Shown: positions 1 through 64,000 of the stretch, one piece after another
Layout of the letters: every line of letters starts with the position of its first letter
Position numbering within the stretch: position 1 is the stretch's first letter
Position numbers and translations under genes: made by a program
Notes under the pieces: generated by a model
The model's database searches: none
What the model saw: the letters and a program-made list of their open reading frames with translations, nothing else
What the model was told of the DNA's origin: nothing
Source of the DNA: an uncultured Pirellulales bacterium
Lineage (GTDB): Bacteria > Planctomycetota > Phycisphaerae > Sedimentisphaerales > Anaerobacaceae
Length of the DNA: 64,000 nucleotides
Assembly: GCA_964499145.1 (NCBI GenBank)
Contig: CAZCIR010000012.1
Location: forward strand, 3,603 to 67,602
Direction: 5' to 3'

Positions 1-801
1 CTTAAATGGCACTTTACGCAGCAGCTGCCTCTTGAAATGTACCCTGCAACGCTGCCAGGCCACAGCCTGAAAATGCCGGGCAATGGCCTTGCGGATACCA
101 CTGTGAGCATCCGAGACGATAATCCTTAAACCCTTTAATCGGCGGTCCTTGAGGTCTTTGAACAACTGGCCCCAGGTGTCCTCGGATTCGCTGTCGCCGA
201 TACGCCAGTCGAGGATTTCACATCTGCCGTCGGCGGTTATTCCCACGGCCACTAAGACGGCCTGGCTGACAATGTGGCCGTTGACTCGCACCTTCTCATA
301 GCGAGCATCAATCTGAAGATACGGATACTCGGTGTGGTCAAGACGACGGCGGCGAAAAGCAATAAGCTTTTCGTCAAGCTCGCAGGCGATTCGCGAAACT
401 GTAGCTGAGGAGATGTCCATGCCACACATAGCATCGAGGACATCCTGTACCTTGCGTGTGGAGACACCCTGAAAGTACATCTCGGCGCAGGCGATGAGTA
501 ATGCCCGTTCACTTCGCTGGAAGCGGTTGAACATCGAGGGCTGGTATGGAGGACAGTTGCGGCTCTGGGGTAGATGCAGGTGGAGTTTGCCGATGCGGCT
601 GGCAATGGTACGGGGCTTGTAGCCGTTGCGGTGGCCGATGCGGCTGGGGCTTCGCTGGTAGAAGTCAGCCTTGAGGTACTCGGCGGCTTCGGCGTTCATC
701 GCGGCGTCGAGCAGGACCTCCAGCAGTCGTTTTAGGGCTGAGTTTTGCGTAAAAACCTCTTGCAATAAGCGCCTGATATTGTCATTATCAATCTTTGCCA
801 T
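1..801 (-). CDS. IS256-family (mutator-type) transposase, first 267 codons; the 3' part runs off the window
   Basis: Absent from the supplied ORF track because it is open at the edge. My minus-strand translation from ATG 801..799 reads MAKIDNDNIRRLLQEVFTQNSALKRLLEVLLDAAMNAEAAEYLKADFYQRSPSRIGHRNGYKPRTIASRIGKLHLHLPQSRN...FQRSERALLIACAEMYFQGVSTRKVQDVLDAMCG...YPYLQIDARYEKVRVNGHIVSQAVLVAVGITADGRCEILDWRIGDSESEDTWGQLFKDLKDRRLKGLRIIVSDAHSGIRKAIARHFQAVAWQRCRVHFKRQLLRKVPFK. There is no stop in 267 codons and the motif order is typical of IS256/mutator transposases. Confidence 0.9.
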   Translation of the reverse strand, partial: MAKIDNDNIRRLLQEVFTQNSALKRLLEVLLDAAMNAEAAEYLKADFYQRSPSRIGHRNGYKPRTIASRIGKLHLHLPQSRNCPPYQPSMFNRFQRSERALLIACAEMYFQGVSTRKVQDVLDAMCGMDISSATVSRIACELDEKLIAFRRRRLDHTEYPYLQIDARYEKVRVNGHIVSQAVLVAVGITADGRCEILDWRIGDSESEDTWGQLFKDLKDRRLKGLRIIVSDAHSGIRKAIARHFQAVAWQRCRVHFKRQLLRKVPFK

Positions 802-955
802 CGTTTGTCCTTTCGAGTTTAATGGTTCTAAATATCTCTTGAATCGAAGCAAACGATGGCTTTTTACCATATTCCGCATGGGCTATGCCATGCCATAGGC
901 GGCCATTCCTTACGGGAAATTTACAGAAAGTATTTCACAGTCCATGGTTAATTGT
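1..955 (-). mobile_element. Left-edge-truncated IS256-family insertion sequence; the inner boundary near 955 is a guess
   Basis: Contains the transposase CDS 1..801 plus about 150 nt of upstream leader. The putative terminal repeat reads GGACTGTGAAATACTTTCTGTAAATTTCCC on the minus strand (about 926..955). The other IS end lies outside the window, so the inverted repeat cannot be confirmed. Confidence 0.5.
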
Positions 956-1542
956 TTAAGAAGTTAAATTGTTAATTAGGGAAAAGTTAAGTGTCTCCCC
1001 GACAGAAAAGCAATCAAGCAACCATCGTGGATCTGCGCTTCGCTTAGAGAGAAATTAGGCGCAGTTACCACCTATGTTGCAAGCTAAGGCATAAATGGCA
1101 TGGCCACAAGTACTTGGGGCATAAATGGCCTAAAATAACAAAGAACAGAAGAGTGAAAGAGCACCTAAACGTAAGAGCAAAAGCAGAAGTCAAGAGTCAG
1201 AATTCATAAGACAGGAAACAAAATAATTTAAAGATTAAAACTGAAAGTTAAAAAAAACCAAAAAGTTAATACTTACAAACAAAAGTGTATATTTGTCAGA
1301 TTAGGTAATGTTAACTACATTTAATTGGTGATTGGGGAAACTTCAATGGGTGACAATATTACATAGCTCATAGTAATTAAGTATTTGCGTACATACTAAA
1401 GTGCTATTTTGTTGCTAATGGTTTGATGGTTGAGATTGCGAGTTGCGGGATAAAAAAAGAAGCTGAGTCCTTTGTTTGTGGCTAAGGGAACACCACTCGG
1501 ATATCTTCGCTGTGCTTTTAACAACTAATCTTGAGAAAATTC

Positions 1543-1570
1543 TTGACAGTTGCGTGTTAAAGTGTAAAAT
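1543..1570 (+). promoter_or_regulatory. Sigma-70-like promoter candidate upstream of the repeat-protein gene
   Basis: TTGACA (1543..1548), a 16-nt spacer, then TAAAAT (1565..1570), about 150 nt upstream of ATG 1721. Found by hexamer match only. Confidence 0.3.
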
Positions 1571-1720
1571 TTAATACATTATGCTATTTGAAAAGCACCG
1601 AAAGGAGGAGGTAATATAGAGTATTCATTATTGCACAATTGGGGAATTATTAAAAAGGTATCAGCGTGCTCATAGCGCGTTTTGGTAGTTATAAATAAAT
1701 ATTTTCGAAAGGAAAGAAAG

Positions 1721-4700
1721 ATGAAAAGTGCAAAAATGCTAACAATTCTGGTTCTGGCATTGGCTATAATTTTGACACGGCCTGAGGTCAGTGAGGCGGC
1801 GCCAATGGGAACCGCTTTTACCTATCAGGGGCATCTGTATGACGCTAATTATGCGGCAAACGGACAGTATGATTTTGCATTCAAGCTGTATGATGCCAAT
1901 GTCGGAGGCAGCAAAGTAGGAACTGACGTTAATTTAGCTGATGTGGATGTAATCGATGCTTATTTTACAGTGGAACTGGATTTCAACGATGTCAACGCAT
2001 TTAACGGCGAAGCTCGCTGGCTGGTAATTGGCGTTCGGGTGGGTGATATGAACGACCCCAACAGCTATACAATACTTAGTCCGCGTCAGGAAGTAACGCC
2101 GACACCATACGCACTTTATGCCAAAAACGCCGCCGGTGACTCCGACTGGAGTATATCAGGAAGCAATATGTATTCCAGCGTAACCGGCAATGTCGGCATC
2201 GGTACAACGAGCCCGGGTAAAAAATTAGATGTGGCAGGAGGGATAAACGCTACCGATTATTACTACCTGAATGACAATGTACTCGTATACAATACCCCCG
2301 GGACCGGCAATTTTTTTTACGGCTGGGATGTAGCTGTTCAAAAACATAGTATGGCAACGAATGGCGTAGAACGGCTGGTCATCGATAGTGCAGGCAATGT
2401 CGGCATCGGAACAACAACTCCATCGGCTAAACTTGACGTCGTGGGTACTCTGGAAGTCGTAGCGAGCGACACTTTAAGCGTTAGCGCTTCTAATTCAAAT
2501 ACATCAGGTTATGCTGTTTACGGTCAAGCTTCAGGCAGCAGTGGGGGCGGTGTGCAGGGCTGGGCAAATAACACGGGAAATGTAATGAATGTTGGTGGTA
2601 TGTTTCAGGCGGAGGGTGAAGAAGGTCGGGGTGTTTATGGCGCTGCCAATAATACAGCAGATTCCATCAACTTCGGAGGATACTTCAGGGCATCGGGCGG
2701 CCGGGGACGGGGTGTAGCTGGTTCCTGTACAGGCACAAATGGTGTAGGTGTCTATGGCTCCGCTTCTGGAGACAATGGTATAGGGATTATCGGGAGTACC
2801 AGCGGCGGCACGTCCAGCAAAGGCGTTTACGGCTGGGCTTCGTCTACAACAGGGACTAACATCGGAGTACACGGGAAGACAAGCAGTAATGACGGCTATG
2901 CCGGATATTTTGATGGCGGACGTAACTACTTTGGAGGCAATGTCGGTATCGGAACGACCAATCCTACCGAGGCTCTGGAAGTAATTGGGACGGCAAAAGC
3001 AGATGCGTTTGTCGGAGACGGCAGCAGCCTGACGAATCTTCCGCTGACACCCGATACAGACTGGACCATTTCAGACAGTAACATGTATTCGGATGTATCC
3101 GGTAACGTTGGGATCGGGACGAGCAGCCCGGCAGGGACTTTGGAAGTGAGTCACGACGGTTCCAGCAACGATTTGGTTGTAGATTCGAGTACGGGCAACA
3201 TAGGCATTGGAATAATACCGAATTCATCGTATAAGCTCTTTGCTAACACCAGTAGTGATGCAACATGTGGTCGATTTGTCAACTGGGCAATTTCCGCCTA
3301 TTCTACCGGCGTCTCCGGTCTGGCTCAGGGACCCGGTGGGACCAACCACTACGGAGTTTACGGTTACGCACACGGCGGGACAAATAACTGGGCAGGCTAT
3401 TTCAATGGGAATCTATATGCCGCGGGTAATGTCGGTATCGGCACGGAAACTCCCGCAGGTATCCTGCAAGTAAGTCATGATGGTTCCAGCAGCGATTTAG
3501 TTGTGGACCCCAACGAAGGTAACATTGGGATAGGAACAGCACCGAGTTCGTCATATAAACTCGCCGCCTATACCAATAGTGATGTAGTATGTGGTCGTTT
3601 TAACAATACGGGCAGCTCTGGTTATAGCTATGGCGTTGCCGGATATGCCCAGGGACCGGGCGGAACAAATCATCTCGGTGTTTATGGTTACGCATATGGC
3701 GCAACAAACAACTGGGCCGGCTATTTCAACGGCCGACTTTATGCAGAGACCGCCGGCATCGGGACAGAAAGTCCCCAAGAGACCCTTGATGTGGATGGGA
3801 CGGTCAGGATGACTGGATTCAAAATGACTGGCTCAACAGCATCCGGCTATGTACTGACATCGAACTCGACAGGCCAGGGAAGCTGGCAGGCGGTTCCCGG
3901 TTTTTCACTGCCGTACTCAGGCAGCACATCGAGCATGTCGCGCGGCATCAGCGTAACGAAGACAGTGGGCGGGGATGGTATTTACGCCCAGACGCCGGGA
4001 GCAGGCTATAGCGCTCTGGAGGGATATGCTACTGGAGCGGGTGGCATAGGAGTTCGGGGCAGGGCCGGAGTAGATTCTACTATGGCAGGATATTTTTCTG
4101 CGACTTCTAATCCGAATGGGCGTGCTGTCACCGGCTATGGGGCAGAGTATGGAGGATTCTTCAACGGTGACAAATTCGGAGTCTATGGTTTCGGCTCAGA
4201 CAAGGGCTATGCACAGAACTCCGGGGGAGTATTTATCGCGTCCGGCTCGGAAGGCAGAGGCGCTTATGGGGGTGCCACTGACCCAAATGATGTGATCAAC
4301 TACGGCGGGTATTTTTACGCGAGGGGCTGGCGCGGGTACGGAGTGTATGGCGAGGCGGAATCGGCAACAGGCGTAAACTACGGTGTCTATGGCAAAACCA
4401 ATTCGGCAGACGGGTATGCCGGTTATTTTGAAGGAAATGTAAAGGTCGAAGGGGAAATCAAAAAAACCGTCTCAGGCGGAACAATGGAGCGTGCCACACC
4501 GATTGCATACGCCTTTATTGGTTCAGACGGTTTAAAAGATTCAGGCACACCGAACGTCAGCAGTACGTGGAATGCCGGCTCACAGTATTACGAAATTACC
4601 ATCAGCGGTGAAAGTTATTTTTATAATACCTATGTGACGACAATAACTTTAGGTGGCAGTACTGCGGGTGTCGCACGCACGAGTAGTGTAAGCGGTAAAC

Positions 4701-4774
4701 TTTTAGTTTATATCTACAACTTATCCGGTACACTGATGCAATCGAACTTTCAGTTTGTAACTTATAAACCATGA
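1721..4774 (+). CDS. Large secreted repeat protein (tail-fibre-like / beta-helical surface protein), function unknown
   Basis: Track ORF 1682..4774. I prefer ATG 1721, which has AAGGAAAGAAAG upstream and starts a signal peptide MKSAKMLTILVLALAIIL..EVSEA. It carries many copies of GNVGIGT(T/S)xPxxxL(D/E)V and GV(Y/H)G...GYAGYF modules. The N-terminal FTYQGHLYD...YDFAFKLYDA...RWLVIGVR module is common in such surface proteins. Confidence 0.85.
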   Translation: MKSAKMLTILVLALAIILTRPEVSEAAPMGTAFTYQGHLYDANYAANGQYDFAFKLYDANVGGSKVGTDVNLADVDVIDAYFTVELDFNDVNAFNGEARWLVIGVRVGDMNDPNSYTILSPRQEVTPTPYALYAKNAAGDSDWSISGSNMYSSVTGNVGIGTTSPGKKLDVAGGINATDYYYLNDNVLVYNTPGTGNFFYGWDVAVQKHSMATNGVERLVIDSAGNVGIGTTTPSAKLDVVGTLEVVASDTLSVSASNSNTSGYAVYGQASGSSGGGVQGWANNTGNVMNVGGMFQAEGEEGRGVYGAANNTADSINFGGYFRASGGRGRGVAGSCTGTNGVGVYGSASGDNGIGIIGSTSGGTSSKGVYGWASSTTGTNIGVHGKTSSNDGYAGYFDGGRNYFGGNVGIGTTNPTEALEVIGTAKADAFVGDGSSLTNLPLTPDTDWTISDSNMYSDVSGNVGIGTSSPAGTLEVSHDGSSNDLVVDSSTGNIGIGIIPNSSYKLFANTSSDATCGRFVNWAISAYSTGVSGLAQGPGGTNHYGVYGYAHGGTNNWAGYFNGNLYAAGNVGIGTETPAGILQVSHDGSSSDLVVDPNEGNIGIGTAPSSSYKLAAYTNSDVVCGRFNNTGSSGYSYGVAGYAQGPGGTNHLGVYGYAYGATNNWAGYFNGRLYAETAGIGTESPQETLDVDGTVRMTGFKMTGSTASGYVLTSNSTGQGSWQAVPGFSLPYSGSTSSMSRGISVTKTVGGDGIYAQTPGAGYSALEGYATGAGGIGVRGRAGVDSTMAGYFSATSNPNGRAVTGYGAEYGGFFNGDKFGVYGFGSDKGYAQNSGGVFIASGSEGRGAYGGATDPNDVINYGGYFYARGWRGYGVYGEAESATGVNYGVYGKTNSADGYAGYFEGNVKVEGEIKKTVSGGTMERATPIAYAFIGSDGLKDSGTPNVSSTWNAGSQYYEITISGESYFYNTYVTTITLGGSTAGVARTSSVSGKLLVYIYNLSGTLMQSNFQFVTYKP
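3101..3748 (+). repeat. Intragenic tandem duplication, 2 x 324 nt (108 codons each) inside the repeat-protein gene
   Basis: Unit 1 (3101..3424) encodes GNVGIGTSSPAGTLEVSHDGSSNDLVVDSSTGNIGIG...NWAGYFNGNLYAA. Unit 2 (3425..3748) encodes GNVGIGTETPAGILQVSHDGSSSDLVVDPNEGNIGIG...NWAGYFNGRLYAE. The units are in phase and clearly homologous at both nucleotide and protein level. Confidence 0.9.
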
Positions 4775-4815
4775 CTTGAAACGGAAATGTGACTATGAGA
4801 GCATAGGAGAAAATA

Positions 4816-5220
4816 ATGAATTCAGGCAAAAAAACCGTTGATATTTTATTGACATTGTGCATTTTAGTTTTGTTTTTAAGCGCGGCAGCATTTGCAGATT
4901 ACAAATTAAGCTGGAGCACGATTGACGGCGGTGGAGGGGTAAGCAGTGGCGGGCAGTACATAGTTAGTGGTACGATAGGTCAGCACGACGCGGCATACTC
5001 AGCGGGCGGAGATTATGAGTTGTTGGGTGGGTTCTGGCCGGGCGAGCCAGTATGCACGGTTGATTTCTACCATTTTGCAAGATTCGCCGAGCTTTGGCTT
5101 GAAACCGGACCCGGGCTGGCTGCTGACCTGTATGAGGATAATGTCGTCGACGAACTTGATTTGAAGCTGTTCGTTGATGAATGGCTGGACTATTGTCCGT
5201 ATGACTGGCCGTTAAGGTAA
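4816..5220 (+). CDS. Small secreted protein with a GGGG-motif domain and a dockerin/EF-hand-like acidic C-terminus
   Basis: AGGAG lies upstream of the ATG and there is a signal peptide (LLTLCILVLFLSAAAFA). Motifs are YKLSWSTIDGGGGVSSGGQYIVSGTIGQHDA...GGDYELLGGFW and a C-terminal DLYEDNVVDELDLKLFVDEWL. Confidence 0.75.
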   Translation: MNSGKKTVDILLTLCILVLFLSAAAFADYKLSWSTIDGGGGVSSGGQYIVSGTIGQHDAAYSAGGDYELLGGFWPGEPVCTVDFYHFARFAELWLETGPGLAADLYEDNVVDELDLKLFVDEWLDYCPYDWPLR

Positions 5221-5428
5221 GAGAGGACAGAAGACAGAGGACGGACGAGAGGCGATAGAGGATGCTCGATGGTAGATACTCGATGCTGGATACTCGTATC
5301 TCGCGAAGCCCTTTGACTACACTCAGGGTAAACTCTGAAGTGTATCTCGCAACAGAAAAAAACTGCTAAATACGCCATTGGCAAGGCCAAATATTTTGGG
5401 CAATATCCCCGTCGAAAGAAACGATTAT

Positions 5429-5454
5429 GGATTCCTGACTGCGCAGGAATGACA
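5429..5454. repeat. REP-like palindromic element, copy 1 (GGATTCCTG-N-CGCAGGAATGACA)
   Basis: The sequence is ggattcctgactgcgcaggaatgaca. The arms ATTCCTG and CAGGAAT are inverted repeats. A near-identical copy lies at 11821..11846. Confidence 0.7.
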
Positions 5455-5488
5455 ACACACGCAATAAATTGGGGTGCGTTATAAGTAA

Positions 5489-5516
5489 TTGTTAAATTAG
5501 AGGGTTGAGTTATAAT
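5489..5516 (+). promoter_or_regulatory. Sigma-70-like promoter candidate for sixA / radical SAM gene pair
   Basis: TTGTTA (5489..5494), a 16-nt spacer, then TATAAT (5511..5516), 36 nt upstream of ATG 5552. Found by hexamer match only. Confidence 0.35.
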
Positions 5517-5551
5517 AACCGTGCAAAGATTTTGTTAAAAGGAGGTCAAAG

Positions 5552-6013
5552 ATGAAGTTATATCTTGTTCAGCATGCAAAAGCGGCTTCGGAGCAGGTGG
5601 ACCCGCAACGGCCGCTGACCGAGGAAGGACGCAGCGATATACAGAAAGTTGCAACATTTATAAAATCTTCGAATCTGTGTGTTGACTATTTGTGGCACAG
5701 CGGAAAGAAACGAGCAGAGCAAACAGCAAAAATTTTAGCTGAAGCTATCAAGATAAAAACATTGACCATCCACGACGGCCTTGGGCCAAATGACGACGTT
5801 AAGGCCTTTAAGGATGAGCTTATCTCGGTCAACGGCGATATAATGGTCGTCGGGCATCTGCCCTTTTTGAGTAAATTAGCATCACTTGTTTTAGCAGGGG
5901 CGGAGTTGGCTAATACAGTAGCATTCAAAAACGCCGGTATCGTATGTATAGACCGCTATGATAAAAATCAATGGCAAATCGACTGGTTCGTAACACCAGA
6001 ACTTATTGTCTAA
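5552..6013 (+). CDS. sixA: Phosphohistidine phosphatase SixA (histidine phosphatase superfamily)
   Basis: A strong RBS AAAGGAGG precedes the start. The N-terminus MKLYLVQHAKA...PLTEEGR carries the RHG-type motif variant, with a later MVVGHLPFLS. At 153 aa the size is typical of SixA. Confidence 0.8.
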   Translation: MKLYLVQHAKAASEQVDPQRPLTEEGRSDIQKVATFIKSSNLCVDYLWHSGKKRAEQTAKILAEAIKIKTLTIHDGLGPNDDVKAFKDELISVNGDIMVVGHLPFLSKLASLVLAGAELANTVAFKNAGIVCIDRYDKNQWQIDWFVTPELIV

Positions 6014-6022
6014 AAACCAGAT

Positions 6023-6910
6023 ATGACATTTTTATCAGCTAATCCCGGGCCGTTTAGTGAAGCCGTTTCGAAATTGTGGGATTGTATGAATCCATGTATG
6101 CTATGTCCGCGCAGGTGCAAAGTTGATCGCGGCAAAGGCGAAATCGGCTTTTGCGGCATCGGCGATAAGCCGATAGTCAGCTCCGTCGGGCCACACTACG
6201 GCGAAGAAAGCGTTCTTGTCGGTCAGGGGGGATCGGGAACGATATTTTTCGCCGGCTGTAATCTCGGCTGCGTCTTCTGCCAGAACTCCGATATCAGCCA
6301 TCATCGCAGCGGCCGAGAGGTTACAATCGAAGAATTAGCACAATCTATGCTCCGCCTTCAAAGTATCGGCTGCAGTAATATCAACTTCGTCACACCTACT
6401 CACGTTATACCAGCTATTGCGGCTGCTATTGAATCGGCCAAAAAGAAAGGCCTGACTTTGCCTACGGTCTACAATACCGGCGGATACGATTCAGTTGAAA
6501 CGTTAAAAATGCTCGACGGCTTTATAGATATTTATATGCCGGATATGAAGTACTCGGATTCGGCGGCAGCAGAGGAGCTATCCAGCGCAGCGGATTATCC
6601 GCAGGTGAATCGCGAGGCGGTCAAAGAGATGCACCGACAAGCAGGCGATTTACAAATAGAAAAAGGGCTGGCTACACAAGGTCTCTTAATAAGACATTTA
6701 GTTTTACCGGAGAATCTGGCAGGCAGCTTCGAGATAGTAGATTTTTTAGCAGAGCAAATCAGCCAAAAAACAGCGATTAATGTGATGGAACAGTACCATC
6801 CCTGTTATCAGGCACACTTACACCCCAAAATAAACCGCAGACCTACCCCACAGGAAATCGAATCCGTCCGCCGGTACGCAATCAAAAAGGGGCTACGGGT
6901 CATTTCATAG
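6023..6910 (+). CDS. Radical SAM protein, PflX-like (pyruvate formate-lyase-activase homologue)
   Basis: It has the CxxxCxxC cluster GCNLGCVFCQN and an N-terminal Cys-rich CPRRCKVDRGKGEIGFCG. The length and motif order match the PflX/COG1313-type family. Confidence 0.8.
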   Translation: MTFLSANPGPFSEAVSKLWDCMNPCMLCPRRCKVDRGKGEIGFCGIGDKPIVSSVGPHYGEESVLVGQGGSGTIFFAGCNLGCVFCQNSDISHHRSGREVTIEELAQSMLRLQSIGCSNINFVTPTHVIPAIAAAIESAKKKGLTLPTVYNTGGYDSVETLKMLDGFIDIYMPDMKYSDSAAAEELSSAADYPQVNREAVKEMHRQAGDLQIEKGLATQGLLIRHLVLPENLAGSFEIVDFLAEQISQKTAINVMEQYHPCYQAHLHPKINRRPTPQEIESVRRYAIKKGLRVIS

Positions 6911-6939
6911 GGTTCCGGCAGGAGGGAGTAATTTACTGC

Positions 6940-7452
6940 CTATATGTTCGGTTCTTCATTTACCTCAGCGGGAGGCTGCTGCTCTAATTCTTCAAATATC
7001 CCTTCAGTCTGCTCTTCAAGCTCGTCAACAGCCGCTTGCAATTCTTCGTTCTCGTCATTCAGCTCCCGGACCCTTACCCTCTCCGCCTGTAACTGTTTTC
7101 TCATTCTTTCAATCGCAATCTGAAAGTTTTTTACCTCGGCGACGGCAGCATCCCGCTCCTTAGTAACTTTAGTAACCTGAGATTGCAATTTCTCCCAGGT
7201 CTGCGTGACAGCAGCAAGCTCCGAGAGGGCATTTTCCCGCTCTTCTAAAATTTCAGCTACTTCCTGCTTAAGCTCATCTCTTTCAGCTTTAACCCGCTCC
7301 AATTCGGACCTGGTCCTTGCCAATTCGGCTTTGGTCTTTTCTGCTTCTGCAATAGCTACATCTCTTTCTTTATCGTTGCGGTCGCAACCGGTCAACATCG
7401 ACAGACAAACCAACAAAAATAATAAATTGAGAACAAATCTGCTTTGATTCAT
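6940..7452 (-). CDS. Coiled-coil lipoprotein, function unknown
   Basis: Track ORF 6940..7536. I prefer ATG 7452 because a strong AAGGAG lies 8 nt upstream. It begins with the lipoprotein signal MNQSRFVLNLLFLLVCLSMLTGC. The rest is a heptad-like E/K/R/L-rich coiled coil. Confidence 0.7.
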   Translation of the reverse strand: MNQSRFVLNLLFLLVCLSMLTGCDRNDKERDVAIAEAEKTKAELARTRSELERVKAERDELKQEVAEILEERENALSELAAVTQTWEKLQSQVTKVTKERDAAVAEVKNFQIAIERMRKQLQAERVRVRELNDENEELQAAVDELEEQTEGIFEELEQQPPAEVNEEPNI

Positions 7453-7522
7453 TTTCTTGCTCCTTAAATATCCGAAAATCCTATCGCATTTTTGGTCGTC
7501 AAGGTCTTTCAGGAATTCTTTC

Positions 7523-8386
7523 TTATTCATCACCAACCTCGAACTTATAGCTTAGTAACTTGTAAATAAGCTTGGCAGCTAAGAAATCAGGGGCCTTGTT
7601 TTTTACATCAGGACATAATTCAACAACGTCAAAGCCGACAATGTTCTTACTGCCGGAAACCTCCTTCAATAAAACCAGCACGTCATACCACAACAATCCA
7701 CCCGGCTCAGGAGTCCCGGTAGAGGGCATTATAGAAGGGTCAAATACATCCAGGTCTATTGTTATATAAACATTGTCAGAGAGTTTGGAAATAACTTTTT
7801 TAATCCAGGCCGTATTGTTGTATATGTCCTTTGCAAAAAATGCCCTGGACAGATCTAAAGATTTTTTCTCAGAGTAATCCATACTTCTGATACCCACCTG
7901 TACAATCGGACAAAGCTCTTTAATCCGAGCCATAACACAAGCATGGCTATATTTTGAACCGTTGTATTCCTGCCTTAAATCAGTATGGGCGTCCAACTGC
8001 AAAACAGTAAGATTCTCGTATTGCTCCGTATGAGCTTTAATCGAGCCGATGCTGACCGAGTGCTCACCGCCTGTAATGACCGTGAACTTGTTCTTTTCAA
8101 GATAATATTTTGTAATTTGTGTAACTGCCTGAATCATTTCCGCAGTAGAAATATCTCCGCCTATTTCCTCCTCGGTAAATATACCTTTCTTGTAAACCTG
8201 CGAATCAGTCTCTATATCATAAAGCTCCATATTAGCTGAGGCTTCAATTATCGCCGCCGGCCCTTTGTCGGCACCTTTGACCCAGGTGCTCGTTCCATCG
8301 TAGGCGACAGGAATAATAACTACACCAGCATCATCCTGATTGGAATATTCTTCGGGCAGATACCCAAAATTAATTGTTTCTTTCAT
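7523..8386 (-). CDS. speB: Agmatinase (arginase/ureohydrolase family)
   Basis: Mn-binding motifs are present in canonical order: GGEHSVS, LDAHTDL, DLDVFDP and the PEPGG loop. It sits 20 nt downstream of pdaD. Confidence 0.9.
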   Translation of the reverse strand: MKETINFGYLPEEYSNQDDAGVVIIPVAYDGTSTWVKGADKGPAAIIEASANMELYDIETDSQVYKKGIFTEEEIGGDISTAEMIQAVTQITKYYLEKNKFTVITGGEHSVSIGSIKAHTEQYENLTVLQLDAHTDLRQEYNGSKYSHACVMARIKELCPIVQVGIRSMDYSEKKSLDLSRAFFAKDIYNNTAWIKKVISKLSDNVYITIDLDVFDPSIMPSTGTPEPGGLLWYDVLVLLKEVSGSKNIVGFDVVELCPDVKNKAPDFLAAKLIYKLLSYKFEVGDE

Positions 8387-8406
8387 AGCAAATCCCGCCG
8401 ATGTAT

Positions 8407-8958
8407 TTAATCAAACAGAAACATTGCTATCGCTACCGTTGTTGTCCACAGCCCTTCCAGTCCTTTTGCGGTCTGTGTAATATTGGTAGTCTTAACAAAC
8501 AGGCCGCTGGACCTGTAGGCCTGTTCCTTTTCCGACCATGCTTTGTCCGGGTCCAACTCCAGACCAAAAGTTGTCCCCAGCATACCAGCCGCCAGGTCTT
8601 CCGCCATATCTCCGGCCTGCTGACTATTCATACCGTGGCCGTGTACCTCGCTCAGGTATCCCCACTGATCTTCATCTTTGGGCAGGGCAATTCCTATGGA
8701 AGAGGCCACTAATCGTCCGTGCTCATTAGTATCGGCTCTCGCCAGTACACAATAGGATATTTGGCCAGGAATCAGTTTTTTCAATCCATTTTCCAGGCTG
8801 ACCATTTTGCACCCTGGCGGAAGAATTGATGATACCTGAACTAAATTCTGCTGTGCTACACCAGCTCCTCTTAACGCCGCCTCGAAGGATTTCAGCTGGT
8901 ATTTATGATGTCCAACTCCTTTTGTCAGAAACATTTGCGTGGGGACAGAATTGTTCAT
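8407..8958 (-). CDS. pdaD: Pyruvoyl-dependent arginine decarboxylase
   Basis: The N-terminus VPTQMFLTKGVGHHK and the self-cleavage region NLVQVSSILPPG are typical of PdaD. AGGAG lies upstream, and the 183-aa size fits. Confidence 0.9.
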   Translation of the reverse strand: MNNSVPTQMFLTKGVGHHKYQLKSFEAALRGAGVAQQNLVQVSSILPPGCKMVSLENGLKKLIPGQISYCVLARADTNEHGRLVASSIGIALPKDEDQWGYLSEVHGHGMNSQQAGDMAEDLAAGMLGTTFGLELDPDKAWSEKEQAYRSSGLFVKTTNITQTAKGLEGLWTTTVAIAMFLFD

Positions 8959-9145
8959 CTGACACTCCTTCTATTTTAATTTTACCTTATAAAACTGGTT
9001 GATTAGCAAATTTATCAGATTTTGTTTACATCACAAACTGTAATTCCAAAAAACAGCATCAAAAGACCGGCTATAACGTTCGCCACCGGCTTTGTTTTAG
9101 ACCAAATAACGATAATAGTTTCTGCGTAAAAGTCAAATTTTTTTC

Positions 9146-9174
9146 TTGACCATTTGGTCGGTTTTGTTTAAATA
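9146..9174 (+). promoter_or_regulatory. Sigma-70-like promoter candidate for the DksA/TraR-family gene
   Basis: TTGACC (9146..9151), a 17-nt spacer, then TAAATA (9169..9174). Found by hexamer match only. Confidence 0.3.
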
Positions 9175-9275
9175 GCCAAAACTTATGGCAACCAAAACAG
9201 AAAAATAACGACTTTTTCTATGAAAGTTACTCCTTAAAGCACCGATATAACTTACCTGTGGACGGTGAAACCGCT

Positions 9276-9755
9276 ATGAAGAAAAAGCGAAAAAGCAAAA
9301 CTAAACTGACACCAGCTAAAATAGAAAAGTTCAAAGCTTTGCTGCTGGCAAAGCGAAACGAAATACTCGGCAACGTAACCCATATGGAGAATGAGTTGCT
9401 ACGAAAGGAAAGGAGCGACCTTTCAAATATGCCCATTCATATGGCCGATGCAGGAAGCGACACTTTCGAACTGGAAAACACCCTGGGGCTTATGGATAGC
9501 GAACGAAAACTCCTCCAAGAAATCGACGACGCACTGGAGCGTATTGAAAATAATACATACGGGATTTGTGATGGTGACGCAGAGCCCATTCCAAAGGCCC
9601 GATTACAAGCTATTCCATGGGCTCGATACTGCGTAAACTGCGCGAGTCTGTCGGAAAAGGGGCTTCTTGCCAAAGAAGAATCGGACGACGACGTAAACAG
9701 TGAGGAGCAAAATGACAATTCTGACAATGCCTCCGACGAACAAAATAACAACTGA
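9276..9755 (+). CDS. DksA/TraR-family C4 zinc-finger protein with an acidic D/E/N-rich tail
   Basis: Track ORF 9258..9755 (GTG start); the first ATG is at 9276. It has a coiled-coil region and the zinc finger CDGDAEPIPKARLQAIPWARYCVNCAS. Confidence 0.85.
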   Translation: MKKKRKSKTKLTPAKIEKFKALLLAKRNEILGNVTHMENELLRKERSDLSNMPIHMADAGSDTFELENTLGLMDSERKLLQEIDDALERIENNTYGICDGDAEPIPKARLQAIPWARYCVNCASLSEKGLLAKEESDDDVNSEEQNDNSDNASDEQNNN

Positions 9756-9838
9756 GAAAACAAGAAAAAGAATCGTTTTTCCGTGGCCGCTTCTCGTGCT
9801 ACGCAGCGAAGCTACTTCGCAGACGAGCATCTGAATCG

Positions 9839-9891
9839 CTCTTTCAACGTCTTTGCATTATTAACGGCGTGTATGCGTGAATGTTGTTGAA
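9839..9891 (-). pseudogene. Remnant of the last ~18 codons of a DUF72 gene (paralogue of 11000..11719), frameshifted and missing its stop
   Basis: The minus strand reads FNN..AY, then after a 1-nt shift AVNNAKTLKE. That is identical to the C-terminus AVNNAKTLKE of the intact DUF72 protein. The nucleotide anchor TTTGCATTATTAAC is shared with 11016..11029. Confidence 0.75.
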
Positions 9892-9892
9892 G

Positions 9893-9948
9893 AAATCCAA
9901 TCCGTCCGCCGATACGCTCTCAAAAAAGGCCTCAACGTTCTTTCATAG
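9893..9948 (+). pseudogene. Remnant of the last ~18 codons of a PflX-like radical SAM gene (paralogue of 6023..6910)
   Basis: By hand alignment about 44 of 56 nt are identical to 6855..6910. It encodes EIQSVRRYALKKGLNVLS*, against EIESVRRYAIKKGLRVIS* in the intact gene. Confidence 0.75.
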
Positions 9949-10053
9949 AAATTTTACTTTGAATAAATGTTATAATATTTTCATATATTACAATACTTAG
10001 AACAAACACATTGTCAAAGAATGTTAACGAGCTTGCTGCAGAGAGGAATTCTG

Positions 10054-10998
10054 ATGGCAATTAAGTTCAATTGTCCGAAATGCGGTAAAAGATTTGTTGT
10101 TAAAGATGAATCGGGAGGTAAAAGGGGTAAATGTTCCTGCGGGGCCGTCATTACAATTCCATCAACGAAAGTTTCCACCTCAGAACTTTCAGGAAACGAG
10201 GCCGTCAAGAAAAACGGTGCCGCTATCTGTGCAACGTGCTTAAAAACTATAAAAACGGGTGAAAACAGAGAAATCATTAACGGACAAGCATACTGCATGA
10301 ATTGTGCAAGCAGAGATACTTCTGCAGGCGATAATGTCCAACCCAGAGGCACTCCTTTGACCGAGGAGTGGGTACGGAAAAGCTTCTACGCCCGACTAAT
10401 CGGCTTTTCAATCGGCATATTAATTGTGACTATTTTCTTATTTTTCAAATATGGAAGTGCTGCTGCCATTGTCAGTTTCATAGTTGGTGTAATATTTACG
10501 ATTACATCGTGCAGATATCTTCTAATCTATGACCACAAATTGGTAAAGAACAAGGTGACATATGAGGAGCAAAAAGCCAAGCTTCGTATTCCAAAAAAGC
10601 CTCAAACAGTAGCAGCAAGTATAGCATTCTTATTGACAGCTTTTCTCAGTCTCTTTTTTGTTTGGGACAAGTCTTACAACCAAGCAAAGTGCTGGGAGTC
10701 GTTTGGGAATTTTATGGTTGAGAACATAGGTGTCAAAATCATACTTTTAATTATAAATATTCCTGTCTTTATTCTCATTGGCAAATGGATGGGTGGTTGG
10801 GAATTTCTCTGGCGATTGTTTAAATTCGACCTAAAATGTCGTTGGCTGCCATTTTTTATCTTCACCAAAAAACATTGGGAGTTCTACGAGGAGGGCGTCG
10901 ATTATGAGAAACTACTCCAGGCTTTCGCCATACCTTTTGTGTGTTTAGCAGTATACTTGGTGGAATACATGATCATTAAATTATTTTTTCTTAGCTGA
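10054..10998 (+). CDS. Membrane protein with two N-terminal zinc-ribbon motifs, function unknown
   Basis: Track ORF 10021..10998. ATG 10054 has AGAGAGG upstream. Motifs are MAIKFNCPKCGKRFVV...GKCSCG and CATC...YCMNCAS, followed by about 5 hydrophobic helices. Confidence 0.7.
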   Translation: MAIKFNCPKCGKRFVVKDESGGKRGKCSCGAVITIPSTKVSTSELSGNEAVKKNGAAICATCLKTIKTGENREIINGQAYCMNCASRDTSAGDNVQPRGTPLTEEWVRKSFYARLIGFSIGILIVTIFLFFKYGSAAAIVSFIVGVIFTITSCRYLLIYDHKLVKNKVTYEEQKAKLRIPKKPQTVAASIAFLLTAFLSLFFVWDKSYNQAKCWESFGNFMVENIGVKIILLIINIPVFILIGKWMGGWEFLWRLFKFDLKCRWLPFFIFTKKHWEFYEEGVDYEKLLQAFAIPFVCLAVYLVEYMIIKLFFLS

Positions 10999-10999
10999 T

Positions 11000-11719
11000 C
11001 TACTCTTTTAGTGTTTTTGCATTATTAACAGCGTAGGCGTTATAATCGTTGTTGAAATAGGCGAAGAAGGCCTTTTTGCCGTTTATATTATCCTTAGCCC
11101 ATTTTGCCCAACCCCGCAGAGAAGGTTTAGAGTAGCTGCCCTGATACCTGCCGGTTGTGCCGTGAAAGCAAAGATAAATCACATCAGAAGTAATTATGCG
11201 AGGGAGTTCCATCAAATCATGGATGCAAAAAGCTGCATTAAACTCCTTTAGCAATTCGTAGGAATCTTCTGAAAACCAGCTTTCGTGCCTGAATTCAAAA
11301 ACAGCGATAGGTTTTTTCGGCAGAACCTTCAAAAAAGCTTTCAGACGGTCAAGGTCTTTATGAAAATTCGGCGGCAATTGATATAAAATAGGGCCGAGAT
11401 TTTTCCCTAAAAGTAACGCCCCCTCAAGAAACCTCTCAAGCGGCTCACCGGCGTCTTTCAGCCGTTTAATATGAGTGATATACCGATTGGCCTTTACTGT
11501 ATAAAGGAAATTTTTCGGAGCTTGTTTGTGCCAGTTCGTGAAAGTTTCCGGCTTTGGCTGGCGGTAGAAGGTATTGTTGATTTCAACGGTGTTGAAACAG
11601 CCGGCGTAGTATTCAAGCCATTTGCTCTTCGATAAATCAACGGGATAAAACCGCCCTGCCCAGTCGCTGTAATGCCAACCCGACGTGCCTATCCGAATAT
11701 CACATTTAGCTTTGCTCAT
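11000..11719 (-). CDS. DUF72 (YecE-like) family protein
   Basis: The N-terminus IRIGTSGWHYSDWAGRFYP and the motif NNTFYRQP are typical of DUF72. It converges on the previous gene with a 1-nt gap. Confidence 0.85.
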   Translation of the reverse strand: MSKAKCDIRIGTSGWHYSDWAGRFYPVDLSKSKWLEYYAGCFNTVEINNTFYRQPKPETFTNWHKQAPKNFLYTVKANRYITHIKRLKDAGEPLERFLEGALLLGKNLGPILYQLPPNFHKDLDRLKAFLKVLPKKPIAVFEFRHESWFSEDSYELLKEFNAAFCIHDLMELPRIITSDVIYLCFHGTTGRYQGSYSKPSLRGWAKWAKDNINGKKAFFAYFNNDYNAYAVNNAKTLKE

Positions 11720-11820
11720 AGAAAGTATTTTAATACTTTGAACAATCCTGAAAAGTTTTATAATACCAAATACAGTTTAAAAAATGTCGAAAAAACTGCA
11801 CATATAGACTGAAAAGACCT

Positions 11821-11846
11821 GGATTCCTGCTTACGCAGGAATGACA
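11821..11846. repeat. REP-like palindromic element, copy 2
   Basis: The sequence ggattcctgcttacgcaggaatgaca differs from copy 1 (5429..5454) only in the loop. It lies in the intergenic region just upstream of the DUF2905 gene. Confidence 0.7.
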
Positions 11847-11876
11847 GGTTCCGGTATATAAGTGAACTGGAAAATA

Positions 11877-12107
11877 ATGGAATTCGGTCCGCAACAAATC
11901 GGTAAATGGTTAATTTTAATGGGGATTACCATCGCACTGGTCGGGGGTATGGTGATGATATTAGGCCGAACAGGCCTGTTTAAGCTACCCGGCGATTTAG
12001 AATTCGGCGGCAAAAACTGGCGGATATATCTACCCATAGCGAGCTGTATAATAATTTCAATTGTCCTGACGCTTATCCTGTGGCTTATCAATTATTTTCG
12101 CAGGTGA
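11877..12107 (+). CDS. DUF2905-family small membrane protein
   Basis: Track ORF 11862..12107; ATG is at 11877. The sequence IGKWLILMGITIALVGGMVMILGRTGLFKLPGDLEFGGKNWRIYLPIASCIIISIVLTLILWLINYF matches the characteristic DUF2905 pattern. Confidence 0.7.
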   Translation: MEFGPQQIGKWLILMGITIALVGGMVMILGRTGLFKLPGDLEFGGKNWRIYLPIASCIIISIVLTLILWLINYFRR

Positions 12108-12109
12108 TA

Positions 12110-15100
12110 TTACTCAGCCTTCTTATAAAATTCGGCTTCTTCGTCGGAAAGTTTTCCCTCCTGAATCATTTTGCGAATGCGCTGCAAATCGACGTCCCTG
12201 GGCCGGCCGATGCCGGATGTCGAAACAACAGGCCGACTAATGTCGGCGGGTGTAACATGCAGAAACCTCTCCACTGAGACCATCGATACGAAAATTCCCA
12301 CTAAAACAACCACCACCACAAGATAACGAGATAAATAAGAAACGTGAGACGGAAAACGCTGGTCTTCGGCCTGATAGCGACACCTGTCACAATATATACA
12401 ATCCAGATGGTCTTTCGGGGTGAGGCCGAACTCGCATCTGCTGAATCTTTTTGCGGGTAAAAATCGCTTCAGCACTACACAATTGTTGAGCAGTGACAAA
12501 AAAGCCCCCACCGGACACAAATATCGGCACCAAAAGCGAGTATAGAAAATCGAGCCAATTAAAGCTATCGCTATTATCGAGCCAATACTAACCGAATACA
12601 TCGTGGAACTACCTGAAAAGGCCGCTATAAGTGGGTCTGCCGCCAGCGTAGTCCGGTTTCTGGAAACGAAAAACACTATTATAAAAACAAAAAGAACCAC
12701 ATATTTGACAAATCCTGCCTTCTGCATCGATACATTCGGTATGGCGGACTTGAACCTGCGAGGAACAACATAACCGAGCAACTCCTGCGCAGCGCCAAAG
12801 GGACAAATGTAGCCGCAATAAATGTTGCCGAAGATTATAACCAGAAGCGGCACGGCTGCAATTAACAGGAATGTCCCCGACAATTTTACAGCGGGGCTGT
12901 GCAAAGATAATACGGTCATCATCTGTTCGCTTGAATACTGAGCGTTCAGAACAATACCGCCGACCACAAGATTAAAACAAAGAACCACCAGCCTGCTCCA
13001 GAATCCGCCGCGGAAAATTACAATAAAACTAAGCACGAAAGCACTTATCAGATATATGGCGGGTATATCGGGCCGATACACTTGCTGCGAAGGAAGCGGA
13101 GATGGCAGAGCCTGGTTAAGAATTTCACCGGCGAACCTGTAACCTGATTTTTCCAGTGCTGAAAGAACAGCACCGGAGCTGAAAGTAGCGCCGGTTACTG
13201 CGTTAACACCGGCGAAAGGCTCGGCCTGGAAAAGGAGACGGCCGGTGAGAAGTTCACGCCACCGGCCAAGAAGCTCAAGATATGCAGGAGTCTCGCTGGA
13301 TGATATTATATGGAAATTAATTAACTTGCCAGCAGCATCGACATAGATGGCCAGATTTATCTTTCCTCCAAAACCGCTGACCTCCGGCGCCAGGTCCTGC
13401 GAGCTAAAGATGTAGCCATTCAGTTTATCGCTGGAATCATAAACCCGAAAATAACTGATTTTTCGAGCATTTTTCTCAATAACCGCTGATGCCTCTTCAA
13501 TGCGTGCCCGGCCAGCCAGTGCCTGAGCAGCATACTTCGGCAACGACGGCCTCAACTCCACGCCGGCTTTAACAAGCAAGTTGGAGCAGAGAATAACCAT
13601 CAGGCCGATGCCAAAAAGGATGTAGCCGAGCTTGCGCCGACTAAAAGTAGTTGCAGCAAAGTGAACTTTTTCCAGCTTGTATAGTCTCAGTGCGGCAGGC
13701 GGTATATTGGCCAGAATAAACAAAGCAAATATAAATAGTGTTACCTTCGTTCCAAGAACAGGAACAAGTACAAGGCCTGTCAGTAAGCCACCTGCTGAGG
13801 CGCCAATGTGGTCAGCGGTTTCCAACTTGCTGCCGGCCTGTCCCGCTTCAAAAGCAGAGTCAGCAAGCTGGCCGGCGGCGAGCGGAAAATAACCGCCGGT
13901 ACATAGGCCGCAAAGAACAAATGCGGCTGCGAAACTGCGATGTGTCCATTGTTCACCCGGCCAAAAGATAATTGCGTCCAGGATTAGTGTATGTATAACT
14001 ATCACAGCTAACAGGTAACTCGTAACTCGTGACCCTTGACCGGAGCGACGGGCCATAAGCAACGAAATAAAAACCGCCCCGACGGTTAAGCCCACCATAA
14101 ACAAAGAAGAAATAACCCCAATGTAAAGATACAGCGAACCAAAATAAGTTTGATACAAATACATCAATACAATCACCACCCCGATGCCCACCCAGCCGGC
14201 TGAGAAAACCAAAAACGAACTATCAAAGCTGGAGGCATTGCCTTGCTGAGCTGATTTCAAAATATAAACAGCACGCAAAACTATGAAAACCAGAATAGGA
14301 ACAACAAACGTCAATGGGCCGGTCAAGACCAGGTATTTCATAAATTTTGTGCCCTGCGCTCCACCGTAAGGCGCCCCGTGGACTGATTGCTTTGCCGCAA
14401 GCAACAAACTATATAAGTGCGTCAGGGGCCTGGAATCACGATTAATAAGCAATCTATCGGGTAAATCCGCACCCGAATACATCTGTAGAGCGACAGCGGC
14501 ACGGTCCGGCAAATAAACAGAAAGCAAAGCATCCGGAGGAAAAATATCCACACTACCGTTTATGGAAGCAAATCGCTGCCGTAAAATCCCCGGGTCACCG
14601 CTGAGCTTGCCGGAGTCAGAAACAATAAACCATGTATCTTCCCCGGGCGTCAGGACAAGCTGTAAGAAAACCTTCTCAAGTGTCAGTTTCGTCGAGGCCC
14701 CGAGGTTGATCAGCTCGGTTCCCATAATGTTTTCCCCACCTGTTATACGAACTGCCAGCACACCGCCGGGCCGCAACGCCTCCTTAACCTGTTGATAAAA
14801 TTCAAGCGTGTAATACCGGTTCAAAACCGAACTGGTCGCATCGGGCAGATTAAGGATTACCAAATCATAATATTTACTCTGCTTAGCAAGCAGTGAGCGA
14901 ACATCACCTGCGAGGCGGGAAAAACGCTCATCGCTTACCTTAAACTCCGGCGGTATAAATCTGTCAATCTCCATAACATATTCGCTGTCAGAGTGTGCCC
15001 AGGTTACACGCTCAATTTGCGGCAGGTGCAGGAATTCATAGCAGAGGCCTAATCCCGAGCCAATGACCAAAACCCTCTTAGTATCAGGATTTTGACAAAG

Positions 15101-15940
15101 GCCGATGGTAGCTATCCTGCCGGTGCTGCCTTTATCAGGCAGCACCTCGCAAACACTACCCTGGCGAACAGCTACCCACTGGCCGTGATAGATTCCATAG
15201 AGATATTCCGCCTGGGCCGTTCGGAAAGAACCCTTGAAAGCTTCTTTAGGAAGCAGCTTTTGCCATTTTATAATTTGCAACTGTTCTGACAGCTTCTTGT
15301 CAACACCGGCAATCAGACAAACGCAAATACATACCGGCACAAAAGCCCATACCCAGCTCTTCAACCTGGCAAGCCGCACACAAAAGAAAGAAAAAGAAAC
15401 AATAAAAGCAAGTATGAAGAAAATCCTTGCCGAACTTACACCGACTCCCAAAAGAACCGTTGTTCCCAGTCCTCCAAGAAAACTTCCAGCCGCTTCGATA
15501 ATGTACACACGCGAAACGGCGAATTCCTGTCCATTGCGAACCCATCGACAGGCAATTGGAAATAACATCCCCGTGATGAGACTGACCGGAGCATTAACCA
15601 CTATTGACAAAAGCAGGATAACCTTTATGGACAGTAATGCGTAAGATTCAACCCCTGCAAGCTCACGCGCCTGAATAATCAAAATAATCTCCGCAATAAA
15701 AGCCGGCAGGTAACACAAAAACAGAAATTCTATATTTTTAAGCAGCTTTTCAGCAAAGGCTTTAGCTCTGTATACGAGCAGCGCCCCCAAACCAACCCAT
15801 AAAAACCACGAACCGAAGAAGACGCCGACACTTATGTCACTACCCTCAAAGGTGGTTAAAAAATCGCGAAAAAGCAAAGCTTGGGCGGCGATTGTGAACA
15901 GTCCGTAACTAAATATCAGCAGGCTGCGGGCAAATCTCAT
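12110..15940 (-). CDS. 1276-aa polytopic chimera: membrane domain + spermidine-synthase-like (class I MTase fold) domain + second membrane block + FMN_bind domain + NapH/NosR-type 4Fe-4S polyferredoxin membrane domain
   Basis: The SpeE-like motifs are RVLVIGSGLGL and YDLVILNLPDATSSVLNRYYTLEFYQQVKEALRPGGVLAV (about 14520..15100). The FMN_bind motif is GVNAVTGATFSSGAVLSALEK (about 13150..13520). Two CxxxCP motifs, CGYICPFGAAQELL and CRYLCPVGAFLSLL, plus CIYCDRCRY sit between helices (about 12300..12980). Its ATG overlaps the stop of the upstream gene (ATGA). Confidence 0.85.
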   Translation of the reverse strand: MRFARSLLIFSYGLFTIAAQALLFRDFLTTFEGSDISVGVFFGSWFLWVGLGALLVYRAKAFAEKLLKNIEFLFLCYLPAFIAEIILIIQARELAGVESYALLSIKVILLLSIVVNAPVSLITGMLFPIACRWVRNGQEFAVSRVYIIEAAGSFLGGLGTTVLLGVGVSSARIFFILAFIVSFSFFCVRLARLKSWVWAFVPVCICVCLIAGVDKKLSEQLQIIKWQKLLPKEAFKGSFRTAQAEYLYGIYHGQWVAVRQGSVCEVLPDKGSTGRIATIGLCQNPDTKRVLVIGSGLGLCYEFLHLPQIERVTWAHSDSEYVMEIDRFIPPEFKVSDERFSRLAGDVRSLLAKQSKYYDLVILNLPDATSSVLNRYYTLEFYQQVKEALRPGGVLAVRITGGENIMGTELINLGASTKLTLEKVFLQLVLTPGEDTWFIVSDSGKLSGDPGILRQRFASINGSVDIFPPDALLSVYLPDRAAVALQMYSGADLPDRLLINRDSRPLTHLYSLLLAAKQSVHGAPYGGAQGTKFMKYLVLTGPLTFVVPILVFIVLRAVYILKSAQQGNASSFDSSFLVFSAGWVGIGVVIVLMYLYQTYFGSLYLYIGVISSLFMVGLTVGAVFISLLMARRSGQGSRVTSYLLAVIVIHTLILDAIIFWPGEQWTHRSFAAAFVLCGLCTGGYFPLAAGQLADSAFEAGQAGSKLETADHIGASAGGLLTGLVLVPVLGTKVTLFIFALFILANIPPAALRLYKLEKVHFAATTFSRRKLGYILFGIGLMVILCSNLLVKAGVELRPSLPKYAAQALAGRARIEEASAVIEKNARKISYFRVYDSSDKLNGYIFSSQDLAPEVSGFGGKINLAIYVDAAGKLINFHIISSSETPAYLELLGRWRELLTGRLLFQAEPFAGVNAVTGATFSSGAVLSALEKSGYRFAGEILNQALPSPLPSQQVYRPDIPAIYLISAFVLSFIVIFRGGFWSRLVVLCFNLVVGGIVLNAQYSSEQMMTVLSLHSPAVKLSGTFLLIAAVPLLVIIFGNIYCGYICPFGAAQELLGYVVPRRFKSAIPNVSMQKAGFVKYVVLFVFIIVFFVSRNRTTLAADPLIAAFSGSSTMYSVSIGSIIAIALIGSIFYTRFWCRYLCPVGAFLSLLNNCVVLKRFLPAKRFSRCEFGLTPKDHLDCIYCDRCRYQAEDQRFPSHVSYLSRYLVVVVVLVGIFVSMVSVERFLHVTPADISRPVVSTSGIGRPRDVDLQRIRKMIQEGKLSDEEAEFYKKAE

Positions 15941-17538
15941 TTCTCGCTCTCACTAAAAACATCCGCCTGGAAAACAAGAAAGGTAGCACCATCCTTCCAG
16001 GCATCTTCAGGTAATCCTGCCTTCAAAGACAATTGTGTGAGCATCCGGTTTACATCCCAGCCCTGCTCGGGCGCAACCTGAGGCAAGAACACGGCGGAGC
16101 GACCATTTTTACTCAGTACTACGCCGTCTATGCCGATTCTGATTTCATCCGGCGAAGCAATTGGGGCAGGCGGAGTCAATGCCGATATCTCGATTGTAAT
16201 ATCATTGCATTCAGCCACTGTTACCGGCAGGAAACGCCTATCGTAGACGCCGGCATTAATGGCATTAAAAATAACTGACCTGTACAAAGGCTGCCGCGGA
16301 AAAATATCACCTATACAGCCTCTAAGCTGAAAATTTTCTTTAAGCGTTACGAACGCCGCCCGCTGACGTTTCATCGCATCGCTGACAGTGATATTCAACT
16401 CGGATGCCTCCGGAGCTCGCTGCCTCTGAAGAAAATAAACTAATGATTTACGGGCCAACGCCAAAAGCTGCTTCTTATCTTCCTCATTCAATTTGTGGAC
16501 GTTCGCCTCCGGCTTAATTTCAGAGGAGTTTCCCCACTTCCCGGAAAAGACAATCGAAAAGTAACTGACCGAGTTGGTGTAATCACCCGTCAATTCGCCG
16601 GAAGTTGCATACTTAACTAACTTAGCTTCAACGGATTTGTCAAACATAGAAAGCAATATTGCTATTGGCACAAACCCACATATTGTTGCACCGGTTTTGT
16701 TACGATATTCCAAAAAGCCCTTGAAATCTAAGGCCTTAATATGCTCATACGCTCCCATATCAAGCTGCTTTAGCTGCTCAGGAATGTTTTCTCTGAAGGG
16801 GACATAGCCGTAGTTTGGGCCAAAATGGGTAAAATCCGAGCTTGCAATAACGAGCGTGTCATCGTCAACCAAACTTTTCAAAATAGCACCGGCTTTTTCA
16901 ATAGTCTCTTCTGAGCAATCGCCGGCCACAATCAGTACAAGTTTAAAGTCCTTCTGCACATATTGCAGCAACGGCACTTCTATCTGAGTGCTGTGCTCGT
17001 TTTCGTTTACCTGCGGTATGTTCTGAAAAATTGAATGCTTTAAAAGCTTATCTATAAATTCCACATCCAGCGGTATCTGTCCGAGCGGCGTTTCATAATG
17101 CGTTGTCCTCGGCACACTCAGCACCTGCTCCATAGAGACACGGTGACTGGGGCCAATAATAACAACCCGTTTATATTTTTTGGATGTGGCTTTCAATCCA
17201 AAGGCCGCTGTCCGGCCGGAGAATTGATAGCCCGCGTGCGGAAGGATAAGGGCAATAACATTATCTACAGGTTCGACCTCGGCTTTTTTGAAAAATCCAT
17301 CGATTTGTTTGTTAAGTGCGTCAGCATCGGCAGGATACCAACTGCCGGCGAGTGAGGAACGAAGAACAGACTTGGCCAGCTTTGCAGGCTCCTTTTTTTC
17401 AGGGGCTGTTACTTCCTTAACCGGAGCCGCCTTTTTTTTGCATGTAGTTACAAAAAGTGTGCACAAGATACATACAAGCGGAATCACTAATTGCAAAGAA
17501 TACCTTTTATTGTCGGATTCACTCAAATGTTTTTTCAT
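15937..17538 (-). CDS. amrB-amrA: AmmeMemoRadiSam system proteins B (Memo-like) and A (AMMECR1) fused in one polypeptide, with an N-terminal lipoprotein-like signal/anchor
   Basis: Track ORF 15937..17547 (GTG). ATG 17538 has GGAG 9 nt upstream. Memo motifs are LPHAGYQFSG, IGPSH and SSDFTHFG. The AMMECR1 motif is AAFVTLKENFQLRGCIGDI. The N-terminus is MKKHLSESDNKRYSLQLVIPLVCILCTLFVTTC, followed by a K/P/E/A-rich tether. Confidence 0.85.
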   Translation of the reverse strand: MKKHLSESDNKRYSLQLVIPLVCILCTLFVTTCKKKAAPVKEVTAPEKKEPAKLAKSVLRSSLAGSWYPADADALNKQIDGFFKKAEVEPVDNVIALILPHAGYQFSGRTAAFGLKATSKKYKRVVIIGPSHRVSMEQVLSVPRTTHYETPLGQIPLDVEFIDKLLKHSIFQNIPQVNENEHSTQIEVPLLQYVQKDFKLVLIVAGDCSEETIEKAGAILKSLVDDDTLVIASSDFTHFGPNYGYVPFRENIPEQLKQLDMGAYEHIKALDFKGFLEYRNKTGATICGFVPIAILLSMFDKSVEAKLVKYATSGELTGDYTNSVSYFSIVFSGKWGNSSEIKPEANVHKLNEEDKKQLLALARKSLVYFLQRQRAPEASELNITVSDAMKRQRAAFVTLKENFQLRGCIGDIFPRQPLYRSVIFNAINAGVYDRRFLPVTVAECNDITIEISALTPPAPIASPDEIRIGIDGVVLSKNGRSAVFLPQVAPEQGWDVNRMLTQLSLKAGLPEDAWKDGATFLVFQADVFSESEK

Positions 17539-17539
17539 A

Positions 17540-17722
17540 TTAACCACTCCATTTGCCCTGTCTTAGAAGACCCTGTAAAGGCTTTATGAAACCGGGATAC
17601 TTCTGAAGTTTAAGTGCCCGGATGAACTTACGAGGTGAAGCTTTTTTTGCTACCCAGCAGGCGCCAACAATAATTGCTGAGCCAGCTTTTAATAATTCCT
17701 GAATGAATTTTCTTCGCGTCAT
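17540..17722 (-). CDS. 60-codon ORF with a twin-arginine (Tat) signal-like N-terminus, function unknown
   Basis: Sequence: MTRRKFIQELLKAGSAIIVGACWVAKKASPRKFIRALKLQKYPGFIKPLQGLLRQGKWSG. Its ATG overlaps the amrS stop (ATGA), and its stop lies 1 nt before the amrB-amrA ATG. The track lists it as 17540..17728 with a TTG start. Coding status is supported only by this tight packing and the Tat motif. Confidence 0.45.
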   Translation of the reverse strand: MTRRKFIQELLKAGSAIIVGACWVAKKASPRKFIRALKLQKYPGFIKPLQGLLRQGKWSG

Positions 17723-18702
17723 CTCCAAACTCCATATATTTCTTTACCGCAATCAGGACAACAGCCTTGCTTGAGACGGTTCTGCATAATGATATAACCG
17801 ATGCGTTCAATAAGTAACTTCCTGCAGCTGGGACAATATGTGTTCTGGCCGCCCTTACGCCGGACATTTCCTATATAAACGTAATTCATCCCTTCGCTTA
17901 TTGCAATTTCGCGGGCTAAATCAAGCGTCTTTTCAGACGTCGGCGGCAGATGCCGCATCTTATACCGCGGGAAAAATCGCGAAAAATGAAGCGGAGTCTC
18001 ACCGCCGAGATTCGCTTTGATCCAACGAACTAATTGGCGAATTTCTTTCGGCTTGTCGTTCAATGTCGGAATAATCAGATTCGTAACTTCTACCAGTATG
18101 CCGCTGGCCTTTGCTAAAACCATCGCTTTCTGCACCGGCTTTAAGGTCGCAGAGCAAACTTTACGGTAAAACTCATCCGTTATCCCCTTTAAATCTATGT
18201 TAGCAGCATCGACAACTTCTAACAGCTTTTTCCAAGGCTCTTCATTTATATAGCCCGCCGTAACAAGAACATTTCGTATATTCGCCTTCCTAGCTAATTT
18301 TGACGTGTCATAGGTGTATTCATAATAAATAACCGGCTCAGTATACGTATATGCAATTGAGGAGAAGTTTTGCGATTTTGCCATTTCAACAACTTTCTCA
18401 GGCGGGCAGAGATATGCAGGCGTATCTTCCGGATTAGCCTGTGATATTTCCCAGTTCTGGCAGTTGAGACAATGTAGATTACAACCGGCAGTTGCAATAG
18501 AAAGTATGCGACTTGCCGGCAGGAAATGAAAAAGTGGCTTTTTCTCAATCGGGTCATCGTGGATTGAGCAAGGGTATCCATAAACCACCGTCCGCAGGAC
18601 ACCATCGATGTTGATTCTAACACGGCACTCGCCACTTTGGCCGGGTTCAATCAGGCATCTCTTTGGACATAGCTCACACTGAACTTTCAATTTAAGCCCC
18701 AC
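17719..18702 (-). CDS. amrS: AmmeMemoRadiSam system radical SAM enzyme
   Basis: The N-terminal Cys motif is VQCELCPKRCLIEPGQSGECRVR and the radical SAM cluster is GCNLHCLNCQNWEISQ. Its size, and its adjacency to Memo and AMMECR1, define the family. A GTG start is assumed. Confidence 0.85.
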   Translation of the reverse strand: MGLKLKVQCELCPKRCLIEPGQSGECRVRINIDGVLRTVVYGYPCSIHDDPIEKKPLFHFLPASRILSIATAGCNLHCLNCQNWEISQANPEDTPAYLCPPEKVVEMAKSQNFSSIAYTYTEPVIYYEYTYDTSKLARKANIRNVLVTAGYINEEPWKKLLEVVDAANIDLKGITDEFYRKVCSATLKPVQKAMVLAKASGILVEVTNLIIPTLNDKPKEIRQLVRWIKANLGGETPLHFSRFFPRYKMRHLPPTSEKTLDLAREIAISEGMNYVYIGNVRRKGGQNTYCPSCRKLLIERIGYIIMQNRLKQGCCPDCGKEIYGVWR

Positions 18703-18807
18703 TTCATACTATTTATAGATTCTCCATAATTATAACAAATTCTTATACTCTTACCACAGGTTAGAAGTTCTCTTGAGGTTTGACAGCCTGTATCGCAATT
18801 ATATGAC

Positions 18808-18922
18808 ATAACGAAGAGGGTGGGATTGCCATTCGGGCCAGGTGTTTGTCGGCACTACGTGCATCGCCAAACCCTTCTCATCCCGGCGCATCACAAGCAG
18901 TTGTGCTGCTCCCTTCCGTTAT
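18808..18922. ncRNA. Unassigned GC-rich foldable element (candidate structured RNA); strand undetermined
   Basis: This stretch is conspicuously GC-rich in an AT-rich spacer, directly abutting tRNA-Ser. Hand folding gives four parts. The terminal stem pairs 18808..18820 with 18911..18922 (11 bp, 2 bulges). An inner long hairpin pairs GGGAU/AUCCC and GGUGUUUG/CAAACCC, with a GCAC-UAC-GUGC tip. A second hairpin is AGCAG-UUGUG-CUGCU. Every pair I drew is Watson-Crick, so the strand cannot be inferred. Confidence 0.3.
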
Positions 18923-18937
18923 TCACTTCATTCATAA

Positions 18938-19028
18938 CGGAGAGGGCGGGATTCGAACCCGCGCAGCGGGTTTATACCCACTGGACGGTTTAGCAAACCG
19001 TTGCCTTCAGCCACTCGGCCACCTCTCC
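18938..19028 (-). tRNA. tRNA-Ser, anticodon GCU, class II (long variable arm), no encoded CCA
   Basis: The minus strand reads GGAGAGGTGGCCGAGTGGCTGAAGGCAACGGTTTGCTAAACCGTCCAGTGGGTATAAACCCGCTGCGCGGGTTCGAATCCCGCCCTCTCCG. It has a 7-bp acceptor stem, an anticodon stem ACGGT/ACCGT with loop TTGCTAA, a long extra arm, and the T-loop GGTTCGAATCC. Confidence 0.95.
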
Positions 19029-19568
19029 GAATAATTCTCTGATAAGCTATATTTTTAGAGCTCTTATTGCAAGAAGATTAAGGGTAAGCTGCACTGTTCT
19101 GACTTTATGAGTAGAAACAGCTTGAGTATTAAAGGAAGGCTTTCATTGGTAATTCTGTTGCAATTATCAAATAACATTTATAGCCTCAATATACCCATTT
19201 TTTATAAGGCGCTGCCTTTTGGCATTTATTGTTTATTCGCATGGTAGCCGCTTGCATTAAGAAATTACCAGAATCCGGTTTCGTTCTGCGCAGTACTGAG
19301 AAACTTCATCTTTAACCGCATATCCTACCTCAATAATGATATATCAGCTATTAGGGAGCAGATATTATAGGTCTTTATTAAAAGATTTCAATAAAAGAAC
19401 AAATCTGCGTCTTTTTTCCTCGTTATGATTTTAAGGTGTTTTAGTCATTTGTGCAAAAAAATAGCTCCGCATTAAAAAAAAAACAGGGCAATACCAGCGA
19501 AATTGTCGATATAAGGAACTATGAAGTAATTTATTATCGGTATAAATGAATTTGAAAGGGGGTATATT

Positions 19569-20765
19569 ATGAAGGTGTCAAAGTTTACCTACTTAGTTTT
19601 TGTATCAATCTTATTATTGGTGGGGGTTCTGGCGGAATCTGTGAAGGCAGTTGAAAATGAGGGTTTTCAGTACTTCAAAGTGCTCTCAACGGTTGAATAC
19701 AATGGCAAGAAACAGTTTATCAACCAGATAGAATCACTGTTTACCGTGAGAAAGCAATCTGTAGCGGGTGATAATGTTCAATACTTTATATCTTCAAATG
19801 AGTTTGAATTAGGTAGAAGCGGTGAGGAATTTTCATTCATCCTGGATAAAAAGACCCGTCAGATATCCGGCCTGGGCAGAGACTTGACGCTGGTTGAAAG
19901 GGTAAACAACGAGTGCGTCAAATCACTGAAGGAAGTGGGAGCTGAGAATATCGGAAAAACATGGAATCAATCCTTCGACCTTTCATTCCTTGGCGATGCT
20001 TTTCCACAGAAGCTGGAATTTACTTTGACAGCGATTAAGTTGAAAACAGCAGCGCTCGGCGAACTGATGGCGGTTAGGGCACTATCCGGGCCCTTTGTTG
20101 TAAAAGCCGTCAAATCAGATGGTAAAATCGGAGATATCAAGTCAAAAATCAGTGCAGTTTATCTCTTCGATTCGGAAGTTGAGCAGGTTTATATGAGTAT
20201 TTCTGCTTTCACGGCCGGCACGAATATTAACGGCTTCAATGAAAAACTACGGCACGAGGTAGCTACATATATGACAGATGAACTTGGCGAGCCGATTAAT
20301 TTCGACGGCCTTAACAAAAAGTTTGAAAAACTTGTAAAGAAAGTTGGGCTTGTCAAGAAAAATGTCAAGATTAAGAAGGAAACAACACTGCCTCAATGGG
20401 CCAAATTTGAAGGTTTATTTATGAGCCAGATAGGCGGTGTGTGTGCCGCAATAGCGTGTGAAGGGGCTGTGAATCCCGTTGCTATGATTTGTATGCCTGT
20501 TGCCCGTACACTTTCAATGCAGAGCCTCGGTACATTAGCCTCGGTCAGTAGTGCATCAGCAGTAAGTGCCGCACTTACAAGTAGTGTTCCAGCTGTCGGC
20601 GGTATGAACCTGGCAGGCGGTGCAACAATTATGGGAGTCGGCGTTGGGACAGCAGGTGCTGTAGCCGGTGGTACCGTTGGTACAGTCGCCGTCGCCGGCG
20701 GCAGTGGCAGCAGCGGCAGCAGCAGCAGCGGCGGCGGTGATAACTCTACGCCTACTTCTCCGTAA
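19569..20765 (+). CDS. Secreted protein of unknown function with an Ala/Gly/Val/Ser-rich C-terminal region and a GS triplet-repeat tail
   Basis: The RBS AAAGGGGG precedes the start and the signal peptide is VFVSILLLVGVLAESVKA. The last ~120 aa are hydrophobic and low-complexity, ending GGSGSSGSSSSGGGDNSTPTSP. That tail is encoded by a (GGC/AGC)n run at 20697..20738. Confidence 0.7.
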   Translation: MKVSKFTYLVFVSILLLVGVLAESVKAVENEGFQYFKVLSTVEYNGKKQFINQIESLFTVRKQSVAGDNVQYFISSNEFELGRSGEEFSFILDKKTRQISGLGRDLTLVERVNNECVKSLKEVGAENIGKTWNQSFDLSFLGDAFPQKLEFTLTAIKLKTAALGELMAVRALSGPFVVKAVKSDGKIGDIKSKISAVYLFDSEVEQVYMSISAFTAGTNINGFNEKLRHEVATYMTDELGEPINFDGLNKKFEKLVKKVGLVKKNVKIKKETTLPQWAKFEGLFMSQIGGVCAAIACEGAVNPVAMICMPVARTLSMQSLGTLASVSSASAVSAALTSSVPAVGGMNLAGGATIMGVGVGTAGAVAGGTVGTVAVAGGSGSSGSSSSGGGDNSTPTSP

Positions 20766-20952
20766 CAAAAAAGCAGGCGAAAAGGCACAAAGATACAACG
20801 AAGCTTTGAGGGCGTAAAGGCTCCAGATCTTTTTTGAGATTGATTTGCGCGGCTGTTTTTATGAATTCTCAAATCTTTTTTGAGAAAACTTAATGCAAAA
20901 TGAATAGATAATTACCAATTGCCGAAGATTTCTAATTCATGGAGGAAACCAA

Positions 20953-21783
20953 TTGAGATATCCGGCAAAAATATGGAGATTCGCTCAAGACAGGAAGGTC
21001 GTTTTTGCATCCACCTTATTTTTATTTTTGGCGGGTTGCGGTCCATCTTTATCGTCCCCTGAGGACGTCACAAAGTTTGAAAAAGCAGGTCCCATCCAAG
21101 CAGTAATGGATTTTGACCGGTTGGCTAAAGGCAAGCCCGGCCCCTATCGAGTTATTCCAGGCGATGTACTGGAATTTCAAATGCATGTCAGCCTGCGTAT
21201 TATCTCCTCCGAGTTACCGGATTGGCTTCGACCGTCATACGGGTACAAAGAAATTGAGCCGTACCTGGTCCGTGTGAGTGATGCAGGAACTGTTACATTG
21301 CCGATTATCGGCGACATACAAGTTGCCGGTAAAACGCTTGCCGAGATAGAACAAGCGGTTAAAAACGCCTATTATCCCAAGTATGTTGTAAATCCTCCCA
21401 TGCTGGTCTGTCAGGTAAGGGAATACCAGGGTGAACATGAGAGGGTTTTTACTGTTGTGGGATTGGTGAACAAACCTGATGCGTATCCCTATCCACCAGA
21501 TGTTCAATATAACTTAATGGAGGCATTGGCATTTGCCGGCGGGCTCGATATGGTTGCTGATCCGCAATATGTTAAGGTCTTTCGGCAGGATGCTGACGGC
21601 AAAGTGCTCCAGACGACTTTTGGAATAGGCGACAAGGCCTTAACAAAAGCGTATGCCATTGCAATAAAACCGGGGGATGTCATATATGTGAACCACACAG
21701 TAAGTACGCGTATCAACAAATTTCTATCTGACGTATTTCATATAACAGTTGGTGCAAATGTTAGTGCTGCAGAGTTTAAATAA
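20953..21783 (+). CDS. wza: Polysaccharide export lipoprotein (Wza-like; Poly_export + SLBB)
   Basis: A TTG start has GGAGGA 7 nt upstream. The lipobox is LFLAGC. Motifs YRVIPGDVLEF and VTLPIIGDIQVAGKTLAEIEQAVKNAY are typical of the family. Confidence 0.85.
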   Translation: MRYPAKIWRFAQDRKVVFASTLFLFLAGCGPSLSSPEDVTKFEKAGPIQAVMDFDRLAKGKPGPYRVIPGDVLEFQMHVSLRIISSELPDWLRPSYGYKEIEPYLVRVSDAGTVTLPIIGDIQVAGKTLAEIEQAVKNAYYPKYVVNPPMLVCQVREYQGEHERVFTVVGLVNKPDAYPYPPDVQYNLMEALAFAGGLDMVADPQYVKVFRQDADGKVLQTTFGIGDKALTKAYAIAIKPGDVIYVNHTVSTRINKFLSDVFHITVGANVSAAEFK

Positions 21784-21803
21784 ATTCGCATTATAAGGGA
21801 AAT

Positions 21804-24395
21804 ATGAATAACGAAAGAGTTGAAAATGGAGATTCTAACTCAGCTTTTACCCATGTTGAGGGAATACAAGAAGAAGGTCTGCTGCAGATAGTCCTGCGTC
21901 ACCGGCAGGCCATTCTTCTCACCACGATATTGTTTTTGGTTGCTGCATTTGTTTACATTTTGAAAGCTACACCGATATATACAAGCACATCGAGGCTATA
22001 CGTCGAGCAAAGCGGGCCAAGAATCATTAGTGAGTTTGAGGGTATTATGACCCGCACGAATAACTATCTATACACACAGGCTGAGCTGTTAACATCCACC
22101 CCTATTATCGGCGAAGTAGCTGACAATCCCCAGATAAGGAGATTTAGAACATTCAATGAAATAGATAATCTGACCGCTTTTCTGAAGAAGAACCTCGTTA
22201 TCAACGTTGGCAAAAAAGATGACATAGTCAGTGTAGCATTCGATTCGCCATATCCCCAAGAAGCTGCCAGTGTTGTTAACGCTGTTATAGATTCTTATGT
22301 TAAGTATCATTCCATTCGCAAACAAACCACTGTTTCCAAAGTAGTGAATATTCTTCAAAAGGAAAAAGTCATACGGGACAAAGAATTATCAGACAAGTAT
22401 GAAGAAATGGTGCAATTTACCCGTGAAAATGGGGTAGTTTCATTTGACAACAAAGGCGGGAATTTGGTTTTTCAAAAGCTGATAACGTTGTCCGAGGCGT
22501 TAACCGAGGCACAGTTGATGACTATCAACACTCGATCTGATTACGAAGTGGTTAAGGCTATAGCTGATGACCCAGCTAAAGTTAAACAATTCGAGGCGGC
22601 TTTGCCAACTACAGGTATCCGGGTGTTAGTCAGTGACATAGAAACACAACTGGAATCCGAGCTTAAAGAAGCAGAAATGGAATTAGAGAATATAGGCTAC
22701 AATGTTACTGAAGACCATCCTGCGGTTAAGGCACTTAATGCGAAAATAGACTATATCAAAAACAGCCTTGCAGAGGAGATGAGAAAATATGCCGATGCCT
22801 ATATTGAAGTAATGCAACAAAGATGGCAGACATCCGAGCAAAAGCAGCAAACCCTGCTGGCAGCTTTCCAGGCTCAGCGAGAGGAGGCTCAGGATTTAGG
22901 AGTTAAAGCCGCTGAGTACACAATGCTGCAATCAGAGTTAGGACGGGCCGAAAGGATATGTGAAATTCTTGACGGTCGCATCAAGGAGCTAAATGTAACT
23001 GAGGATACCGGTGCACTCAATATCAGTATCCTGGAAGTCGCTCGTCCTGCAGAAAGCCCTTCGAAGCCGCAAAAAGCCAGGATTATGGCAATGGCTTTAG
23101 TTCTTGGTCTTATGTTCGGTGGAGGTTTAGCTTTAGTCCGTGACTGGATGGATATTCGGCTGCGGTCGGCAGATGAAATATCATCTGTTTTGGGTATACC
23201 CATTCTCGGGATGGTGCCTGCGATGGCAGAAGAACAGACCATTGTTGCGTATGGCCAGGAGCTGTGGCTTAATCTCAGGTCTATCGTAGTCCAGGCTTAT
23301 CGAGCAATATATGCGACAATAATTTCGGTGCCGCACAGTCGTAATGAAGAGCCCGAAAAGCAGAGCATTATGACACGCGCCGAGGCCTATCGAACGATGC
23401 GTGCTAAAACTCTTCACAACGACTCCGGAGATAATGCAACACCTTTTCCTGTCAGTGTTATCGAAAACGACAGACATAAGAGGACATCAAAAAAGAGGAT
23501 TAATGCGACGCATTGTCGGCAGTCATGGCTTGATTTAAAGTCTGCAATATCCCAAGGCTATCGAACAGCGTGTACCTTTCTGAGGCCAGCCAGCAGTGGT
23601 GCGAACGCTGCTGTTGACGGTTCTTCGCTTGCAAGTAAAGGCAATGCATCAACAGATAAACACGGAATCATCAGCCGCGGCCGGAGGATCCACCTCTCGC
23701 CCAAATCCCATATAGCGGAGGCATATCGAACGATACGCACAGCTGTGTTTTTCGGTGTACCCAAGAACGAAGCAAAAACTATCCTTATTACCTCACCTGA
23801 TGCCGGTGACGGTAAGACCACTCTGGTCAGCAATCTGGCAATCGCAATGGCACAAGCAGGACAAAAAACGCTTATCCTTGACGCCGATTTTAGAAAACCG
23901 ATGCAGCACAATATTTTTGAACTCGAAAACGACAAGGGGCTGTCCAGTATATTTGCAGGCACTATTAGTCTGGAGGAGGCGATTCAGTCCGGTCCCGTTG
24001 AAGAGCTTGACATTTTGAGCTGTGGGCCTGAAGTGCCGAACCCATCAGAGATACTCAACAGCGATACATTTACCGAGACTTTGAGGGATGTGCTTTCTAA
24101 ACGATACGACCGTATCATTATAGATTCGCCGCCGGTTGGGTTGGTTGCTGATGGCCAAATACTTGCAGCTCTCTGTGATATAACACTGCTGGTGCTCAGG
24201 GCGGAGAAATCCACGAGGAAGCACAGCCAGCAAGCTCGCGATGTTCTGCTCAGTGTCGGCGGTCGTTTACTCGGTGCGGTTGTAAATGATGTTCCGCGAA
24301 AGCACAGCCGTTACGGTTACTATTCCGGCTATGGATATTATAACGGTTATGGATATTATGGTGACCGAGAAAAGAAAAAAACTGCGGTTGCATAG
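21804..24395 (+). CDS. wzc: Polysaccharide co-polymerase / BY-type tyrosine autokinase (Wzc-like) with an expanded linker
   Basis: It has an N-terminal TM helix, a Wzz-like coiled-coil periplasmic domain, a second TM helix (MALVLGLMFGGGLALV), Walker A (SPDAGDGKTT), and a C-terminal Tyr cluster RYGYYSGYGYYNGYGYYG. The xAYRxxR motif occurs four times. Confidence 0.9.
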   Translation: MNNERVENGDSNSAFTHVEGIQEEGLLQIVLRHRQAILLTTILFLVAAFVYILKATPIYTSTSRLYVEQSGPRIISEFEGIMTRTNNYLYTQAELLTSTPIIGEVADNPQIRRFRTFNEIDNLTAFLKKNLVINVGKKDDIVSVAFDSPYPQEAASVVNAVIDSYVKYHSIRKQTTVSKVVNILQKEKVIRDKELSDKYEEMVQFTRENGVVSFDNKGGNLVFQKLITLSEALTEAQLMTINTRSDYEVVKAIADDPAKVKQFEAALPTTGIRVLVSDIETQLESELKEAEMELENIGYNVTEDHPAVKALNAKIDYIKNSLAEEMRKYADAYIEVMQQRWQTSEQKQQTLLAAFQAQREEAQDLGVKAAEYTMLQSELGRAERICEILDGRIKELNVTEDTGALNISILEVARPAESPSKPQKARIMAMALVLGLMFGGGLALVRDWMDIRLRSADEISSVLGIPILGMVPAMAEEQTIVAYGQELWLNLRSIVVQAYRAIYATIISVPHSRNEEPEKQSIMTRAEAYRTMRAKTLHNDSGDNATPFPVSVIENDRHKRTSKKRINATHCRQSWLDLKSAISQGYRTACTFLRPASSGANAAVDGSSLASKGNASTDKHGIISRGRRIHLSPKSHIAEAYRTIRTAVFFGVPKNEAKTILITSPDAGDGKTTLVSNLAIAMAQAGQKTLILDADFRKPMQHNIFELENDKGLSSIFAGTISLEEAIQSGPVEELDILSCGPEVPNPSEILNSDTFTETLRDVLSKRYDRIIIDSPPVGLVADGQILAALCDITLLVLRAEKSTRKHSQQARDVLLSVGGRLLGAVVNDVPRKHSRYGYYSGYGYYNGYGYYGDREKKKTAVA

Positions 24396-24421
24396 GTTGC
24401 GTTTTGAGGAAAATCTAAAGT

Positions 24422-25270
24422 ATGATAAGACAGGTCAATGATAATCTGTTCGAAGCAGAGCATATCAGTGAAGACAGGTCCGCTCGAGAGCACTATGTGG
24501 ATATTCACTGCCACTGTCTGCCGGGCCTCGATGATGGGCCAGCTACAATGGCGGAATCGCTTGCCCTTTGCCGGGCTTTGGTTAACGAAGGCATAACTAC
24601 TGTCATAGCCACTCCACATCAACTGGGGCGATTTAGCGAATGCAACGAGGCTGCACAGATCAGAGAAGCAGTCTCAGCTCTTAATGAGGAACTAAAAAGC
24701 AATAATGTAGCTCTTAGTGTTGTCCCCGGGTCAGATGTCCGTGTAGATGAAAGGATTTGCAAACTGCTTGAAGAAGATAAGGTACTTACGCTCGCTGACG
24801 GAGGTAAGTATATTTTGCTGGAGCTTCCACACGAGATTCTTATTGATATTGAACCACTGCTTGCTGATTTGGCATCTATGGGTATTGAGGCTATTATATC
24901 GCATCCGGAGCGGCACTGCGGGTTGGCAAAAGAACCGGATATATTGCTTAAATGGGTCGACTGCCCGGCCCACCTGCAGGTGACAGCAGGCAGCTTGCTC
25001 GGTGATTTCGGCCATGCAATACAAAGATTCGCATGGCAAATGTTAAGCTCAGGGTGGATATCGTTTGTAGCAACGGACTGCCACAATTTGAATGCTCGCA
25101 GACCCTGTATTAAGGCAGCTTTCAAACGTATATGCGAAGAACTCGGTGAGACAACTGCAAGGCTTGTATGTGTTGAAAATCCATTAAGAGTTTTAAAAGG
25201 TCAGGACATAGCTGTCTACTCTATAAGAACAAGGACGTCTTGTAATGGGGGAAAATCAAATATCTTTTGA
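24422..25270 (+). CDS. PHP-family protein-tyrosine phosphatase (CpsB/CapC type)
   Basis: The motif VDIHCHCLPGLDDGP...ATPH is canonical for CpsB. The true start may be the in-frame GTG at 24497, which would give MDIHCHCLPG. Confidence 0.85.
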   Translation: MIRQVNDNLFEAEHISEDRSAREHYVDIHCHCLPGLDDGPATMAESLALCRALVNEGITTVIATPHQLGRFSECNEAAQIREAVSALNEELKSNNVALSVVPGSDVRVDERICKLLEEDKVLTLADGGKYILLELPHEILIDIEPLLADLASMGIEAIISHPERHCGLAKEPDILLKWVDCPAHLQVTAGSLLGDFGHAIQRFAWQMLSSGWISFVATDCHNLNARRPCIKAAFKRICEELGETTARLVCVENPLRVLKGQDIAVYSIRTRTSCNGGKSNIF

Positions 25271-27773
25271 AAACTCGAAGACATCGCCGAGCAAATTTGA
25301 TACCGCAATTGAATGGCTACTCGGGAGCATGCTTGTCTTTATGCCACTTGCATTCGGTGCGAGAAATGCCTGGACGGAAGAGGTTGTGATTGTCTTATCC
25401 GGCTGTATCATCATCTGCCTCTCACTTAAGCTCATATTCAGTCGAAACCAAAGAGTGGTCTGGAGCTGGGTATATGTACCAATAGGATTGTTCGTACTAA
25501 TCGTATCACTCCAACTTGTTCCATTATCCGCCAATTTGCTAAGTGTAGTCTCACCAAATACAGTAAGACTGCGAACCGAAATGTTAGGTGGCCTGCTGGA
25601 GGCTAAAAAACTGCTCAAGACAATGCCTATCACTCTTTACAGGAACGGCACAAGACATGATCTGAGACTTGTACTGTCTGTTACAGCGGTGTTTATTGTA
25701 GTACTAAATGTTTTCCGTCGACGGGGACAGATAAAACGCCTTCTAATGGTTATTGCATTAACAGGTGGTCTTGTTGCCTTGATTGCCCTGGCACAAGATA
25801 TCTTTGGGAATGGCTTGAGATACTGGTTTGTACCTCATCCATATCATAGATACTCCAAGACTCTTTCTGGGCCGTTTCTAAACCACAATCATTATGGTCA
25901 GTTCATGAATTTGTCAATCGGTGCCGCTATAGGATGGCTCTGCATAAAACTGCATGAGGATTTAGCCAGCAAGAGAGTAAAAGTGAATGCAGTCCTTGAT
26001 TACTTCAGTTCGCCGCAAGCAAAATTACTGTGGCTGCTCATTGCAATAATTAGTCTCGGCGTAGCAACAGTTTTCATATCTTTAACACGTGGTGGTATGG
26101 TCAGCATGCTAATTGCCGCGGTTTTCACGACCCTGCTACTTTGTTCCCGGCGGTCTCTGCAGGGACGTTCGTGGATAATGGTTGTTATGGCGTTTGTGGC
26201 ATTTGCTTGTATCCTGCTGTTGGGATTTGATGCCGTATATGACCGATTTGAAACGCTTCAGAACTTCGAGGGATATAAATTCCGCTGGCAGAGCCTTAAA
26301 GATATTGCCGTTTCTTTTATGCACTTTCCTCTTTTAGGAACAGGACTTGGAACACACTCAGTTGTTTATCCAATGTACCAGCACATAAACACAACGTTGC
26401 TGTTTACCCATGCAGAAAACGAATACGCCCAGGCACTGGAGGAAACCGGAACAACTGGCCTGGGCATATTAATTATCTTCGGAATAATTATCTCATTGAG
26501 CTATTTACGAAATATTCGCACCACAAAGTTACCAATCCAGTCGGCAGCGTATGGCCTGGGATTTGGCCTTTTGGCAATACTTGTTCACAGCTTTAGTGAT
26601 TACGGACAGCATATTCCTGCTAATGCATTTTTGTCAGCCATTTTTTGTGCCTTGCTAGTGGGTTTAGCAGGGCAAAATAAAGGAAAGACCTCAATCACCA
26701 AAACGATTACACCTTTGCAAATATCCAAGGGTTTGCGTATAGCCGTTTTATTGTGTATATGCGGAATTTGGTTATGGGCTGTTATCGGTGCCAATAATGC
26801 CCGTATTGCCGAGATGCACTGGAAAAAGGCACTTCGTATAAAAAAAGGACTTGCAGATAAAGACTGGCAGGGAACCAAAAGTGAATATGCAGACCTAATC
26901 TTTCATGCAGATGCAGCAACACGCTACGAACCTGAGAATAAAACATACCATTATGGGCTTAATCTCTACCGCTGGTATTCAATAACCAAAACGAAAGACC
27001 CTGATACTGATAACACAATAGTCGCTGAAGAGTCGATGCCACTGGTGTCTGATATTGTGAACGGGCTTAACAAAGCAATTATAATTTGCCCTACATACGG
27101 ACCGAGTTATAGCTTAGCAGGACAAATCGAAAAATTTGTTTTCCTCAACGATGCAGGGGCAGAGAAAATCAGAAAAGGTTATCTCCTTGCACCATGTGAT
27201 CCGGTAGCCTGTTTTGTTGCCGGCCGGCTCGATGTCTTGGAAGGGAAAACTGAAAACAGTATTGCAAAGTTTGAAAAGGCTTTGCAGATCGACAGCGGAT
27301 TATTTAAAGATATTGTAAATATATACATAAATTATCTCAGCCGTCCGCACCTTGCTATATCAGCCGCCGGAGACAGTATCGGCCGGTTAAGATACGTGGC
27401 TACAGTCCTCGAGGATATGCAATATAGTGATCTTGCCGAACAAGCTCGTCAAAAAGCAAAGGAACTACTTGAAATAAAATGTGCACAACCTAATGCGTCT
27501 GCCGGAGATTTTGCGTTCCTGGCTAATGTCTACGGCGAACAGCAGGTAAATGAAAAGGCAATAGAATATTATCAGCGCGCCCTCGAACTGGATTATGGAC
27601 AGGTACACTGGCGATATAAGCTGGCAAGATTACTGGCTGAATCCGATAGGAAGTCGGAAGCTTTGCATGAGGCGAGAGTATGCGTGCGACTTAGACCTCA
27701 GTTTAAGGCAGCAGAGAGGCTTGTAGCTGAACTTTCGGTTAAATCAGCAAGCTTCGGGAAAAAAACAGATTGA
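25245..27773 (+). CDS. O-antigen ligase/polymerase-like (Wzy_C) polytopic membrane protein fused to C-terminal TPR repeats
   Basis: It has about 12 helices and the Wzy_C signature THAENEYAQALEETGTTG. The C-terminal ~300 aa are TPR-like (AIEYYQRALELDYGQVHWRYKLARLL). It overlaps the upstream gene by 26 nt. Confidence 0.8.
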   Translation: MGENQISFENSKTSPSKFDTAIEWLLGSMLVFMPLAFGARNAWTEEVVIVLSGCIIICLSLKLIFSRNQRVVWSWVYVPIGLFVLIVSLQLVPLSANLLSVVSPNTVRLRTEMLGGLLEAKKLLKTMPITLYRNGTRHDLRLVLSVTAVFIVVLNVFRRRGQIKRLLMVIALTGGLVALIALAQDIFGNGLRYWFVPHPYHRYSKTLSGPFLNHNHYGQFMNLSIGAAIGWLCIKLHEDLASKRVKVNAVLDYFSSPQAKLLWLLIAIISLGVATVFISLTRGGMVSMLIAAVFTTLLLCSRRSLQGRSWIMVVMAFVAFACILLLGFDAVYDRFETLQNFEGYKFRWQSLKDIAVSFMHFPLLGTGLGTHSVVYPMYQHINTTLLFTHAENEYAQALEETGTTGLGILIIFGIIISLSYLRNIRTTKLPIQSAAYGLGFGLLAILVHSFSDYGQHIPANAFLSAIFCALLVGLAGQNKGKTSITKTITPLQISKGLRIAVLLCICGIWLWAVIGANNARIAEMHWKKALRIKKGLADKDWQGTKSEYADLIFHADAATRYEPENKTYHYGLNLYRWYSITKTKDPDTDNTIVAEESMPLVSDIVNGLNKAIIICPTYGPSYSLAGQIEKFVFLNDAGAEKIRKGYLLAPCDPVACFVAGRLDVLEGKTENSIAKFEKALQIDSGLFKDIVNIYINYLSRPHLAISAAGDSIGRLRYVATVLEDMQYSDLAEQARQKAKELLEIKCAQPNASAGDFAFLANVYGEQQVNEKAIEYYQRALELDYGQVHWRYKLARLLAESDRKSEALHEARVCVRLRPQFKAAERLVAELSVKSASFGKKTD

Positions 27774-27906
27774 TAGATGCTCGAATCCTGATTTCCTGGT
27801 GGAATACGAGATACAAAGCGTTAGATAAGACCCCGGTAACAACACCGACGGGGACGGAGTTTGCGCAGATGTCAACTGCTCATATTTGCTTGCAATTGGT
27901 TAATGT

Positions 27907-29445
27907 ATGAAAACCTATATATTTACATATTTGTGTTCCTGTATCCTGGCTGTTGTTATCACTCCAATTATAATAGCTGTAGGACGTAAGCTCAGGATAT
28001 ATGACAGCCCAACTGCAAGAAAGGTACATACCGGCCAAATTCCACGGATTGGTGGTGTAGCCATTTTTCTATCATCGACACTGCTGGTTACGACAGTACT
28101 GTTTTTGGATAATGCAGTGGGAGATAGATTCCGAGGTATACAAACGCAAATCATTGCCCTGCTGTGCACTGCCACGTTCATTTTCCTCGTGGGCTTTGTC
28201 GATGATGTGCGAGGAGGAATAAGGGTCAGACACAAGCTTATGGCGCAGATTGCTGCAGCGGGGGTGATGTGTCTGGCGGGGGCACGGATTGAATCATTAA
28301 ACTTTGCAAATCTGTTTACCCTGCGATTTGGTCTTGCATCTTTCCCGCTGACGATTTTGTGGATTATAGGCATTACCAATGCTGTAAACCTGATAGACGG
28401 TCTCGATGGACTTGCCGCCGGCATTTGTGCTATTGCGTGCACAGTAATTGCTGTGTTTGCATTGGTTCGCGGCGAGCTGGTGCTCGCGGTGATGATGCTT
28501 GCTTTGGTGGGCAGTTTGTCAGGTTTTTTATTTTTTAATTTTAATCCTGCCCGGATATTTATGGGTGACTGCGGAAGTATGTTTCTGGGCTTTATGCTGG
28601 GCTCAACCAGCGTAATGTGCGCGATGAAGTCAGGCACAATAGTAGCGCTGGCTCTGCCGGCTGTGGTATTAGGCCTGCCAATATTTGACACAGCGTTCAG
28701 TATACTCCGCCGGTATCTCAACCGATGGGCAATCACATCACCCGACCGCGGCCATTTGCACCACCGGCTACTTGATATGGGCCTGCGACATCATCACGTG
28801 GTAATTATTATGTATGTGATAACAGCACTGGCTGCAGGGCTGGGAATGTTTATGATGGTTACTCGGGGCGGGGCTACCCTTGTTATATTCTTCTGTGTGA
28901 TACTGCTGTTGCTTTTGGCCTTTCGAGCCGTTGGTGCAATCAGATTAAGAGAAACTATCGCGAGGATAAAGTACAATAAGGCAATAGCAAAAGAAGCCGC
29001 TGAAGATGCCCGTCTGTTCCAGGAAATCCATCTGGCATTTCGCCAAACTGTTTCCTTCAAACGGTGGTGGCAGGCGGTTTCGGACGTAGCCGAAAAGGAA
29101 GAGTTTTCTGAACTTTGTGTAACAGTAACCGGCAGGAACGGACACAAACATAAATTCATGTGGCGAACAAACAACTATGAAAAAGACGGGGAGGAAATAG
29201 TAGTGGTGCAACTGCCAATAAGCAGGCACAGGTTCGGTCTGGCTATGGAGATCGAAGTTAAGATGCCTATTAACGGCTTGCTGGAGTCTACCGGCCGGCG
29301 CATGATGCTCCTGGGCAGGTTGATAGACGAATACAGTATTCCAAGACCAGAAAATAAAAAAGAAGATATTTCGATACTTAAGTTTAGAAACACCAAGCAA
29401 TGGGTTAAAGCTAAAAACCAGACACCGGTAGTGGTGGTTGGATAA
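27907..29445 (+). CDS. Polyprenyl-phosphate N-acetylhexosamine-1-phosphate transferase (MraY/WecA family, GT4-type initiating enzyme) with a ~170-aa C-terminal extension
   Basis: Motifs present are NAVNLIDGLDGLAAG, FMGDCGSMFLG and HLHHRL. The soluble C-terminal extension (about 28950..29445) has no motif I recognise. Confidence 0.9.
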   Translation: MKTYIFTYLCSCILAVVITPIIIAVGRKLRIYDSPTARKVHTGQIPRIGGVAIFLSSTLLVTTVLFLDNAVGDRFRGIQTQIIALLCTATFIFLVGFVDDVRGGIRVRHKLMAQIAAAGVMCLAGARIESLNFANLFTLRFGLASFPLTILWIIGITNAVNLIDGLDGLAAGICAIACTVIAVFALVRGELVLAVMMLALVGSLSGFLFFNFNPARIFMGDCGSMFLGFMLGSTSVMCAMKSGTIVALALPAVVLGLPIFDTAFSILRRYLNRWAITSPDRGHLHHRLLDMGLRHHHVVIIMYVITALAAGLGMFMMVTRGGATLVIFFCVILLLLLAFRAVGAIRLRETIARIKYNKAIAKEAAEDARLFQEIHLAFRQTVSFKRWWQAVSDVAEKEEFSELCVTVTGRNGHKHKFMWRTNNYEKDGEEIVVVQLPISRHRFGLAMEIEVKMPINGLLESTGRRMMLLGRLIDEYSIPRPENKKEDISILKFRNTKQWVKAKNQTPVVVVG

Positions 29446-29456
29446 AATTCGCTATA

Positions 29457-30132
29457 ATGAGCAATAAAAAAAGCACTTGTTACAGGTATAAACGGTCAGG
29501 ATGGCAGCTACTTAGCTGAATTTTTGTTGGGTAAAGATTATGAAGTTTATGGCATAATTCGGCGGTCGAGTTCTGTCAATACCCAAAGAATTAATCATCT
29601 TTATCTCGATCTTCATCAGCCAGAGACACGTTTATTTCTCCATTACGGTGATTTAATTGATGGCACTGGTCTAAGGGCGATTTTAAGTCGTGTCCAGCCA
29701 GATGAAGTCCACAACATTGGTGTGCAAACACACGTGCGTGTAAGTTTCGATCAGCCGGTTTGCACCGTACAAGCACATGCGGTCGGTACAATCCATAATC
29801 CTTGAGACTATTCGGGACACAAGCCTAAAACGGAAAGGTTACTCAAATCCCTCAGACGAAGGTTCACGCCCTTTCACCCTCGCAGTCATTACGGCTGTGC
29901 TAAGGTTTACAGCTTTTGACAAACAGTATACTATCGAGAAGCTTATGGCTTGTTTGCATGTAATGGCATACTGTTCAATCATGAATCTCCAAAACAAGGC
30001 GAAACTTTTCCTACTCGCAAGATTACAAAAACTGCAACTCGTATAAAACTGGATATAAGTCAAGCAAAAAGGTTTTTCGGTTATGAAACTCAAATGCCTT
30101 TTGATGAAGGTCTGAAGAAAACAATTAATTGA
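29457..30132 (+). pseudogene. gmd: Decayed GDP-mannose 4,6-dehydratase gene (frameshifts, premature stop, internal deletion)
   Basis: ATG 29457 reads MSNKK, then an A7 run (29467..29473) breaks the frame. The shifted frame reads [57 protein letters not shown]...[10 protein letters not shown], which is the canonical Gmd N-terminus, and stops at 29803..29805. A third frame gives [25 protein letters not shown], then jumps straight to an epimerase-like C-terminus ([17 protein letters not shown]). The total span is about 0.68 kb, against about 1.1 kb for an intact gmd. Confidence 0.8.
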
Positions 30133-30489
30133 TTGCGTGAACAAGTAGAGGCAAAGTATTCAAACGATTTATAATTGTCTTGTTTGGGGAATATATGATT
30201 AACGAATTATGAAAATATTAGCCGTAAACATATTTTATCTAGCTAATAGAGCAATGAATAGCTTTGGATGCTGATAGTTACCCGAGGGTGTATGGTTTTT
30301 TTCTTGAAGGGCACTTCAAGGAACGCGATAGGAACAGCGTCTACTAACGTAACTGAAAGATAAGATGTTTTGTTCTTTAAAGAATAAAAAGTTAACAGAG
30401 CTATCAAACGGATGGATAGTATATGTTGGATCAAATGGCAGCTATTATGAATTTAAGCACCAGAACTTTATACTTTCGGTTAGAATGTT

Positions 30490-31326
30490 ATGAGCAATTT
30501 AGTAATGTCTGAGCGAATTATCCGTCGAAAACCAGGGGTGGTTCCTATTGATTTTAAGGAACTGTTTCGTTATCGCGAGCTTCTTCTTTTTTTAACGTGG
30601 CGTGACATTCTTGTTCGCTATAAGCAGACGGCTATTGGTGTTTGCTGGGCAGTCATTCAGCCATTACTTACTATGGTCGTTTTTACATTTATCTTCGGTC
30701 GAATAGCCAAGTTTCCCAGCAACGATGCCCCTTATGCAGTAATGACATTTGCCGCTATACTGCCGTGGCAGTTTTGTGCCAATGCACTAAGTCAGGGAAG
30801 TAATTCACTTGTGGCATCGGCCAATATGATTCGCAAATTGTATTTTCCCCGAATTATGATTCCGGTAAGCACAACACTTAGCGGGACAATCGATTTTGCT
30901 ATTTCATTTCTGATACTTCTTGTTCTTATGCTTGTGTATCAAATTCAATTTCGTGTTCATTTGCTATTGCTGCCTTTGTTTTTCATGCTGGGATTTGCTA
31001 CGGCATGGGGGGCGAGTCTTTGGTTTGGAGCACTAAATGTTAAGTATCGAGACGTTAAATATGTGATTCCATTTGTTGTTCGAATGGGTATGTATATCAG
31101 TCCTGTGGGATTTATGAGCAGTATCATACCGGAAAAATGGCAGTTTTGGTACAGTTTGAATCCGTTGGTCGGAGTAATCGACGGTTTTCGCTGGGCGATT
31201 CTCGGGCCTGAGTTTGAGCCTTACTGGCCTGGTTTCTGGACAAGCACAGTTATAGTAACGGTAATTCTTGTAACAGGTACTTATTATTTTCGCTCTATGG
31301 AAAAAACATTTGCAGATGTGATTTAG
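30490..31326 (+). CDS. wzm: ABC-2 type polysaccharide export permease (Wzm/TagG family)
   Basis: The protein has six helices. The N-terminal region ELFRYRELLLFLTWRDILVRYKQTAIGVCWAVIQPLL is the typical ABC2_membrane signature. Confidence 0.85.
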   Translation: MSNLVMSERIIRRKPGVVPIDFKELFRYRELLLFLTWRDILVRYKQTAIGVCWAVIQPLLTMVVFTFIFGRIAKFPSNDAPYAVMTFAAILPWQFCANALSQGSNSLVASANMIRKLYFPRIMIPVSTTLSGTIDFAISFLILLVLMLVYQIQFRVHLLLLPLFFMLGFATAWGASLWFGALNVKYRDVKYVIPFVVRMGMYISPVGFMSSIIPEKWQFWYSLNPLVGVIDGFRWAILGPEFEPYWPGFWTSTVIVTVILVTGTYYFRSMEKTFADVI

Positions 31327-31332
31327 GTAAAG

Positions 31333-32652
31333 ATGAATAAACCGGCGATATCAATCCGTAACCTTGGTAAAAGATATAAACTCGGAGCCATCCATTCTCA
31401 CGATACCCTGCGTGATTATCTGGCCAGCGGTATTAAGTATCTTTTTGGGGCTAACGGCCGAGAACGATTAAAGTTGAAATCAAAAGATAATCAGCGATTG
31501 TCAACTGAAGAAAATAAAGGTGTAATCTGGGCTTTGAGAGATATTAGCCTCGATATTCATGAAGGCGAAGTTATTGGCATTATCGGTAGAAATGGTGCAG
31601 GTAAATCGACACTCCTGAAACTTATCAGTGAAATAACAGAACCAACCGAAGGTGAGATTCGCATTTTTGGTCGGGTCGCCAGTTTGCTTGAAGTTGGAAC
31701 GGGTTTTCATCCTGAACTTTCCGGCAGGGAGAATATATATCTTAACGGTTCGATACTCGGGATGACGAGAAAAGAAATCAAAGCGAGATTCGATGAAATA
31801 GTTGCATTTGCTGAGGTGGAAAGATTTATTGATACGCCGGTAAAACGATATTCAAGTGGTATGTACCTTCGTTTAGCTTTTGCTGTGGCGGCGCATTTGG
31901 AACCTGAAATTTTGCTGGTGGATGAAGTGTTGGCAGTTGGAGATATCAACTTTCAAAGGAAATGTCTCGGAAAAATGGGAGACGTTAGTAAATCGGGACG
32001 TACCATTTTATTTGTAAGCCATAATATGGGAGCGATAGGGAGTTTGTGCAGTCGTACCTGCTGGATTGATAGAGGCCGTTTGTGTAAAGAAGGCCCTACC
32101 AAAGAAGTCATAGAAGCTTATTTGTCAGGCTCAGCGGTTGGCGATGCAGTTGAAGGCGGCTTACAAATGCGCAGGATCTGTGGAGGCGATGAAATTAGAC
32201 TTACCAAAGTGGAATTATTTAACGGTGATTTTAATGAATCACAGTTTTTTAATTATAATGACACAATGATAATGCGTTTTCATTTCCAAGTAATTAATCC
32301 TAAACGCAAGTACTTTGCAATCGAGTGGACAATTTGCACTAAAATGGGTACAAGGATAATCTACGGATCTTCTAGCCCACAACAGGAATTACTGATAACG
32401 CCTACGGCCAAGACAGGGTGTGTTGAATGTTGTATACCTCATATTCCTTTGGCAGAGGGTGCATATCAGGTAAATTGTTCATTGTCAATACCACACCGTG
32501 AAAGATTAGATCTGGTAGAAGACACAGTTAATTTCCAGGTTGTAGCGTGCGATCCTTATAAAACAGGATTTAACTTAAGCGACAAAGTAGCTTCAACAAC
32601 ATTAGCTAATTCGTGGACTATATCGAACGGTGCCAAAGCCATGGGTAGCTAA
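31333..32652 (+). CDS. wzt: Polysaccharide ABC exporter ATP-binding protein (Wzt/TagH family) with a C-terminal substrate-binding-type extension
   Basis: It has Walker A (GRNGAGKST), the signature YSSGMYLRLAF and Walker B (ILLVDE). About 170 extra C-terminal residues sit where Wzt_C carbohydrate-binding domains occur. Confidence 0.9.
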   Translation: MNKPAISIRNLGKRYKLGAIHSHDTLRDYLASGIKYLFGANGRERLKLKSKDNQRLSTEENKGVIWALRDISLDIHEGEVIGIIGRNGAGKSTLLKLISEITEPTEGEIRIFGRVASLLEVGTGFHPELSGRENIYLNGSILGMTRKEIKARFDEIVAFAEVERFIDTPVKRYSSGMYLRLAFAVAAHLEPEILLVDEVLAVGDINFQRKCLGKMGDVSKSGRTILFVSHNMGAIGSLCSRTCWIDRGRLCKEGPTKEVIEAYLSGSAVGDAVEGGLQMRRICGGDEIRLTKVELFNGDFNESQFFNYNDTMIMRFHFQVINPKRKYFAIEWTICTKMGTRIIYGSSSPQQELLITPTAKTGCVECCIPHIPLAEGAYQVNCSLSIPHRERLDLVEDTVNFQVVACDPYKTGFNLSDKVASTTLANSWTISNGAKAMGS

Positions 32653-32713
32653 TATCCTAATGAATTAAACATGGGATATTCCCAATAGCATTTTATTAAC
32701 TAAGAGAACATAT

Positions 32714-33427
32714 ATGAGTACAGTACTAATGAAATTCAGAGGTTTTTTGTCGAGTATAGGGCATTGTTTGGTCAAGTTTTCTAATGAAATGGAACCGCAA
32801 GGGCTTAACTTAAGTGGCGACCGTGATATTGAATGGTCATGGGTGGCCGGAAAAGTGCCAAACGGTTCAGGTAAAGTGTTGAATTTTGGTTGTGGCCCGT
32901 CCGGCCTTTTGAGTATGACGGCAGCACGGCGAGGTTTTGAGGTAGTATCAATAGACCAGTTGCCCGTGTACAACAGCTTCGCAGAAGCAAGTATCAGTAT
33001 TGTTCAAGGTGATATTTTGAAGGCTAATCTATCTGCGGCAAGCTTTGATTTGGTGATAAACTGCTCAACCGTGGAGCATGTTGGTTTAGCAGGTAGGTAT
33101 GGTACGACCAATGATATTGTTGATGGAGATTTGCAGGCAATGGGTGTTTTACGAAAATTGATGAAACCAGAAGCTGTTATGTTGCTTACTATTCCTGTTG
33201 GACAGGATGCGGTTTTTGCGCCGGATCATCGGGTGTATGGCATTGAGCGACTCTGTAAACTTTTGGAGGGATATGTTATAGATGATGAAGAGTATTGGGT
33301 CAAAAACTCTGAGAATAAGTGGGTTAAAGCGAGCAAAGAAGACGCTCTGAGTCGCAAACCGAAGAAACGCTTATATGGACTTGGCTGTTTTGAATTGGGA
33401 ATTTCAAATGATGAGGGGACATGCTGA
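32714..33427 (+). CDS. Class I SAM-dependent methyltransferase (DUF268-like)
   Basis: Motif I is KVLNFGCGPSGL, the post-I motif is VVSID, and there is also FDLVINCSTVEHVG. The call rests on motif-level evidence only. Confidence 0.7.
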   Translation: MSTVLMKFRGFLSSIGHCLVKFSNEMEPQGLNLSGDRDIEWSWVAGKVPNGSGKVLNFGCGPSGLLSMTAARRGFEVVSIDQLPVYNSFAEASISIVQGDILKANLSAASFDLVINCSTVEHVGLAGRYGTTNDIVDGDLQAMGVLRKLMKPEAVMLLTIPVGQDAVFAPDHRVYGIERLCKLLEGYVIDDEEYWVKNSENKWVKASKEDALSRKPKKRLYGLGCFELGISNDEGTC

Positions 33428-35184
33428 CAATTTTTACCAGTCCTAAGCCCTTTACTGAACCACACATCAGTATGATACAGCGCAATGCCATCGGAAGTTG
33501 GCTGGCACTAAAGCCAGCGTGTGAAGTTATTCTGTTCGGCAATGATGCGGGGGTGGCTGAAACCGCGGCAGATTTTGGCGTGAAACATGTGCCTGATGTA
33601 GAGTGCAACAGCGAAGGTCTGCCATTAGTTAGAGATTTGTTTAATAAAGCTGAAGATGTTTCAAATTTTGATATTTTGACGTATATAAACGCGGATATAA
33701 TTTTGTTAAGTGATTTCACAAAAGCAGTGGGGCGTGTCAAAGGACAATTGGCTGATAAACCATTTCTTATGGTCGGGCAACGCTGCGATTTAGAGATTAC
33801 TGAACCGATTGATTTTAAATCTTCAGCATGGGAAGATAATCTGCGGGAACAAATCGAAAAGAGTGGAAGTCTACATGGGCCGGAAGGAATTGATTACTTT
33901 GTCTTCCCTCGTGGGTTGTGGGCTACTTTGAATATTCCTCCTTTGGTAATTGGCCGAGTTGCGTATGACAATTGGTTAATTTATTACGCCCGTTCACAGA
34001 AGAAGATAGATGTCATTGACGCGACAGACGCAGCAAGGGTTGTGCACCAGGAGCATGCTTATCCCACGAATTTACTTTACCAAAGACGTCAAAGCTCGGA
34101 AGCTTTGGAGCAGCTAAGGTTGGCCGGCGGCAATGAGCATCTTTTCAATATAACAGATGCGAATCTGATACTTACCCAAAGCAGGCTTGTTCGGCCTGCT
34201 TTGACAGTTCCCCGTCTTAAACGTATTGCACGAACGGGTCCTGTTTTATATCCAAAGATGGCATTTTATTTTCGGCTGTTTGGAAAGTCGATTTCTTTGT
34301 TGAGAAAACTTCGTCTGTTTCTTCGTCAGACTCGGAAAATCCTTTATGAATCGTACGCAAAGCTACTACATATATCAGCTATGCTCTTGCTGGCTCCTTT
34401 CAAATTAGCACCAGTAGAGACACTTATTGCAATTCGGCAGAGCCTCAAAATAATGCGCCGTATGGATTATAAGTATAGCGGTATTCATCTTCACATTGAT
34501 ACCCGCCACGACCTCGGACGCTGTTTGTGGTCATGTCGCAAAGAACCCGAGACAGTAAAATGGATTGAAAAACATGTCCAAGCAGGTGATGTATTATATG
34601 ACGTTGGAGCTAACGTGGGCGCTTATTCATTGGTTGCGGCAAAGCATACAAAAGACCAGGCCCATATCTATGCATTTGAGCCTTCTTTCTCAACGTTTGC
34701 TAATCTTTGTCAAAATATCCACATTAACAATTGTCAGAATACTGTTACGCCACTGCCGATAGCTCTATCCGATGTTACGACAATCAAGAACAAGCTACAT
34801 TATAGTAGTGTGCTCTCGGGTGCTGCTGAACACGCGCTGAATATGTCTGTAAAGTCGCAGCGGAATGGTTTTGCCCTTCCCGTAATGAGCTTCAGAATTG
34901 ATGATTTGATAGAAAGATTTGAGTTAGAATGTGCCAATTATATGAAGATAGATGTAGATGGGAATGAACTTAAGGTACTGAAAGGTGCAGAGAAACTCCT
35001 CGGTAGTTACGAGCTTAGAAGCGTTTTGATTGAACTTGGTAGTGATGAAAACGAAAATGGTGAAATAATAGACTTCTTAAAGAGCAAGGGGCTGGATTTG
35101 TACTCAAAACACAAGCATTTAATCAGTAAGGTTTCTAATTGTATTTTTTTTAGAGGGAACAGCTTGGGTTCAATATTAACATGA
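33421..35184 (+). CDS. Two-domain protein: uncharacterised N-terminal (glycosyltransferase-like?) domain + C-terminal FkbM-family methyltransferase
   Basis: The C-terminal motifs DVLYDVGANVGAYSLVAAK, IYAFEPSFSTFANL and MKIDVDGNELKVLKGAEKLL are classic FkbM. The N-terminal ~300 aa are unassigned. It overlaps the upstream gene by 7 nt. Confidence 0.75.
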   Translation: MLTIFTSPKPFTEPHISMIQRNAIGSWLALKPACEVILFGNDAGVAETAADFGVKHVPDVECNSEGLPLVRDLFNKAEDVSNFDILTYINADIILLSDFTKAVGRVKGQLADKPFLMVGQRCDLEITEPIDFKSSAWEDNLREQIEKSGSLHGPEGIDYFVFPRGLWATLNIPPLVIGRVAYDNWLIYYARSQKKIDVIDATDAARVVHQEHAYPTNLLYQRRQSSEALEQLRLAGGNEHLFNITDANLILTQSRLVRPALTVPRLKRIARTGPVLYPKMAFYFRLFGKSISLLRKLRLFLRQTRKILYESYAKLLHISAMLLLAPFKLAPVETLIAIRQSLKIMRRMDYKYSGIHLHIDTRHDLGRCLWSCRKEPETVKWIEKHVQAGDVLYDVGANVGAYSLVAAKHTKDQAHIYAFEPSFSTFANLCQNIHINNCQNTVTPLPIALSDVTTIKNKLHYSSVLSGAAEHALNMSVKSQRNGFALPVMSFRIDDLIERFELECANYMKIDVDGNELKVLKGAEKLLGSYELRSVLIELGSDENENGEIIDFLKSKGLDLYSKHKHLISKVSNCIFFRGNSLGSILT

Positions 35185-36248
35185 AAAGGGGGTCTAATAT
35201 GCAGAGGGAATTGATTATCAATGGTCAACGGATAAATGACGAAGCGGATTGTTACGTTGTTGCTGAAATCGGGCACAATCACCAGGGCGATGTTGATACA
35301 GCCAAGAAACTGATTTCTGCAGCTAAAGAATGCGGCGCTGATGCCGTAAAATTTCAGAAGCGTAACAATAAACTACTATTCACCCACACACTTTTAAATC
35401 AGATTTATGATAACCCGAACAGTTACGGCAGGACGTATGGTGAACACCGTGAATTCTTGGAATTCGGTGAAGCTGAATATAAGGAACTCATCGAATATGC
35501 CAAAGAAGTTGATATTACTATGTTTGCAACACCGTTTGATTTCGAAAGCGTTGATTTTTTGGCAGAGCTGAATATGCCCGCCTATAAGATTGCCTCCGGT
35601 GATCTGAGAAATATACCGTTAATTGAGCATATAGCCAGGATGGGAAAACCCATTATCCTGAGTACGGGTGGAGGTACAGAGCAGGATGTCCTGCAGGCAT
35701 ACTATGCAATCAGGCCGCTTAACGACCAATTGGCGATACTTCAATGCACAGCTGCATATCCATGTGAATTCGACAAGATGGATTTGCGAGTAATTGAAAC
35801 TTATCGAAAGATGTTTCCATGCTGTGTGGTTGGTTTGTCTGCTCATGACAATGGTATTGCGATGGCGTTGGTTGCGTATGTCTTAGGTGCGCGAATTATC
35901 GAAAAACATTTTACTCTGAATCGTGCGTGGAAAGGTACAGATCATGCATTTTCTTTAGAACCTATCGGTTTGCGTAAGATGGTTCGAGATTTGCGCCGCG
36001 CTAGAGTTGCATTGGGTAGTAATACAAAGCGTTTTTTTGACTGTGAAATCGGGCCCCTGTATAAGATGTCGAAAATGATTGTGGCAAAACATGATTTACC
36101 GGAAGGGCATATTATTAAGCCTGACGATATTACCTTTAAATCTCCTTGTGCTGGTCTTGAGCCACTTAAAATCAAAGAAGTTATTGGGCGAAGTCTGGCG
36201 TTAAAAGTCAACAGAGACGAAGGTCTCAAACTAGAATATTTCAAATAA
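35181..36248 (+). CDS. Nonulosonate-9-phosphate synthase of the animal NANS-like / KDN-9-P synthase type (NeuB + SAF domains)
   Basis: The sequence VVAEIGHNHQGDVDTAKKLISAAKECGADAVKFQKR...GRTYGEHREFLEF...LQCTAAYPC...LSAHDNGIAMALVAYVLGARIIEKHFTLNRAWKGTDHAFSLEP is colinear with my memory of human N-acetylneuraminate-9-phosphate synthase. The start is either ATG 35181 (ATGA overlap) or ATG 35199 (AAGGGGG RBS). Confidence 0.88.
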   Translation: MKRGSNMQRELIINGQRINDEADCYVVAEIGHNHQGDVDTAKKLISAAKECGADAVKFQKRNNKLLFTHTLLNQIYDNPNSYGRTYGEHREFLEFGEAEYKELIEYAKEVDITMFATPFDFESVDFLAELNMPAYKIASGDLRNIPLIEHIARMGKPIILSTGGGTEQDVLQAYYAIRPLNDQLAILQCTAAYPCEFDKMDLRVIETYRKMFPCCVVGLSAHDNGIAMALVAYVLGARIIEKHFTLNRAWKGTDHAFSLEPIGLRKMVRDLRRARVALGSNTKRFFDCEIGPLYKMSKMIVAKHDLPEGHIIKPDDITFKSPCAGLEPLKIKEVIGRSLALKVNRDEGLKLEYFK

Positions 36249-36250
36249 TT

Positions 36251-36754
36251 ATGTACGATACAAAACTTAAAAAAATAATAGATGGTATCCGTTTGCTGGT
36301 TTTTGACTTCGATGGGGTTTTTACGGATAACTCTGTCTATGTCAATCAATATGGCGAGGAGATGGTTCGCTGCTGTCGAAGTGATGGAATCGGTTTGGAA
36401 AAAATCAAGCGGTTAGGAATTAAGACGATAGTTCTCTCGGCAGAAATCAATTCTGTAGTTCAGACTCGAACCAAGAAACTGGGGATAGAATGCATCCAAG
36501 GGTGCAATGATAAGTTGGTAAAGCTCGAAGAAATTATTCAAAAAATGGGTATTAGCTTTGCTCAAGTTTGTTTTATGGGTAATGATGTCAATGATTTATC
36601 ATGTTTGAAGAAAGTAGCATTGCCCATCGTGGTTTGTGATGCATATCATGAGATAATTGGATTTGCTCGATATCAAACCAAAGCAAAAGGCGGATATGGA
36701 GCTGTGCGGGAGGTGTGTGACTTGTTCGAATGTATTTTAACTTCCAGAGTGTAG
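36251..36754 (+). CDS. HAD-IIIA KdsC-family phosphatase (candidate nonulosonate-9-P / KDN-9-P phosphatase)
   Basis: Motifs are LLVFDFDGVFTDN, CRSDGIGLEKIKRLGIKTIVLS, MGNDVNDLSC and GGYGAVREVCDL. It starts 2 nt after the synthase gene. Confidence 0.85.
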   Translation: MYDTKLKKIIDGIRLLVFDFDGVFTDNSVYVNQYGEEMVRCCRSDGIGLEKIKRLGIKTIVLSAEINSVVQTRTKKLGIECIQGCNDKLVKLEEIIQKMGISFAQVCFMGNDVNDLSCLKKVALPIVVCDAYHEIIGFARYQTKAKGGYGAVREVCDLFECILTSRV

Positions 36755-36765
36755 TCTATCTTAAA

Positions 36766-37584
36766 ATGAGGCAAAATCTTTTTAGTGTAGAGAACAAAAT
36801 TGTGGTTATCACCGGTGGACTTGGCCAACTTGGACGGCAGTTTGCTTTCTCCTTGCTGGATCAGGGAGCAAAGGTCGCTATCTTTGATATTGATATTAAC
36901 AAAGAAAAGGTGGCAAAAAGATTTGGCGGACAAACGACTGAAAGGAATTTACTGTTTCTTTCTGTAAATATTACAAAGCGAGAATCGATAGAGGGTGGTT
37001 TGAAACAGGTAAATGAGGCATGGGGCACACCGGATGGATTGATTAATAATGCTGCGATGGATTCACCTCCTGATGCGTCGGCAGAAGAGAACGGGCCTTT
37101 TGAGAGTTATCCTGCAGAATCGTTGGACAAAATATCAGAAGTTAACATCAAAGGTTGCTTTCAATGTTGTCAGGTAATAGGTGGGCAAATGGCCAAAGCC
37201 GGTGGCGGTTCGATAGTTAATATTTGTTCAATTTATGGGGTAGTATCACCTGACCAGCGCATTTATGAATATCGCAAGAAAGATGGTACTTCATTTTTTA
37301 AGCCAGCAGCTTATTCAGTATCCAAATCTGCGTTATTAAATCTAACACGTTATTTGGCCACATATTGGGGTGACAAAAACGTAAGGGTTAATACGCTTAC
37401 GCCCGGAGGTGTTTTTAACGATCAAGATGAACAGTTTCTGGATGGTTATTGCAGACGCGTTCCTTTGGGGAGAATGGCACGCGAGGATGAATACAACGGC
37501 GCGATATTATTTTTGATGTCCAAGGCTTCTGCATATATGACAGGGGCTAATCTTGTTATCGATGGTGGGTGGACGGCGTGGTGA
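36766..37584 (+). CDS. Short-chain dehydrogenase/reductase (SDR)
   Basis: Track ORF 36730..37584; ATG 36766 avoids the overlap. Motifs are VVITGGLGQLG, NNAA and YSVSKSAL (YxxxK). Confidence 0.85.
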   Translation: MRQNLFSVENKIVVITGGLGQLGRQFAFSLLDQGAKVAIFDIDINKEKVAKRFGGQTTERNLLFLSVNITKRESIEGGLKQVNEAWGTPDGLINNAAMDSPPDASAEENGPFESYPAESLDKISEVNIKGCFQCCQVIGGQMAKAGGGSIVNICSIYGVVSPDQRIYEYRKKDGTSFFKPAAYSVSKSALLNLTRYLATYWGDKNVRVNTLTPGGVFNDQDEQFLDGYCRRVPLGRMAREDEYNGAILFLMSKASAYMTGANLVIDGGWTAW

Positions 37585-37639
37585 CATGTTAAAATTGCAA
37601 TAACATATTAAAACTTGCAGAGTTATTCAGGAACAAGAT

Positions 37640-39103
37640 ATGCATATACCTAAAGTTGTATCCAACTGGATTGACGGTAATGAGCAATTTGCGTGTGAGG
37701 GAAGAGTTTTTACTAAATTAAACCCGGCTAACGGCAAAGTTCTGTGCGAGGTGACAAGATCAAAAACAGAAGATATCGCATTGGCGGTGCAGGCGGCAAA
37801 AGAGGCACAGTCTGGGTGGGCGGATACTCCAGCGGTAAAACGTGGCATGATACTTCATGATATTGTGCTGGGAATGCAGGAACGTCAAAAAGATATTGCG
37901 AAAATAGTAGCGGCAGAGACCGGTAAGTCATATAAAGATGCATATGGTGAAACCGATGCAGCGATAGCTTTGGGATTATTCTACGCCAGCGAGGGGCAAC
38001 GGCTTTATGGTCGGACATGTACGAGTGGCCGGGTGAATAAATATGCTATGACGGTTCGAGAGCCTGTTGGTGTGGCGGGTTTGATTGTCGCTGCGAACAC
38101 ACCTATTGCAAATATGGCGTGGAAGGTGTTTCCTGCATTGATTTGCGGTAATGGAGCTGTTTTGAAGGCCGCGGAGGACACACCAACAACAGCGTGGATA
38201 GTCGGTCAAATTGCTCATGAGGCTGGTTTGCCGAAGGGTGTATTAAATATTGTTCAGGGTTATGGTGAAGAGGCCGGTGCAGCTTTGGTTAAACATTCGG
38301 ATGTTGGAGTAATTAGTTTTACCGGTTCGACAAAAGTAGGCCGATATGTTCAACGGATAGCGGGTGAGCGTCTTGCAAAAGTGTCATTAGAACTCGGCGG
38401 CAAAAATGCGTTGGTGGTGTGCGATGATGCTGATCTGGAGAACGCGGTCAACTGGGCGTTGCTTTCATCATTTAGTAATGCCGGCCAACGTTGCGCTGCT
38501 TCAAGCCGTATCATTATTTTTGACAGCATTTATAATAAGTTTTGCAGTTTATTGGTGAAACGTACAAAAATACTTAAGGTTGGACCTTCAGATAAGGAGA
38601 ACCTTGGTCCGGTAATAAGTGAAAAGCAGCTCAACAATATGCTTAGCGCCATAGAACGGGCACAAAAGGAAGGAGCCAGAGTGCTTATCGGTGGCCACAG
38701 ATTGACTGATGATAAACACAGCAAAGGGTTTTATATGGCACCAACTTTAATTGAGGATGTCACACCGGAGAATACTATTTCGACCACGGAGTTATTTGGG
38801 CCGATTACATGTCTGTATCGTGTTAGCAACTTTGAGGAGGCATTGAATTTGGCTAATGATTCGCCTTACGGTCTTACGGCAAGTATTCACACGAATAATA
38901 TTCATCGGGCCATCAAGTTCACTCGGGAAGTGCAGGCGGGAGTGGCGGTGGTTAACGCTGGGACTCACGGCAGCGAAGCACATATGCCCTTTGGTGGAGT
39001 TAAGTCATCTGGGAATGGCTGGCGTGAGCCAGGGACTGAAGCATTGGATGTTTATTCAGAGTTGAAAAGTATTTATGTGAATATTGATCCTGGTGCGGTT
39101 TAA
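37640..39103 (+). CDS. NAD(P)-dependent aldehyde dehydrogenase
   Basis: Motifs are FTGSTKVG, LELGGKNA and the catalytic-Cys region FSNAGQRCAASSR, together with PFGGVKSSGNG. Confidence 0.9.
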   Translation: MHIPKVVSNWIDGNEQFACEGRVFTKLNPANGKVLCEVTRSKTEDIALAVQAAKEAQSGWADTPAVKRGMILHDIVLGMQERQKDIAKIVAAETGKSYKDAYGETDAAIALGLFYASEGQRLYGRTCTSGRVNKYAMTVREPVGVAGLIVAANTPIANMAWKVFPALICGNGAVLKAAEDTPTTAWIVGQIAHEAGLPKGVLNIVQGYGEEAGAALVKHSDVGVISFTGSTKVGRYVQRIAGERLAKVSLELGGKNALVVCDDADLENAVNWALLSSFSNAGQRCAASSRIIIFDSIYNKFCSLLVKRTKILKVGPSDKENLGPVISEKQLNNMLSAIERAQKEGARVLIGGHRLTDDKHSKGFYMAPTLIEDVTPENTISTTELFGPITCLYRVSNFEEALNLANDSPYGLTASIHTNNIHRAIKFTREVQAGVAVVNAGTHGSEAHMPFGGVKSSGNGWREPGTEALDVYSELKSIYVNIDPGAV

Positions 39104-39117
39104 GAATAGTCAGAAAT

Positions 39118-39891
39118 ATGTCTAAAGAATGCAAAATCATAGCATTGATACCGGCAAGATCGGGATCGAAGCGATTGTCAGACAAAAATATTCGTCCTCT
39201 GGGAGGTCATCCTTTAATTGCTTATACGATAGCCGCTGCTTTGCAAAGCAGAATTTTTGATACAGTTTTTGTTTCAACGGATTCAGAGCGTTACGCTGAG
39301 ATTGCAAAGTATTACGGTGCTGAGGTTTCTTTTCTCAGGCCAGTTGAGATATCCGGCAATCTAAGCCCTGATATTGAATGGGTTAGAGATACTCTTGAGC
39401 GGCTCGATGGTGAGGGGCGCAATTATAAATGTTTCAGCATTTTGCGCCCTACCAGTCCATTCCGTCAAGCAGATACGATACGGCGTGCGTGGCAGGAATT
39501 CACATCCAAAAAAGGCGTGGATTCAATTCGTGCAGTTGAACTTTGCAAGCAACATCCTGGCAAAATGTGGGTTATTCTTGGTAAAAGAATGGTTCCCTTA
39601 TTACCGTTAGGTTCTACAGGTCAACCTTGGCATAGTAGTCAGTACCAGTCATTACCCAAAGTCTATGTCCAAAATACAAGTCTGGAAATTGCATGGACAC
39701 GTATTGTTTTCGAAGAAGGGACAATTGCCGGGAATATTGTGGAGCCTTTCTTGACTCAAGGCTATGAAGGTTTTGACGTGAATGACTCCTATGACTGGGA
39801 ATTGGCGGAAAAGCTTGTTCAGAGAGGACAAGCTATTTTGCCAAACATTTCTCAAAAAGAGCCATATCAACAAGGTAATCAAAGCAATTAA
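39118..39891 (+). CDS. Acylneuraminate (nonulosonate) cytidylyltransferase family protein
   Basis: The N-terminus IALIPARSGSKRLSDKNIRPLGGHPLIAYTI and the later RPTSPFR are typical of CMP-sialic acid/CMP-Kdo synthetase-like enzymes. Confidence 0.85.
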   Translation: MSKECKIIALIPARSGSKRLSDKNIRPLGGHPLIAYTIAAALQSRIFDTVFVSTDSERYAEIAKYYGAEVSFLRPVEISGNLSPDIEWVRDTLERLDGEGRNYKCFSILRPTSPFRQADTIRRAWQEFTSKKGVDSIRAVELCKQHPGKMWVILGKRMVPLLPLGSTGQPWHSSQYQSLPKVYVQNTSLEIAWTRIVFEEGTIAGNIVEPFLTQGYEGFDVNDSYDWELAEKLVQRGQAILPNISQKEPYQQGNQSN

Positions 39892-40006
39892 ACCAAATCA
39901 GAAAAAGTATAGCTAATAATCATACCTTGCATAATTCCTTATTATTTCACAGAAGATTAAAACCGTTTCTATAATTGCATAAATCGTTATAGAGCAGTTT
40001 AAAACA

Positions 40007-41932
40007 ATGGTAAATCTGACATTGATAGGCAAAAAAGAATTTGACCGTGTTTGTAAAGCGGGGATAAATAAATATGACATGCTGGCACTGCTGGCGGACA
40101 TGTGCAGAGCGAATACTTTAGCTGCGGTTAAGCATGCAGGTTCAGGCCACTTAGGTTCGAGTTTTAGTGCAATGGATATTGTTGTTTGGCTGTACTATCA
40201 TCAAATGAATACTCGGTCAGTGGGTATCGATAGTCCGGATAGAGATATTTACTTTTCATCAAAGGGACACGATGTTCCGGGATTGTACTCGGTTTTGTTT
40301 TCTCTGGGAGTTATATCTACGGATAATTTTTTAAAACTTCGTCGCATGGATGGTCTTGCTGGTCATCCGCACGTGAGCATTCCAGGAATTGAGGCCAATT
40401 CGGGATCTTTGGGAATGGGGATTTCCAAGGGTAAGGGGATGGCCTTTGCAAAACATTTCCATGGCAATAAAGGTCGTGTGTTTGTTATGACGGGAGATGG
40501 TGAGCTGCAGGAGGGACAAATATACGAAGCACTGCAAACAACCCGCCATCAGGGAATTACTAATTTACATGTGATAGTAGACCACAACAAGGTACAATCA
40601 GACAAGCCTGTTAGTACAATTACTGACTTAGGCAATCTGGAGGCCAAGTTCAAAACCTTTGGATGGTGTACGGCACGTTGTAATGGACATAACTTTCAAG
40701 AACTTGACGGGATTCTTAACGAATTTACGAAAGTCGCAGATAAACCTAAAATATTGATTGCCGATACAATTAAAGGACGTGGTGTATCATTTATGGAGCA
40801 TCCGGCAGCAATGAAAGCTACTAATGGGTTATATCGCTGGCACTCAGGTGCACCTGACGATGACTCTTTTACTGCTGGATATAATGAGATCATTAGCCGA
40901 ATAAATAACTGTTTGGCACGTCTTAAATTACCTCCCATAGTACTGGAGGAGGTATTACCGCAAGAAAAAAAACCAAGTGGTGTATCTAATGAGTATGTAG
41001 CTGAGGCTTTCGGAGAGGCGTTGGTTGAAATAGCAGCTGAACGTGAAGATATAGTGGTGTTGGATGCCGATTTGGCCGTTGATTGTCATATTCGCAACTT
41101 CGAGAACAAATATCCTGAACGCTTTATCGAAAACGGAATTGCAGAGCAGGATATGGTTTCGATGGCAGGAGGTTTGGCACTGGAGGGCATGCTACCAGTT
41201 GTCAATACCTTTGCAGCATTTTTAGCTTCGAGAGCCAATGAACAAATTTATACGAATGCCTGTGAACGAACCAAGATTATCTATATTTGTCATTATGCCG
41301 GCCTGATACCTGCTGGTCCGGGAGAATCGCATCAGAGTATTCGTGATATATCTGTACTTGGGGCGTTGGCTAACATTGAGATTATTGAGCCTTGCAATAG
41401 TATAGAAACTCAGATGGCTTTGAAATATTGTGTTGAACAAGCAAGCGAGAATTGTGTATTGCGACTTATAATCGGACCCTCGCCCCGTATTATTGCATTG
41501 CCCCATGAATATCAATTAAAGATCGGCCATGGAATTATGCTTAGAGAAGGGGCTGATGCGGTAATGTTTGCTTATGGTCCTGTGATGCTGCATGAGGCAC
41601 TTTTAGCAAGTGAAAAAATGGCAGAAGATGGTTTTGGTTTAAAGGTTGTAAATATGCCATGGCTTAATCGGATTGATATTAGCTGGCTTGAATCGGTTAT
41701 TAGTGAAACTAAGGCGGTATATGTGATTGAAGATCATGCTCCTGTCGGAGGCTTAGGTGATCTTGTTTTAAATAATATTTTGTCTTGTGGGCTTATAAAA
41801 AGCAATACAATATTTAGAAAATTTGCGGTTGAAGGTCATCCGGCATGTGGTAAGCCTGCCGAGGTGTTGAGATATCATTGTTTAGATGGTGTTTCACTTG
41901 CGAATCGTGTAGCAGATGACTTTGACATTTGA
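40007..41932 (+). CDS. Transketolase-family ThDP enzyme (N- and C-terminal halves fused)
   Basis: Motifs are GSGHLGSSFSAMDIV and the ThDP motif GDGELQEGQIYEA...N. The C-terminal half carries pyrimidine-binding and transketolase_C-like regions (FIENGIAEQDMVSMAGGLA). Confidence 0.85.
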   Translation: MVNLTLIGKKEFDRVCKAGINKYDMLALLADMCRANTLAAVKHAGSGHLGSSFSAMDIVVWLYYHQMNTRSVGIDSPDRDIYFSSKGHDVPGLYSVLFSLGVISTDNFLKLRRMDGLAGHPHVSIPGIEANSGSLGMGISKGKGMAFAKHFHGNKGRVFVMTGDGELQEGQIYEALQTTRHQGITNLHVIVDHNKVQSDKPVSTITDLGNLEAKFKTFGWCTARCNGHNFQELDGILNEFTKVADKPKILIADTIKGRGVSFMEHPAAMKATNGLYRWHSGAPDDDSFTAGYNEIISRINNCLARLKLPPIVLEEVLPQEKKPSGVSNEYVAEAFGEALVEIAAEREDIVVLDADLAVDCHIRNFENKYPERFIENGIAEQDMVSMAGGLALEGMLPVVNTFAAFLASRANEQIYTNACERTKIIYICHYAGLIPAGPGESHQSIRDISVLGALANIEIIEPCNSIETQMALKYCVEQASENCVLRLIIGPSPRIIALPHEYQLKIGHGIMLREGADAVMFAYGPVMLHEALLASEKMAEDGFGLKVVNMPWLNRIDISWLESVISETKAVYVIEDHAPVGGLGDLVLNNILSCGLIKSNTIFRKFAVEGHPACGKPAEVLRYHCLDGVSLANRVADDFDI

Positions 41933-41982
41933 CATCTGAGTTAGATATTTATCTAAAACGATAAATTACTACCAGGATATAT

Positions 41983-43686
41983 ATGAAAACAGTTAAACAA
42001 CTCGTTCCACAACCAATAAAGAAAACTGTCAAAAAGTTGATTGGATGGCGGCACTCGAGCTATCCTAACTGGAATGAAATTATCAAGCCAGAGCAAAAGC
42101 ATTGGCAATCGGTTCTTCAATCAGCTAAAGGAGGCAGTAAGATTTTAATCGCTACGAGCATTGGAGGCTCTGCTCTGCATAATGTTTTTGATAGTACTTT
42201 AGCGGCTTCTCTTACTTTACGTGGTGCTGATGTTCATGTATTGCTCTGTGATAGTTTCTTGTCTGTTTGCCTACGGCCAGAGTATTCTATGGTCACAAGC
42301 GTCGAAGCCTTTGCAAATGGTGGAGCGCAAAAGGTCGGCCTTTGTGATACATGTTTTGAGCTGGCAGAGATAATGTATAAAGATATGGGTATTAAAGTCC
42401 ATCGATATAGCGAACTCGTAGGTTCTGATAAGTACAAGATGGCTTATGAGCAGTCAACTAATCTATCAATAGACCAAATCAAAGACTATGAAGTTGATGA
42501 CATCGCAGTAGGTGAGCATGCGCTGGCTGGTACTCTTAGATTCTATGCTCGGGGTGATTTGGATGGCGAAGCTTATGGTGAGCAGGTTCTCCGTCATTAC
42601 TTTAAGGCATCGCTTTTGACAGTGTATGCTATGGATTCGCTTTTTGCGCTACATGACTTTGAATGTGTTGTGGCTCATCATGGCATTTACGTGCCACAGG
42701 GTCTCATAGTCGGATCTGCTCATAAGAATTCTGTTCGTGTTGTTACATGGTGGACGGCCTACCGAAATAAGTGCTTCATGCTTGCTCATAATGATTCCTA
42801 TCACCATGCACTGCTTGACGAGCCGATACCCAATTGGGAAAACGTGAAGTGGACTGATCAGTTAGAAACGCAAGTAATGGAATATCTGATAAGCCGTGAA
42901 AGAGGAACTCGCGATTGGGTACAGTACAATGTTAGACCAGAAGAAGAAGTCTCGATAATCGAAAAAGAGTTGGGGATAGATTTTTCAAAACCTACGATTG
43001 GTCTTTTATCAAATGTGGTTTGGGATGCCCAGCTGCATTTTAAAACGAGAGCGTTTCCCGATATGATGAGTTGGATATATGCTACTATTGAATATTTTGC
43101 CAAGCGACCTGAACTTCAATTGGTGATTCGAGCCCATCCCGGCGAAGTTATTAAGTCTCACAAATCTCGACAGCCACTGGTCGATGAAATTGGTAAAAAA
43201 TATCCAACATTACCAGCTAATATTTATATTATTCCCCCTGAAAGTTTAATCAGCACCTATGTTACTATGCAGCAATGCAATGCGGTTCTGATCTATGGAA
43301 CGAAAACCGGCATGGAGATGTCCAGCCGAGGTATACCAATAATTGTATCCGGTGAGGCATGGATTCGAAACAAAGGCTTTACTATGGATGCATCAACGCC
43401 GGAGGAATATCATTCATATCTTGACCAATTACCATTGAAAGAAAGAATGGACGAATCTTCCGTGCGAAGAGCGAGGATGTATGCTTATCATTTTTTCTTC
43501 CGGCGAATGATCCCACTTAAATTCATGGTTAAAATTGAGAATCCACCAACATTTAATCTTGATATATCAAGCATATTTGAACTTGCACCAAATAAGTGTA
43601 TCGGTCTTGACGTTATATGTGACGGTATTTTAAAGGCAAAAGAGTTTATCTATCCTGCCGAGCTGGCTATTGAAAACATCGAATAG
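41983..43686 (+). CDS. Uncharacterised 567-aa protein; possibly a KpsC/KpsS-like (capsule-synthesis type) ulosonic-acid transferase
   Basis: It is a soluble two-lobed protein with an HP motif in LVIRAHPGE and a later IYGTKTGMEMSSRGIPIIVSGEAW. The resemblance to capsule-biosynthesis (Kdo-transferase-like) proteins is at impression level only. Confidence 0.4.
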   Translation: MKTVKQLVPQPIKKTVKKLIGWRHSSYPNWNEIIKPEQKHWQSVLQSAKGGSKILIATSIGGSALHNVFDSTLAASLTLRGADVHVLLCDSFLSVCLRPEYSMVTSVEAFANGGAQKVGLCDTCFELAEIMYKDMGIKVHRYSELVGSDKYKMAYEQSTNLSIDQIKDYEVDDIAVGEHALAGTLRFYARGDLDGEAYGEQVLRHYFKASLLTVYAMDSLFALHDFECVVAHHGIYVPQGLIVGSAHKNSVRVVTWWTAYRNKCFMLAHNDSYHHALLDEPIPNWENVKWTDQLETQVMEYLISRERGTRDWVQYNVRPEEEVSIIEKELGIDFSKPTIGLLSNVVWDAQLHFKTRAFPDMMSWIYATIEYFAKRPELQLVIRAHPGEVIKSHKSRQPLVDEIGKKYPTLPANIYIIPPESLISTYVTMQQCNAVLIYGTKTGMEMSSRGIPIIVSGEAWIRNKGFTMDASTPEEYHSYLDQLPLKERMDESSVRRARMYAYHFFFRRMIPLKFMVKIENPPTFNLDISSIFELAPNKCIGLDVICDGILKAKEFIYPAELAIENIE

Positions 43687-43718
43687 AACAGAAATTTTTT
43701 CCAGTAAAAGAATCCAAT

Positions 43719-45632
43719 ATGTGTGGAATTTGCGGTGTAGTTTCGAATAACCCATTAGAAGAAGGTGGTTTAGTCTGTGTCGAAAATATGGCCGGCGATC
43801 TTGGTCATCGAGGGCCTGATGCGCGGGGGATATGGCAAAATAAAAGAGCAGCACTCGGACACAGGCGGCTGGCTATTTTGGATCTCTCGGAGACGGGACA
43901 TCAACCGATGGTTTGCATGAATGGACGTTATGTCGTTGTTTTCAATGGAGAAATTTATAATTTCGTGGAACTTCGACGTGAACTGTCCGCTAAAGGATAT
44001 AGTTTTAAGACTGAATCAGATACCGAAATAATAGCAGCATCCTATGATGCGTGGGGTAAAGATTGTTTGAATCATTTTAACGGGATGTGGGCATTTGGGC
44101 TGTGGAATTGTCAAAATGAATCGTTAGTTCTAGCTCGAGATCGTTTTGGCATTAAGCCCCTATACTTTTTTTACGATGGAAACATACTTGCTTTTGCATC
44201 TGAAGTTAAAGCATTGCATAGATGGTTGGGTAACAGCGCCAAATTAGATGCTGATGTCGTTTCCGATATATGCATGGGAAGATTTAGCAGTCATGGAACA
44301 GAAAAAACATATTTAAGGGACGTTAGAAGCTTATCGGCAGGTTATATGGCGTGTTTGAGAGATGGTCAATTGAACATCGAACACTGGTACAATCTTTTGC
44401 CCGTGGATGTACCTCAAACATTACCTGAGCAGGCAGAGATGTTTCGTGATTTGTTTTTTGATTCATGCAGGCTGCGACTTCGCAGTGATGTGCCTGTTGG
44501 GACGTGTTTATCTGGAGGATTGGATAGCAGCAGTATCGTTTCGGTGCTGCATAAATGCTTAGGCCAAACAGCAGGTGAACGGGCTACATCAGATTTTCAT
44601 GACGCATTTTGTGCGAGTTTCCCGAAAACCGTGATTAATGAAGCACAAGAGGCACAAACTCTTGCACAAGGGATTGACGCAAGACTGCATGTGTTGGATA
44701 TCATCGCTCCTTCTTCGGATGATCTGGAAGAAGCCATGAGAGCGTGTGATGGACCCATGCACAGCTTGGCCTTTTATCCTATTTGGAAATTGTATGGTTT
44801 TATTAATCAGCATAATATTAAGGTGACTTTAGACGGACAAGGTCCCGATGAGATGCTGGGCGGGTATCGTCCATTTTTGTCAGCTTTCAGGGCAGCACTG
44901 AATGGACGTGATTTGAGTTGGGCGATGGATGTATATAAAACTTATGGTAATCAGGGTAGAAATGAGCAATTTAATGCTAAAATGGAAGTTCGGTCAGCGT
45001 TTTTCTATGAGCTTCGGAGTCGCTATTTACCAAACTTTCTGATTCGACTCGCGAAAAGTATTACTGGGCATAAGGCTGGTAAAATGGTTGATGAGGTGAA
45101 ACTGAGATTCACTAACCCAACTCCAAACGGCTTAGATGAGTTTCAATCGGAACTTTACAACGAGTTTTTTCAATCTCCATTACCTGGAATTTTACAGCAA
45201 TATGATCGTTGTTCTATGGCACATGGTATTGAGTGCCGTATGCCATTTATGGACTATAGGTTAGTGGAGTTTATGTTCTCTTTACCAAATACTTCGCGTG
45301 TTGGAGGCGGATATACCAAGAGGATTTTGCGGGAGGCTATGAAAGGGATTGTACCTGAGACTATTCGCACGCGGAAAACCAAAATAGGTTTTAACGCTCC
45401 AATAGTTGATTGGTTCCGTGGCCCATTGAGAGGGTGGATTCGAGATATTATGGTCAGTCGACAATTTAGTGAATCCCCTTTCTTTGACGGTAAAGGTCTC
45501 GTGCAAGAGTTTGAAGATTTTTTGAAAACAAATAAACCAAGCTGGAATTTGGCATGGAAATTTTGGGGGGCGGTGCATTTTACATGGTGGCAGCAGAACT
45601 GTAAAAACATTCAGGAGATGTATATCGCTTGA
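43719..45632 (+). CDS. Asparagine synthase (glutamine-hydrolysing) family amidotransferase
   Basis: It has the N-terminal nucleophile MCGICG, HRGPD, and the PP-loop CLSGGLDSS. Confidence 0.9.
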   Translation: MCGICGVVSNNPLEEGGLVCVENMAGDLGHRGPDARGIWQNKRAALGHRRLAILDLSETGHQPMVCMNGRYVVVFNGEIYNFVELRRELSAKGYSFKTESDTEIIAASYDAWGKDCLNHFNGMWAFGLWNCQNESLVLARDRFGIKPLYFFYDGNILAFASEVKALHRWLGNSAKLDADVVSDICMGRFSSHGTEKTYLRDVRSLSAGYMACLRDGQLNIEHWYNLLPVDVPQTLPEQAEMFRDLFFDSCRLRLRSDVPVGTCLSGGLDSSSIVSVLHKCLGQTAGERATSDFHDAFCASFPKTVINEAQEAQTLAQGIDARLHVLDIIAPSSDDLEEAMRACDGPMHSLAFYPIWKLYGFINQHNIKVTLDGQGPDEMLGGYRPFLSAFRAALNGRDLSWAMDVYKTYGNQGRNEQFNAKMEVRSAFFYELRSRYLPNFLIRLAKSITGHKAGKMVDEVKLRFTNPTPNGLDEFQSELYNEFFQSPLPGILQQYDRCSMAHGIECRMPFMDYRLVEFMFSLPNTSRVGGGYTKRILREAMKGIVPETIRTRKTKIGFNAPIVDWFRGPLRGWIRDIMVSRQFSESPFFDGKGLVQEFEDFLKTNKPSWNLAWKFWGAVHFTWWQQNCKNIQEMYIA

Positions 45633-46654
45633 GTGCTGAAACCCCCAGGATTACATTTGGAATTATCGTTTTAAACGGTGAACCATTTACTCGTTATAAT
45701 TTGAAGTCACTGTATCCTTTTGCTCATGAAATTATAGTTGTTGAAGGAGCTTGTTCAGCGGCGGCTGGTATCGCAGGAACTGATGGCCATTCGACCGATG
45801 GTACACTTGAAACATTGAAAAAGTTTAAAGCACATGAGGACCCTGAAGATAAACTTATTATCGTGACCGCTGAGGATGAAGGGTATTCTGACGGTTTTTG
45901 GCCGGGCGAGAAAGATGAGCAAAGTCAGGCATATGCCAAACGTGCAACTGGGAACTATCTGTGGCAGGTGGATATAGATGAATTTTACAAACCTGATGAC
46001 ATGGCCACTGTCTGTGAAATACTTCGGGATTGTCCGGATATTACGGCTGTGTCGTTTAAGATGGTAACTTTCTGGGGAGGGTTAGATTATATTGTTGACG
46101 GATGGTATTTACGCCGGGGTGCAGAAATATATCACCGTCTTTTTAAATGGGGAAAAGATTACAGGTATACGACACATCGCCCCCCTACAATAACCGACGC
46201 TGAAGGGCAGAATCTACGGAGCTTAAAGTGGTTGACAGGTCAGAATCTCGCTAAGCAGGGAATATTTTTATACCATTACTCTTTACTTTTTCCAAAGTGC
46301 ACAATGGAGAAATGCGATTATTACGGGCATGCAGATTGGGTTCAAGCTAATAAAGCAAAGCTTTGGGCCGATCAGAATTACATGCAACTCAAAAAGCCTT
46401 TTCGCGTTCACAATGTTTACCAGTATCCCAGTTGGTTAGAGCGATTTTATGGTGAGCATCCACCACAAGTATATCAATTGTGGCAGGATATTAAGCAAGG
46501 AAAAATTTACATTAAATTAAGGAAAACGCGTGATATCGAAAGATTATTATCGTCATTGCTTTATCGCTTTTCACGTACCATTGTTCGAGAATTCGATGCA
46601 GTAAACAAATGGTGGTATACACAAGAAAAACGTATCCGATCATGGTTGTCTTAA
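45629..46654 (+). CDS. Glycosyltransferase-like protein (GT2-like N-terminus)
   Basis: Motifs are ITFGIIVLNGEP...HSTDGTLETLKKF and the DxD-like QVDIDEFY. Its start forms an ATGA-type 4-nt overlap with the upstream gene. Confidence 0.55.
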   Translation: MSAETPRITFGIIVLNGEPFTRYNLKSLYPFAHEIIVVEGACSAAAGIAGTDGHSTDGTLETLKKFKAHEDPEDKLIIVTAEDEGYSDGFWPGEKDEQSQAYAKRATGNYLWQVDIDEFYKPDDMATVCEILRDCPDITAVSFKMVTFWGGLDYIVDGWYLRRGAEIYHRLFKWGKDYRYTTHRPPTITDAEGQNLRSLKWLTGQNLAKQGIFLYHYSLLFPKCTMEKCDYYGHADWVQANKAKLWADQNYMQLKKPFRVHNVYQYPSWLERFYGEHPPQVYQLWQDIKQGKIYIKLRKTRDIERLLSSLLYRFSRTIVREFDAVNKWWYTQEKRIRSWLS

Positions 46655-46676
46655 ATTAGAAGGAAGATTTTTTAAA

Positions 46677-48035
46677 GTGAAGATAGTTCAGGTCAATACT
46701 CACGATATTGCCGGTGGTGCAGAGAAAACAGCATTTTCTTTGCATAATATCTATCGTAAGCGTGGGCATTGGAGTAAGCTTATTGTGGGGTTTAAGCATA
46801 GTTTGGATACTGATACGATAGCTATTGATAATAGTGGTCGTGGTAAAGGTAAAAGGCTTTTTAAGATTGCTCAGGAAAAGCTTTTTGGTTGGCAGTATCT
46901 GGACTTTCCCGGCAGCCACCGTATTTCGGAATTAGTGAATGAGCCCTTTGATATCATACACTTTCACAATCTGCATGGAGGTTATTTTGATCTGGCGGCT
47001 TTACCACGGTTCGCAAGATTGACGCCGATAGTTATGGTGTTACACGATATGTGGTTGTTAACCGGTCATTGCGCTAACCCTTTTAGTTGCGATAGATGGC
47101 AAACTGGATGTGGGCAGTGTCCGGACTTAAGTATCCCGCCTGCAACGTGTATCGATGGCACAGGTTTCAATTGGCGTAGAAAACGTCAGATTCTTTCATC
47201 GCTGCCGATTTTTATAACCGCACCCTCACAGTGGATGCTTGACCAGGTTGGCAAAAGTTATTTAAGTTCATTTGAATCCAGGTTGATTCGCAATGGCGTT
47301 GACCAGCAAATTTTCTCGCCCGGTTCAAAGCTTCAGACGCGTCATAAGCTCGGATTTCCAAAGAATCAAAAGATAATATTATTCTCTGCAAACAGTGGAT
47401 TACTCAACATATGGAAGGATGGGGCTACATTGATCAAGTCGCTACAATTACTGTTGGGAAAAACCACTGAGAGCGAAAAACCGGTTATTATAAATTTGGG
47501 CGGCAACAAACCAAGGCCACGAGGTCTGGGGCAGCAGGCTCGCCGCTTAACAAGAAGAATTCTAAATTACTCTAATGAAGATGACCTGTTGCGAAAGGCA
47601 GGTTTATCTGATTTTGTTATTAGACCCGGCAAGATAAACAACGCCAATATTATGGCAGATTACTATCGCGCCTCTGATATACTTGTTTACGCAACTAAGA
47701 CAGACAATTGTCCTTTAACAATAATAGAAGCGCTATCTTGTGGGCTACCGGTTATAGCTTCTGCCGTAGGCGGAGTACCAGAACTTATTAAAGATGGTGA
47801 AACTGGTATGCTCGTCAAACCTGGTGATGCAAACGCATTATTAAACGTCATAAGTCATGCTCTTGGTGATGAGGCATTCAGGGCGAGATTATCTTCTGCT
47901 GCTATTCAGCATGCGCGTCAAGAATTTGACATCCGGCAACAAGCTACGAAATATATCGATTTGTACAGTGAGTTAATTCGCAAGCATCAAGAAAATGCGG
48001 CAAAGAACACCCCTGAATACGTTATTCATAATTAA
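46677..48035 (+). CDS. GT4-family glycosyltransferase
   Basis: GTG start. The N-terminus is MKIVQVNTHDIAGGAEK and the C-terminal E-x7-E region is IIEALSCGLPVIASAVGGVPELIKDGETGMLVKPGD. Confidence 0.85.
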   Translation: MKIVQVNTHDIAGGAEKTAFSLHNIYRKRGHWSKLIVGFKHSLDTDTIAIDNSGRGKGKRLFKIAQEKLFGWQYLDFPGSHRISELVNEPFDIIHFHNLHGGYFDLAALPRFARLTPIVMVLHDMWLLTGHCANPFSCDRWQTGCGQCPDLSIPPATCIDGTGFNWRRKRQILSSLPIFITAPSQWMLDQVGKSYLSSFESRLIRNGVDQQIFSPGSKLQTRHKLGFPKNQKIILFSANSGLLNIWKDGATLIKSLQLLLGKTTESEKPVIINLGGNKPRPRGLGQQARRLTRRILNYSNEDDLLRKAGLSDFVIRPGKINNANIMADYYRASDILVYATKTDNCPLTIIEALSCGLPVIASAVGGVPELIKDGETGMLVKPGDANALLNVISHALGDEAFRARLSSAAIQHARQEFDIRQQATKYIDLYSELIRKHQENAAKNTPEYVIHN

Positions 48036-48049
48036 TTATATAGGTCTCA

Positions 48050-48901
48050 ATGGACTATGCACGCATAAGTAAAATGCTTGAATATCAGCATCGCAGCGTA
48101 TGGCCGTTGAATCGGCGTTGGCCGGGTTTAAAGTCACTACTAAAAGACACTGCCCAAATAATTCTCGGAGGTGGACCTGTGTCCGCTACTTTAGCTGCAG
48201 GCCAAAATTATAGTGTATTCCGGATGGGGACAAGGGGATGGGAATATCCCTGGGTTCAGGAGCAATTATCCAAGCTCTCATTGGGAAGTAAAGTTTTGGA
48301 TTGTGGTTGTGGTATGCAGGGCCTTACAGAAGAACTTTGGCGTCAAGGTTTCGCCCCCACTGGACTGGATTTTTTTAACGGAGCCAAGCTCAAAAGGCCC
48401 GGTTACGGAATCACTTCCAAGTACATCAATAAGTTGGAAGGTAAAGTCAAATTCCTCAAGGGTAGTATTGAGCAAATACCTGCTGATAATTGCAGCTTTG
48501 ATGCGGTTACCTGCGTTTCAGTTATGGAGCATATTGTTATCGAGCATCGAGATAATCCCTCTGTGCATCTACACTGTTTGGATGAAATGAAACGCGTGTT
48601 GAAACCTGGCGGCCTGCTGGTCTGCACATACGATACAATATTAGATCCAGAAGTAGTTTATGCTGGAACAGAGCAATGGGGCGTTAATGGTTGGTACTAC
48701 CTGGACGATATCGACTATCTGCAAATGACATTTGCAGATGCAGATACGCGACGTATTGAGCGAAATGAAATAGCAACTGATGAAGATGCTTTTTTTGTTC
48801 CGCCTGACTTGTATCTGCTTAAGCAATACGGAACCGGATTTGAAAAATATGGAAGTTACCATCGTCTGACCTCTGTCGGATTTGCGTTGGTCAAACCCTG
48901 A
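48050..48901 (+). CDS. Class I SAM-dependent methyltransferase
   Basis: Motifs are KVLDCGCGMQGL, FDAVTCVSVMEHI and LKPGGLLVCT. Confidence 0.75.
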   Translation: MDYARISKMLEYQHRSVWPLNRRWPGLKSLLKDTAQIILGGGPVSATLAAGQNYSVFRMGTRGWEYPWVQEQLSKLSLGSKVLDCGCGMQGLTEELWRQGFAPTGLDFFNGAKLKRPGYGITSKYINKLEGKVKFLKGSIEQIPADNCSFDAVTCVSVMEHIVIEHRDNPSVHLHCLDEMKRVLKPGGLLVCTYDTILDPEVVYAGTEQWGVNGWYYLDDIDYLQMTFADADTRRIERNEIATDEDAFFVPPDLYLLKQYGTGFEKYGSYHRLTSVGFALVKP

Positions 48902-49034
48902 TATTGCTATTTTCCGGAAAAGCCAATAGTTCTAGTCTGATTGTCATTCGTTTTTTCAAACGATATGCTTGGTTTTAAAAAGTGCTATCTTATAGGCAAC
49001 AAATTATTCTGTTTCGATTTGGTGTAATAACCAA

Positions 49035-50003
49035 ATGAAATATCCTTTGGTCAGCATTATTACTCCCTCTTATAACCAGGGTTCGTTTATTGAGGATGCT
49101 GTTCTCAGCATTAAAAGCCAGACCTATCCGAATATAGAGCATATTATCATCGATGGCGGTTCGACAGATGAGACTCTGGAATTAATTCAAAAACATGAAG
49201 GTACTTATAATATGCGATGGATTTCCGAGGCTGACGATGGAATGTACCATGCCATCAATAAGGGTTTGCGAATGGCAAAGGGGGATATATTCGCCTATTT
49301 AAACTGTGATGATTTCTATTTTCCGTGGTCGGTGGAGACCGTAGTAAGATCCTGTGATAATTACGAATTAATTTTTGGAGATCTGATCCGACTAAATTTT
49401 ATAACCAATAAGGTTGAGTTTTCATTTACACCACCTTTTTTTTCTACATATTACAGAGCGATAGGAATTATAAATCAGCCCACGGTATTCTTCTCTCGAA
49501 AAGCGCTGAACAAAGTGGGATATTTTGATGAGAGTTTTCGAAATGTTGCCGATTGCGAGTATTGGCTGCGTTGTAATGCGGCAGGGATTCGACCAAAAAA
49601 GGTGTGTGAATTTCTTGCGGCAGAAAGATGGTATGAAGATTCCCTTAGTCTTATGAACCTTGACCGATTAGAGTCTGAAATGGCAAGAGTGCGTACAAAA
49701 TATGGAGATTGGAAAACTCATCTTACATTTCTGTATAGGCCTATCACCTATCTGTATTGGCGTTTTGCCCTTTTGCTTTATATGTTGAAAAAACCATCGA
49801 TGTGGAAAGAATTAAAAAAGACGGACCTGATGAAGTCTGGTTGGTCGTTATATTTTCAGCAGATACTGCCCAAAGCAATTCGTCGATATGAAAACAAATA
49901 TCTCCAAGTCGATACATTTATTGAACGATTGCGAAGATTATTGCAACATTCCGGTAGTCCAGATGATTCCGCAAACCAACCAACTATCATCCAACCACAA
50001 TGA
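49035..50003 (+). CDS. GT2-family glycosyltransferase
   Basis: The sequence VSIITPSYNQGSFIEDAVLSIKSQTYPNIEHIIIDGGSTDETLELI plus a DD motif (LNCDDFY) supports the call. Confidence 0.85.
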   Translation: MKYPLVSIITPSYNQGSFIEDAVLSIKSQTYPNIEHIIIDGGSTDETLELIQKHEGTYNMRWISEADDGMYHAINKGLRMAKGDIFAYLNCDDFYFPWSVETVVRSCDNYELIFGDLIRLNFITNKVEFSFTPPFFSTYYRAIGIINQPTVFFSRKALNKVGYFDESFRNVADCEYWLRCNAAGIRPKKVCEFLAAERWYEDSLSLMNLDRLESEMARVRTKYGDWKTHLTFLYRPITYLYWRFALLLYMLKKPSMWKELKKTDLMKSGWSLYFQQILPKAIRRYENKYLQVDTFIERLRRLLQHSGSPDDSANQPTIIQPQ

Positions 50004-50032
50004 ATCCAATGTCAAGCAGGAAATAACGAACA

Positions 50033-51406
50033 ATGGCCGGATCAATTAACTCGGTTTTAACAGTCCATAATACACTTCTGGCATTTGTAGCACTGTTTGC
50101 TCTGGCGGCACTTATTATGCGATATCCTGAATTTGGGATCGCTTTGCTGGCCGTGTTTCCAGTGATTTTGAAGTCAGTGGAAATCATCAGAAGCACACTG
50201 CTTATATGGGTCGCAGTACTGACTGCAATATCACTATTTTGGTACGTAAGCAGAGAGCCAATTAATTATCTAAACCGTCTGATTAACAATTCTTTAATAT
50301 GGTTTGTATGTTTGCTTTATTCCTGTGGCATTTTTACATATATTATGTTTGGTGCATCTCCATACGGCAATTCACTGTTTATATTAAAAAATCAACTTAT
50401 AACTTTTGTTTTGGTGATAATCGGTTTGATGATCATTACTCCCGATAAAGAACGTTTGAAGCGGCATATATTTTCAGTTTGCCTTGTTATGGCTGTTTAT
50501 CATTTTTTGTATGGATACATCATGATTGACAAGATTAATCATACGTTTATGTGGCGATGCCACACTAATCTGCTTGGATATAGCATCGGCAGTGCCGCTG
50601 CGGGTTCATTCATGAGTGTTATAATTGTATTGTGTCACCCTGACATTTTTTCTCCTGATAAATTCAAAAGGTTGTTTCAATTTGCTTTCCTGATTCTACC
50701 TATCTTTATCGTTATCTTTAGCGGTACACGAATTGCGTGGCCAAGTGCTATAATCGGTGTGGCAGTGTGTTCGTATTATCTAAAGTATTTTGGGGTTATT
50801 AAGTTAGTTTTACGAGGATTTGTCATTGTTGTAATTATAATTATCGTTTCCATGTACTTTTTAACACAAGTTAATGAGGCTGTTTATTCTGTAGGTTCGC
50901 GTTTTAGTAAAGCAATTAAATCACCCCAAGACGCATTAGGGCCAAGAATAGATGGGTATGAGGCAGGGATTAAGCAATTCGCAAGTTCCCCTGTATTTGG
51001 TGTTGGTATAGGAGGAGGTGGTGAGGTGGTTATTAAGCATGTTCTGCGCAATCCAACAGAAACTATTATTTATAGGCAGCATATTCATAACATGGTATTG
51101 TCTATCCTTGCAGAGCAAGGCATTGTTGGTTTTGCACTATTTGTCGCATTATACACCACTGCAATTCGTTATGCACTGATTGCGGTTAAACGCAAAAACA
51201 ATGACTCTTTCGGTTTTCGGTTGGGTATAGTTGCTATTTCCGGGTTGTTTGCTTCTGCTGTGCTGGGAATTACGGGCAGTTCACCCACGCTATATTGGCT
51301 GTTTGGCATTTCCTATGTTGCATACTACCACTCCAAGGCAGAACCAATTGGCCATGTGACACAAAATCCAAAAGTTATGTCGTATTCACATCGCAACAGA
51401 GGTTGA
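50033..51406 (+). CDS. Wzy/O-antigen-ligase-like polytopic membrane protein (second copy of this fold in the locus)
   Basis: It has at least 10 helices and a periplasmic loop, followed by HIHNMVLSILAEQGIVG, which is the Wzy_C-type H-N-x-x-L-x-x-x-x-E-x-G pattern. Confidence 0.7.
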   Translation: MAGSINSVLTVHNTLLAFVALFALAALIMRYPEFGIALLAVFPVILKSVEIIRSTLLIWVAVLTAISLFWYVSREPINYLNRLINNSLIWFVCLLYSCGIFTYIMFGASPYGNSLFILKNQLITFVLVIIGLMIITPDKERLKRHIFSVCLVMAVYHFLYGYIMIDKINHTFMWRCHTNLLGYSIGSAAAGSFMSVIIVLCHPDIFSPDKFKRLFQFAFLILPIFIVIFSGTRIAWPSAIIGVAVCSYYLKYFGVIKLVLRGFVIVVIIIIVSMYFLTQVNEAVYSVGSRFSKAIKSPQDALGPRIDGYEAGIKQFASSPVFGVGIGGGGEVVIKHVLRNPTETIIYRQHIHNMVLSILAEQGIVGFALFVALYTTAIRYALIAVKRKNNDSFGFRLGIVAISGLFASAVLGITGSSPTLYWLFGISYVAYYHSKAEPIGHVTQNPKVMSYSHRNRG

Positions 51407-51416
51407 ATAGAAAAAA

Positions 51417-52271
51417 ATGCTGCAATCAAATAAAACAATTGATTTTCCAACCATAACGATTGTTATGCCATGTTTCAACCAGGCGCAGTATATAGAAGAA
51501 TCCATCCAATCTATATTAAGCCAGAACTATCCTAAGCTGGAGTTTATAATTTTTGATGGTGGCAGCACGGATGGGAGTGCGCAAATTATTGAGAAGTATT
51601 CAAATTATTTGGCTTATTGGCACAGCCGTCCGGACAAAGGTCAAACTGACGCTTTAATCCAGGGCTTTTCACGTGCCACAGGTGATTTGATGGGATGGAT
51701 AAATAGTGACGATATTTTGCTGCCAAATACATTAAAGTATATCTCTTTAGCTTATGTTAAAAATCTAAGTGTAGAATTGTTTTTTGGCAACTTTTTACTT
51801 ATTGATAAGGATAGCAAAATAACACGTTGTCAAAAAGTTCCAAGTAACGGTATTAAATGGTTTGCGGAAAGAGGGCACTGGATATTCAATGGGACCGGAA
51901 CTTTTTTCAGCAGAAGGGCTTATGACAGTGTTGGAGGATTGCATGCAGATCTTTCATATGTAATGGACGCCGACTTATATATACGAATGATCCTTAACGG
52001 TATCCAATATCAACATATCGGGCATTACATTTCAGGTTTCAGAAGACATAGTAGTGCCAAAACAGTATTCGGTTCAAAATTATCAAAGGATGAACATTAT
52101 TATGCTGCTACCAAATATTGGCTACCTGACGCATCCAAAGGGCGAAAACAGAAACGCTGGCGATATTTGTATTGGGCATTTCAACTTGTTAACGGTAATT
52201 TTAAGATGTTTTTTGATACAATTACTGCCAAGGGACGAAACTGGAAAGAACTGGCTGAAAGGGTCGGATAA
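51417..52271 (+). CDS. GT2-family glycosyltransferase (paralogue of 49035..50003)
   Basis: The sequence ITIVMPCFNQAQYIEESIQSILSQNYPKLEFIIFDGGSTDGSAQIIEKY plus INSDDIL supports the call. Confidence 0.85.
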   Translation: MLQSNKTIDFPTITIVMPCFNQAQYIEESIQSILSQNYPKLEFIIFDGGSTDGSAQIIEKYSNYLAYWHSRPDKGQTDALIQGFSRATGDLMGWINSDDILLPNTLKYISLAYVKNLSVELFFGNFLLIDKDSKITRCQKVPSNGIKWFAERGHWIFNGTGTFFSRRAYDSVGGLHADLSYVMDADLYIRMILNGIQYQHIGHYISGFRRHSSAKTVFGSKLSKDEHYYAATKYWLPDASKGRKQKRWRYLYWAFQLVNGNFKMFFDTITAKGRNWKELAERVG

Positions 52272-52273
52272 TA

Positions 52274-53149
52274 TTGATAAAGAACAAAGCAAGCTTTTCC
52301 TTGCCGGATATGGAATGTGCCTGGAAAATACTCAATGAGAAATTTCCATTTACGGGTTATATCCGTCCTGCGCGTAAATCGGGTTATTTTGAAATGGTTA
52401 GAAAAGTGGTGAAATGGAGTGGTTTGAACGCAAAAGTATTGGACTTTGGAGCAGGTCCTTGTGATAAGACAGCAATGTTCTCGCTTGCCGGGATGGAAGT
52501 GATGGCTTTTGATAATTTGCAGGATGCATGGCATAAGTTGAACGGTAATAAGGAGAAAATACTCGCTTTTGCCAAGAGTGTTGGGATTGATTATTATTTG
52601 CCGAATGGAAATGATTATTTTACATTTCCAGACAAACAGTACGATGTGATGATGATGCATAATGTTATAGAGCATTTACACAGCTCGCCTCGTTCACTTT
52701 TAAATAAGTTACTTACGTACATCAGGCCAGGTGGGATACTTGCAATTACTGTTCCGAACGCAGCTAATTTGCGAAAGCGCCTTTATCTGCTGCTCGGCAA
52801 GACAAATTACAGCCGGTTCCCATATTTTTACTGGTATCCAGGTCAGTGGCATGGGCATGTAAGGGAATATGTTCGAAAAGATTTATTACTACTCAATGAA
52901 TATTTACGGATGGATTTGTTAGAGTTAACTACTTATCACCTGCAGTTAGATGCTTTGCTCCCATTTTTCCGTAAACCTTTCATAGGTTTTTCCTGGTTTT
53001 TCCCGGGTATTCGCGACTCATGGATATTGGTTTGCCGCAAGCCTTTGGACTGGAAACCACAATTTGAACCTTCTGGTGAACAATTTGAAAAAGCTTTTGG
53101 AAATCAATATTATGACTACTCGAAGGATGATTTTGTTTGGGAAGATTAG
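52274..53149 (+). CDS. Class I SAM-dependent methyltransferase
   Basis: Motifs are KVLDFGAGPCDK, YDVMMMHNVIEHL and IRPGGILAITVPN. The start is uncertain: TTG 52274 or ATG 52310. Confidence 0.7.
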   Translation: MIKNKASFSLPDMECAWKILNEKFPFTGYIRPARKSGYFEMVRKVVKWSGLNAKVLDFGAGPCDKTAMFSLAGMEVMAFDNLQDAWHKLNGNKEKILAFAKSVGIDYYLPNGNDYFTFPDKQYDVMMMHNVIEHLHSSPRSLLNKLLTYIRPGGILAITVPNAANLRKRLYLLLGKTNYSRFPYFYWYPGQWHGHVREYVRKDLLLLNEYLRMDLLELTTYHLQLDALLPFFRKPFIGFSWFFPGIRDSWILVCRKPLDWKPQFEPSGEQFEKAFGNQYYDYSKDDFVWED

Positions 53150-53189
53150 CATTAAGAGCCAATAAATAATATGCTAATGTAGGCACGAA

Positions 53190-54332
53190 ATGCCTGTAAG
53201 TACGGCTTTTAGCTTGGAAAATTCATCAGCTAGTTTATTACTCACAGCTGTTTTTAAATGGTTCGATGAGGCGAATATTCCATACTGTGTGCAACGAAAT
53301 TACCATGGCTATCCAGATAGATTAACTGGTGATGTAGACATAGTTGTCCCGGAGGGACAGATTGCGTTCATCGCTGATAAACTTCGAAGATTAGCTCACA
53401 GGCTGGGATGGAGTTGTTATATAGAATATTCATGGAGGGGCTCGGCGCATCTTGGTTTTTGTAAATCAATATATCCCGAACGCTTCGTTTTGGTGATTGA
53501 ACTGTTCGCTGGTGGCAGTTGGCGAGGGATGGTTTATCTTTCATCTTCAAATATTCTTTCCGGGCGTATTAGACATGGAATTACGTGGCGGCCACGCCCG
53601 GCACATCAGGCGGTTATTACCGCTATTCATCATTTATTGTATAACCAAGAGGTGCCGGATAAATATAAAGAGGAGATTTGTTCTTTAGTAAGAGATGACC
53701 AGGAACTGTTCAAACAAGTGCTGTCTTCTGCTTTCGGCAAATCTCTTTCCAAACTCACCTTAGAAACTATTCTTGATGGTGGCTGGGAAATGCTTGCAAA
53801 CAAAGCTGCATGGTATAAATTCTTTCTTGCCTTGTTGATATATAAACACCCTTTCATTTCTTTAGTTAATATTCTTCATGGCTTTCGGGCTTGTCGGCAT
53901 ATTCCCGAGGGAGTTCTTTTCGTTGTATGTAACGAGTCTGAAAAACAACGGAATCTTCTGTGTAAGATGTTATTGGAGATAGCTGAGCAATGGCATATAT
54001 TTATTCCAATTTTTCGTAAAATCATTAATTGTGATAATCCGGTGAGGCTTGGGAGCAGTGAAGCTAAACTTGTTTATCACGTTGTGCGCCATGGCGGCAT
54101 TGCGGTCATTAATTGTAAGGTCGCCTTGGATATCAACTTAAAGTTGTCCTATCCTTTTTATAGAATCACTTCCGTCGAAGATGGAAGCAGAGTAGATGTG
54201 GAACATAACAATTGTATAAAAGATTCAAAAACTCTTGTAATTTCCGATGGAGATGTTGAACAAATGGTTCTGCAAATTTGGAATTTCATTTTAATCGATC
54301 GGTCGCAAAGGAATCTAACATTTAATGATTAA
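53190..54332 (+). CDS. Hypothetical protein, possibly an uncharacterised nucleotidyltransferase-fold protein
   Basis: The only hint is GDVDIVVPEGQ near the N-terminus. Coding status is well supported by its length and operon packing. Confidence 0.45.
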   Translation: MPVSTAFSLENSSASLLLTAVFKWFDEANIPYCVQRNYHGYPDRLTGDVDIVVPEGQIAFIADKLRRLAHRLGWSCYIEYSWRGSAHLGFCKSIYPERFVLVIELFAGGSWRGMVYLSSSNILSGRIRHGITWRPRPAHQAVITAIHHLLYNQEVPDKYKEEICSLVRDDQELFKQVLSSAFGKSLSKLTLETILDGGWEMLANKAAWYKFFLALLIYKHPFISLVNILHGFRACRHIPEGVLFVVCNESEKQRNLLCKMLLEIAEQWHIFIPIFRKIINCDNPVRLGSSEAKLVYHVVRHGGIAVINCKVALDINLKLSYPFYRITSVEDGSRVDVEHNNCIKDSKTLVISDGDVEQMVLQIWNFILIDRSQRNLTFND

Positions 54333-55323
54333 AACGATGAATAAACCACGAATTCTACTTGTCGGCGATATGCAAGGCAAAGACGACGAGGGGATGAAAA
54401 GAGTTGCCCGCACTTTATATGGTGAATTACAATATGATAATGACCTTTATATAAAGGCAGTGTCTATTCAGGAATCACTTGACAAGGCAAACACAGTTGA
54501 CATATTACACCATATCGGGGGGCCAACATACAGGAGCGTTCTTTTCGCCGCTTTGTGCCAAAAGAAGAATAAAAATCTTAAAACAATCCTTACCTTCATC
54601 AAGCCGGTTTGGAACCTTGCTGCAGATATATCCATTCGAATTTTCAAACCGAGCCACGTTATTGTATCCTCGGATTACTGGAAGCAATGGGCAAAACGAT
54701 TGGGGATTAAACACCGTTTTATACCTCTTTCAGGTGTTGATTCGCATCGGTTTTGCCCTGTGGATTTACAACAAAAAAACCAATTACGACAAAAATTGAA
54801 TTTACCATTGGGTAAGATACTGGTTTTACATGTCGGCCATTTGAAATATGACCGAAACCTAGAAGTGTTACTTAAAACACAGGTGCACCCCGCTATACAG
54901 GTCATAATCATTGGCAGTACAACTACAAAACAATCCGGGCGATTAATACATCGTCTGGAGAAATCAGGATGTAGAATAATTCGAGATTATCAGCCTAAAG
55001 TTGAAGAATTTTATCAGGCAGTTGATTGCTATATCTTTCCTACTACTGACCATAGGGCAGCAATCCATATCCCTCTAAGTGTTTTGGAAGCAATGGCAAC
55101 TAATCTGCCCGTAATTACAACTCAATTCGGCGAACTTCCGATTTTATTTCCGTCTGCTTGTGGTCTTTACTACCTTCGGCCAAATCATTTTGATGATTTG
55201 CCAAGCATTATTATGTCAGCAACTGCCCGGGCATCAGATACCCGCTCTCTGATAAAAGCGCTATCTTGGAGTTGTGTTGCAAATCAGGTTAAAAAAATTT
55301 ATTTTGAACTTACAGGTGACTAA
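54325..55323 (+). CDS. GT4-like glycosyltransferase
   Basis: The N-terminus RILLVGD and the C-terminal VLEAMATNLPVITTQFGELP support the call. It overlaps the upstream gene by 8 nt. Confidence 0.7.
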   Translation: MIKTMNKPRILLVGDMQGKDDEGMKRVARTLYGELQYDNDLYIKAVSIQESLDKANTVDILHHIGGPTYRSVLFAALCQKKNKNLKTILTFIKPVWNLAADISIRIFKPSHVIVSSDYWKQWAKRLGIKHRFIPLSGVDSHRFCPVDLQQKNQLRQKLNLPLGKILVLHVGHLKYDRNLEVLLKTQVHPAIQVIIIGSTTTKQSGRLIHRLEKSGCRIIRDYQPKVEEFYQAVDCYIFPTTDHRAAIHIPLSVLEAMATNLPVITTQFGELPILFPSACGLYYLRPNHFDDLPSIIMSATARASDTRSLIKALSWSCVANQVKKIYFELTGD

Positions 55324-57120
55324 TTGAAGAGCAGAAGAGGATTTCTTCTGGCTATATTTGGTCCTGATGGAAGCGGCAAAAGCACCACAGCCAACCTTAT
55401 TGAAAATATTTGTCGCGATAATGGTTTATCCGTTCATCGATATCATTGGCGTCCAGGGGTACTACCCTCATCACTACATTCGGAAAATAAAGGTTTTGAT
55501 ATAACACATCCAAACGACCTGCAGCTTAGATCGTTAGTAAGCTCGCTGTGTATGTATCTGTATTATTTTTATGATTTTTTACTAGGTTATTTTTTCCGAT
55601 TTCGCTCGTTATTGAAGCGTGGAACAACTATTATATATGAAAGATATTATTATGATCTGCAATTTCATCCGGCAAGATATAGATTACAGCGGTTCGGGCT
55701 TTTGGCAAAAATATTGTCGAAAATTGTGCCACGACCAGATTTAATAGTTTTACTCAAAGCAAAGCCTTTCGTCATATTAGATCGCAAGCCGGAATTACCA
55801 AGTAGCGAAATCGAACGACAGCAAAATATAATGGCACAATCTCTTATTAAGTTTGGGAAAGTGTTAAGTATCGATACTTCTACAACCGAACCTGCACATG
55901 TGGCTGACATAATTTACAGAGAAATGTTTAACAACGGATATCCTGCATCTTCTTTAGCAGACCAATCCAAATCCGTTTCAGGGCTTAGTCTTTTGATAGG
56001 TCCTTTGCTTAAGCATCGCGTCGAGGGGGCCGGCATCGCCTTTGATTATGTTATTAAAACTTTTCGAAAAAAAAACCTGCCATACAAGGTTATTGACATT
56101 GGCCCGGTAGATTCTGCAAGAACGGTTGGGATTTTTACTTTGGGCAGGTGTATTGAGATTCTTAAAGCATTAATCCGGTATTGGTGGTATCTATTGTTTA
56201 CAAAACGTATTTATTTACTTGTAGGCGTTTCGACGGTTGCTTTTTTGCGCGATTTGCTGATGATCTGGTCTGCTAAGCTGTTGAGATGCAGAATAACTCT
56301 GCATGTCCATAGTGGGGCATATGGTGACTTCTATAAAGAACAACCTAACTGGATCAAAAATATAATTTCGAAAACCTTGAAACAGGCTGATGCTATTGTG
56401 GTCTTAGGCAATCTGTTACGCAGCCAATTTTCATTCTTGTCGGAGGCGGAAGATAAATTATATGTAGTACCAAATACTTTATCTCTTGACTCAACTATAA
56501 ATACCGTTAAAGAAAAAATTCTTAAGCCACCTAAACCGATACGGTTATTGTTTTTGTCTAACCTAATTGAATCTAAAGGGTATCTGGACTGCCTGGAAGC
56601 TTGCAATCTTCTGCATAATAAGCGGAAAGTACCTGTACGTTTCGATCTATGCGGGAAGTTTATTCAATGTAAAACCAATCCTGCCAGGAAAACAGAACAA
56701 GAACTGATAGGTGATTTGAAGGAACAAATAAAATCGCTCGGATTATCAGAGGTTGTTAGCTACCATGGGGTGGTAACCAGTTATGCCAAGCAACGGTTAT
56801 TGATCGAATCGAACATACTAATTTTACCTACTTACTATGCATGGGAAGGACAACCTATATGTATTATCGAAGCCTTGGCTTATGCTACACCTGTAATAGC
56901 TACAAACTTTCGAGGGATTCCAGAACAGGTAATCGATAATTATAACGGTTTTTTGGTTACCGCATGCAAACCTAATGAAATTGCAGACCGTGTGGAATAT
57001 ATGTGGAATGAGCCCCGGAAATATTATCAAATGAGCTTAAATGCCAGGCAGCATTTTGATAAAAACTTCACACGAAAAGCACATATTGAAACCCTGATGC
57101 CAATTATTCTCGGCTCGTAA
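55324..57120 (+). CDS. Fusion of a P-loop nucleoside/nucleotide-kinase-like domain with a GT4 glycosyltransferase
   Basis: A TTG start immediately follows the upstream stop. The N-terminal P-loop is LAIFGPDGSGKST. The C-terminal region is IIEALAYATPVIATNFRGIPEQVIDNYNGFLV. Confidence 0.75.
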   Translation: MKSRRGFLLAIFGPDGSGKSTTANLIENICRDNGLSVHRYHWRPGVLPSSLHSENKGFDITHPNDLQLRSLVSSLCMYLYYFYDFLLGYFFRFRSLLKRGTTIIYERYYYDLQFHPARYRLQRFGLLAKILSKIVPRPDLIVLLKAKPFVILDRKPELPSSEIERQQNIMAQSLIKFGKVLSIDTSTTEPAHVADIIYREMFNNGYPASSLADQSKSVSGLSLLIGPLLKHRVEGAGIAFDYVIKTFRKKNLPYKVIDIGPVDSARTVGIFTLGRCIEILKALIRYWWYLLFTKRIYLLVGVSTVAFLRDLLMIWSAKLLRCRITLHVHSGAYGDFYKEQPNWIKNIISKTLKQADAIVVLGNLLRSQFSFLSEAEDKLYVVPNTLSLDSTINTVKEKILKPPKPIRLLFLSNLIESKGYLDCLEACNLLHNKRKVPVRFDLCGKFIQCKTNPARKTEQELIGDLKEQIKSLGLSEVVSYHGVVTSYAKQRLLIESNILILPTYYAWEGQPICIIEALAYATPVIATNFRGIPEQVIDNYNGFLVTACKPNEIADRVEYMWNEPRKYYQMSLNARQHFDKNFTRKAHIETLMPIILGS

Positions 57121-57144
57121 TCAAATAAAGAACCTGCCAAAGTT

Positions 57145-58617
57145 ATGAAGCGCATACTATTCATTCAGCCCCCTTTTTACAGATTTATAGGTATGCACTC
57201 ACGATATTTTCCATATCAGCTTGCCAACATGGGAACATATCTTCAAAACAATGGGCATCAAGTTAAAGTATTTGAAGCAGACCTGGCTGAAAAATACGGC
57301 AGGCTTGATTTTACTGACCTCGAATCACTATATGACAATTACCTGGAAACTTTAAAAACTTTTGACGACCCTTTTTGGAAAATACTCGAAAGAGAAATAA
57401 AGAATTTTAAACCCGATTATATAGGAATAACTGTTTGGACAACGTTCATTGCCTCGGCAATTCGTACAGCACAGTATTGCAAAAGGACTTTTCCTTCAGC
57501 GGTCGTTATAGCAGGTGGACCTCATGTAACTTTAATACCAGAAGATATAAAAAATATTGACGCATTTGACATCGGCGTGATCGGTGAAGGCGAACAAACC
57601 ATTTTAGAAATTATAAATGGTAATTGCCTCTCCTCAATTCAAGGTATTTTTTATTCCGAAGGAGGAGTTAAAAAACAAAATGAACCCCGGATGTTCGTTG
57701 AAAATCTGGATGATTTCGGCTTTCCTGACAGGTCACTGCTGATAAACGAGAACAAGTATGAAGCTGAGGACATGGGACTTATAATGTCTTCGCGAGGCTG
57801 TCCTTTTGCCTGTGCTTATTGTGCGACGTCTATCTGGAAAAATAAAGTCAGGAATAGAAGCGTAGAAAGTATAATTGAAGAGATAAAGTCGGTCAAAAGA
57901 AGATATGGTACAGTTTACTTCACCATAAAGGATGACACCTTCACAGTGAATAAAAATCGAGTTTACAGCTTATGCAGTAAGCTCAAACAAGAGAAGATGC
58001 ATATCTTCTGGGAATGTAATGCCCATCTCAATACATTAGACAGAGAGATGCTTGCCGAGATGAGGTCAGCTGGTTGTGTGTCCATTAAAATTGGAATAGA
58101 ATCAGGCTCTGATAGAATTCACAGGATAATCAACAAAAAACTCACTAATGAAATTGTTACATCAAAAATAAAAATGTTTGATGGCGTTGGCATTCATTTG
58201 ACCTGTTATTTTATGATGGGAATCCCCGGAGAAACTAAAGATGATATCCTTCAAACTCTAGATTTTGCATATAATATAAAACCGGACTATATAAGTTTTA
58301 GTGTATATGAAATCTTCCCTAAAACCGAGTTGCTTAGATTGGGAGTTGAAGAGAACACCGCAACAGAATCAATAGAAATCGAAGACTATTTTAAAATGCG
58401 TCCCTCCGATTATTATTTCACAAACCACAGAAGACACCTAGCTACAATGACTTACGATGAATACGACTCTCTTGAAAGCTATATCAAGAAAAACGTTAAT
58501 AGATATAATCGTTCTGTAAGGTGTATTTATCTCCGAGTCAAATCTCGGCTGCCAATTTACATGAAAAAGCCCGCGTATCTCCTGAGCGATACTAAGAAAT
58601 TCTTTAAATGGCTTTAA
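57145..58617 (+). CDS. B12-binding-domain radical SAM enzyme (class B radical SAM, methyltransferase-like)
   Basis: The N-terminal Rossmann-like B12 domain reads IGITVWTTFIAS...VIAGGPHVTL. It is followed by SSRGCPFACAYCA (CxxxCxxC). Confidence 0.85.
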   Translation: MKRILFIQPPFYRFIGMHSRYFPYQLANMGTYLQNNGHQVKVFEADLAEKYGRLDFTDLESLYDNYLETLKTFDDPFWKILEREIKNFKPDYIGITVWTTFIASAIRTAQYCKRTFPSAVVIAGGPHVTLIPEDIKNIDAFDIGVIGEGEQTILEIINGNCLSSIQGIFYSEGGVKKQNEPRMFVENLDDFGFPDRSLLINENKYEAEDMGLIMSSRGCPFACAYCATSIWKNKVRNRSVESIIEEIKSVKRRYGTVYFTIKDDTFTVNKNRVYSLCSKLKQEKMHIFWECNAHLNTLDREMLAEMRSAGCVSIKIGIESGSDRIHRIINKKLTNEIVTSKIKMFDGVGIHLTCYFMMGIPGETKDDILQTLDFAYNIKPDYISFSVYEIFPKTELLRLGVEENTATESIEIEDYFKMRPSDYYFTNHRRHLATMTYDEYDSLESYIKKNVNRYNRSVRCIYLRVKSRLPIYMKKPAYLLSDTKKFFKWL

Positions 58618-58697
58618 AGGTTTCCTGCCAAGGCTTCTAAAGTGATTGAACAGAACTTTTATACTATATTATCAAGGATAATGATTTCCTGGAACAA

Positions 58698-59981
58698 ATG
58701 CGCTTATTAAAGAAATCTGGGGCGGAAAAGCCAAATCTTTTGGTTCTTTGTCAACTTTTTTATCCGGAGTTGGTTTCAACCGGCCAAACTCTTACCGAAC
58801 TATGTGAAGAACTGGTAAGATGCGGAGTGGATGTTAAGGTAGTTTGTGCTCCGCCGACTATTTTGCGAAAAAATAGTAAAATTCCCAAATATATAGAGCA
58901 TAAAGGAATTAAGATACGACGTGTCTGGGGAACACGCTTTCCAAAACTTAACTTGGCAGGGCGCATAATCAATCAAATGACGTTTACTGTATCGGTTTTT
59001 TTCTATCTTCTATTTGATTTTTCTAAACGACCTATCTTAGTACTTACAAATCCTCCTTTCCTATCGGTAACCTGCGCCTTGTTAAAAAGCTTGAGGATTG
59101 GTAAGCCATATATCTATCTGATTTTTGATGTATATCCGGACACAGCTATCCATTTAGGAGTTTTGAAAAAGAACGGTTTTGTGTCTAAAGTCTGGGATAA
59201 GCTGAATTCATTTGTTTTTAAGCACTCTGCATCAATTATCGTTATTGGCAAATGTATGAAGAATGTGATTACTAATAAGATGAAAACCTGTGGCCTTAAG
59301 ATGGAACATAAGATTCACTCGATACACGTATGGAGTGATGATGAGGCAATAGGATTGGCACATGACAAGCCAAACCCTTTCCTGGAAAAATGGAATTTGA
59401 ATGGCAAATTGGTGGTCGGATATTTCGGTAATATGGGCAGATTTCATGATATGGAAACTATTATGGAAGCTGCAAATATCCTAAATATAAATAACACCGA
59501 GAAAAATATTCTTTTTCTATTTGTAGGTGAAGGACACAAAAAACAATATGTGATGGATTATGCTAATAAGCAAAACCTAAAAAACTGTCAATTTCATTCA
59601 TATGTTGATAGGCAAGATTTAGGTTTGGCTTTATCTTCAGCAGACATTGGATTTGTCTCTCTTGCGAAGGGACAAGAGGGACTTTCTGTACCCTCCAAAA
59701 CGTTTGCGATGATGGCTGCAGGCCTTCCTGTCGTTGCGGTTATGTCCCCCTCTTCAGAAATTGCTGGAATTTTGCTCGAAGAAAAATGTGGGCTTGTTAC
59801 AAACCCAGGTGATCCAAAAGCGTTAGCAGATGTTATTCTGAGCTTTTATAATACACGTCAAAAATTAGAATTAATGGGGATCAATGCAAGGCAAGCAATT
59901 GACCAAAAATACAACCTGCATTCTGCAGTAAGGTCTTACTATCACTTAATTTACAACTTGAATGAAATTAAGGAGAACTAA
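58698..59981 (+). CDS. GT4-family glycosyltransferase (WcaI-like)
   Basis: The motifs LLVLCQLFYPELVSTGQ, GRFHDMETI and VPSKTFAMMAAGLPVVAV fit the WcaI-like pattern. Confidence 0.8.
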   Translation: MRLLKKSGAEKPNLLVLCQLFYPELVSTGQTLTELCEELVRCGVDVKVVCAPPTILRKNSKIPKYIEHKGIKIRRVWGTRFPKLNLAGRIINQMTFTVSVFFYLLFDFSKRPILVLTNPPFLSVTCALLKSLRIGKPYIYLIFDVYPDTAIHLGVLKKNGFVSKVWDKLNSFVFKHSASIIVIGKCMKNVITNKMKTCGLKMEHKIHSIHVWSDDEAIGLAHDKPNPFLEKWNLNGKLVVGYFGNMGRFHDMETIMEAANILNINNTEKNILFLFVGEGHKKQYVMDYANKQNLKNCQFHSYVDRQDLGLALSSADIGFVSLAKGQEGLSVPSKTFAMMAAGLPVVAVMSPSSEIAGILLEEKCGLVTNPGDPKALADVILSFYNTRQKLELMGINARQAIDQKYNLHSAVRSYYHLIYNLNEIKEN

Positions 59982-59983
59982 TC

Positions 59984-61018
59984 ATGAAGAATGCATTAGT
60001 CTGTGGAGCTGGTGGTTTCATCGGTAGTCATTTGGTTAAAAAACTCAAAAGAGAAGGTTTTTGGGTTCGTGGAGTTGATCTAAAATATCCAGAATTCAGC
60101 AAAACCGAAGCGGATGACTTTGTAATAGCTGATCTTCGAGATCGAGTACTCTGCCAAAATGTTACAGATAAACCGTTTGATGAAGTGTACCAGCTTGCTG
60201 CCGATATGGGCGGGGCAGGGTTTATCTTTACTGGGGAACACAACTCTGAGATTATGCACAACTCAGCTACAATTAATCTGAACATGGTTGACATTTGTAG
60301 TAGAGAAGGTGTTAAAAAGATATTCTATTCCTCGTCTGCCTGCGTTTATCCCGAGTATAACCAAATGGATCCGGACAACCCAAAATGTTCCGAAGATTCT
60401 GTCTATCCGGCTGCCCCTGATAGCGAATATGGTTGGGAAAAGCTCTTCAGTGAGCGGATGTATCTGGCTTATTACAAGAATAATAACTTGCAAGTACATA
60501 TCGCCAGATTCCACAACATATTTGGTCCTGAAGGAACATGGCGGGGAGGAAGAGAAAAAGCACCTGCTGCATTCTGCAGGAAAGTAGCAGAAACTGAAAA
60601 CGGTGGTGAAATAGAAATGTGGGGCGATGGCAAACAAACAAGGTCATTCCTCTATATTGATGAATGTCTCGATGGTGTACGCCTATTGATGGATTCAGAT
60701 TTTACTGGACCAGTTAATATTGGTTCAGAAGAAAGGATAACAATAAACGAACTGGCACAAATGATTATGGATATTAGCAGCAAAAACCAGACCATAAAGC
60801 ACATAGATGGCCCATTGGGAGTAAGAGGAAGAAACTCAGACAACAAGCTTATTTATGAGAAGCTTGGCTGGAAACCATCGCGGCAACTTCGAGAGGGAAT
60901 GGAAAAAACATACCAATGGATAGAAAAACAGGTAAAGAAAAATAGGGCTCAACCACAAATAGCCTGCACTCCAACTAAGTCTAATATCGAAAAAAGCTTT
61001 ATAGTTATTAAAAAATGA
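59984..61018 (+). CDS. gme: GDP-mannose 3,5-epimerase homologue (extended SDR)
   Basis: The sequence is colinear with my memory of plant GME. Shared motifs are GAGGFIGSH, LAADMGGAGFI, YSSSACVYPE, RFHNIFGPEGTWRGGREKAPAAFCRK, MWGDGKQTRSFLYIDECLDG and GVRGRNSDN. Confidence 0.85.
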   Translation: MKNALVCGAGGFIGSHLVKKLKREGFWVRGVDLKYPEFSKTEADDFVIADLRDRVLCQNVTDKPFDEVYQLAADMGGAGFIFTGEHNSEIMHNSATINLNMVDICSREGVKKIFYSSSACVYPEYNQMDPDNPKCSEDSVYPAAPDSEYGWEKLFSERMYLAYYKNNNLQVHIARFHNIFGPEGTWRGGREKAPAAFCRKVAETENGGEIEMWGDGKQTRSFLYIDECLDGVRLLMDSDFTGPVNIGSEERITINELAQMIMDISSKNQTIKHIDGPLGVRGRNSDNKLIYEKLGWKPSRQLREGMEKTYQWIEKQVKKNRAQPQIACTPTKSNIEKSFIVIKK

Positions 61019-61983
61019 AAATATTGGTTACCGGCGGCAGTGGCTTTATTGGGACTTGTCTTGTCAGAGAATTGCTCAATAGGGGCCACCAGGTCACTAT
61101 ATTTGATAAGAACGAGAGCTCTAAATATCCCGAGTCTGTAGTTATCGGTGATGTCCGCAATAGTAACGCACTTATAACTGTTGCGGCAGGCCATGATGTT
61201 ATATATCACTTAGCTGCCGAGCACACAGACAATGTGAAGCCGATCTCGCTTTACCATGATGTAAATGTTGAAGGAGCGAAAAACCTGGTAATTGCAGCGG
61301 AAAATGCTAATATTAACAAAATCATATTTACAAGCACGGTTGCTGTCTATCCATTAAACGCTAATGAACCTGATGAGGATAGCCAGGTAGTGCCGTTCAA
61401 CGAATATGGTAAAAGCAAATACGCCGCTGAGCAGGTTTTTACCGAATGGGCCTCCGAAGACAACTCCAAATCTCTTACAATAATTCGGCCTTGTGTAGTA
61501 TTCGGCGAGAACAATAGGGGCAACGTTTACAATCTGCTGTCACAAATTTGTAGAAGAAGATTTATTATGGTGGGCACCGGCCGGAATAAAAAGTCTATGG
61601 GATACGTTGGAAATATTGTAAATTTTCTAATATTTGCCCTGGATTTTGGTCCGGGTTTTGAGCTTTTCAATTATGCTGATAAACCGGACCTTACCACAAA
61701 CGAACTTGTCCGGGGCGCCAGAGACACCTTTGGAAGAAACGGTGACGCTCAGTTACACCTTCCATATAGTATTGGTTTATTAGGCGGCTTTGCTTTTGAC
61801 TTGCTCGCACATATTAGCGGAAAATCTTTTCCGATAAGTTCTATTCGCATAAAAAAATTCTGTGCAAATACAACCATATCAGCGAATCGCTTATTGAAAA
61901 CCGGTTTCAAACCACCTTATACGCTTAAACAGGCTCTTGAGCGAACAATTAAATTCGAATTTCCCCTACAGACAGAACAGTAA
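61015..61983 (+). CDS. NAD-dependent sugar epimerase/dehydratase (extended SDR), specificity unknown
   Basis: Motifs are ILVTGGSGFIG and YGKSKYAAE (YxxxK). Its start forms a 4-nt ATGA overlap with gme. Confidence 0.8.
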   Translation: MKILVTGGSGFIGTCLVRELLNRGHQVTIFDKNESSKYPESVVIGDVRNSNALITVAAGHDVIYHLAAEHTDNVKPISLYHDVNVEGAKNLVIAAENANINKIIFTSTVAVYPLNANEPDEDSQVVPFNEYGKSKYAAEQVFTEWASEDNSKSLTIIRPCVVFGENNRGNVYNLLSQICRRRFIMVGTGRNKKSMGYVGNIVNFLIFALDFGPGFELFNYADKPDLTTNELVRGARDTFGRNGDAQLHLPYSIGLLGGFAFDLLAHISGKSFPISSIRIKKFCANTTISANRLLKTGFKPPYTLKQALERTIKFEFPLQTEQ

Positions 61984-62380
61984 ACTCTAAACTCACGGTC
62001 AGCCTTGGGCTATTTTCACATGGTCTTTAGTGTTTAACAAAAAATCCCTATCGTCGGTTTTACACTAAATGCCTGAATGTATTTTTTCATCCTTAGTCTT
62101 AAATCAAACTGGTCAGCTCTATTCAGCATTCGTATAATCTGTTCAAAGTAGTTTAGAGGTTTCATAATTGGCCCTCGCGAAAAACCGTTAATGTGTTCCG
62201 GGTACCTTATTTTTTCAACGAAATCTTTCTTTAGAACTATCGCCGCGGAGGCTCAATCCTTACACTCCCAGCCCCAACATAGCCTTTTTACCTTTTGATA
62301 GCACACATCTGCCATACATCTAACCCTAACCAGCGGGATATGATGTTCCTTTCCCATCCCAGGGTCAGGGGGAAATAAGG

Positions 62381-62409
62381 TTGACATCCCATAGCAATAC
62401 TGATATACT
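62381..62409 (+). promoter_or_regulatory. Near-consensus sigma-70-like promoter upstream of the DUF362 gene
   Basis: TTGACA (62381..62386), a 17-nt spacer, then TATACT (62404..62409), 140 nt upstream of ATG 62550. Found by hexamer match only. Confidence 0.35.
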
Positions 62410-62549
62410 TAACTCTGATAATCTGCGCGTGGGAGGTTTGTGTTATACGTTATTATTTATAATCTTCGATTCACGTTGTTTCTGCTGCATCGTGGAGGAT
62501 GGTGAACTTGGCCGAAGCAGACGGCCAAAGAATCAGGATGTTGTAAAAA

Positions 62550-64000
62550 ATGCTATTTTCACGCCAAAAACGCACTCCATCAGCTTGTCCAAAAACAGGC
62601 AAATCCATTGAAAACAAAAGCAGGTTCCATTGGCTGATCTGGCTATTTCCGATTACGGGATTATTAGCTCTAATCTGGTTTTTGATACGAGTAATACCGA
62701 AGCCCTCACGGGCAACATATCCCTGTCAACGATTGGCCTTTCCATTGGCCTCAGGTTTTATAGTATGGCTGCTGGGTCTGGCTGGCTCAGTGGCAGCTTA
62801 TCGCAAGGCAAAACGTTCACTTGCACAAGCACGCTACATTGTCGCGGTATTCTTTATAACCGTTAGTGTCGGTTTTATATGGATGGCGTTAAGCAGCACA
62901 GACCTGAAGATAGCTTTTGGTGCTGATGACCCAAACCCGGCTAATGACCCCATCGGTGTTGCAAAAGGCATTCACCCAGGCCGAGTCGCCTGGATTCACG
63001 ATGCCAACGCCACCGATTGGAGTGGCGGCCACCCACCGTATTGGTGGTCCGACAACTGCATCGACCAAACAGTTGTCGATGAGATGCTCTCGAAGGCACT
63101 GCGGGCACTTACCGGTGAAAACACCGATGCCGCTGCCTGGGACGCGATATTCAGAAACTTCAACCAGCAAATGGGCAGAGGAGATGTTGGCTATACCACC
63201 GGTGAAAAAATCGCAATAAAAACCAATTGGGTTTTGAGTAACAGCACCGATACTATGGAGAAAAAAGAGCAGTATTGGGATGACATAGACAACTCACCCC
63301 AGCTCGCTATAGCTCTTCTGAAGCAACTAACAGACATCGCAGGAGTTGACCCCTGTGACATATGTTTGGGTGACCCAAGCAGGGTTATGGCCAACTACTG
63401 GTATAATATGGTCGCACCGAACTGTCCGAATGTTGTCTATTTGACAAAAGATGGCTATGCCGGCTCAGGCAGAACCACCGTTACTTACGACTACAATGCC
63501 CCCTTTTACTGGAGTGATCCCTGTGAAGATCACTGGGTCGACGTTGACGTTAATGACTTTATCCCAACCCATTTTTCTCAGTCAACCTATTTTATAGATT
63601 TTCCTATTCTTAAAAGTCACAACTCCGCTGGAATAACAGTTTCTGGTAAAAACCATTTCGGCTCTTTGATTAGGAGTCCGGCCGATGATGGTTATTATGA
63701 TATGCACCATACAAGGGCGGAAGAAAGACCCGGGATGGGCCATTACAGAGCAATTGTTGACCTTCTCGGTCATCCGAAATTAGGCGGCAAAACCATGCTG
63801 TGCTTAGTCGACGGCCTCTATGCAGGACGAAGCTGGGATTCGCAGCCAATCCAATGGCAAATGGCACCATTCAACAATGATTGGCCATCCAGTATATTTC
63901 TCTCTCAAGACCCTATTGCAACCGACTCAGTATGCTACGATTTTATGTTCACTGAATGGGATGGATTCGGAGTAAATGGATACCCTCATTTATCTGGTGC
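62550..64000 (+). CDS. Membrane-anchored DUF362-domain protein, first 483 codons; the 3' end runs off the window
   Basis: Absent from the ORF track because it is open at the edge. My translation from ATG 62550 reads MLFSRQKRTPSACPKTGKSIENKSRFHWLIWLFPITGLLALIWFLIRVIPKPSRATYPCQRLAFPLASGFIVWLLGLAGSVAAY...GIHPGRVAWIHDANATDW...GEKIAIKTNWV...NSPQLAIALLKQLTDIAGVDPCDICLGDPS...IDFPILKSHNSAGITVSGKNHFGSL...ATDSVCYDFM. There is no stop through position 64000, and the pattern is that of DUF362. Confidence 0.8.
   Translation, partial: MLFSRQKRTPSACPKTGKSIENKSRFHWLIWLFPITGLLALIWFLIRVIPKPSRATYPCQRLAFPLASGFIVWLLGLAGSVAAYRKAKRSLAQARYIVAVFFITVSVGFIWMALSSTDLKIAFGADDPNPANDPIGVAKGIHPGRVAWIHDANATDWSGGHPPYWWSDNCIDQTVVDEMLSKALRALTGENTDAAAWDAIFRNFNQQMGRGDVGYTTGEKIAIKTNWVLSNSTDTMEKKEQYWDDIDNSPQLAIALLKQLTDIAGVDPCDICLGDPSRVMANYWYNMVAPNCPNVVYLTKDGYAGSGRTTVTYDYNAPFYWSDPCEDHWVDVDVNDFIPTHFSQSTYFIDFPILKSHNSAGITVSGKNHFGSLIRSPADDGYYDMHHTRAEERPGMGHYRAIVDLLGHPKLGGKTMLCLVDGLYAGRSWDSQPIQWQMAPFNNDWPSSIFLSQDPIATDSVCYDFMFTEWDGFGVNGYPHLSG

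Follow-up and report, generated by a model that had tools for sequence, protein, structure and literature searches.

The AmmeMemoRadiSam system (TIGR04335 AmmeMemoSam_A, TIGR04336 AmmeMemoSam_B and TIGR04337 AmmeMemoSam_rS) was described as a cytoplasmic trio for which RNA-base modification was proposed, and a Memo/AMMECR1 fusion was noted already at that time (Balaji & Aravind 2007, PMC2034487). AmrS, Memo and AMMECR1 are still uncharacterised enzymes. The window, i.e. the whole 64,000-nucleotide stretch of DNA from an uncultured Pirellulales bacterium that was analysed, encodes the trio together with a small twin-arginine protein and a large polytopic membrane protein (hereafter the megaprotein). 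We tentatively favour the reading, and give it slightly less than an even chance, that the operon encodes an AmmeMemoRadiSam version acting at the periplasmic face of the inner membrane, with AmrS exported through Tat and the megaprotein as source of electrons and perhaps of SAM. We found no description of a periplasmic AmmeMemoRadiSam system in the searchable literature.

Operon layout and conservation

ORF calls place exactly four genes in a minus-strand operon: amrS, the small ORF, Memo::AMMECR1 and the megaprotein gene. The features of the locus, in window positions, are as follows.

18937..19029, tRNA-Ser(GCT), upstream of amrS
18703..18936, minus strand, intergenic region from amrS to tRNA-Ser(GCT), likely the operon promoter region
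17719..18702, minus strand, amrS, AmmeMemoRadiSam radical-SAM enzyme, 327 aa, GTG start
17540..17722, minus strand, small ORF, 60 aa, N-terminus MTRRKF
15937..17538, minus strand, Memo::AMMECR1 fusion, 533 aa
17431..17538, minus strand, putative N-terminal export leader of the fusion, lipobox-like ...LFVTTC, then a Pro/Glu/Lys-rich linker
16546..17355, minus strand, Memo domain, aa 62-331 (PF01875, 197 bits)
15955..16470, minus strand, AMMECR1 domain, aa 357-528 (PF01871, 161 bits)
12110..15940, minus strand, megaprotein, 1276 aa
15305..15940, minus strand, N-terminal membrane block, 7 TM helices, N-terminus predicted cytoplasmic (hydropathy, positive-inside rule, AlphaFold helices)
14333..15304, minus strand, SpeE-like domain, predicted periplasmic (PF01564 Spermine_synth, 42.5 bits at aa 275-397)
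13562..14332, minus strand, middle membrane block, 8 TM helices (hydropathy, positive-inside rule, AlphaFold helices)
13061..13561, minus strand, FMN_bind domain, RnfG-like, predicted periplasmic (PF04205, 34.5 bits at aa 856-931)
12329..13060, minus strand, NapH/NosR-like module, 5 TM helices (5 or 6) (PF12801 Fer4_5, two stretches, 54 bits)
12110..12328, minus strand, TM21 and C-terminal tail ...DLQRIRKMIQEGKLSDEEAEFYKKAE, tail predicted periplasmic, with an EAxFY motif (motif census)
11862..12107, plus strand, DUF2905 gene, convergent with the operon

The tight packing of four minus-strand genes claimed in the preliminary description is borne out by the ORF coordinates. ATGA overlaps join amrS to the small ORF (17719-17722) and Memo::AMMECR1 to the megaprotein (15937-15940), while the TAA stop of the small ORF is followed by a single base and the ATG of the fusion. 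Neither promoter-like sites (15 versus a shuffled expectation of 14.7) nor terminator-like sites (12 versus 10.1) are in excess within the four-gene block. An 86-aa minus-strand ORF (11831..12091) was considered as a downstream gene and rejected as an antisense shadow of the convergent DUF2905 gene.

All the domains proposed there also passed HMM search. AmrS, with the radical-SAM motif CNLHCLNC, scored 370 bits against TIGR04337 (cutoff 220; orthologs 381-396 bits), the Memo part 231 bits against TIGR04336 (cutoff 26) and the AMMECR1 part 162 bits against TIGR04335 (cutoff 99), and the Spermine_synth, FMN_bind and Fer4_5 matches of the megaprotein all lie above the Pfam cutoffs. The catalytic motifs of the trio are all intact, including the metal site of the Memo domain (PHAG, GPSH, SDFTH, ICG); the AMMECR1 domain carries RGCIG and DRRF motifs. 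A role of AmrS as a glycyl-radical-enzyme activase of the PflA type was rejected (56.6 bits versus the PFLA cutoff of 231.75), and no glycyl-radical enzyme gene was found within the operon.

The proposed association of the trio with a SpeE-like::FMN_bind::polyferredoxin partner recurs in other genomes. Memo::AMMECR1 adjoins a megaprotein homolog in 59 of the 61 informative species genomes and amrS does so in 53 of 54, with the same gene order and spacing recurring across species. The -4 overlaps are kept as well, in 49/51 loci between amrS and the small ORF and in 45/51 between Memo::AMMECR1 and the megaprotein. Distant relatives from other phyla keep the linkage at 25-43% identity, also where the gene order is permuted or inverted, and the module was found in Planctomycetota, Lentisphaerota, Gammaproteobacteria and Hydrogenedentota. 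Thus the arrangement of the block is beyond chance, given the recurrence of the same order and spacing across genomes and the coding pattern of the small ORF described below, and the four translationally coupled genes form a conserved module in at least four phyla. Two paralogous megaproteins (L041 and L043) stand alone, without the AmrS/Memo/AMMECR1 trio.

Putative export signals and the missing segment of AmrS

A hydrophobic leader is present on 57 of the 61 complete Memo::AMMECR1 orthologs. Sec- or lipoprotein-type leaders are conserved in three phyla, those of Victivallales and Gammaproteobacteria resembling classic cleavable Sec signals, and Memo::AMMECR1 is predicted to be exported via its Sec or lipoprotein leader. 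The small ORF starts with the twin-arginine sequence MTRRKF, continues with hydrophobic residues and ends in a short, basic tail (YPG...KWSG-stop); it has the Tat-type N-terminal motif and hydrophobic region but scores 12.2 bits against TIGR01409 TAT_signal_seq, under the cutoff of 16.7. RRx[FLIVM] and a C-terminal [WL]xG were found in 57/57 of its orthologs, the twin-arginine motif extends to distant phyla, and the ORF always lies immediately after amrS. Its relatives (123 clusters, 58-76 aa) were called by independent pipelines and one ortholog was named a Tat-signal protein by NCBI. Single-nucleotide codon differences among 45 orthologs have a synonymous/nonsynonymous ratio of 1.99 in frame versus 0.25 and 0.13 in the other frames, a coding-type pattern. 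On these sequence comparisons we take the 60-aa ORF for a genuine gene whose twin-arginine start is invariant.

The window AmrS carries no signal peptide, and its alignment with TIGR04337 starts at model position 11. It thus lacks the first approximately 10 positions of the curated model, i.e. the EAxYY segment of a full-length AmrS, and the same segment is missing in 62/62 of the loci outside the L086 lineage with a motif-detected AmrS. In these loci the motif census located an EAxYY-type motif on the megaprotein tail or on an ORF of about 90 aa. The EAxFY motif of the tail is the one that canonical AmrS carries at its own N-terminus; even the short megaproteins of Victivallales retain the tail, and in Gammaproteobacteria it forms the separate gene of about 90 aa just upstream of amrS. 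Only in one divergent lineage (L086, a cluster of 4 sequences) does AmrS align from model position 1, and there the complete TIGR04337 match is preceded by a 40-aa RRTFL leader. The ATG start of this Tat-AmrS fusion follows a Shine-Dalgarno sequence and was called identically by three independent pipelines; the L086 locus has neither the small ORF nor the tail motif. These features suggest that AmrS itself is probably exported, which the preliminary description did not propose.

An alternative would split the system across the membrane: like the anaerobic sulfatase-maturing enzymes and QhpD/QhpC, a cytoplasmic AmrS would act ahead of export and mature the Memo::AMMECR1 pre-protein or modify the small twin-arginine peptide, later exported in modified form through Tat, so that only Memo::AMMECR1, the SpeE-like domain and FMN_bind would lie outside and the NapH/FMN wire would feed the Memo metal site. 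Such an AmrS would need no signal peptide, as found in the window, but the Tat leader on the complete L086 AmrS predicts export of the enzyme, and the EAxYY motif now sits on a tail whose predicted location is the periplasm. The amrS gene and the small ORF are the tightest pair of the operon, keeping their 4-nt overlap also where the gene order changes, a typical arrangement for a radical-SAM enzyme encoded with its peptide substrate; however, between phyla the mature small protein shows little conservation (KWSG versus DLAG versus GSDE), which is unusual for a modified core peptide. In addition, the biochemistry would be simpler, because SAM, reductants and flavodoxin are in the cytoplasm, and Victivallales do without the FMN/NapH module. 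Overall we regard this division of labour as unlikely, albeit a serious contender.

Predicted topology and domains of the megaprotein

The topology was predicted from two independent alignments, one of close and one of distant homologs, by a home-made analysis that combined alignment-averaged hydropathy with the positive-inside rule. Both gave the layout of 7 TM helices, SpeE-like domain, 8 TM helices and FMN_bind with K+R counts alternating between loops, and the helix count, with seven helices in the N-terminal block, agrees with the AlphaFold secondary structure; the AlphaFold model itself is weak (pLDDT 62, pTM 0.39, low confidence in the middle block) and offers no usable geometry. The SpeE-like domain, FMN_bind and the C-terminal tail are predicted to be periplasmic and the NapH-type CX3CP/Fe-S motifs cytoplasmic. 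The envelope-located, electron-fed system envisaged in the preliminary description gains support from this alternating topology and from the conserved flavinylation motif described below, and its location in the envelope also from the Memo::AMMECR1 leaders conserved in three phyla and from the one lineage in which AmrS itself begins with a Tat leader.

Were the predicted topology wrong by one helix both before and after the SpeE-like domain, everything except FMN_bind could face the cytoplasm, with the small protein and the hydrophobic start of Memo::AMMECR1 serving as membrane anchors that tether a cytoplasmic AmmeMemoRadiSam complex and the SpeE-like domain binding cytoplasmic SAM. The conserved adenosyl-binding residues of this domain make most sense where SAM exists, Lys-rich stretches follow some of the Memo leaders, and confidence in the middle block of the AlphaFold model is low. 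Nevertheless, we consider it improbable in view of the 7+8 helices with strictly alternating charge in both alignments, the Sec-like, cleavable Memo leaders of Victivallales and Gammaproteobacteria, the twin-arginine motif invariant in the small ORF and the Tat leader of the L086 AmrS.

The FMN_bind domain, present in 36/36 distant megaprotein representatives, contains the flavinylation-type motif AVTGATFSS (Thr919 codon at 13184..13186), and a comparison of 53 homologs showed no variation at G917, A918 or T919. The module that follows carries a Cys cluster and two CX3CP motifs (12800..12817 and 12512..12529) on loops predicted to be cytoplasmic. Its matches to the NosR and NapH models are partial (54.3 bits versus a cutoff of 1000 and 38.9 versus 213, respectively) and place it outside these families proper. 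The megaproteins of Victivallales have no FMN/NapH module and no replacement was seen nearby, while in L086 a separate, non-orthologous NapH+NapG-like polyferredoxin beside the cluster takes the place of the electron module. The FMN_bind/NapH half is an addition that varies with lineage.

The spermidine-synthase fold proposed for the remaining domain stands, as shown by the PF01564 match, Foldseek TM-scores of 0.65-0.70 over about 273 columns against solved SpeE structures and a phmmer alignment with 1UIR in the PDB (E-value 1.7e-12). The adenosyl-binding residues are kept as well (G-loop, D318, D/E346, R348). The proposal has to be refined with regard to function: GSGLG replaces GGG(D/E)G (Leu in 53/60 sequences) and N-L-P-D/E replaces DxxD with loss of the catalytic Asp (Asn in 53/60), a replacement that is family-wide and includes L086. 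Curated SpeE models gave 36.5 bits (TIGR00417, cutoff 249.55) and 60.5 bits (PRK03612, cutoff 472). Since the aminopropyltransferase catalytic signature is lost, the SpeE-like domain is not a spermidine synthase. Hence a genuine membrane-bound polyamine aminopropyltransferase, in an operon that makes or attaches polyamine, is very improbable; the full SpeE fold and the genes for pyruvoyl arginine decarboxylase and agmatinase 3-4 kb from the operon in the window would suit it, but the signature and the scores do not, the domain is predicted periplasmic and the neighbourhood comparison did not find the two genes conserved as operon neighbours.

Proposed mechanism and relation to known systems

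In the periplasmic system that we favour, AmrS would fold and receive its Fe-S clusters in the cytoplasm and then be exported through Tat, here carried along by the co-translated 60-aa twin-arginine protein and in L086 with its own fused leader. Fe-S proteins require Tat for export; Memo::AMMECR1 can use Sec. Exported AmrS would dock on the EAxFY tail of the megaprotein, a substitute for its missing N-terminal segment. Electrons from a quinol or a cytoplasmic donor would reach covalent periplasmic FMN by way of the NapH-like Fe-S centres, and the FMN domain would serve as a flavodoxin surrogate reducing the AmrS cluster and/or the Memo metal site. The SpeE-like domain and the 15-helix membrane domain would perhaps bind or deliver SAM or handle the adenosyl by-product, and AmrS, Memo and AMMECR1 would modify an extracytoplasmic substrate, e.g. 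an envelope lipid, polymer or peptide. We know of no SAM pool in the periplasm and of no established exported radical-SAM enzyme. A bolder formulation, which we hold to be possible rather than probable, is that this would be the first radical-SAM system working outside the cytoplasm, in which folded AmrS is exported through Tat with a 60-aa escort and kept active by a "life-support" megaprotein that provides low-potential electrons via FMN, with SAM supplied or held by the degenerate SpeE and transporter-like domain. If true, the Memo/AMMECR1 families include one or more branches whose substrate is in the envelope instead of being RNA, and the periplasmic site would be unprecedented for a radical-SAM enzyme.

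The locus resembles AmmeMemoRadiSam in that three family models score above cutoff, the genes are co-located, Memo is fused to AMMECR1 and the catalytic motifs are intact. It differs in the export leader of Memo::AMMECR1, in AmrS, which is devoid of its N-terminal segment and has a Tat signal as partner or, in L086, as a fused leader, and in two additional conserved parts, the small twin-arginine protein and the SpeE-like polytopic membrane protein. Cofactor-containing enzymes such as hydrogenase HybOC and DmsAB are exported through Tat as "hitchhikers". Similarly, the gene of a signal-less Fe-S protein here adjoins, and is translationally coupled with, that of a twin-arginine partner; in contrast, the partner with the signal is as short as 60 aa and a radical-SAM enzyme would be its passenger, and we know of no precedent for a Tat escort of this size or for such a passenger. 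Cytoplasmic radical-SAM maturases of exported proteins include the anaerobic sulfatase-maturing enzymes and QhpD acting on QhpC. As in these systems, the radical-SAM gene adjoins a gene for a small exported polypeptide or an exported enzyme; however, those maturases are of the SPASM type whereas AmrS is PflA-like, and to our knowledge none of them carries a Tat tag of its own.

Extracytosolic electron conduits of the FMN_bind-NapH-like type are an established protein class, with NosR and PceC as characterised examples (Meheust et al. 2021, PMC8238504). The main text of that study makes no mention of Memo, AMMECR1, radical SAM or spermidine synthase, and the available part of its supplementary files contains no Memo, AMMECR1, Spermine_synth or their Pfam accessions. 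Features shared by the megaprotein and this class are a predicted extracytosolic FMN_bind domain that bears a flavinylation motif and precedes the polytopic Fe-S part (PF12801), two CX3CP motifs and predicted transmembrane electron transfer. Unlike in those systems, the module here follows a 15-helix membrane domain and a SpeE-like domain in one polypeptide, its partner is Memo/AMMECR1/radical SAM and not a respiratory reductase or oxidase, and no ApbE flavin transferase was found among the annotated ORFs at about 1.7-24.4 kb of the window (within about 8 kb). With membrane-bound SpeE-like proteins (NCBIfam PRK03612 type; NF037959 fused MFS/spermidine synthase) the megaprotein shares an N-terminal polytopic domain followed by a spermidine-synthase fold. 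Nevertheless, it scores far under both cutoffs (for NF037959, 15.5 versus 40), is devoid of the catalytic signature, has a second membrane block and a redox module, and its genes are linked to amrS/Memo/AMMECR1. The TM13/14 hairpin of the middle block is similar to the TM5/6 hairpin of the first block, and an MFS_1 match is recorded for some of the megaprotein homologs.

Organization and conservation of the operon

The four minus-strand ORFs of the operon lie where the preliminary description had placed them, and the junctions claimed there, two ATGA overlaps and a 1-nt gap, were read directly from the DNA. HMM searches likewise upheld every domain assigned to the products.

Features of the operon and its borders
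17719..18702, minus strand: ORF, amrS
17540..17722, minus strand: ORF of 60 codons, the small ORF
15937..17538, minus strand: ORF, Memo::AMMECR1 fusion
12110..15940, minus strand: ORF, megaprotein of 1276 aa
18937..19029: tRNA-Ser(GCT), upstream border of the operon
11862..12107, plus strand: convergent DUF2905 gene, downstream border of the operon

In these searches AmrS scored 370 bits against TIGR04337 (cutoff 220) and the fusion 231 bits against TIGR04336 and 162 bits against TIGR04335, while the megaprotein contained Spermine_synth (aa 275-397), FMN_bind (aa 856-931) and two stretches of Fer4_5, with partial matches to the NapH, NosR and RnfG models. Promoter-like and terminator-like matches within the block were in no excess over shuffled sequence, counts that are compatible with a single transcript and are not proof of it. 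The DUF2905 gene encodes a small membrane protein and its stop is 3 nt from that of the megaprotein. An 86-aa ORF on the minus strand (11831..12091) was considered as a fifth operon gene and rejected as the antisense shadow of the DUF2905 gene; its seeming conservation in tblastn was antisense conservation. A duplicated tRNA 3' end suspected upstream of amrS was not confirmed by a repeat finder.

The feature is real, strongly conserved and present in several phyla. Public contigs contain the exact megaprotein; full-length clusters with 64-79% identity number over 120 and carry the names Sedimentisphaerales, Phycisphaerae or Planctomycetota. The neighbourhood census that the preliminary description had suggested was performed by tblastn on the 70 loci found in a scan with one genome per species, and the megaprotein partner does recur: of the 61 loci with enough upstream sequence, 59 have Memo+AMMECR1 immediately upstream and on the same strand, and amrS is so placed in 53 of 54 informative loci. 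Two divergent paralogs, L041 and L043, depart from this pattern; in a further locus, L056, the genes are retained around a 2.7-kb insertion. Conservation is limited to the four operon genes, the flanking genes differing among loci. The -4 overlap between amrS and the small ORF is retained in 49/51 loci and that between Memo::AMMECR1 and the megaprotein in 45/51. Both paralogs are full-length (L041 2669..6631, L043 9989..14002; 36-41% identity) and have no amrS, Memo or AMMECR1 inside the available flanks; the megaprotein family may therefore function independently of the trio too, or together with a trio encoded at another place in the genome. Many of the homologous loci are recorded as “uncultured Pirellulales bacterium”. 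With 60-77% identity of their megaproteins to Sedimentisphaerales/Phycisphaerae proteins and the same operon, they probably bear a wrong order-level label. An apparent 1405-aa fusion of Memo::AMMECR1 to the membrane protein in locus L058 was rejected as an out-of-frame upstream extension in high-GC DNA, the Memo matches sitting in a different frame from the 1405-aa ORF.

The small ORF is a genuine gene. Among 45 ungapped orthologs third-position changes are in excess, and the synonymous/nonsynonymous ratio is 1.99 in frame vs 0.25 and 0.13 out of frame. The gene is also called by independent pipelines, with 123 clusters (58-76 aa) of which one is named twin-arginine signal protein. In 57 of 57 orthologs RRx[FLIVM] occurs close to the N-terminus, a hydrophobic stretch is present, and the protein ends in [WL]xG-stop; at distant loci the RR motif is kept and a (W/L)(S/A)G end is usual. 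The protein in the window reached 12.2 bits against TAT_signal_seq, just under the cutoff of 16.7, and gave no match at E <= 10 to known small Tat-target families of the TIGR02811 type.

Searching megaprotein residues 1-800 against 1.84 billion representative proteins returned 1,566 representative clusters at E <= 1e-30. Among the top 150 the usual length is 1,170-1,360 aa, even near ~30% identity, and FMN_bind and Fer4_5 are both present in 36/36 distant representatives examined. A metagenome scan was keyed on generic NapH motifs, so that true family members make up only ~13 of its 80 loci. At metagenome loci with distant relatives (25-43% identity to the megaprotein of the window) Memo+AMMECR1 adjoin in every case and amrS in most. 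The order is permuted in locus L079 (megaprotein, amrS, small ORF, fusion), and in the divergent locus L086 the genes are split on opposite strands. The named relatives of L079 are Gammaproteobacteria (Thiohalocapsa, Thiodictyon and a Lamellibrachia endosymbiont), on whose contigs the order is megaprotein, ~90-aa ORF, Radical_SAM, 58-62-aa ORF and Memo+AMMECR1; another locus, L073, belongs to Candidatus Hydrogenedentota. Linkage kept through rearrangement in four phyla argues for functional coupling instead of inherited synteny. Through the module a large unannotated family of 1,566 clusters, labelled “spermidine synthase” or “4Fe-4S binding protein”, gains context relevant to function.

In Victivallales (Lentisphaerota) the partner protein has ~860-900 aa and consists of a membrane block, the SpeE-like domain, a second membrane block and a short C-terminal tail. 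The FMN_bind/NapH module is absent from it, hence it is the SpeE-like membrane protein that forms the conserved core partner, with the redox half as an add-on. In one Victivallis genome the small ORF and Memo::AMMECR1 are separated by an inserted Phd/YefM-PIN toxin-antitoxin pair (L050 7445..8166); the operon is otherwise intact.

Predicted topology and export leaders

Megaprotein topology was predicted from alignment-averaged hydropathy and the positive-inside rule. The predicted layout starts with a cytoplasmic N-terminus and runs through seven TM helices, the SpeE-like domain, eight TM helices and FMN_bind to five TM helices, one further TM helix and the tail, with CX3CP motifs and a Cys cluster on inner loops of the five-helix stretch. 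K+R counts alternate in close homologs (~2-4 on inner loops vs ~0-1 on outer loops), an alternation independently reproduced in a set of 23-42%-identical megaproteins. AlphaFold secondary structure likewise gives 7+8 helices; the model is poor (pLDDT 62, pTM 0.39), so that its helix count alone is usable and it is too weak to place the SpeE-like domain and FMN_bind on membrane faces. The TGAT flavinylation motif in FMN_bind is invariant, and proteins of FMN_bind-NapH-like architecture are already established as conduits for extracytosolic electron transfer (PMC8238504). Because the number of helices between the SpeE-like domain and FMN_bind is even, the SpeE-like domain is predicted to share the periplasmic face with FMN_bind. 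In structure, the C-terminal half of the megaprotein belongs with flavinylated NapH-like systems, and it would work like them; it differs in that the NosR and NapH equivalog cutoffs are not reached. No ApbE gene was found among the annotated ORFs near the operon (~1.7-24.4 kb of the window).

Similar hairpins occur at TM5/6 (aa 147-190, ~15371..15502; AAGSFLGGLGTTVLLGVGV-SSAR-IFFILAF) and TM13/14 (aa 712-752, ~13685..13807; GASAGGLLTGLVLVPVLG-TKVT-LFIFALF), a likeness in sequence that hints at internal duplication of the membrane domain. Some megaprotein homologs also match MFS_1.

In 57/61 loci the N-terminus of the Memo::AMMECR1 fusion is a hydrophobic leader, followed by a Pro/Glu/Lys-rich linker. 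Many of the leaders are lipobox-like, and those of Victivallales and Gammaproteobacteria resemble classic cleavable Sec signals. The Memo metal-site residues and the AMMECR1 RGCIG and DxRF motifs are unbroken.

The AmrS N-terminus and a periplasmic reading

The trio agrees with AmmeMemoRadiSam in its defining features except that the AmrS N-terminal segment is missing. AmrS of the window and of the Gammaproteobacteria aligns only from model position 11-12, and outside L086 none of 62 AmrS proteins detected by motif carries its own EAxYY segment. An EAxFY motif is instead found on the megaprotein C-terminal tail (KLSDEEAEFYKKAE in the window) at 38 loci at least. In Gammaproteobacteria it is on a separate ~90-aa TM-plus-tail ORF whose stop overlaps the amrS start, and also on the small RR-protein (LHEADFYRPHDLAG).

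Separate TM21-plus-EAxFY tail gene in Gammaproteobacteria, ~90 aa
L151 11710..11976
L152 12138..12419

The separate gene represents a fission or fusion event that ties the tail to AmrS. In L086 the small ORF is absent and the EAxFY tail is missing from the membrane partner; the AmrS ORF starts MTLNRRTFLRMAATAPAFSLAGPAVSLVDA-AGKEDRFVREARYYKKL...CDLCPREC. Curated model position 1 aligns at residue 41 (384 bits), thus a 40-residue Tat-type leader precedes a complete AmrS. Its ATG is preceded by a GAGGGG Shine-Dalgarno with an in-frame stop just 5', and the identical 376-aa product is called by NCBI, JGI and Logan. A separate NapH+NapG-like polyferredoxin next door replaces the FMN/NapH fusion. 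This polyferredoxin, a NapH-like/NapG-like fusion of 553 aa, has an RRKLL-hydrophobic segment in its interior and is neighboured by a 334-aa Npun_F2552/DUF362-like protein with a Tat-type leader (L086 7160..9871, minus strand, for both); the two could form an alternative periplasmic electron module.

The most economical reading would be that the whole AmmeMemoRadiSam set works at the periplasmic face. On the observed basis of conservation, motifs and predicted topology, we infer the mechanistic steps as follows. The Fe-S protein AmrS would leave the cytoplasm in folded form via Tat, by its own leader in L086 and elsewhere as passenger of the co-translated RR-protein, and would dock on the periplasmic EAxFY tail. 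Memo::AMMECR1 would be exported via Sec, since cytoplasmic cofactor assembly is not required. Electrons would pass outward through the NapH-like Fe-S centres and covalent FMN and reach the cluster of AmrS, the Memo metal or both. SAM may be provided or retained by the degenerate SpeE-like domain together with the 15-helix membrane domain; or a single SAM may leave the cytoplasm with AmrS, which would use it catalytically. The main rival keeps AmrS in the cytoplasm, where the enzyme would mature either the small peptide or the fusion protein ahead of export. The biochemistry of this rival is simpler, but it leaves both the Tat-AmrS fusion and the relocated N-terminal motif unexplained. The small ORF as a RiPP-like core peptide is kept only within this rival, its C-terminal motif varying between phyla (KWSG, DLAG, GSDE).

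Conservation of MEMO1 and AMMECR1 extends from archaea to humans, in whom both have links to disease. Burroughs et al. 2019 reportedly raised nucleotide-base or isoprenoid/lipid modification for the trio and are said to have catalogued Memo gene contexts. An earlier proposal was cytoplasmic RNA-base modification (PMC2034487). A periplasm-reachable substrate argues against RNA modification, at least in this branch. It would better fit the lipid or isoprenoid idea that Burroughs et al. 2019 reportedly raised. The module brings in three conserved partners that are new, as well as a predicted cellular location; both constrain functional hypotheses, and the mechanistic hypothesis is specific, testable and surprising. 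If AmrS is truly periplasmic, radical-SAM chemistry can no longer be assumed to be confined to the cytoplasm, and the module would reveal how the cell supplies this chemistry with electrons, perhaps also SAM, across the membrane. In the searchable literature neither exported Memo/AMMECR1 or Tat-linked AmrS nor a link of a SpeE-like/NapH-like membrane protein to the trio is described, part of which Burroughs et al. 2019 may mention. The same literature names “AmmeMemoRadiSam” only in passing, in 6 papers, has no match for a membrane-bound spermidine synthase and holds no functional work on prokaryotic AMMECR1 since 2022; Memo, AMMECR1 and Spermine_synth are not mentioned in the accessible part of the flavinylation census supplements.

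The SpeE-like domain and other genes of the window

The SpeE-like domain has a complete spermidine-synthase fold and retains the G-loop, D318, D/E346 and R348. Family-wide it has GSGLG for GGG(D/E)G and Asn for the catalytic Asp (GGGFGG and N-L-P-A in L086), and it falls under the cutoff of every curated SpeE model. With catalytic motifs lost and curated cutoffs failed, it is therefore not filed as an aminopropyltransferase, and a canonical spermidine synthase was rejected; judging from the retained residues, an adenosyl ligand may still be bound. A putrescine route lies 3-4 kb from the megaprotein, formed by a pyruvoyl-dependent arginine decarboxylase gene (8407..8958, minus strand) beside an agmatinase/arginase-family gene (7523..8386, minus strand). 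A link to these genes was rejected; their nearness is probably coincidental because it is not conserved in related loci.

After a SixA phosphohistidine phosphatase gene (5552..6013, plus strand) comes a second radical-SAM gene, distantly PflA/AmrS-like (6023..6910, plus strand; only 37 bits against TIGR04337), and the pair recurs in ~8-12 related loci. Furthermore, genes for Wza-like polysaccharide export and Wzc-like chain-length/tyrosine-kinase proteins (20953..24395, plus strand) look like the start of a long plus-strand envelope-polysaccharide cluster running to ~62 kb.

Follow-up and report, generated by a model that had tools for sequence, protein, structure and literature searches.

The window analysed here, a stretch of 64,000 nucleotides, carries a single uninterrupted open reading frame (ORF) of 1276 codons (12110..15940) which begins with ATG and encodes a three-module membrane protein of 1276 amino acids, hereafter the target; this gene and all window features given below lie on the minus strand. 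Searches against Pfam identified Spermine_synth (PF01564; residues 275-397, 42.5 bits against a gathering cut-off of 22.9), FMN_bind (PF04205; residues 856-931, 34.5 bits against 22) and two Fer4_5 matches containing CX3CP motifs (54 bits against 22). A preliminary description of this DNA had reported a continuous frame in which a spermidine synthase (SpeE)-like domain precedes a NosR/NapH-like module. The frame, the module order from the N- to the C-terminus and both assignments were correct, and every motif listed was located in the protein, namely VLVIGSGLGL (291-299), DLVILNLPD (359-367), TGATFS (916-921), CGYICPFG (1042-1049), CRYLCPVG (1138-1145) and CIYCDRC (1181-1187).

The fusion is genuine, under selection and conserved in many bacterial phyla. 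A protein identical to the target is recorded from three contigs, and in a homologue search that scored 721 matches, the 120 listed were mostly full length, with 64-79% identity, and shared all three Pfam domains. When a word index was dispensed with, the search recovered over 150 clusters at the 50% identity level that share the architecture from end to end, down to approximately 29% identity. In all, more than 700 full-length homologues are recorded, from at least eight phyla; the fusion is therefore neither a sequencing nor a frameshift artefact.

The target is predicted to have 21 transmembrane (TM) helices. Two AlphaFold (AF2) models (pLDDT 91.8 with pTM 0.92, and pLDDT 89.5 with pTM 0.88) contain 7+8+6 TM helices, with seven before the SpeE-fold domain, eight between it and FMN_bind, in line with the earlier estimates of about 7 and about 8, and six more after FMN_bind. 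The sidedness of the domains was assigned from helix counting and the charge bias of the loops, which alternates perfectly in 30 diverse homologues (a mean of 2.1-4.2 K+R per short loop on the predicted inner side and 0-1.3 on the outer side, TM1-15), and the positive-inside pattern is family-wide. The first unit, TMD-A (residues 1-213; 15302..15940), was delimited by the AF2 model, the positive-inside pattern and conservation; it comprises seven helices (2-30, 35-58, 60-89, 105-137, 141-165, 170-191 and 196-211) with a cytoplasmic N-terminus, and holds a conserved, membrane-embedded E149. The return helix TM8 and a second 7-TM unit, TMD-B, occupy residues 527-795 in the AF2 model (13556..14362), with an invariant D710. 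TMD-A and TMD-B are homologous (hhalign E 7.6e-5) and parallel. Their similarity to MFS transporters is weak (Foldseek E ≥ 0.009), as are the MFS_1 Pfam matches in some homologues; amine transporters such as VMAT2 are included among the Foldseek MFS matches. As seven TM helices precede the SpeE-fold domain and eight lie between it and FMN_bind, with alternating loop charge, both domains are predicted to share one side of the membrane, the periplasmic one. Helix counts and the positive-inside pattern thus place on one predicted face the two domains whose sidedness the preliminary description had left to topology prediction.

The SpeE-fold domain (residues 226-520; 14381..15265) consists of an N-terminal beta-hairpin part and a Rossmann part, and was delimited by Pfam PF01564, PDB sequence matches (1uir, 3anx and 6o65) and Foldseek, which returned SpeE structures only, with a TM-score of approximately 0.7 on the target over approximately 290 columns. 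Scores of the target against the speE equivalog models were far under their cut-offs (36.5 against 249.6, 51.6 against 260 and 60.5 against 472). The Asp of GGGDGG that discriminates dcSAM is replaced by L297, a position that is hydrophobic in 30 of 30 diverse members; N364 occupies the position of the catalytic Asp (N/D/G/E/C in the family) and H316 that of the ribose-binding Glu, both positions being variable, and motif I keeps its first Gly alone. Of the catalytic and dcSAM-binding residues of spermidine synthases, proposed earlier as a check, the catalytic and the dcSAM-specific Asp are hence not conserved. The alternative that the domain is a degenerate scaffold was not borne out either, since D318, D359 and R375 are invariant and D346, R348, N374, T378, E380 and F381 nearly so. 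The equivalents of the adenine-binding Asp (D346) and of the second putrescine-site Asp (D367) are mostly conserved. Judged by these residue patterns, the active site has been remodelled, with the hallmarks of aminopropyltransferases lost and a strongly conserved polar pocket kept, and the conserved D346 may leave room for the binding of an adenosyl ligand.

The FMN_bind domain (residues 802-940; 13121..13537; Pfam PF04205), predicted to be periplasmic, is matched to RnfG/NqrC by Foldseek and carries the flavinylation motif T916-G-A-T919-F-S921 (13178..13195), an instance of the invariant T-G-A-T-x-S in which G917, A918 and T919 are invariant across target homologues. It is followed by a NapH/NosR-like module (residues 959-1154, TM16-TM20; 12479..13066), defined by the two Fer4_5 matches and the AF2 model, with weak matches to the NosR/NapH models of NCBIfam. 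The CX3CP motifs are placed by the AF2 model at the cytoplasmic ends of TM18 (12800..12817) and TM20 (12512..12529), and their cysteines (C1042, C1046, C1138 and C1142) are invariant. A cytoplasmic motif, C1169-X11-C1181-X2-C1184-X2-C1187 (12380..12436), is presumed to be a single [4Fe-4S] site; all of its four Cys are retained in each of 30 diverse homologues. TM21 (residues 1201-1229) and a conserved C-terminal tail (PRDVD...GxLSxxEAxYY), predicted to be periplasmic, complete the protein (12113..12340); the tail is weakly SHOCT-like and is missing from homologues of approximately 1185 amino acids. In the related PceC, the FMN domain was found by experiment to face outward and to be flavinylated on the homologous Thr of the motif [S/T]G[A/S]TX[S/T] (PMC5928378), and flavinylated NapH-like modules have been described as modular conduits to extracytosolic oxidoreductases, mostly of unknown function (PMC8238504). 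Scans of window ORFs and of the conserved neighbourhood revealed no apbE gene; therefore, it is the conservation of the motif that points to flavinylation of the target.

Three genes directly upstream of the target, absent from the preliminary description, encode an AmmeMemoRadiSam system and a small peptide with a twin-arginine motif. The order is radical SAM enzyme, 60-aa RRxF peptide, Memo+AMMECR1 and target, with the junctions ATGA, TAAtATG and ATGA. The PflA-like radical SAM enzyme (17719..18702; Pfam Radical_SAM) has no signal peptide and scores 369.6 bits against TIGR04337 (cut-off 220). The 60-aa twin-arginine-motif protein (17540..17722), whose gene is translationally coupled between its two neighbours, contains TRRKFIQ, a hydrophobic helix, YPG and a C-terminal WSG. 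The Memo-AMMECR1 fusion (AmmeMemoRadiSam proteins B+A; 15937..17547; TIGR04336 231 bits, TIGR04335 162 bits) probably starts at the ATG at 17538, and its stop overlaps the ATG of the target. It has an N-terminal hydrophobic, lipobox-like signal (FVTTC), and the Memo metal-site motifs PHAGY, GPSH, DFTH and ICG as well as the AMMECR1 motif LRGCIG are readable in the window sequence. To our knowledge, the human relatives of AMMECR1 and Memo have no known biochemical function.

The conserved context of the target is a tightly coupled four-gene operon. ORF clustering over 40 loci returned the radical SAM enzyme, the 60-aa peptide, Memo-AMMECR1 and the target as the only conserved genes; no RiPP recognition element, protease or exporter, and no respiratory genes (cytochromes, molybdoenzymes), were conserved nearby in these loci. 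The radical SAM and Memo-AMMECR1 genes are both present in 21 of the 24 full-length loci with enough flank, and neither was found within 6-10 kb in the full-length loci L015, L034 and L045. The same order recurs in Phycisphaerae (L002-L011, L024, L026) and in MAGs of Kiritimatiellae (L017), Thermodesulfobacteriota (L018), Hydrogenedentota (L019), Desulfomonilaceae (L021), Nitrospirales (L033), Myxococcales (L031) and deltaproteobacteria (L028). In L037 and L041 the N module and the C module are encoded separately, on opposite strands; the N module stands alone in L030 and L039, and the C module in L043, L046, L048 and L072; all of these adjoin a radical SAM gene and several (L030, L039, L043) also Memo-AMMECR1. 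All linked Memo-AMMECR1 proteins that were inspected carry a Sec signal, a lipobox or an anchor, such as ISGC (L017), SFA-QE (L018), AASC (L043), ATAC (L031) and LSAC (L036), and an unlinked Memo paralogue in L023 begins directly at the domain. The 60-aa ORF is kept across phyla with R3, R4, F6, P43, G44, W58 and the C-terminal G60 invariant. More than 120 protein clusters include it as a called gene, and one homologue bears the NCBI name 'twin-arginine translocation signal domain-containing protein'. Its ends vary, with FWKRLG, FWKRLS and MFARRI in Nitrospirota/Desulfomonilaceae and LAG without Trp in L031 and L037, and the ORF was not found in the linked loci L030, L039, L041, L046, L048 and L072.

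The target looks less like a polyamine enzyme than a membrane electron-and-transport subunit of an AMMECR1/Memo/radical-SAM system. We consider it probable that it is the dedicated membrane subunit of a periplasm-facing AmmeMemoRadiSam variant, in which an electron conduit, an MFS-like module and a SpeE fold serve the exported Memo-AMMECR1. The C-terminal third would act as a NosR/PceC-type transmembrane conduit, in which the cytoplasmic four-Cys Fe-S site and the two CX3CP motifs would link a cytoplasmic or quinol electron pool to a periplasmic FMN, presumably attached covalently to T919 by ApbE. This FMN would give electrons to, or take them from, the Memo-AMMECR1 enzyme, which is exported and often anchored to lipid, through a putative direct contact. 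The N-terminal two thirds would consist of the two parallel 7-TM units, with their embedded acidic residues E149 and D710, carrying the complete SpeE-fold domain on the periplasmic side. As the radical SAM enzyme is cytoplasmic and its usual partners would be outside, the model needs a putative transfer step across the membrane; the N-terminal module may move a pathway intermediate of the radical SAM step to the outside or hand it over there.

The preliminary description had instead proposed a reaction dependent on SAM or polyamines and on electrons delivered by the membrane. On this view the SpeE-like domain would be a working aminopropyl or methyl transferase that uses SAM or dcSAM, acts on a polyamine or amine with electrons from the NosR-like module, and is functionally linked to the putrescine route encoded nearby. 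The full SpeE fold, the above-threshold Spermine_synth match, the mostly conserved D346 and D367 and the amine transporters among the MFS matches agree with that proposal, as do pdaD (8407..8958) and speB (7523..8386), which are present as described and lie 3-4 kb from the target in the window, as also in L003 and L004; no speE, speD, nos or nap genes were found among the window ORFs scanned, again as described for speE and speD. However, pdaD and speB adjoin the target only in close Sedimentisphaerales relatives (L003, L004) and are absent from the loci of other phyla, the residues at the dcSAM-specific, catalytic and motif I positions are lost or variable, and all equivalog scores are low. 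SAM and dcSAM are not expected in the periplasm, where the domain is predicted to reside, and aminopropyl or methyl transfer requires no electrons. Hence, we regard such a reaction as very improbable.

Two other explanations take the partner genes into account. The 60-aa protein may be the true substrate, modified by the radical SAM enzyme in the cytoplasm, exported by Tat and processed in the periplasm at its YPG...WxG-COOH end by Memo, which has a LigB-type dioxygenase fold, and AMMECR1. In this scheme the peptide would bind in the SpeE-fold pocket of the target, whose FMN would provide the electrons, and a peptide-derived cofactor or RiPP would result. Precedents for such cofactors are MauA/TTQ, QhpC/CTQ and PqqA/PQQ, and the conservation, Tat-like naming and coupled position of the 60-aa gene fit this scheme. 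According to work by the Aravind group (PMC7159879), peptide-processing systems also contain radical SAM domains akin to the ones in Memo-AMMECR1 systems. We nevertheless consider it unlikely, as the ORF was not found in six linked loci, its C-termini vary, the neighbourhood lacks a conserved RiPP recognition element, protease or exporter, and the protein might just as well be a small structural subunit anchored in the membrane. Alternatively, the operon may encode a generic respiratory or detoxifying quinol:acceptor module in which the NapH-like part oxidises menaquinol, Memo-AMMECR1 is the terminal reductase or oxidase of an environmental substrate, or of an isoprenoid or quinone in the membrane that the TM units handle, while the radical SAM enzyme serves cofactor maturation only. 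Memo contexts were reportedly linked to aliphatic isoprenoid modification by Burroughs et al. in 2019. Flavinylated NapH-like proteins serve reductases and oxidases of the periplasm as modular partners (PMC8238504), and PceC was proposed to connect menaquinol with its reductase (PMC5928378). This explanation appears decidedly unlikely, since it leaves the SpeE-fold domain unexplained, the conserved neighbours include no respiratory genes such as those for cytochromes or molybdoenzymes, and the triad of radical SAM enzyme, Memo and AMMECR1 is, by the NCBIfam definitions, a widespread housekeeping-type cassette that also occurs without such respiration.

Among known systems, NosR of Pseudomonas stutzeri and RdhC/PceC of Dehalobacter and Desulfitobacterium share with the target an outward-facing FMN_bind domain with [S/T]G[A/S]TX[S/T], subsequent TM helices with two inner-face CX3CP motifs and a gene beside that of the periplasmic enzyme served, and NosR also has a cytoplasmic Cys-rich end. 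The target differs in approximately 800 additional N-terminal residues (15 TM helices and the SpeE-fold domain), one CX11CX2CX2C site in place of the two ferredoxin-type motifs of NosR, the extra TM21 and conserved tail, a score of 54 against the NosR equivalog cut-off of 1000, and its partner, which is Memo-AMMECR1 rather than NosZ or a reductive dehalogenase. RnfG/NqrC, recognised by Foldseek and PDB sequence matches, share the FMN_bind fold and carry covalent FMN on the homologous Thr, but are single-TM subunits of ion-pumping complexes, whose other Rnf or Nqr subunits are absent here. SpeE (Thermus thermophilus 1UIR/3ANX, human SRM 2O05) has the same whole fold, including the N-terminal beta-hairpin part, and the same motif order (beta1-GxG, beta2-D, GD, beta4-D..D), whereas in the target family GGG(D/E)G has become G-x-G-(L/Y/F), the catalytic Asp is Asn or variable, the ribose-binding Glu is His or variable, R375 and the nearly invariant N374 are new in the gatekeeper loop, and the domain forms an insert between TM7 and TM8 with a predicted periplasmic location. 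Membrane SpeE-like proteins (PRK03612 polyamine aminopropyltransferase and NF037959 fused MFS/spermidine synthase) likewise have a multi-TM N-terminus followed by a SpeE-fold domain, but differ in their active-site residues and lack the second 7-TM unit and the NosR-like module, and the target falls far under their cut-offs (60.5 against 472 and 15.5 against 40). We know of no membrane component in the classical AmmeMemoRadiSam system (TIGR04335, TIGR04336, TIGR04337; eukaryotic MEMO1/AMMECR1). Its three hallmark proteins score over the NCBIfam cut-offs here, with Memo and AMMECR1 fused and bearing an export signal, and are accompanied by two extra conserved genes, for the 60-aa RRxF peptide and the 21-TM protein.

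The reading frame at 12110..15940 (-) is a single, ATG-initiated ORF of 1276 codons, as the preliminary description had proposed, and every motif quoted there was found in its product. All Pfam matches lie above the gathering cut-off, namely Spermine_synth (residues 275-397), FMN_bind (856-931) and two Fer4_5 matches with CX3CP motifs, and NCBIfam returned sub-threshold matches only, to PRK03612 (membrane SpeE), NosR, NapH and RnfG. The uninterrupted fusion is borne out by an identical protein recorded on three contigs, and a frameshift or assembly artefact is ruled out by hundreds of full-length homologues. A total of 721 homologues were scored, and nearly all of the 120 listed are full length, with 64-79% identity and the same three domains; those listed come from Sedimentisphaerales/Phycisphaerae MAGs and bear only the NCBI name '4Fe-4S binding protein'. 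An exhaustive search against 50%-identity representatives gave 1118 matches at E <= 1e-30, and more than 150 clusters share the end-to-end architecture, down to approximately 29% identity. All family members originate from uncultured organisms.

The key finding on this protein is its conserved genomic context. Its gene belongs to a four-gene operon together with a radical SAM gene at 17719..18702 (-) (TIGR04337, 369.6 bits against a cut-off of 220), a Memo-AMMECR1 fusion gene at 15937..17547 (-) (TIGR04336, 231 bits against 26; TIGR04335, 162.3 against 99) and, between these two, an ORF of 60 aa at 17540..17722 (-). The junctions (ATGA, TAA-t-ATG and ATGA) are 4-bp overlaps or a 1-nt gap, and all three hallmark families of the AmmeMemoRadiSam system are adjacent to the fusion protein above their NCBIfam cut-offs. 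The three partner genes are situated directly upstream of the fusion gene. The operon itself is immediately preceded, on its own strand, by a tRNA-Ser(GCU) gene at 18937..19029 (-).

The four-gene order is present in every Phycisphaerae locus examined and also in MAGs labelled as Kiritimatiellae, Thermodesulfobacteriota, Hydrogenedentota, Desulfomonilaceae, Nitrospirales, Myxococcales and deltaproteobacteria. Both the radical SAM and the Memo-AMMECR1 genes are linked in 21 of the 24 full-length loci with enough flank, across at least 8 phyla, and all-against-all ORF clustering of 40 loci found only the operon genes to be conserved around the fusion gene. No radical SAM or Memo-AMMECR1 gene was found in the available 6-10 kb flank of the full-length homologues in a Lentisphaerae MAG (L015) and two Nitrospirae MAGs (L034 and L045); the partners may lie elsewhere in these genomes, or the loci may represent a branch with another role. 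The linkage outlasts the splitting of the fusion. The N module (TM units and SpeE-fold domain) and the C module (FMN_bind and NapH/NosR-like part) are separate genes on opposite strands in loci L037 and L041, the N module stands alone in L030 and L039, and the C module alone in L043, L046, L048 and L072. The radical SAM gene adjoins in all of these, as does Memo-AMMECR1 in L030, L039 and L043.

Memo-AMMECR1 of the window carries a 60-residue N-terminal extension with a hydrophobic, lipobox-like segment (LFVTTC), and a Sec-type signal, lipobox or anchor stands at the start of every linked counterpart inspected. Locus L023 has a Memo paralogue that lies next to no gene of the fusion family on its contig and that begins directly at the domain. 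Archaeal and eukaryotic Memo and AMMECR1 are cytosolic. The Sec signals, lipoboxes and anchors of the linked counterparts imply, in contrast, a periplasmic Memo-AMMECR1. A homologue search with this protein returned close Phycisphaerae relatives only and no cytosolic systems for comparison. The 60-aa ORF keeps the same pattern across phyla (M-x-RR-x-F-[LIV], a hydrophobic helix, a basic stretch, YPG and W-x-G-stop), having the twin-arginine motif TRRKFIQ in the window, and its YPG and C-terminal W-x-G are invariant. Gene calls for it exist in more than 120 clusters; NCBI names one of them as a twin-arginine signal protein, and most are annotated 'hypothetical protein'. The ORF matches no Pfam or NCBIfam family and is missing or divergent in some loci.

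The SpeE fold of the central domain was recovered by both sequence and structure. Spermine_synth (PF01564) scores 42.5 bits against a cut-off of 22.9, and the best 50 Foldseek matches to a model of residues 1-800 are all SpeE/aminopropyltransferase structures, led by 1UIR (E 6.5e-11, approximately 290 aligned columns, TM-score about 0.7 on the query). The whole fold is retained, including the N-terminal beta-hairpin part and the class I Rossmann domain, but the protein scores below the cut-offs of the curated SpeE equivalogs (TIGR00417, 36.5 against 249.55; PRK00811, 51.6 against 260; PRK03612, 60.5 against 472). Residue equivalences were obtained from HMMER alignments to Thermus SpeE and Arabidopsis SPDS1, and residue frequencies from 30 diverse homologues; the roles of the SpeE residues (human numbering) follow the human and T. 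maritima structures. The dcSAM-amine and catalytic Asp residues, whose conservation the preliminary description wished to see checked, are both replaced: D104 of GGG(D/E)G, which binds the dcSAM amine and keeps SAM out, by L297 (L/Y/F/I/W in the homologues), and D173 of the D-S-S-D-P loop, the catalytic Asp, by N364 (N16, D3, G2, E2 and C1 among the commonest). The ribose-binding E124 corresponds to H316 (H/D/P/N/S), the adenine-binding D155 to D346 (D27/E3), and D176, the second Asp of the putrescine site, to D367 (D in 22/30). The family has its own conserved positions in this domain, with D318, D359 and R375 invariant and R348, N374, T378, E380 and F381 nearly so. With the SpeE hallmarks gone and its own residues conserved, the domain can be classed neither as a canonical aminopropyltransferase nor as a degenerate scaffold, the latter being ruled out by the strongly conserved pocket residues; the conservation pattern indicates a remodelled pocket under selection.

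The topology was predicted using two AlphaFold2 models, each from a 60-sequence alignment, covering residues 1-800 (pLDDT 91.8, pTM 0.92) and 520-1276 (pLDDT 89.5, pTM 0.88). The models place seven TM helices (TMD-A) first, followed by the alpha/beta (SpeE-fold) domain at residues 226-520, the eight helices TM8-TM15, the FMN_bind domain at 802-940 with a long helix beginning at T919, TM16-TM20, where CGYICP ends TM18 and CRYLCP ends TM20, a Cys-rich stretch, and finally TM21 with a short helical tail. TMD-A (6-175) aligns in register with residues 575-738 in a profile-profile comparison (E 7.6e-5), which makes TM9-15 a parallel duplicate of TM1-7, with TM8 modelled as the return helix between the duplicated units. 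E149 and D710, both conserved, occupy equivalent mid-membrane positions in the two units. Their MFS likeness is weak (Foldseek E >= 0.009), and the protein falls outside the fused MFS/spermidine synthase family NF037959 (15.5 bits against a cut-off of 40). Pfam at relaxed thresholds matched neither the TM units nor the 60-aa peptide, and no TMD-A analogue is among the matches listed for the residues 1-800 model, a Foldseek list filled by SpeE entries. The tail after TM21, 12113..12253 (-), has a conserved G-x-LS-x-x-EA-x-YY-(K/R)(K/R) and is weakly SHOCT-like (E 0.02); many homologues of about 1185 aa are without TM21 and tail, and a similar (S/T)xxE(A/E)xY motif occurs in the small RRxF peptides of loci L031 and L037.

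The sidedness of the domains was assigned from helix counts, charge bias and homology. In 30 homologues of 29-74% identity, the mean K+R of the short loops alternates through TM1-15 without exception (2.5, 2.8, 2.4, 2.1, 3.0, 2.6, 2.4 and 4.2 in predicted-inside loops; 0.0, 1.3, 0.1, 0.3, 0.7 and 0.0 in predicted-outside loops). By this pattern, the parts predicted to be cytoplasmic are the N-terminus, both CX3CP motifs and the four-Cys site, and those predicted to be periplasmic are the FMN_bind and SpeE-fold domains. The tail after TM21 is likewise predicted to lie outside. SpeE is a cytoplasmic enzyme with access to dcSAM, whereas the domain described here, with seven TM helices before it, eight between it and the FMN domain and a positive-inside charge pattern, is predicted to be periplasmic and is probably an example of the SpeE fold at work outside the cytoplasm. 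In the relatives PceC and NosR, experiments place the FMN domain on the exocytoplasmic side (PMC5928378).

In the redox module, T916-G-A-T919-F-S921 fits the flavinylation consensus [S/T]G[A/S]TX[S/T] (PMC5928378), and G917, A918 and T919 are invariant in the family; judged by this motif, the protein would bind FMN covalently, with ApbE attaching it. Also invariant are C1042/C1046/P1047 and C1138/C1142/P1143 of the two Fer4_5 matches, and all four Cys of a single motif, C1169-X11-C1181-X2-C1184-X2-C1187; Pfam Fer4 is not significant on this protein (E 0.42). NosR and NapH, in contrast, carry two C-terminal ferredoxin-type [4Fe-4S] motifs, and neither equivalog cut-off is reached (NosR, 54.3 against 1000; napH, 38.9 against 213). 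No nosZ, nap or apbE genes were found in the window. Foldseek and PDB sequence searches matched no solved NapH or NosR membrane module, the PDB matches to this part being only RnfG, NqrC and isolated FMN domains.

The nearby agmatine-to-putrescine genes pdaD and speB, to which the preliminary description had pointed, are found in the window and at L003 and L004, two loci of close relatives, and in no locus of another phylum. Their proximity is local synteny and not a conserved association, and on this limited distribution a functional link to polyamine synthesis was rejected. The reported absence of speE and speD holds for the rest of the window (20.9-62 kb), where apbE is likewise absent. Just past speB/pdaD, a second PflA-like radical SAM gene adjoins a histidine-phosphatase-family gene, the pair lying at 5552..6013 (+) and 6023..6910 (+); the TIGR04337-like match of this radical SAM gene is weak (37 bits), and its homologues occupy the same neighbourhood in loci L004 and L024. 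Downstream of the fusion gene, a convergent DUF2905 gene for a small membrane protein, 11862..12107 (+), and a DUF72 gene, 11000..11719 (-), are conserved only in Sedimentisphaerales loci and not in other phyla. The products of 1682..4774 (+), 1030 aa, and 10021..10998 (+), 325 aa, have no Pfam or NCBIfam match, and that of 19569..20765 (+), 398 aa, has no Pfam match, a signal-peptide-like N-terminus and a Gly/Ser/Ala-rich C-terminus. A polysaccharide synthesis/export cluster of about 40 kb, 20953..61983 (+), encodes a Wza-like exporter, a Wzz/tyrosine-kinase-like protein, a CpsB phosphatase, two Wzy_C proteins, an ABC-2/Wzt transporter, NeuB, a CMP-sugar cytidylyltransferase, an asparagine-synthase-like protein and many glycosyltransferases and methyltransferases, with a B12-binding radical SAM enzyme inside it at 57145..58617.

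The composition of the protein, its predicted topology, the loss and conservation of its residues, and the operon with its distribution are demonstrated by these results. The additions of this AmmeMemoRadiSam variant would be exactly the two things that an exported redox step needs, an electron route and a substrate route, and from the export of Memo-AMMECR1 together with these two routes the protein is therefore read as the membrane subunit of an exported system. Electrons may cross the membrane over the Fe-S and CX3CP sites and then the covalent FMN, and a substrate by way of the MFS-like duplicated TM units with their buried acidic residues, and/or with the twin-arginine-motif peptide; the SpeE-fold domain could provide a periplasmic binding or handover site beside the FMN. 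What goes beyond these results, by inference, is the flavinylation of this membrane subunit, the way in which electrons flow, its contact with Memo-AMMECR1, transport, and which substrate is handled.

Peptide maturation with the 60-aa protein as the substrate is an attractive but unproven reading, against which stand the loci without this peptide. In a fuller form that we regard as rather improbable, the operon would be a trans-membrane assembly line that matures the peptide and gives Memo and AMMECR1 their substrate: the PflA-like radical SAM enzyme would modify the twin-arginine-signal peptide in the cytoplasm, Tat would export it, and in the periplasm the exported Memo-AMMECR1 would make from its YPG...WxG-COOH end a new redox cofactor derived from the peptide, or a RiPP, while the 21-TM protein would dock the peptide in the SpeE-fold pocket and give electrons through its covalent FMN. 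If so, the cytosolic archaeal and eukaryotic Memo/AMMECR1 pairs would modify an aromatic residue or metabolite in a redox-dependent way. The SAM- or polyamine-dependent reaction suggested in the preliminary description is disfavoured by the SpeE residues, the topology and the genomic context, and a respiratory or isoprenoid role is possible, with no specific support for it found in the analysis of this protein.

From archaea to humans, MEMO1 and AMMECR1 are conserved proteins, with links to disease through cell migration and metastasis and through the AMME contiguous-deletion syndrome; no paper giving a biochemical reaction for either was found in the searched literature. Read as the membrane subunit of an exported system, the fusion family offers a view of bacteria that place this pair outside the cytoplasm, the relocation being accompanied, in one polypeptide, by a flavin/Fe-S electron conduit and a transporter-like module. 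This leads to two testable ideas, that the Memo/AMMECR1 step uses or yields electrons and that its substrate comes from the radical SAM step and has to be carried over the membrane.

The searchable literature yielded no account of the fusion, the exported Memo-AMMECR1 or the four-gene system; an earlier mention of the association may exist elsewhere. Searches for 'fused MFS spermidine synthase' gave nothing, those combining AMMECR1 with Memo, radical SAM, extradiol, isoprenoid or spermidine synthase gave nothing relevant, and 'AmmeMemoRadiSam' gave passing mentions only. Each module is of an already known kind, and database records of the fusion itself are numerous and carry uninformative names. 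NapH-like flavinylated proteins have been described as modular conduits from membrane or cytosolic electron pools to extracytosolic oxidoreductases, most of them with no known partner, in a paper that makes no mention of spermidine synthase, Memo or AMMECR1 (Méheust et al., PMC8238504). With the operon, one branch of these function-unknown systems gains a first conserved functional context, and so does a branch of the membrane-fused SpeE-like proteins, which have so far lacked an explanation. The classical AmmeMemoRadiSam system is a cytosolic three-gene cassette, whereas in the variant linked to the fusion protein Memo-AMMECR1 is exported.

Follow-up and report, generated by a model that had tools for sequence, protein, structure and literature searches.

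A widely conserved gene cassette predicted to specify a tail-modified, Kdn-type nonulosonic acid in an uncultured planctomycete

The 64,000-nucleotide stretch of DNA analysed here (the window) carries a block of six near-abutting open reading frames at 35181-41932, all on the + strand, whose presence, boundaries and domains agree with an earlier note on this DNA. The first encodes a NANS-type (9-phosphate-type) nonulosonate synthase with NeuB and SAF domains (35181..36248; PF03102, E=2e-80), whose likelier start is M7 at 35199, where the called gene P0001 also begins. It is followed by a C0-type HAD phosphatase of the KdsC/YrbI family that resembles Kdn-9-P phosphatases (36251..36754; TIGR01670, 117 bits, cut-off 107), a classical, PtmA-like short-chain dehydrogenase (SDR, 36766..37584, with a longer ORF from 36730; PF13561 and PF00106), an NAD(P)-dependent aldehyde dehydrogenase (ALDH, 37640..39103; PF00171, E=3e-154), a CTP_transf_3 cytidylyltransferase assigned as CMP-nonulosonate synthetase (39118..39891; PF02348) and a fused three-domain transketolase-like ThDP enzyme (40007..41932; Pfam N, Pyr and C domains). 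The phosphatase starts 2 nt behind the synthase, as had been noted (36251 versus the stop at 36248), and the cytidylyltransferase lies 2.36 kb past the phosphatase, close to the 2.4 kb given before. SDR, ALDH and transketolase had all been placed between phosphatase and cytidylyltransferase; SDR and ALDH do lie there, but the transketolase gene comes after the cytidylyltransferase.

Upstream, and likewise on the + strand, are genes for a Wzm-type ABC-2 permease for glycan export (30490..31326; PF01061, E=5e-18), a Wzt ATPase with a C-terminal carbohydrate-binding domain (31333..32652; PF00005 and PF14524 Wzt_C, E=3.5e-11), a SAM methyltransferase (32714..33427; DUF268/Methyltransf_11, Pfam) and a 587-aa protein that joins an unknown N-terminal half, with no Pfam match in the first 360 aa, to an FkbM-family methyltransferase (33421..35184; PF05050, TIGR01444 above cut-off). 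The wzm/wzt pair flanks the cassette in six further loci (L034, L064, L065, L069, L071 and L084), and methyltransferases adjoin it in Anaerolineales loci too. The carbohydrate-binding domain of Wzt implies a capped chain end that is seen by the exporter.

Downstream, the + strand encodes a KpsC-like GT-B glycosyltransferase (41983..43686), a candidate CMP-ulosonate transferase that comes after the transketolase in L096 and L084 as well. Its match to PF05159 is weak (E=0.0025; 17.8 bits, under the cut-off of 20); homologues are named 'capsule biosynthesis protein', some of them with PF05159, and the motif H385-P386-x-E388 is invariant. The AF2 model (pLDDT 89.9) has its best TM scores and rmsd to KpsC β-Kdo transferases. 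The enzyme thus shares with KpsC/KpsS (GT107, Pfam Capsule_synth) the GT-B fold and the HP motif, but it is marginal in sequence similarity and about 250 residues larger than the KpsC domain. A transferase beside a CMP-ulosonate pathway and a Wzt with carbohydrate-binding domain is also the arrangement of the Kdo chain-terminating systems of ABC-transporter-dependent O-antigens. Next come, on the same strand, an AsnB-type glutamine-dependent amidotransferase (43719..45632; PF00733 and GATase domains, TIGR01536 422 bits, cut-off 267) and a 341-aa GT2-like protein (45629..46654; weak PF00535, E=0.004). Many further transferases and methyltransferases are encoded in the locus.

The claim that the synthase is colinear with vertebrate NANS was borne out by alignment with the human enzyme (verified reference sequence NP_061819.2), with 42% identity across 336 residues, one gap and 295 bits. 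Far lower HMMER scores were obtained for bacterial structures (SpsE 151, PseI 146 and N. meningitidis NeuB 125 bits), and the NeuB and PseI equivalog cut-offs of NCBIfam are not reached. The motif PY[DE]N.NS[YF]G.TYGEHRE.LEF is common to the synthase, 72 cassette homologues, human NANS and the biochemically characterised, Man-6-P-specific Kdn-9-P synthetase of Prymnesium (PMC6200933), to which the window enzyme is 38% identical. NeuBs encoded beside NeuC-like genes in the cassette-bearing genomes do not have the motif and reach only about 30% identity, which separates the synthase from the ordinary NeuB enzymes. As the earlier note had stated for the locus, no gene for NeuC, ManNAc kinase, an aminotransferase or an acetyltransferase was found in a Pfam scan of all sizeable ORFs of the window. 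Because ManNAc and amino-sugar genes are missing, Man-6-P is most likely the substrate, with ManNAc-6-P or another aldose phosphate not distinguishable by sequence.

The phosphatase scores below cut-off on both the KdsC (121 bits, the best score) and the Kdn-9-P phosphatase (102 bits) equivalog models of NCBIfam. At the positions of E56, R64 and K67 in BT1713 of Bacteroides thetaiotaomicron, residues that Lu et al. reportedly described in 2009 as specificity markers, all 29 of 29 cassette phosphatases carry E/R/K, while E. coli KdsC has R/R/T. By these residues the phosphatase is of the Kdn-9-P-phosphatase and not of the KdsC type, in line with the Bacteroides precedent proposed previously. 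The cytidylyltransferase has N. meningitidis CMP-Neu5Ac synthetase as its best solved relative (77 bits versus 33 for KdsB) and is 31% identical to the Prymnesium CMP-Kdn synthetase, which identifies it by sequence as a sialate-type and not a KdsB-type enzyme.

Thus, a core Kdn-type 9-phosphate pathway is probably encoded. Like the characterised CMP-Kdn pathways (B. thetaiotaomicron BT1714 synthase and BT1713 phosphatase; Prymnesium parvum, PMC6200933), it comprises a NANS-type synthase that would use a sugar 6-phosphate, a C0 HAD phosphatase with the E/R/K residues of BT1713 and a sialate-type cytidylyltransferase, and amino-sugar genes are absent. It differs in that its enzymes are only 31-38% identical to the characterised ones, that the phosphatase stays under the Kdn-9-P phosphatase cut-off, and that the cassette has an SDR in its conserved core together with ALDH, transketolase-like, AsnB-type and KpsC-like genes. 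With the vertebrate sialic acid pathway (NANS, NANP, CMAS) it shares the 9-phosphate route and the colinear synthase, but the phosphatase is of the KdsC family and not NANP-type, a GNE epimerase/kinase is absent, and the setting is a bacterial glycan locus.

The order synthase-(phosphatase)-SDR-ALDH-cytidylyltransferase-transketolase is found again, at 57-73% identity, in eight or more phyla and was seen in Desulfobacterota, Chloroflexota, Verrucomicrobiota, Latescibacterota, Melainabacteria, Acidobacteria, and Alpha- and Gammaproteobacteria. The SDR is present in 57 related loci, and ALDH copies with 60-71% identity occur in 53. In L096 the synteny with the window extends over nine or more genes, including a 340-aa GT2-like gene at the position matching the window's 341-aa one. 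Since dozens of unrelated genomes carry these genes in an identical order, chance does not account for the arrangement. The surrounding glycan loci are very different (Wzm/Wzt O-antigen-like, Wzx-type and lipid-linked Desulfobacterota contexts); no cultured carrier is among the 80 loci listed, and no publication on such a cassette was found in the literature.

SDR, ALDH and transketolase do not travel alone: they are syntenic with synthase and cytidylyltransferase across phyla, and four out of four genomic contexts looked up for transketolase or transferase homologues were nonulosonate cassettes. The three are, however, no obligate trio. We counted nine loci with SDR only, seven with SDR and ALDH, 25 with SDR, ALDH and transketolase (the window included), seven with ALDH and transketolase in the absence of SDR, all in Anaerolineales, and two with SDR and transketolase in the absence of ALDH (L035 and L084). 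Synthase, SDR and cytidylyltransferase are orthologous (up to 94, 86 and 88% identity, respectively) across cassettes with and without ALDH or transketolase. ALDH and transketolase therefore behave as add-on modules on a synthase-SDR-cytidylyltransferase core, and the cassettes with SDR and ALDH but no transketolase show that the ALDH is independent of the transketolase. In the synthase, zero positions segregate with the presence of transketolase or ALDH. No specificity-determining position of the SDR or of the cytidylyltransferase tracks the transketolase, and in the ALDH just two do, both conservative; nothing thus indicates that the sugar met by cytidylyltransferase or ALDH is any shorter in cassettes that have the transketolase.

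To our knowledge, none of SDR, ALDH and transketolase has been linked to sialic-acid-like sugars. The SDR carries the TGxxxGxG and YxxxK motifs, with PRK09186 as its top NCBIfam match, under cut-off. The ALDH keeps the catalytic ELGGK and GQRC motifs, and its nearest NCBIfam models, also under cut-off, are 2,5-dioxovalerate and α-ketoglutarate-semialdehyde dehydrogenases. As an ALDH requires an aldehyde, action of the SDR on the dephosphorylated tail is the only plausible source in SDR+ALDH cassettes. The ω-carboxylate that would result is supported by L093, in which an enolase-superfamily acid-sugar dehydratase and an ApbA-type 2-keto-acid reductase, which need a -CHOH-CHOH-COO- end, are inserted right after the ALDH. 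Further support comes from the AsnB-type genes beside the cassette (in L096 and L091, with an AsnB-like ORF in L026), since the window locus has no uronic-acid-forming gene; a Pfam scan of its ORFs found no UDP-sugar 6-dehydrogenase. Francisella WbtH and Pseudomonas WbpS are AsnB-type O-antigen amidotransferases that act on UDP-hexuronic acids. The window gene resembles them as a glutamine-dependent AsnB homologue in a glycan locus beside genes that make a sugar carboxylate, but with no uronic-acid pathway its presumed target is the ulosonic-acid carboxylate made by the ALDH, which it may amidate. Two points count against this assignment: the alcohols that classical SDRs oxidise are usually secondary, not primary, and in the Anaerolineales cassettes, where ALDH and transketolase occur, neither SDR nor phosphatase is close by, which leaves the aldehyde source there without explanation. 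Overall we regard an ω-carboxylate formed by SDR and ALDH as evenly poised. A precedent is the Kdo8N pathway of Shewanella oneidensis with the KdnB alcohol dehydrogenase and the KdnA aminotransferase (Gattis et al. 2013, via PMC4402001), in which the terminal carbon of the free, dephosphorylated 3-deoxy-ulosonic acid is oxidatively modified before CMP activation. There, an eight-carbon sugar is converted to an amine by an iron-type alcohol dehydrogenase and a transaminase, while the window would use SDR and ALDH on a presumed nine-carbon sugar to give an acid; the likeness is one of logic, not of homology.

The transketolase-like enzyme is closest to human TKT among solved structures (215 bits) and scores under all NCBIfam transketolase and Dxs cut-offs. 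With canonical transketolases (human TKT, E. coli TktA) and DXP synthase it shares the three-domain architecture, the GDG...N ThDP motif, the cofactor-activating Glu and catalytic His residues (kept are H37, H77, H110, D155, N185, K244, H258 and E366). In contrast to canonical transketolases, all four phosphate-site residues of TKT are replaced (R318 by E, S345 by D, H416 by Y and R474 by I), together with the Asp that recognises the C2-hydroxyl of the acceptor (D424 by P); R318 and R474 are less certain than S345, H416 and D424 owing to nearby alignment indels. Identical or similar replacements are found in 29 of 29 cassette copies, and in all cases looked at this type occurred solely within nonulosonate cassettes. 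We tentatively consider a tail-cleaving role, which is rather doubtful.

Loss of the canonical phosphate-binding residues across the clade argues against supply of a precursor from sugar phosphates, in which SDR, ALDH and transketolase would act ahead of the synthase to make an unusual aldose phosphate (a tetrose or rare hexose phosphate) for PEP condensation. In favour of precursor supply, the usual transketolase reaction interconverts sugar phosphates, polysaccharide loci often have their own dedicated copies of central-metabolism enzymes, and a cytidylyltransferase with no add-on-correlated changes is expected if the add-ons act far upstream. Yet the synthase, with zero segregating positions and up to 94% identity between cassette types, appears to have an unchanged substrate, the ALDH would consume the aldehyde that the synthase requires, and the cassette holds no isomerase or kinase, so that we judge this explanation unlikely. 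Of the two roles proposed in the earlier note, modification of the nonulosonate, such as oxidation to a diacid, is thus favoured, and precursor building is disfavoured for the transketolase.

The lost phosphate site would also suit a transketolase that extends or trims the sugar, either by adding a two-carbon unit to an SDR-made 9-aldehyde to give an 11-carbon ulosonic acid, or by decarboxylating an α-keto-acid tail that arises once the ALDH and a further oxidation have acted, with the loss of one carbon in each cycle. In Kdn the hydroxyl at C8 is D (2R), the configuration that transketolases prefer in acceptor aldehydes; hydroxypyruvate serves transketolases as an irreversible, decarboxylating donor; and the occurrence of transketolase in the absence of ALDH in only two loci fits an ALDH-dependent step. 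Extension would set ALDH and transketolase in competition for one aldehyde, and trimming would require a single SDR to oxidise two positions and a large group to fit a small glycolaldehyde pocket. No sequence evidence discriminates between these options, which even jointly are improbable.

A plain Kdn (or Neu5Ac) pathway, with SDR, ALDH and transketolase serving another glycan sugar or a small acidic substituent (glycolate or glycerate, for instance), would account for core enzymes that do not co-vary with the add-ons and accords with the many other transferases and methyltransferases in the locus and with transketolase-type enzymes that deliver glycolaldehyde units in some natural-product pathways. 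We consider it quite improbable, as the genes hold their place in the synthase-to-cytidylyltransferase block across phyla and varied glycan loci, the SDR belongs to the minimal core, and the cassette has no acyl-activating or acyl-transfer gene. An eight-carbon, Kdo-type pathway from arabinose 5-phosphate, leading for example to 3-deoxy-heptulosaric acid (Dha, which shares the C4-C6 configuration of Kdo and whose biosynthetic route is not established) via oxidation and loss of C8, would suit the KdsC/YrbI-family phosphatase with its best score to KdsC and the β-Kdo-transferase-like transferase, but is very improbable with a NeuB/NANS-family synthase in place of KdsA, Glu where Kdo-8-P phosphatases have Arg, a sialate-type cytidylyltransferase and no arabinose-5-P isomerase in the cassette.

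The interpretation of the earlier note is therefore supported in both the grouping of the synthase and the linkage of the additional genes, and we put at roughly 0.5 the probability that the cassette is an operon-like block for a CMP-activated, tail-modified Kdn-type nonulosonic acid destined for a surface glycan. In the pathway we propose from homology and gene context, the synthase would condense PEP with a hexose 6-phosphate, most likely Man-6-P, to a nonulosonate 9-phosphate, and the phosphatase would free the 9-hydroxyl. The SDR would then oxidise the freed glycerol tail and the ALDH turn the tail aldehyde into another carboxylate, so that an 'ulosaric' diacid would result. The transketolase-like enzyme, its phosphate site lost, would act on a non-phosphorylated intermediate, most plausibly by C-C cleavage in the oxidised tail, and the aldehyde released by this chain shortening might be oxidised by the ALDH too. 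After CMP activation by the cytidylyltransferase, the KpsC-like GT-B enzyme would transfer the sugar, the AsnB-type enzyme may turn the added carboxylate into an amide, and Wzm/Wzt would export the finished glycan. The carbohydrate-binding domain of Wzt and the adjoining methyltransferases suggest that the sugar is a methylated chain-end cap or part of one, and the product is probably an acidic sugar so far undescribed.

An uninterrupted run of genes occupies the plus strand of the window from 30.5 to 46.7 kb. It begins with genes for ABC-transporter-dependent export, a Wzm permease (30490-31326, PF01061) and Wzt (31333-32652, PF00005) with the C-terminal Wzt_C carbohydrate-binding domain (PF14524), followed by two methyltransferase genes (32714-33427 and 33421-35184). 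The cassette itself encodes a synthase with NeuB and SAF domains (35181-36248), a HAD phosphatase of the KdsC/YrbI family (36251-36754), a classical short-chain dehydrogenase (SDR, starting at 36730 or 36766 and ending at 37584), an aldehyde dehydrogenase (ALDH, 37640-39103), a CTP_transf_3 cytidylyltransferase (39118-39891) and a fused three-domain transketolase (40007-41932), with a spacing that ranges from overlap to 115 nt. Downstream follow a 567-aa protein with no confident Pfam match (41983-43686), an AsnB-type amidotransferase (43719-45632) and a GT2-like protein (45629-46654). Catalytic motifs are complete in all six cassette translations, including the metal-binding histidines of the synthase and the TGxxxGxG and YxxxK motifs of the SDR. 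Open reading frames and profile matches agree with the coordinates and domain calls that the earlier note had assigned to the six genes; the transketolase, however, which it had placed between the phosphatase and the cytidylyltransferase, lies after the latter.

The window at large harbours a surface-polysaccharide locus of ~40 kb that encodes Wza-, Wzc- and CpsB-like proteins, a WecA-like initiating transferase, many glycosyl- and methyltransferases and two Wzy_C-domain proteins. The export and regulation genes of the Wza/Wzc/CpsB type and those for the two Wzy_C-domain proteins, one of which is an 842-aa fusion with TPR repeats, map to 20953-29445 and 50033-51406. As they share the locus with Wzm and Wzt, two assembly/export systems are encoded side by side. 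Between the WecA-like gene and wzm (29524-30144) a 93-aa open reading frame covers no more than positions 17-108 of the GDP-mannose 4,6-dehydratase profile. With a further short one behind it, it is apparently what remains of a gmd gene after truncation or frameshift. A B12-binding radical SAM enzyme encoded inside the glycan locus (57145-58617), which may be a C-methyltransferase, lies beside a 598-aa GT1 glycosyltransferase with an N-terminal P-loop (thymidylate-kinase-like) segment (55324-57120). On the minus strand a fused Memo-like and AMMECR1 protein of 536 aa adjoins a radical SAM gene (15937-18702), corresponding to the 'AmmeMemoRadiSam' triad of unknown function with two of its parts fused. 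Also on this strand, a 1276-aa protein with spermidine-synthase-like, FMN_bind and 4Fe-4S (Fer4_5) domains (12110-15940) is an unusual fusion in a polyamine neighbourhood, with a pyruvoyl arginine decarboxylase (8407-8958) and an arginase/agmatinase-family gene (7523-8386) nearby.

The synthase combines a NeuB TIM barrel (PF03102, E=1.7e-80) with a C-terminal SAF/AFP-like domain (PF08666, E=7e-8). It aligns with human NANS (reference sequence NP_061819.2, exact match) over 336 residues with a single gap and 42% identity (295 bits), while the solved bacterial enzymes SpsE, PseI and N. meningitidis NeuB score 151, 146 and 125 bits and the NCBIfam equivalog cut-offs for NeuB_NnaB and PseI are not reached. 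The Kdn-9-P synthetase of Prymnesium parvum, PpKdn9PS, which is shorter and has no SAF domain, is 38% identical (159 bits). The motif PY[DE]N.NS[YF]G.TYGEHRE.LEF is common to the window synthase, 72 homologues from related loci, human NANS and the Prymnesium enzyme, but is missing from four NeuB genes that adjoin NeuC-like genes in the same genomes and whose products are ~30% identical to the window synthase. By sequence, phospho-sugar synthases of established function are closer relatives of the synthase than are NeuB, PseI and SpsE. PpKdn9PS uses Man-6-P and does not convert free mannose (PMC6200933, the supplement of which also provided the sequences of PpKdn9PS and of BT1713, the Kdn-9-P phosphatase of Bacteroides thetaiotaomicron). 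The adjacent dedicated phosphatase lends indirect support to the predicted use of Man-6-P or ManNAc-6-P over the free sugar in the cassette.

The phosphatase passes TIGR01670 (117.3 bits, cut-off 106.95) and carries the DxD nucleophile motif as FDFDG. It reaches neither the KdsC equivalog NF007019 (121 bits, cut-off 208) nor the Kdn-9-P phosphatase equivalog NF058599 (102 bits, cut-off 180), and is 33% identical to BT1713. When 29 cassette phosphatases are aligned with BT1713 and E. coli KdsC, all 29 have Glu directly after the T-G motif, where E. coli KdsC has Arg, and all 29 have Glu/Arg/Lys at BT1713 positions 56/64/67, where KdsC has Arg/Arg/Thr. Lu et al. reportedly described Glu56, Arg64 and Lys67 of BT1713 as the specificity residues of the Kdn-9-P phosphatase in 2009. 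The cytidylyltransferase (PF02348, 83.8 bits; N-terminal PARxGSK motif present as IPARSGSKRL) scores 77 bits with CMP-Neu5Ac synthetases (nearest structure NmCSS) versus 33 bits with KdsB and does not reach the PseF equivalog (131 bits, cut-off 206).

Among the sizeable open reading frames of the whole window, scanned with Pfam, none encodes NeuC, a ManNAc kinase, a sugar aminotransferase or an acetyltransferase; the earlier note had reported their absence for the locus. Its view of the synthase as colinear with the vertebrate enzyme is borne out by the NANS alignment. The core is probably a Kdn-type 9-phosphate pathway. Given the affinities of the synthase, phosphatase and cytidylyltransferase and the absence of amino-sugar genes from the window, the most economical first step would be the condensation of Man-6-P with PEP to Kdn-9-P.

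We scanned one genome per species and obtained 272 relatives of the synthase; the best 80 of these (57-63% identity) were fetched with their flanks, and gene order was determined by tblastn with the window proteins and by unbiased clustering of all open reading frames. Among these best 80 of 272 relatives the order synthase-SDR-ALDH-cytidylyltransferase-transketolase, with the phosphatase after the synthase or immediately ahead of it, recurs in Desulfobacterota, Chloroflexota/Anaerolineales, Verrucomicrobiota, Latescibacterota, Melainabacteria, Acidobacteria, and Alpha- and Gammaproteobacteria. Compared with their counterparts in the window, the SDRs share 42-68% identity and the other cassette proteins 57-73%. 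In 82 loci, many of them short contigs, clusters contain 73 synthases, 57 SDRs, 53 ALDHs, 45 cytidylyltransferases, 36 transketolases and 24 phosphatases. Searching from the transketolase side, the gene lies within a cassette in all three long contigs examined, and a locus found via the 567-aa protein (L096) is syntenic with the window from synthase through transketolase to the 567-aa protein, AsnB, the GT2-like gene and onward. The SDR, ALDH and transketolase are accordingly linked to the nonulosonate genes, as first proposed, and do not travel independently of them.

Environmental bacteria carry the cassette in abundance; database searches yield thousands of homologues and place it in at least eight phyla. 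All 80 fetched GTDB loci stem from MAGs or uncultured symbionts, and the homologue of the 567-aa candidate transferase in the cultured Moorena producens does not adjoin a cassette; none of the carriers found is cultured, a possible reason for the cassette having been overlooked. In genomes with the cassette a second, ordinary nonulosonate cluster with NeuB, a NeuC-like protein and a cytidylyltransferase is often nearby (L065, L079, L083, L087 and L052), and two different CMP-ulosonates are probably made in one cell.

The cassettes differ in the enzymes that accompany the core. Twenty-five loci, the window included, have SDR, ALDH and transketolase; nine have the SDR only, seven SDR and ALDH, and two SDR and transketolase (L035, L084). 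A further seven, all from Anaerolineales, have ALDH and transketolase with no SDR or phosphatase nearby; their neighbours are only methyltransferases, glycosyltransferases and a carbamoyltransferase, with no substitute dehydrogenase or phosphatase among them. The transketolase is split in two loci (L052 and L063). Between SDR-only and SDR-ALDH cassettes the synthase, SDR and cytidylyltransferase are up to 94, 86 and 88% identical; from their sequences these three are orthologous across cassette types, and the extra enzymes are modular add-ons. Within the Desulfobacterota cassettes no alignment column of the synthase or the cytidylyltransferase tracks the presence of transketolase or ALDH, and columns that track add-on presence number one in the SDR and two, both conservative, in the ALDH. 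Based on this orthology and the lack of segregating columns in synthase and cytidylyltransferase, the core enzymes seem to act on identical substrates with or without the add-ons, which argues against a transketolase that feeds the synthase a different precursor. The column analysis gives no positive support to any particular order of the tailoring steps.

An uncharacterised protein of ~395 aa (cluster c25) is encoded between phosphatase and synthase in five loci (L029, L030, L037, L055, L086), mainly in cassettes without ALDH and transketolase, some of them SDR-only. An aminotransferase, as in a Kdo8N-like route, was considered; the sequence does not resemble one.

The transketolase has human TKT as its closest solved relative (215 bits, colinear across all three domains) and falls below every NCBIfam transketolase and Dxs equivalog cut-off. 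It retains the ThDP motif GDG...N, the cofactor-activating Glu and the catalytic His residues, and each of the 29 aligned cassette copies preserves the equivalents of human H37, H77, H110, D155, N185, K244, H258, E366, F389 and F392. In human TKT the substrate phosphate is held by R318, S345, H416 and R474, while D424 reads the neighbouring hydroxyl. These residues are replaced by E/Q, D, Y/L/F and I/S, and D424 by P (AGPG in the cassette clade versus GEDG in TKT), with the same or similar residues throughout the clade; HMMER and MAFFT alignments concur at S345, H416 and D424, and indels make the assignments at R318 and R474 less certain. The list of TKT active-site residues was taken from PMC8016368. 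The simplest reading is that the protein is not an ordinary transketolase but a ThDP enzyme that would perform transketolase-type chemistry on a phosphate-free substrate. Such a substrate points to a step downstream of the phosphatase.

A second carboxylate on the sugar is suggested by several features. The ALDH (PF00171, 514 bits) has the catalytic ELGGK and GQRC motifs but reaches no equivalog cut-off (best KGSADH, 455 bits, cut-off 770). The closest curated families, far under cut-off and barely ahead of others, are 2,5-dioxovalerate and alpha-ketoglutarate-semialdehyde dehydrogenases, enzymes for the oxidation of a 2-keto-3-deoxy acid at its omega-aldehyde; this affinity would fit, if weakly, the oxidation of an aldehyde at the ulosonate tail. 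For the ALDH of SDR-ALDH cassettes, the only plausible substrate is an aldehyde that the SDR would generate at the dephosphorylated tail. In the Shewanella Kdo8N pathway a free ulosonate is likewise modified at its tail before activation, a precedent for the proposed tail oxidation. One locus (L093:7089-9171) carries an enolase-superfamily (MR_MLE) enzyme and an ApbA-type 2-keto-acid reductase inserted between ALDH and cytidylyltransferase. Acid-sugar dehydratases require a carboxylate with an alpha-proton and a beta-hydroxyl, which an oxidised glycerol tail can offer while the 2-keto-3-deoxy end of a ulosonate cannot. The inserted pair is thus evidence for an ALDH-made second carboxylate, and this variant suggests a further deoxygenated derivative of the diacid. 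The AsnB-type amidotransferase of the window passes the TIGR01536 cut-off; its gene adjoins the cassette in the window and two other loci (L096, L091), and an AsnB-like open reading frame is also present in L026. As the window locus encodes no UDP-sugar 6-dehydrogenase, we infer that the ALDH product is the obvious target for amidation.

Among three options for the transketolase we tentatively favour cleavage of the tail, which even so we consider rather unlikely. The dehydrogenase would produce an 8-ketone, whose tail HOCH2-CO-CHOH-CHOH- read from C9 would be D-threo, the configuration of a transketolase donor; the transketolase would then remove C9-C8 to leave a C7 aldehyde, which the ALDH would oxidise to a 3-deoxy-heptulosaric acid. 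Starting from Kdn this would give the L-arabino isomer and not the D-lyxo isomer (Dha), and a ring oxygen at C6 would be compatible with the absence of D424. Tail cleavage would explain why phosphatase, dehydrogenase, transketolase and ALDH travel jointly; the existence of cassettes with only SDR and ALDH and the lack of ALDH positions that mark transketolase presence count against it. Alternatively, after a second oxidation the transketolase might decarboxylate an alpha-keto-acid tail with loss of one carbon, consistent with the scarcity of transketolase without ALDH (two loci), or it might extend a 9-aldehyde by two carbons. A strict succession of SDR, transketolase and ALDH is attractive in its stereochemistry, but as the sole order it finds no support in the SDR-ALDH cassettes without transketolase or in the column analysis, and is kept as a sub-model. 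On the boldest reading, built on tail cleavage, the cassette would be the first route to CMP-activated 3-deoxy-ulosaric (dicarboxylic) acids, in which a re-tooled, transketolase-derived ThDP enzyme cuts the glycerol tail of the free nonulosonate and, with SDR and ALDH, gives a C7 heptulosaric acid of the Dha type that may optionally be amidated by AsnB; we put its probability at roughly 15%.

The 567-aa protein indicates how the sugar may be used. It scores 17.8 bits with PF05159 (Capsule_synth), below the cut-off of 20; its homologues carry the annotation 'capsule biosynthesis protein', and among those that are 50% identical some pass PF05159. The sequence H385-P386-x-E388 is invariant in the protein and its homologues, and the AlphaFold model (pLDDT 89.9) has a GT-B fold for which the KpsC beta-Kdo transferases 6mgb, 6mgc and 8fuw give the best TM scores (0.51-0.57) and lowest rmsd. 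A confident Capsule_synth protein lies beside the cassette in L091. Together with the carbohydrate-binding domain of Wzt and the flanking methyltransferases, this KpsC-like protein suggests that the modified ulosonate is the chain-end or a near-end residue of an ABC-exported glycan. In Desulfobacterota (L001, L004, L010-L063; e.g. L024:1-10000) the cassette directly follows a conserved module of acyl-AMP ligase, NAD-dependent reductase/epimerase, ACP, alpha-oxoamine synthase (Aminotran_1_2) and an MsbA-like ABC exporter. This module adjoins LptF/LptG; sulfotransferases often come after it, together with two paralogues of ~468 aa that share an R-P-H-P-T-E motif. It looks like the source of a lipid anchor of the sphingolipid or aminolipid type that carries the ulosonic acid. 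As these neighbours differ from those in the window, the cassette sugar evidently ends up in more than one kind of glycoconjugate.

How phages, immune systems and lectins recognise bacterial surfaces depends on nonulosonic acids such as sialic, legionaminic and pseudaminic acids and Kdn. The known biosynthetic repertoire of nonulosonic acids is small, and the 'animal-type' 9-phosphate route is rare. From its sequences the cassette appears to couple this route to an ALDH and a transketolase-like enzyme without sugar-phosphate binding, two enzyme classes that to our knowledge have no role in any described ulosonic-acid pathway. Full-text literature searches returned no relevant publication that joins nonulosonic acids or NeuB with transketolase, ALDH and cytidylyltransferase. 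The pathway to CMP-Kdn or CMP-sialate is already known, and we rate its extension by uncharacterised tailoring chemistry as the new part. The observation is solid and the cassette widespread; the proposed mechanism is inferred. The whole block spans ~6.8 kb, a size suited to direct cloning. Dha is the only well-known natural ulosaric acid, and a 2025 review lists its biosynthesis and activated form as unknown. Among bacteria, Acinetobacter haemolyticus has Dha in its LPS. If the proposed chemistry is true, dicarboxylic or amidated ulosonic acids would form a new family, the transketolase fold would gain a further type of reaction, and there would be a concrete starting point for the unsolved biosynthesis of Dha-type sugars. 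Should the ulosaric-acid reading hold, it would constitute the first enzymatic model for the Dha-like sugars of plants and algae, and its products would represent a new widespread class of bacterial surface sugars.
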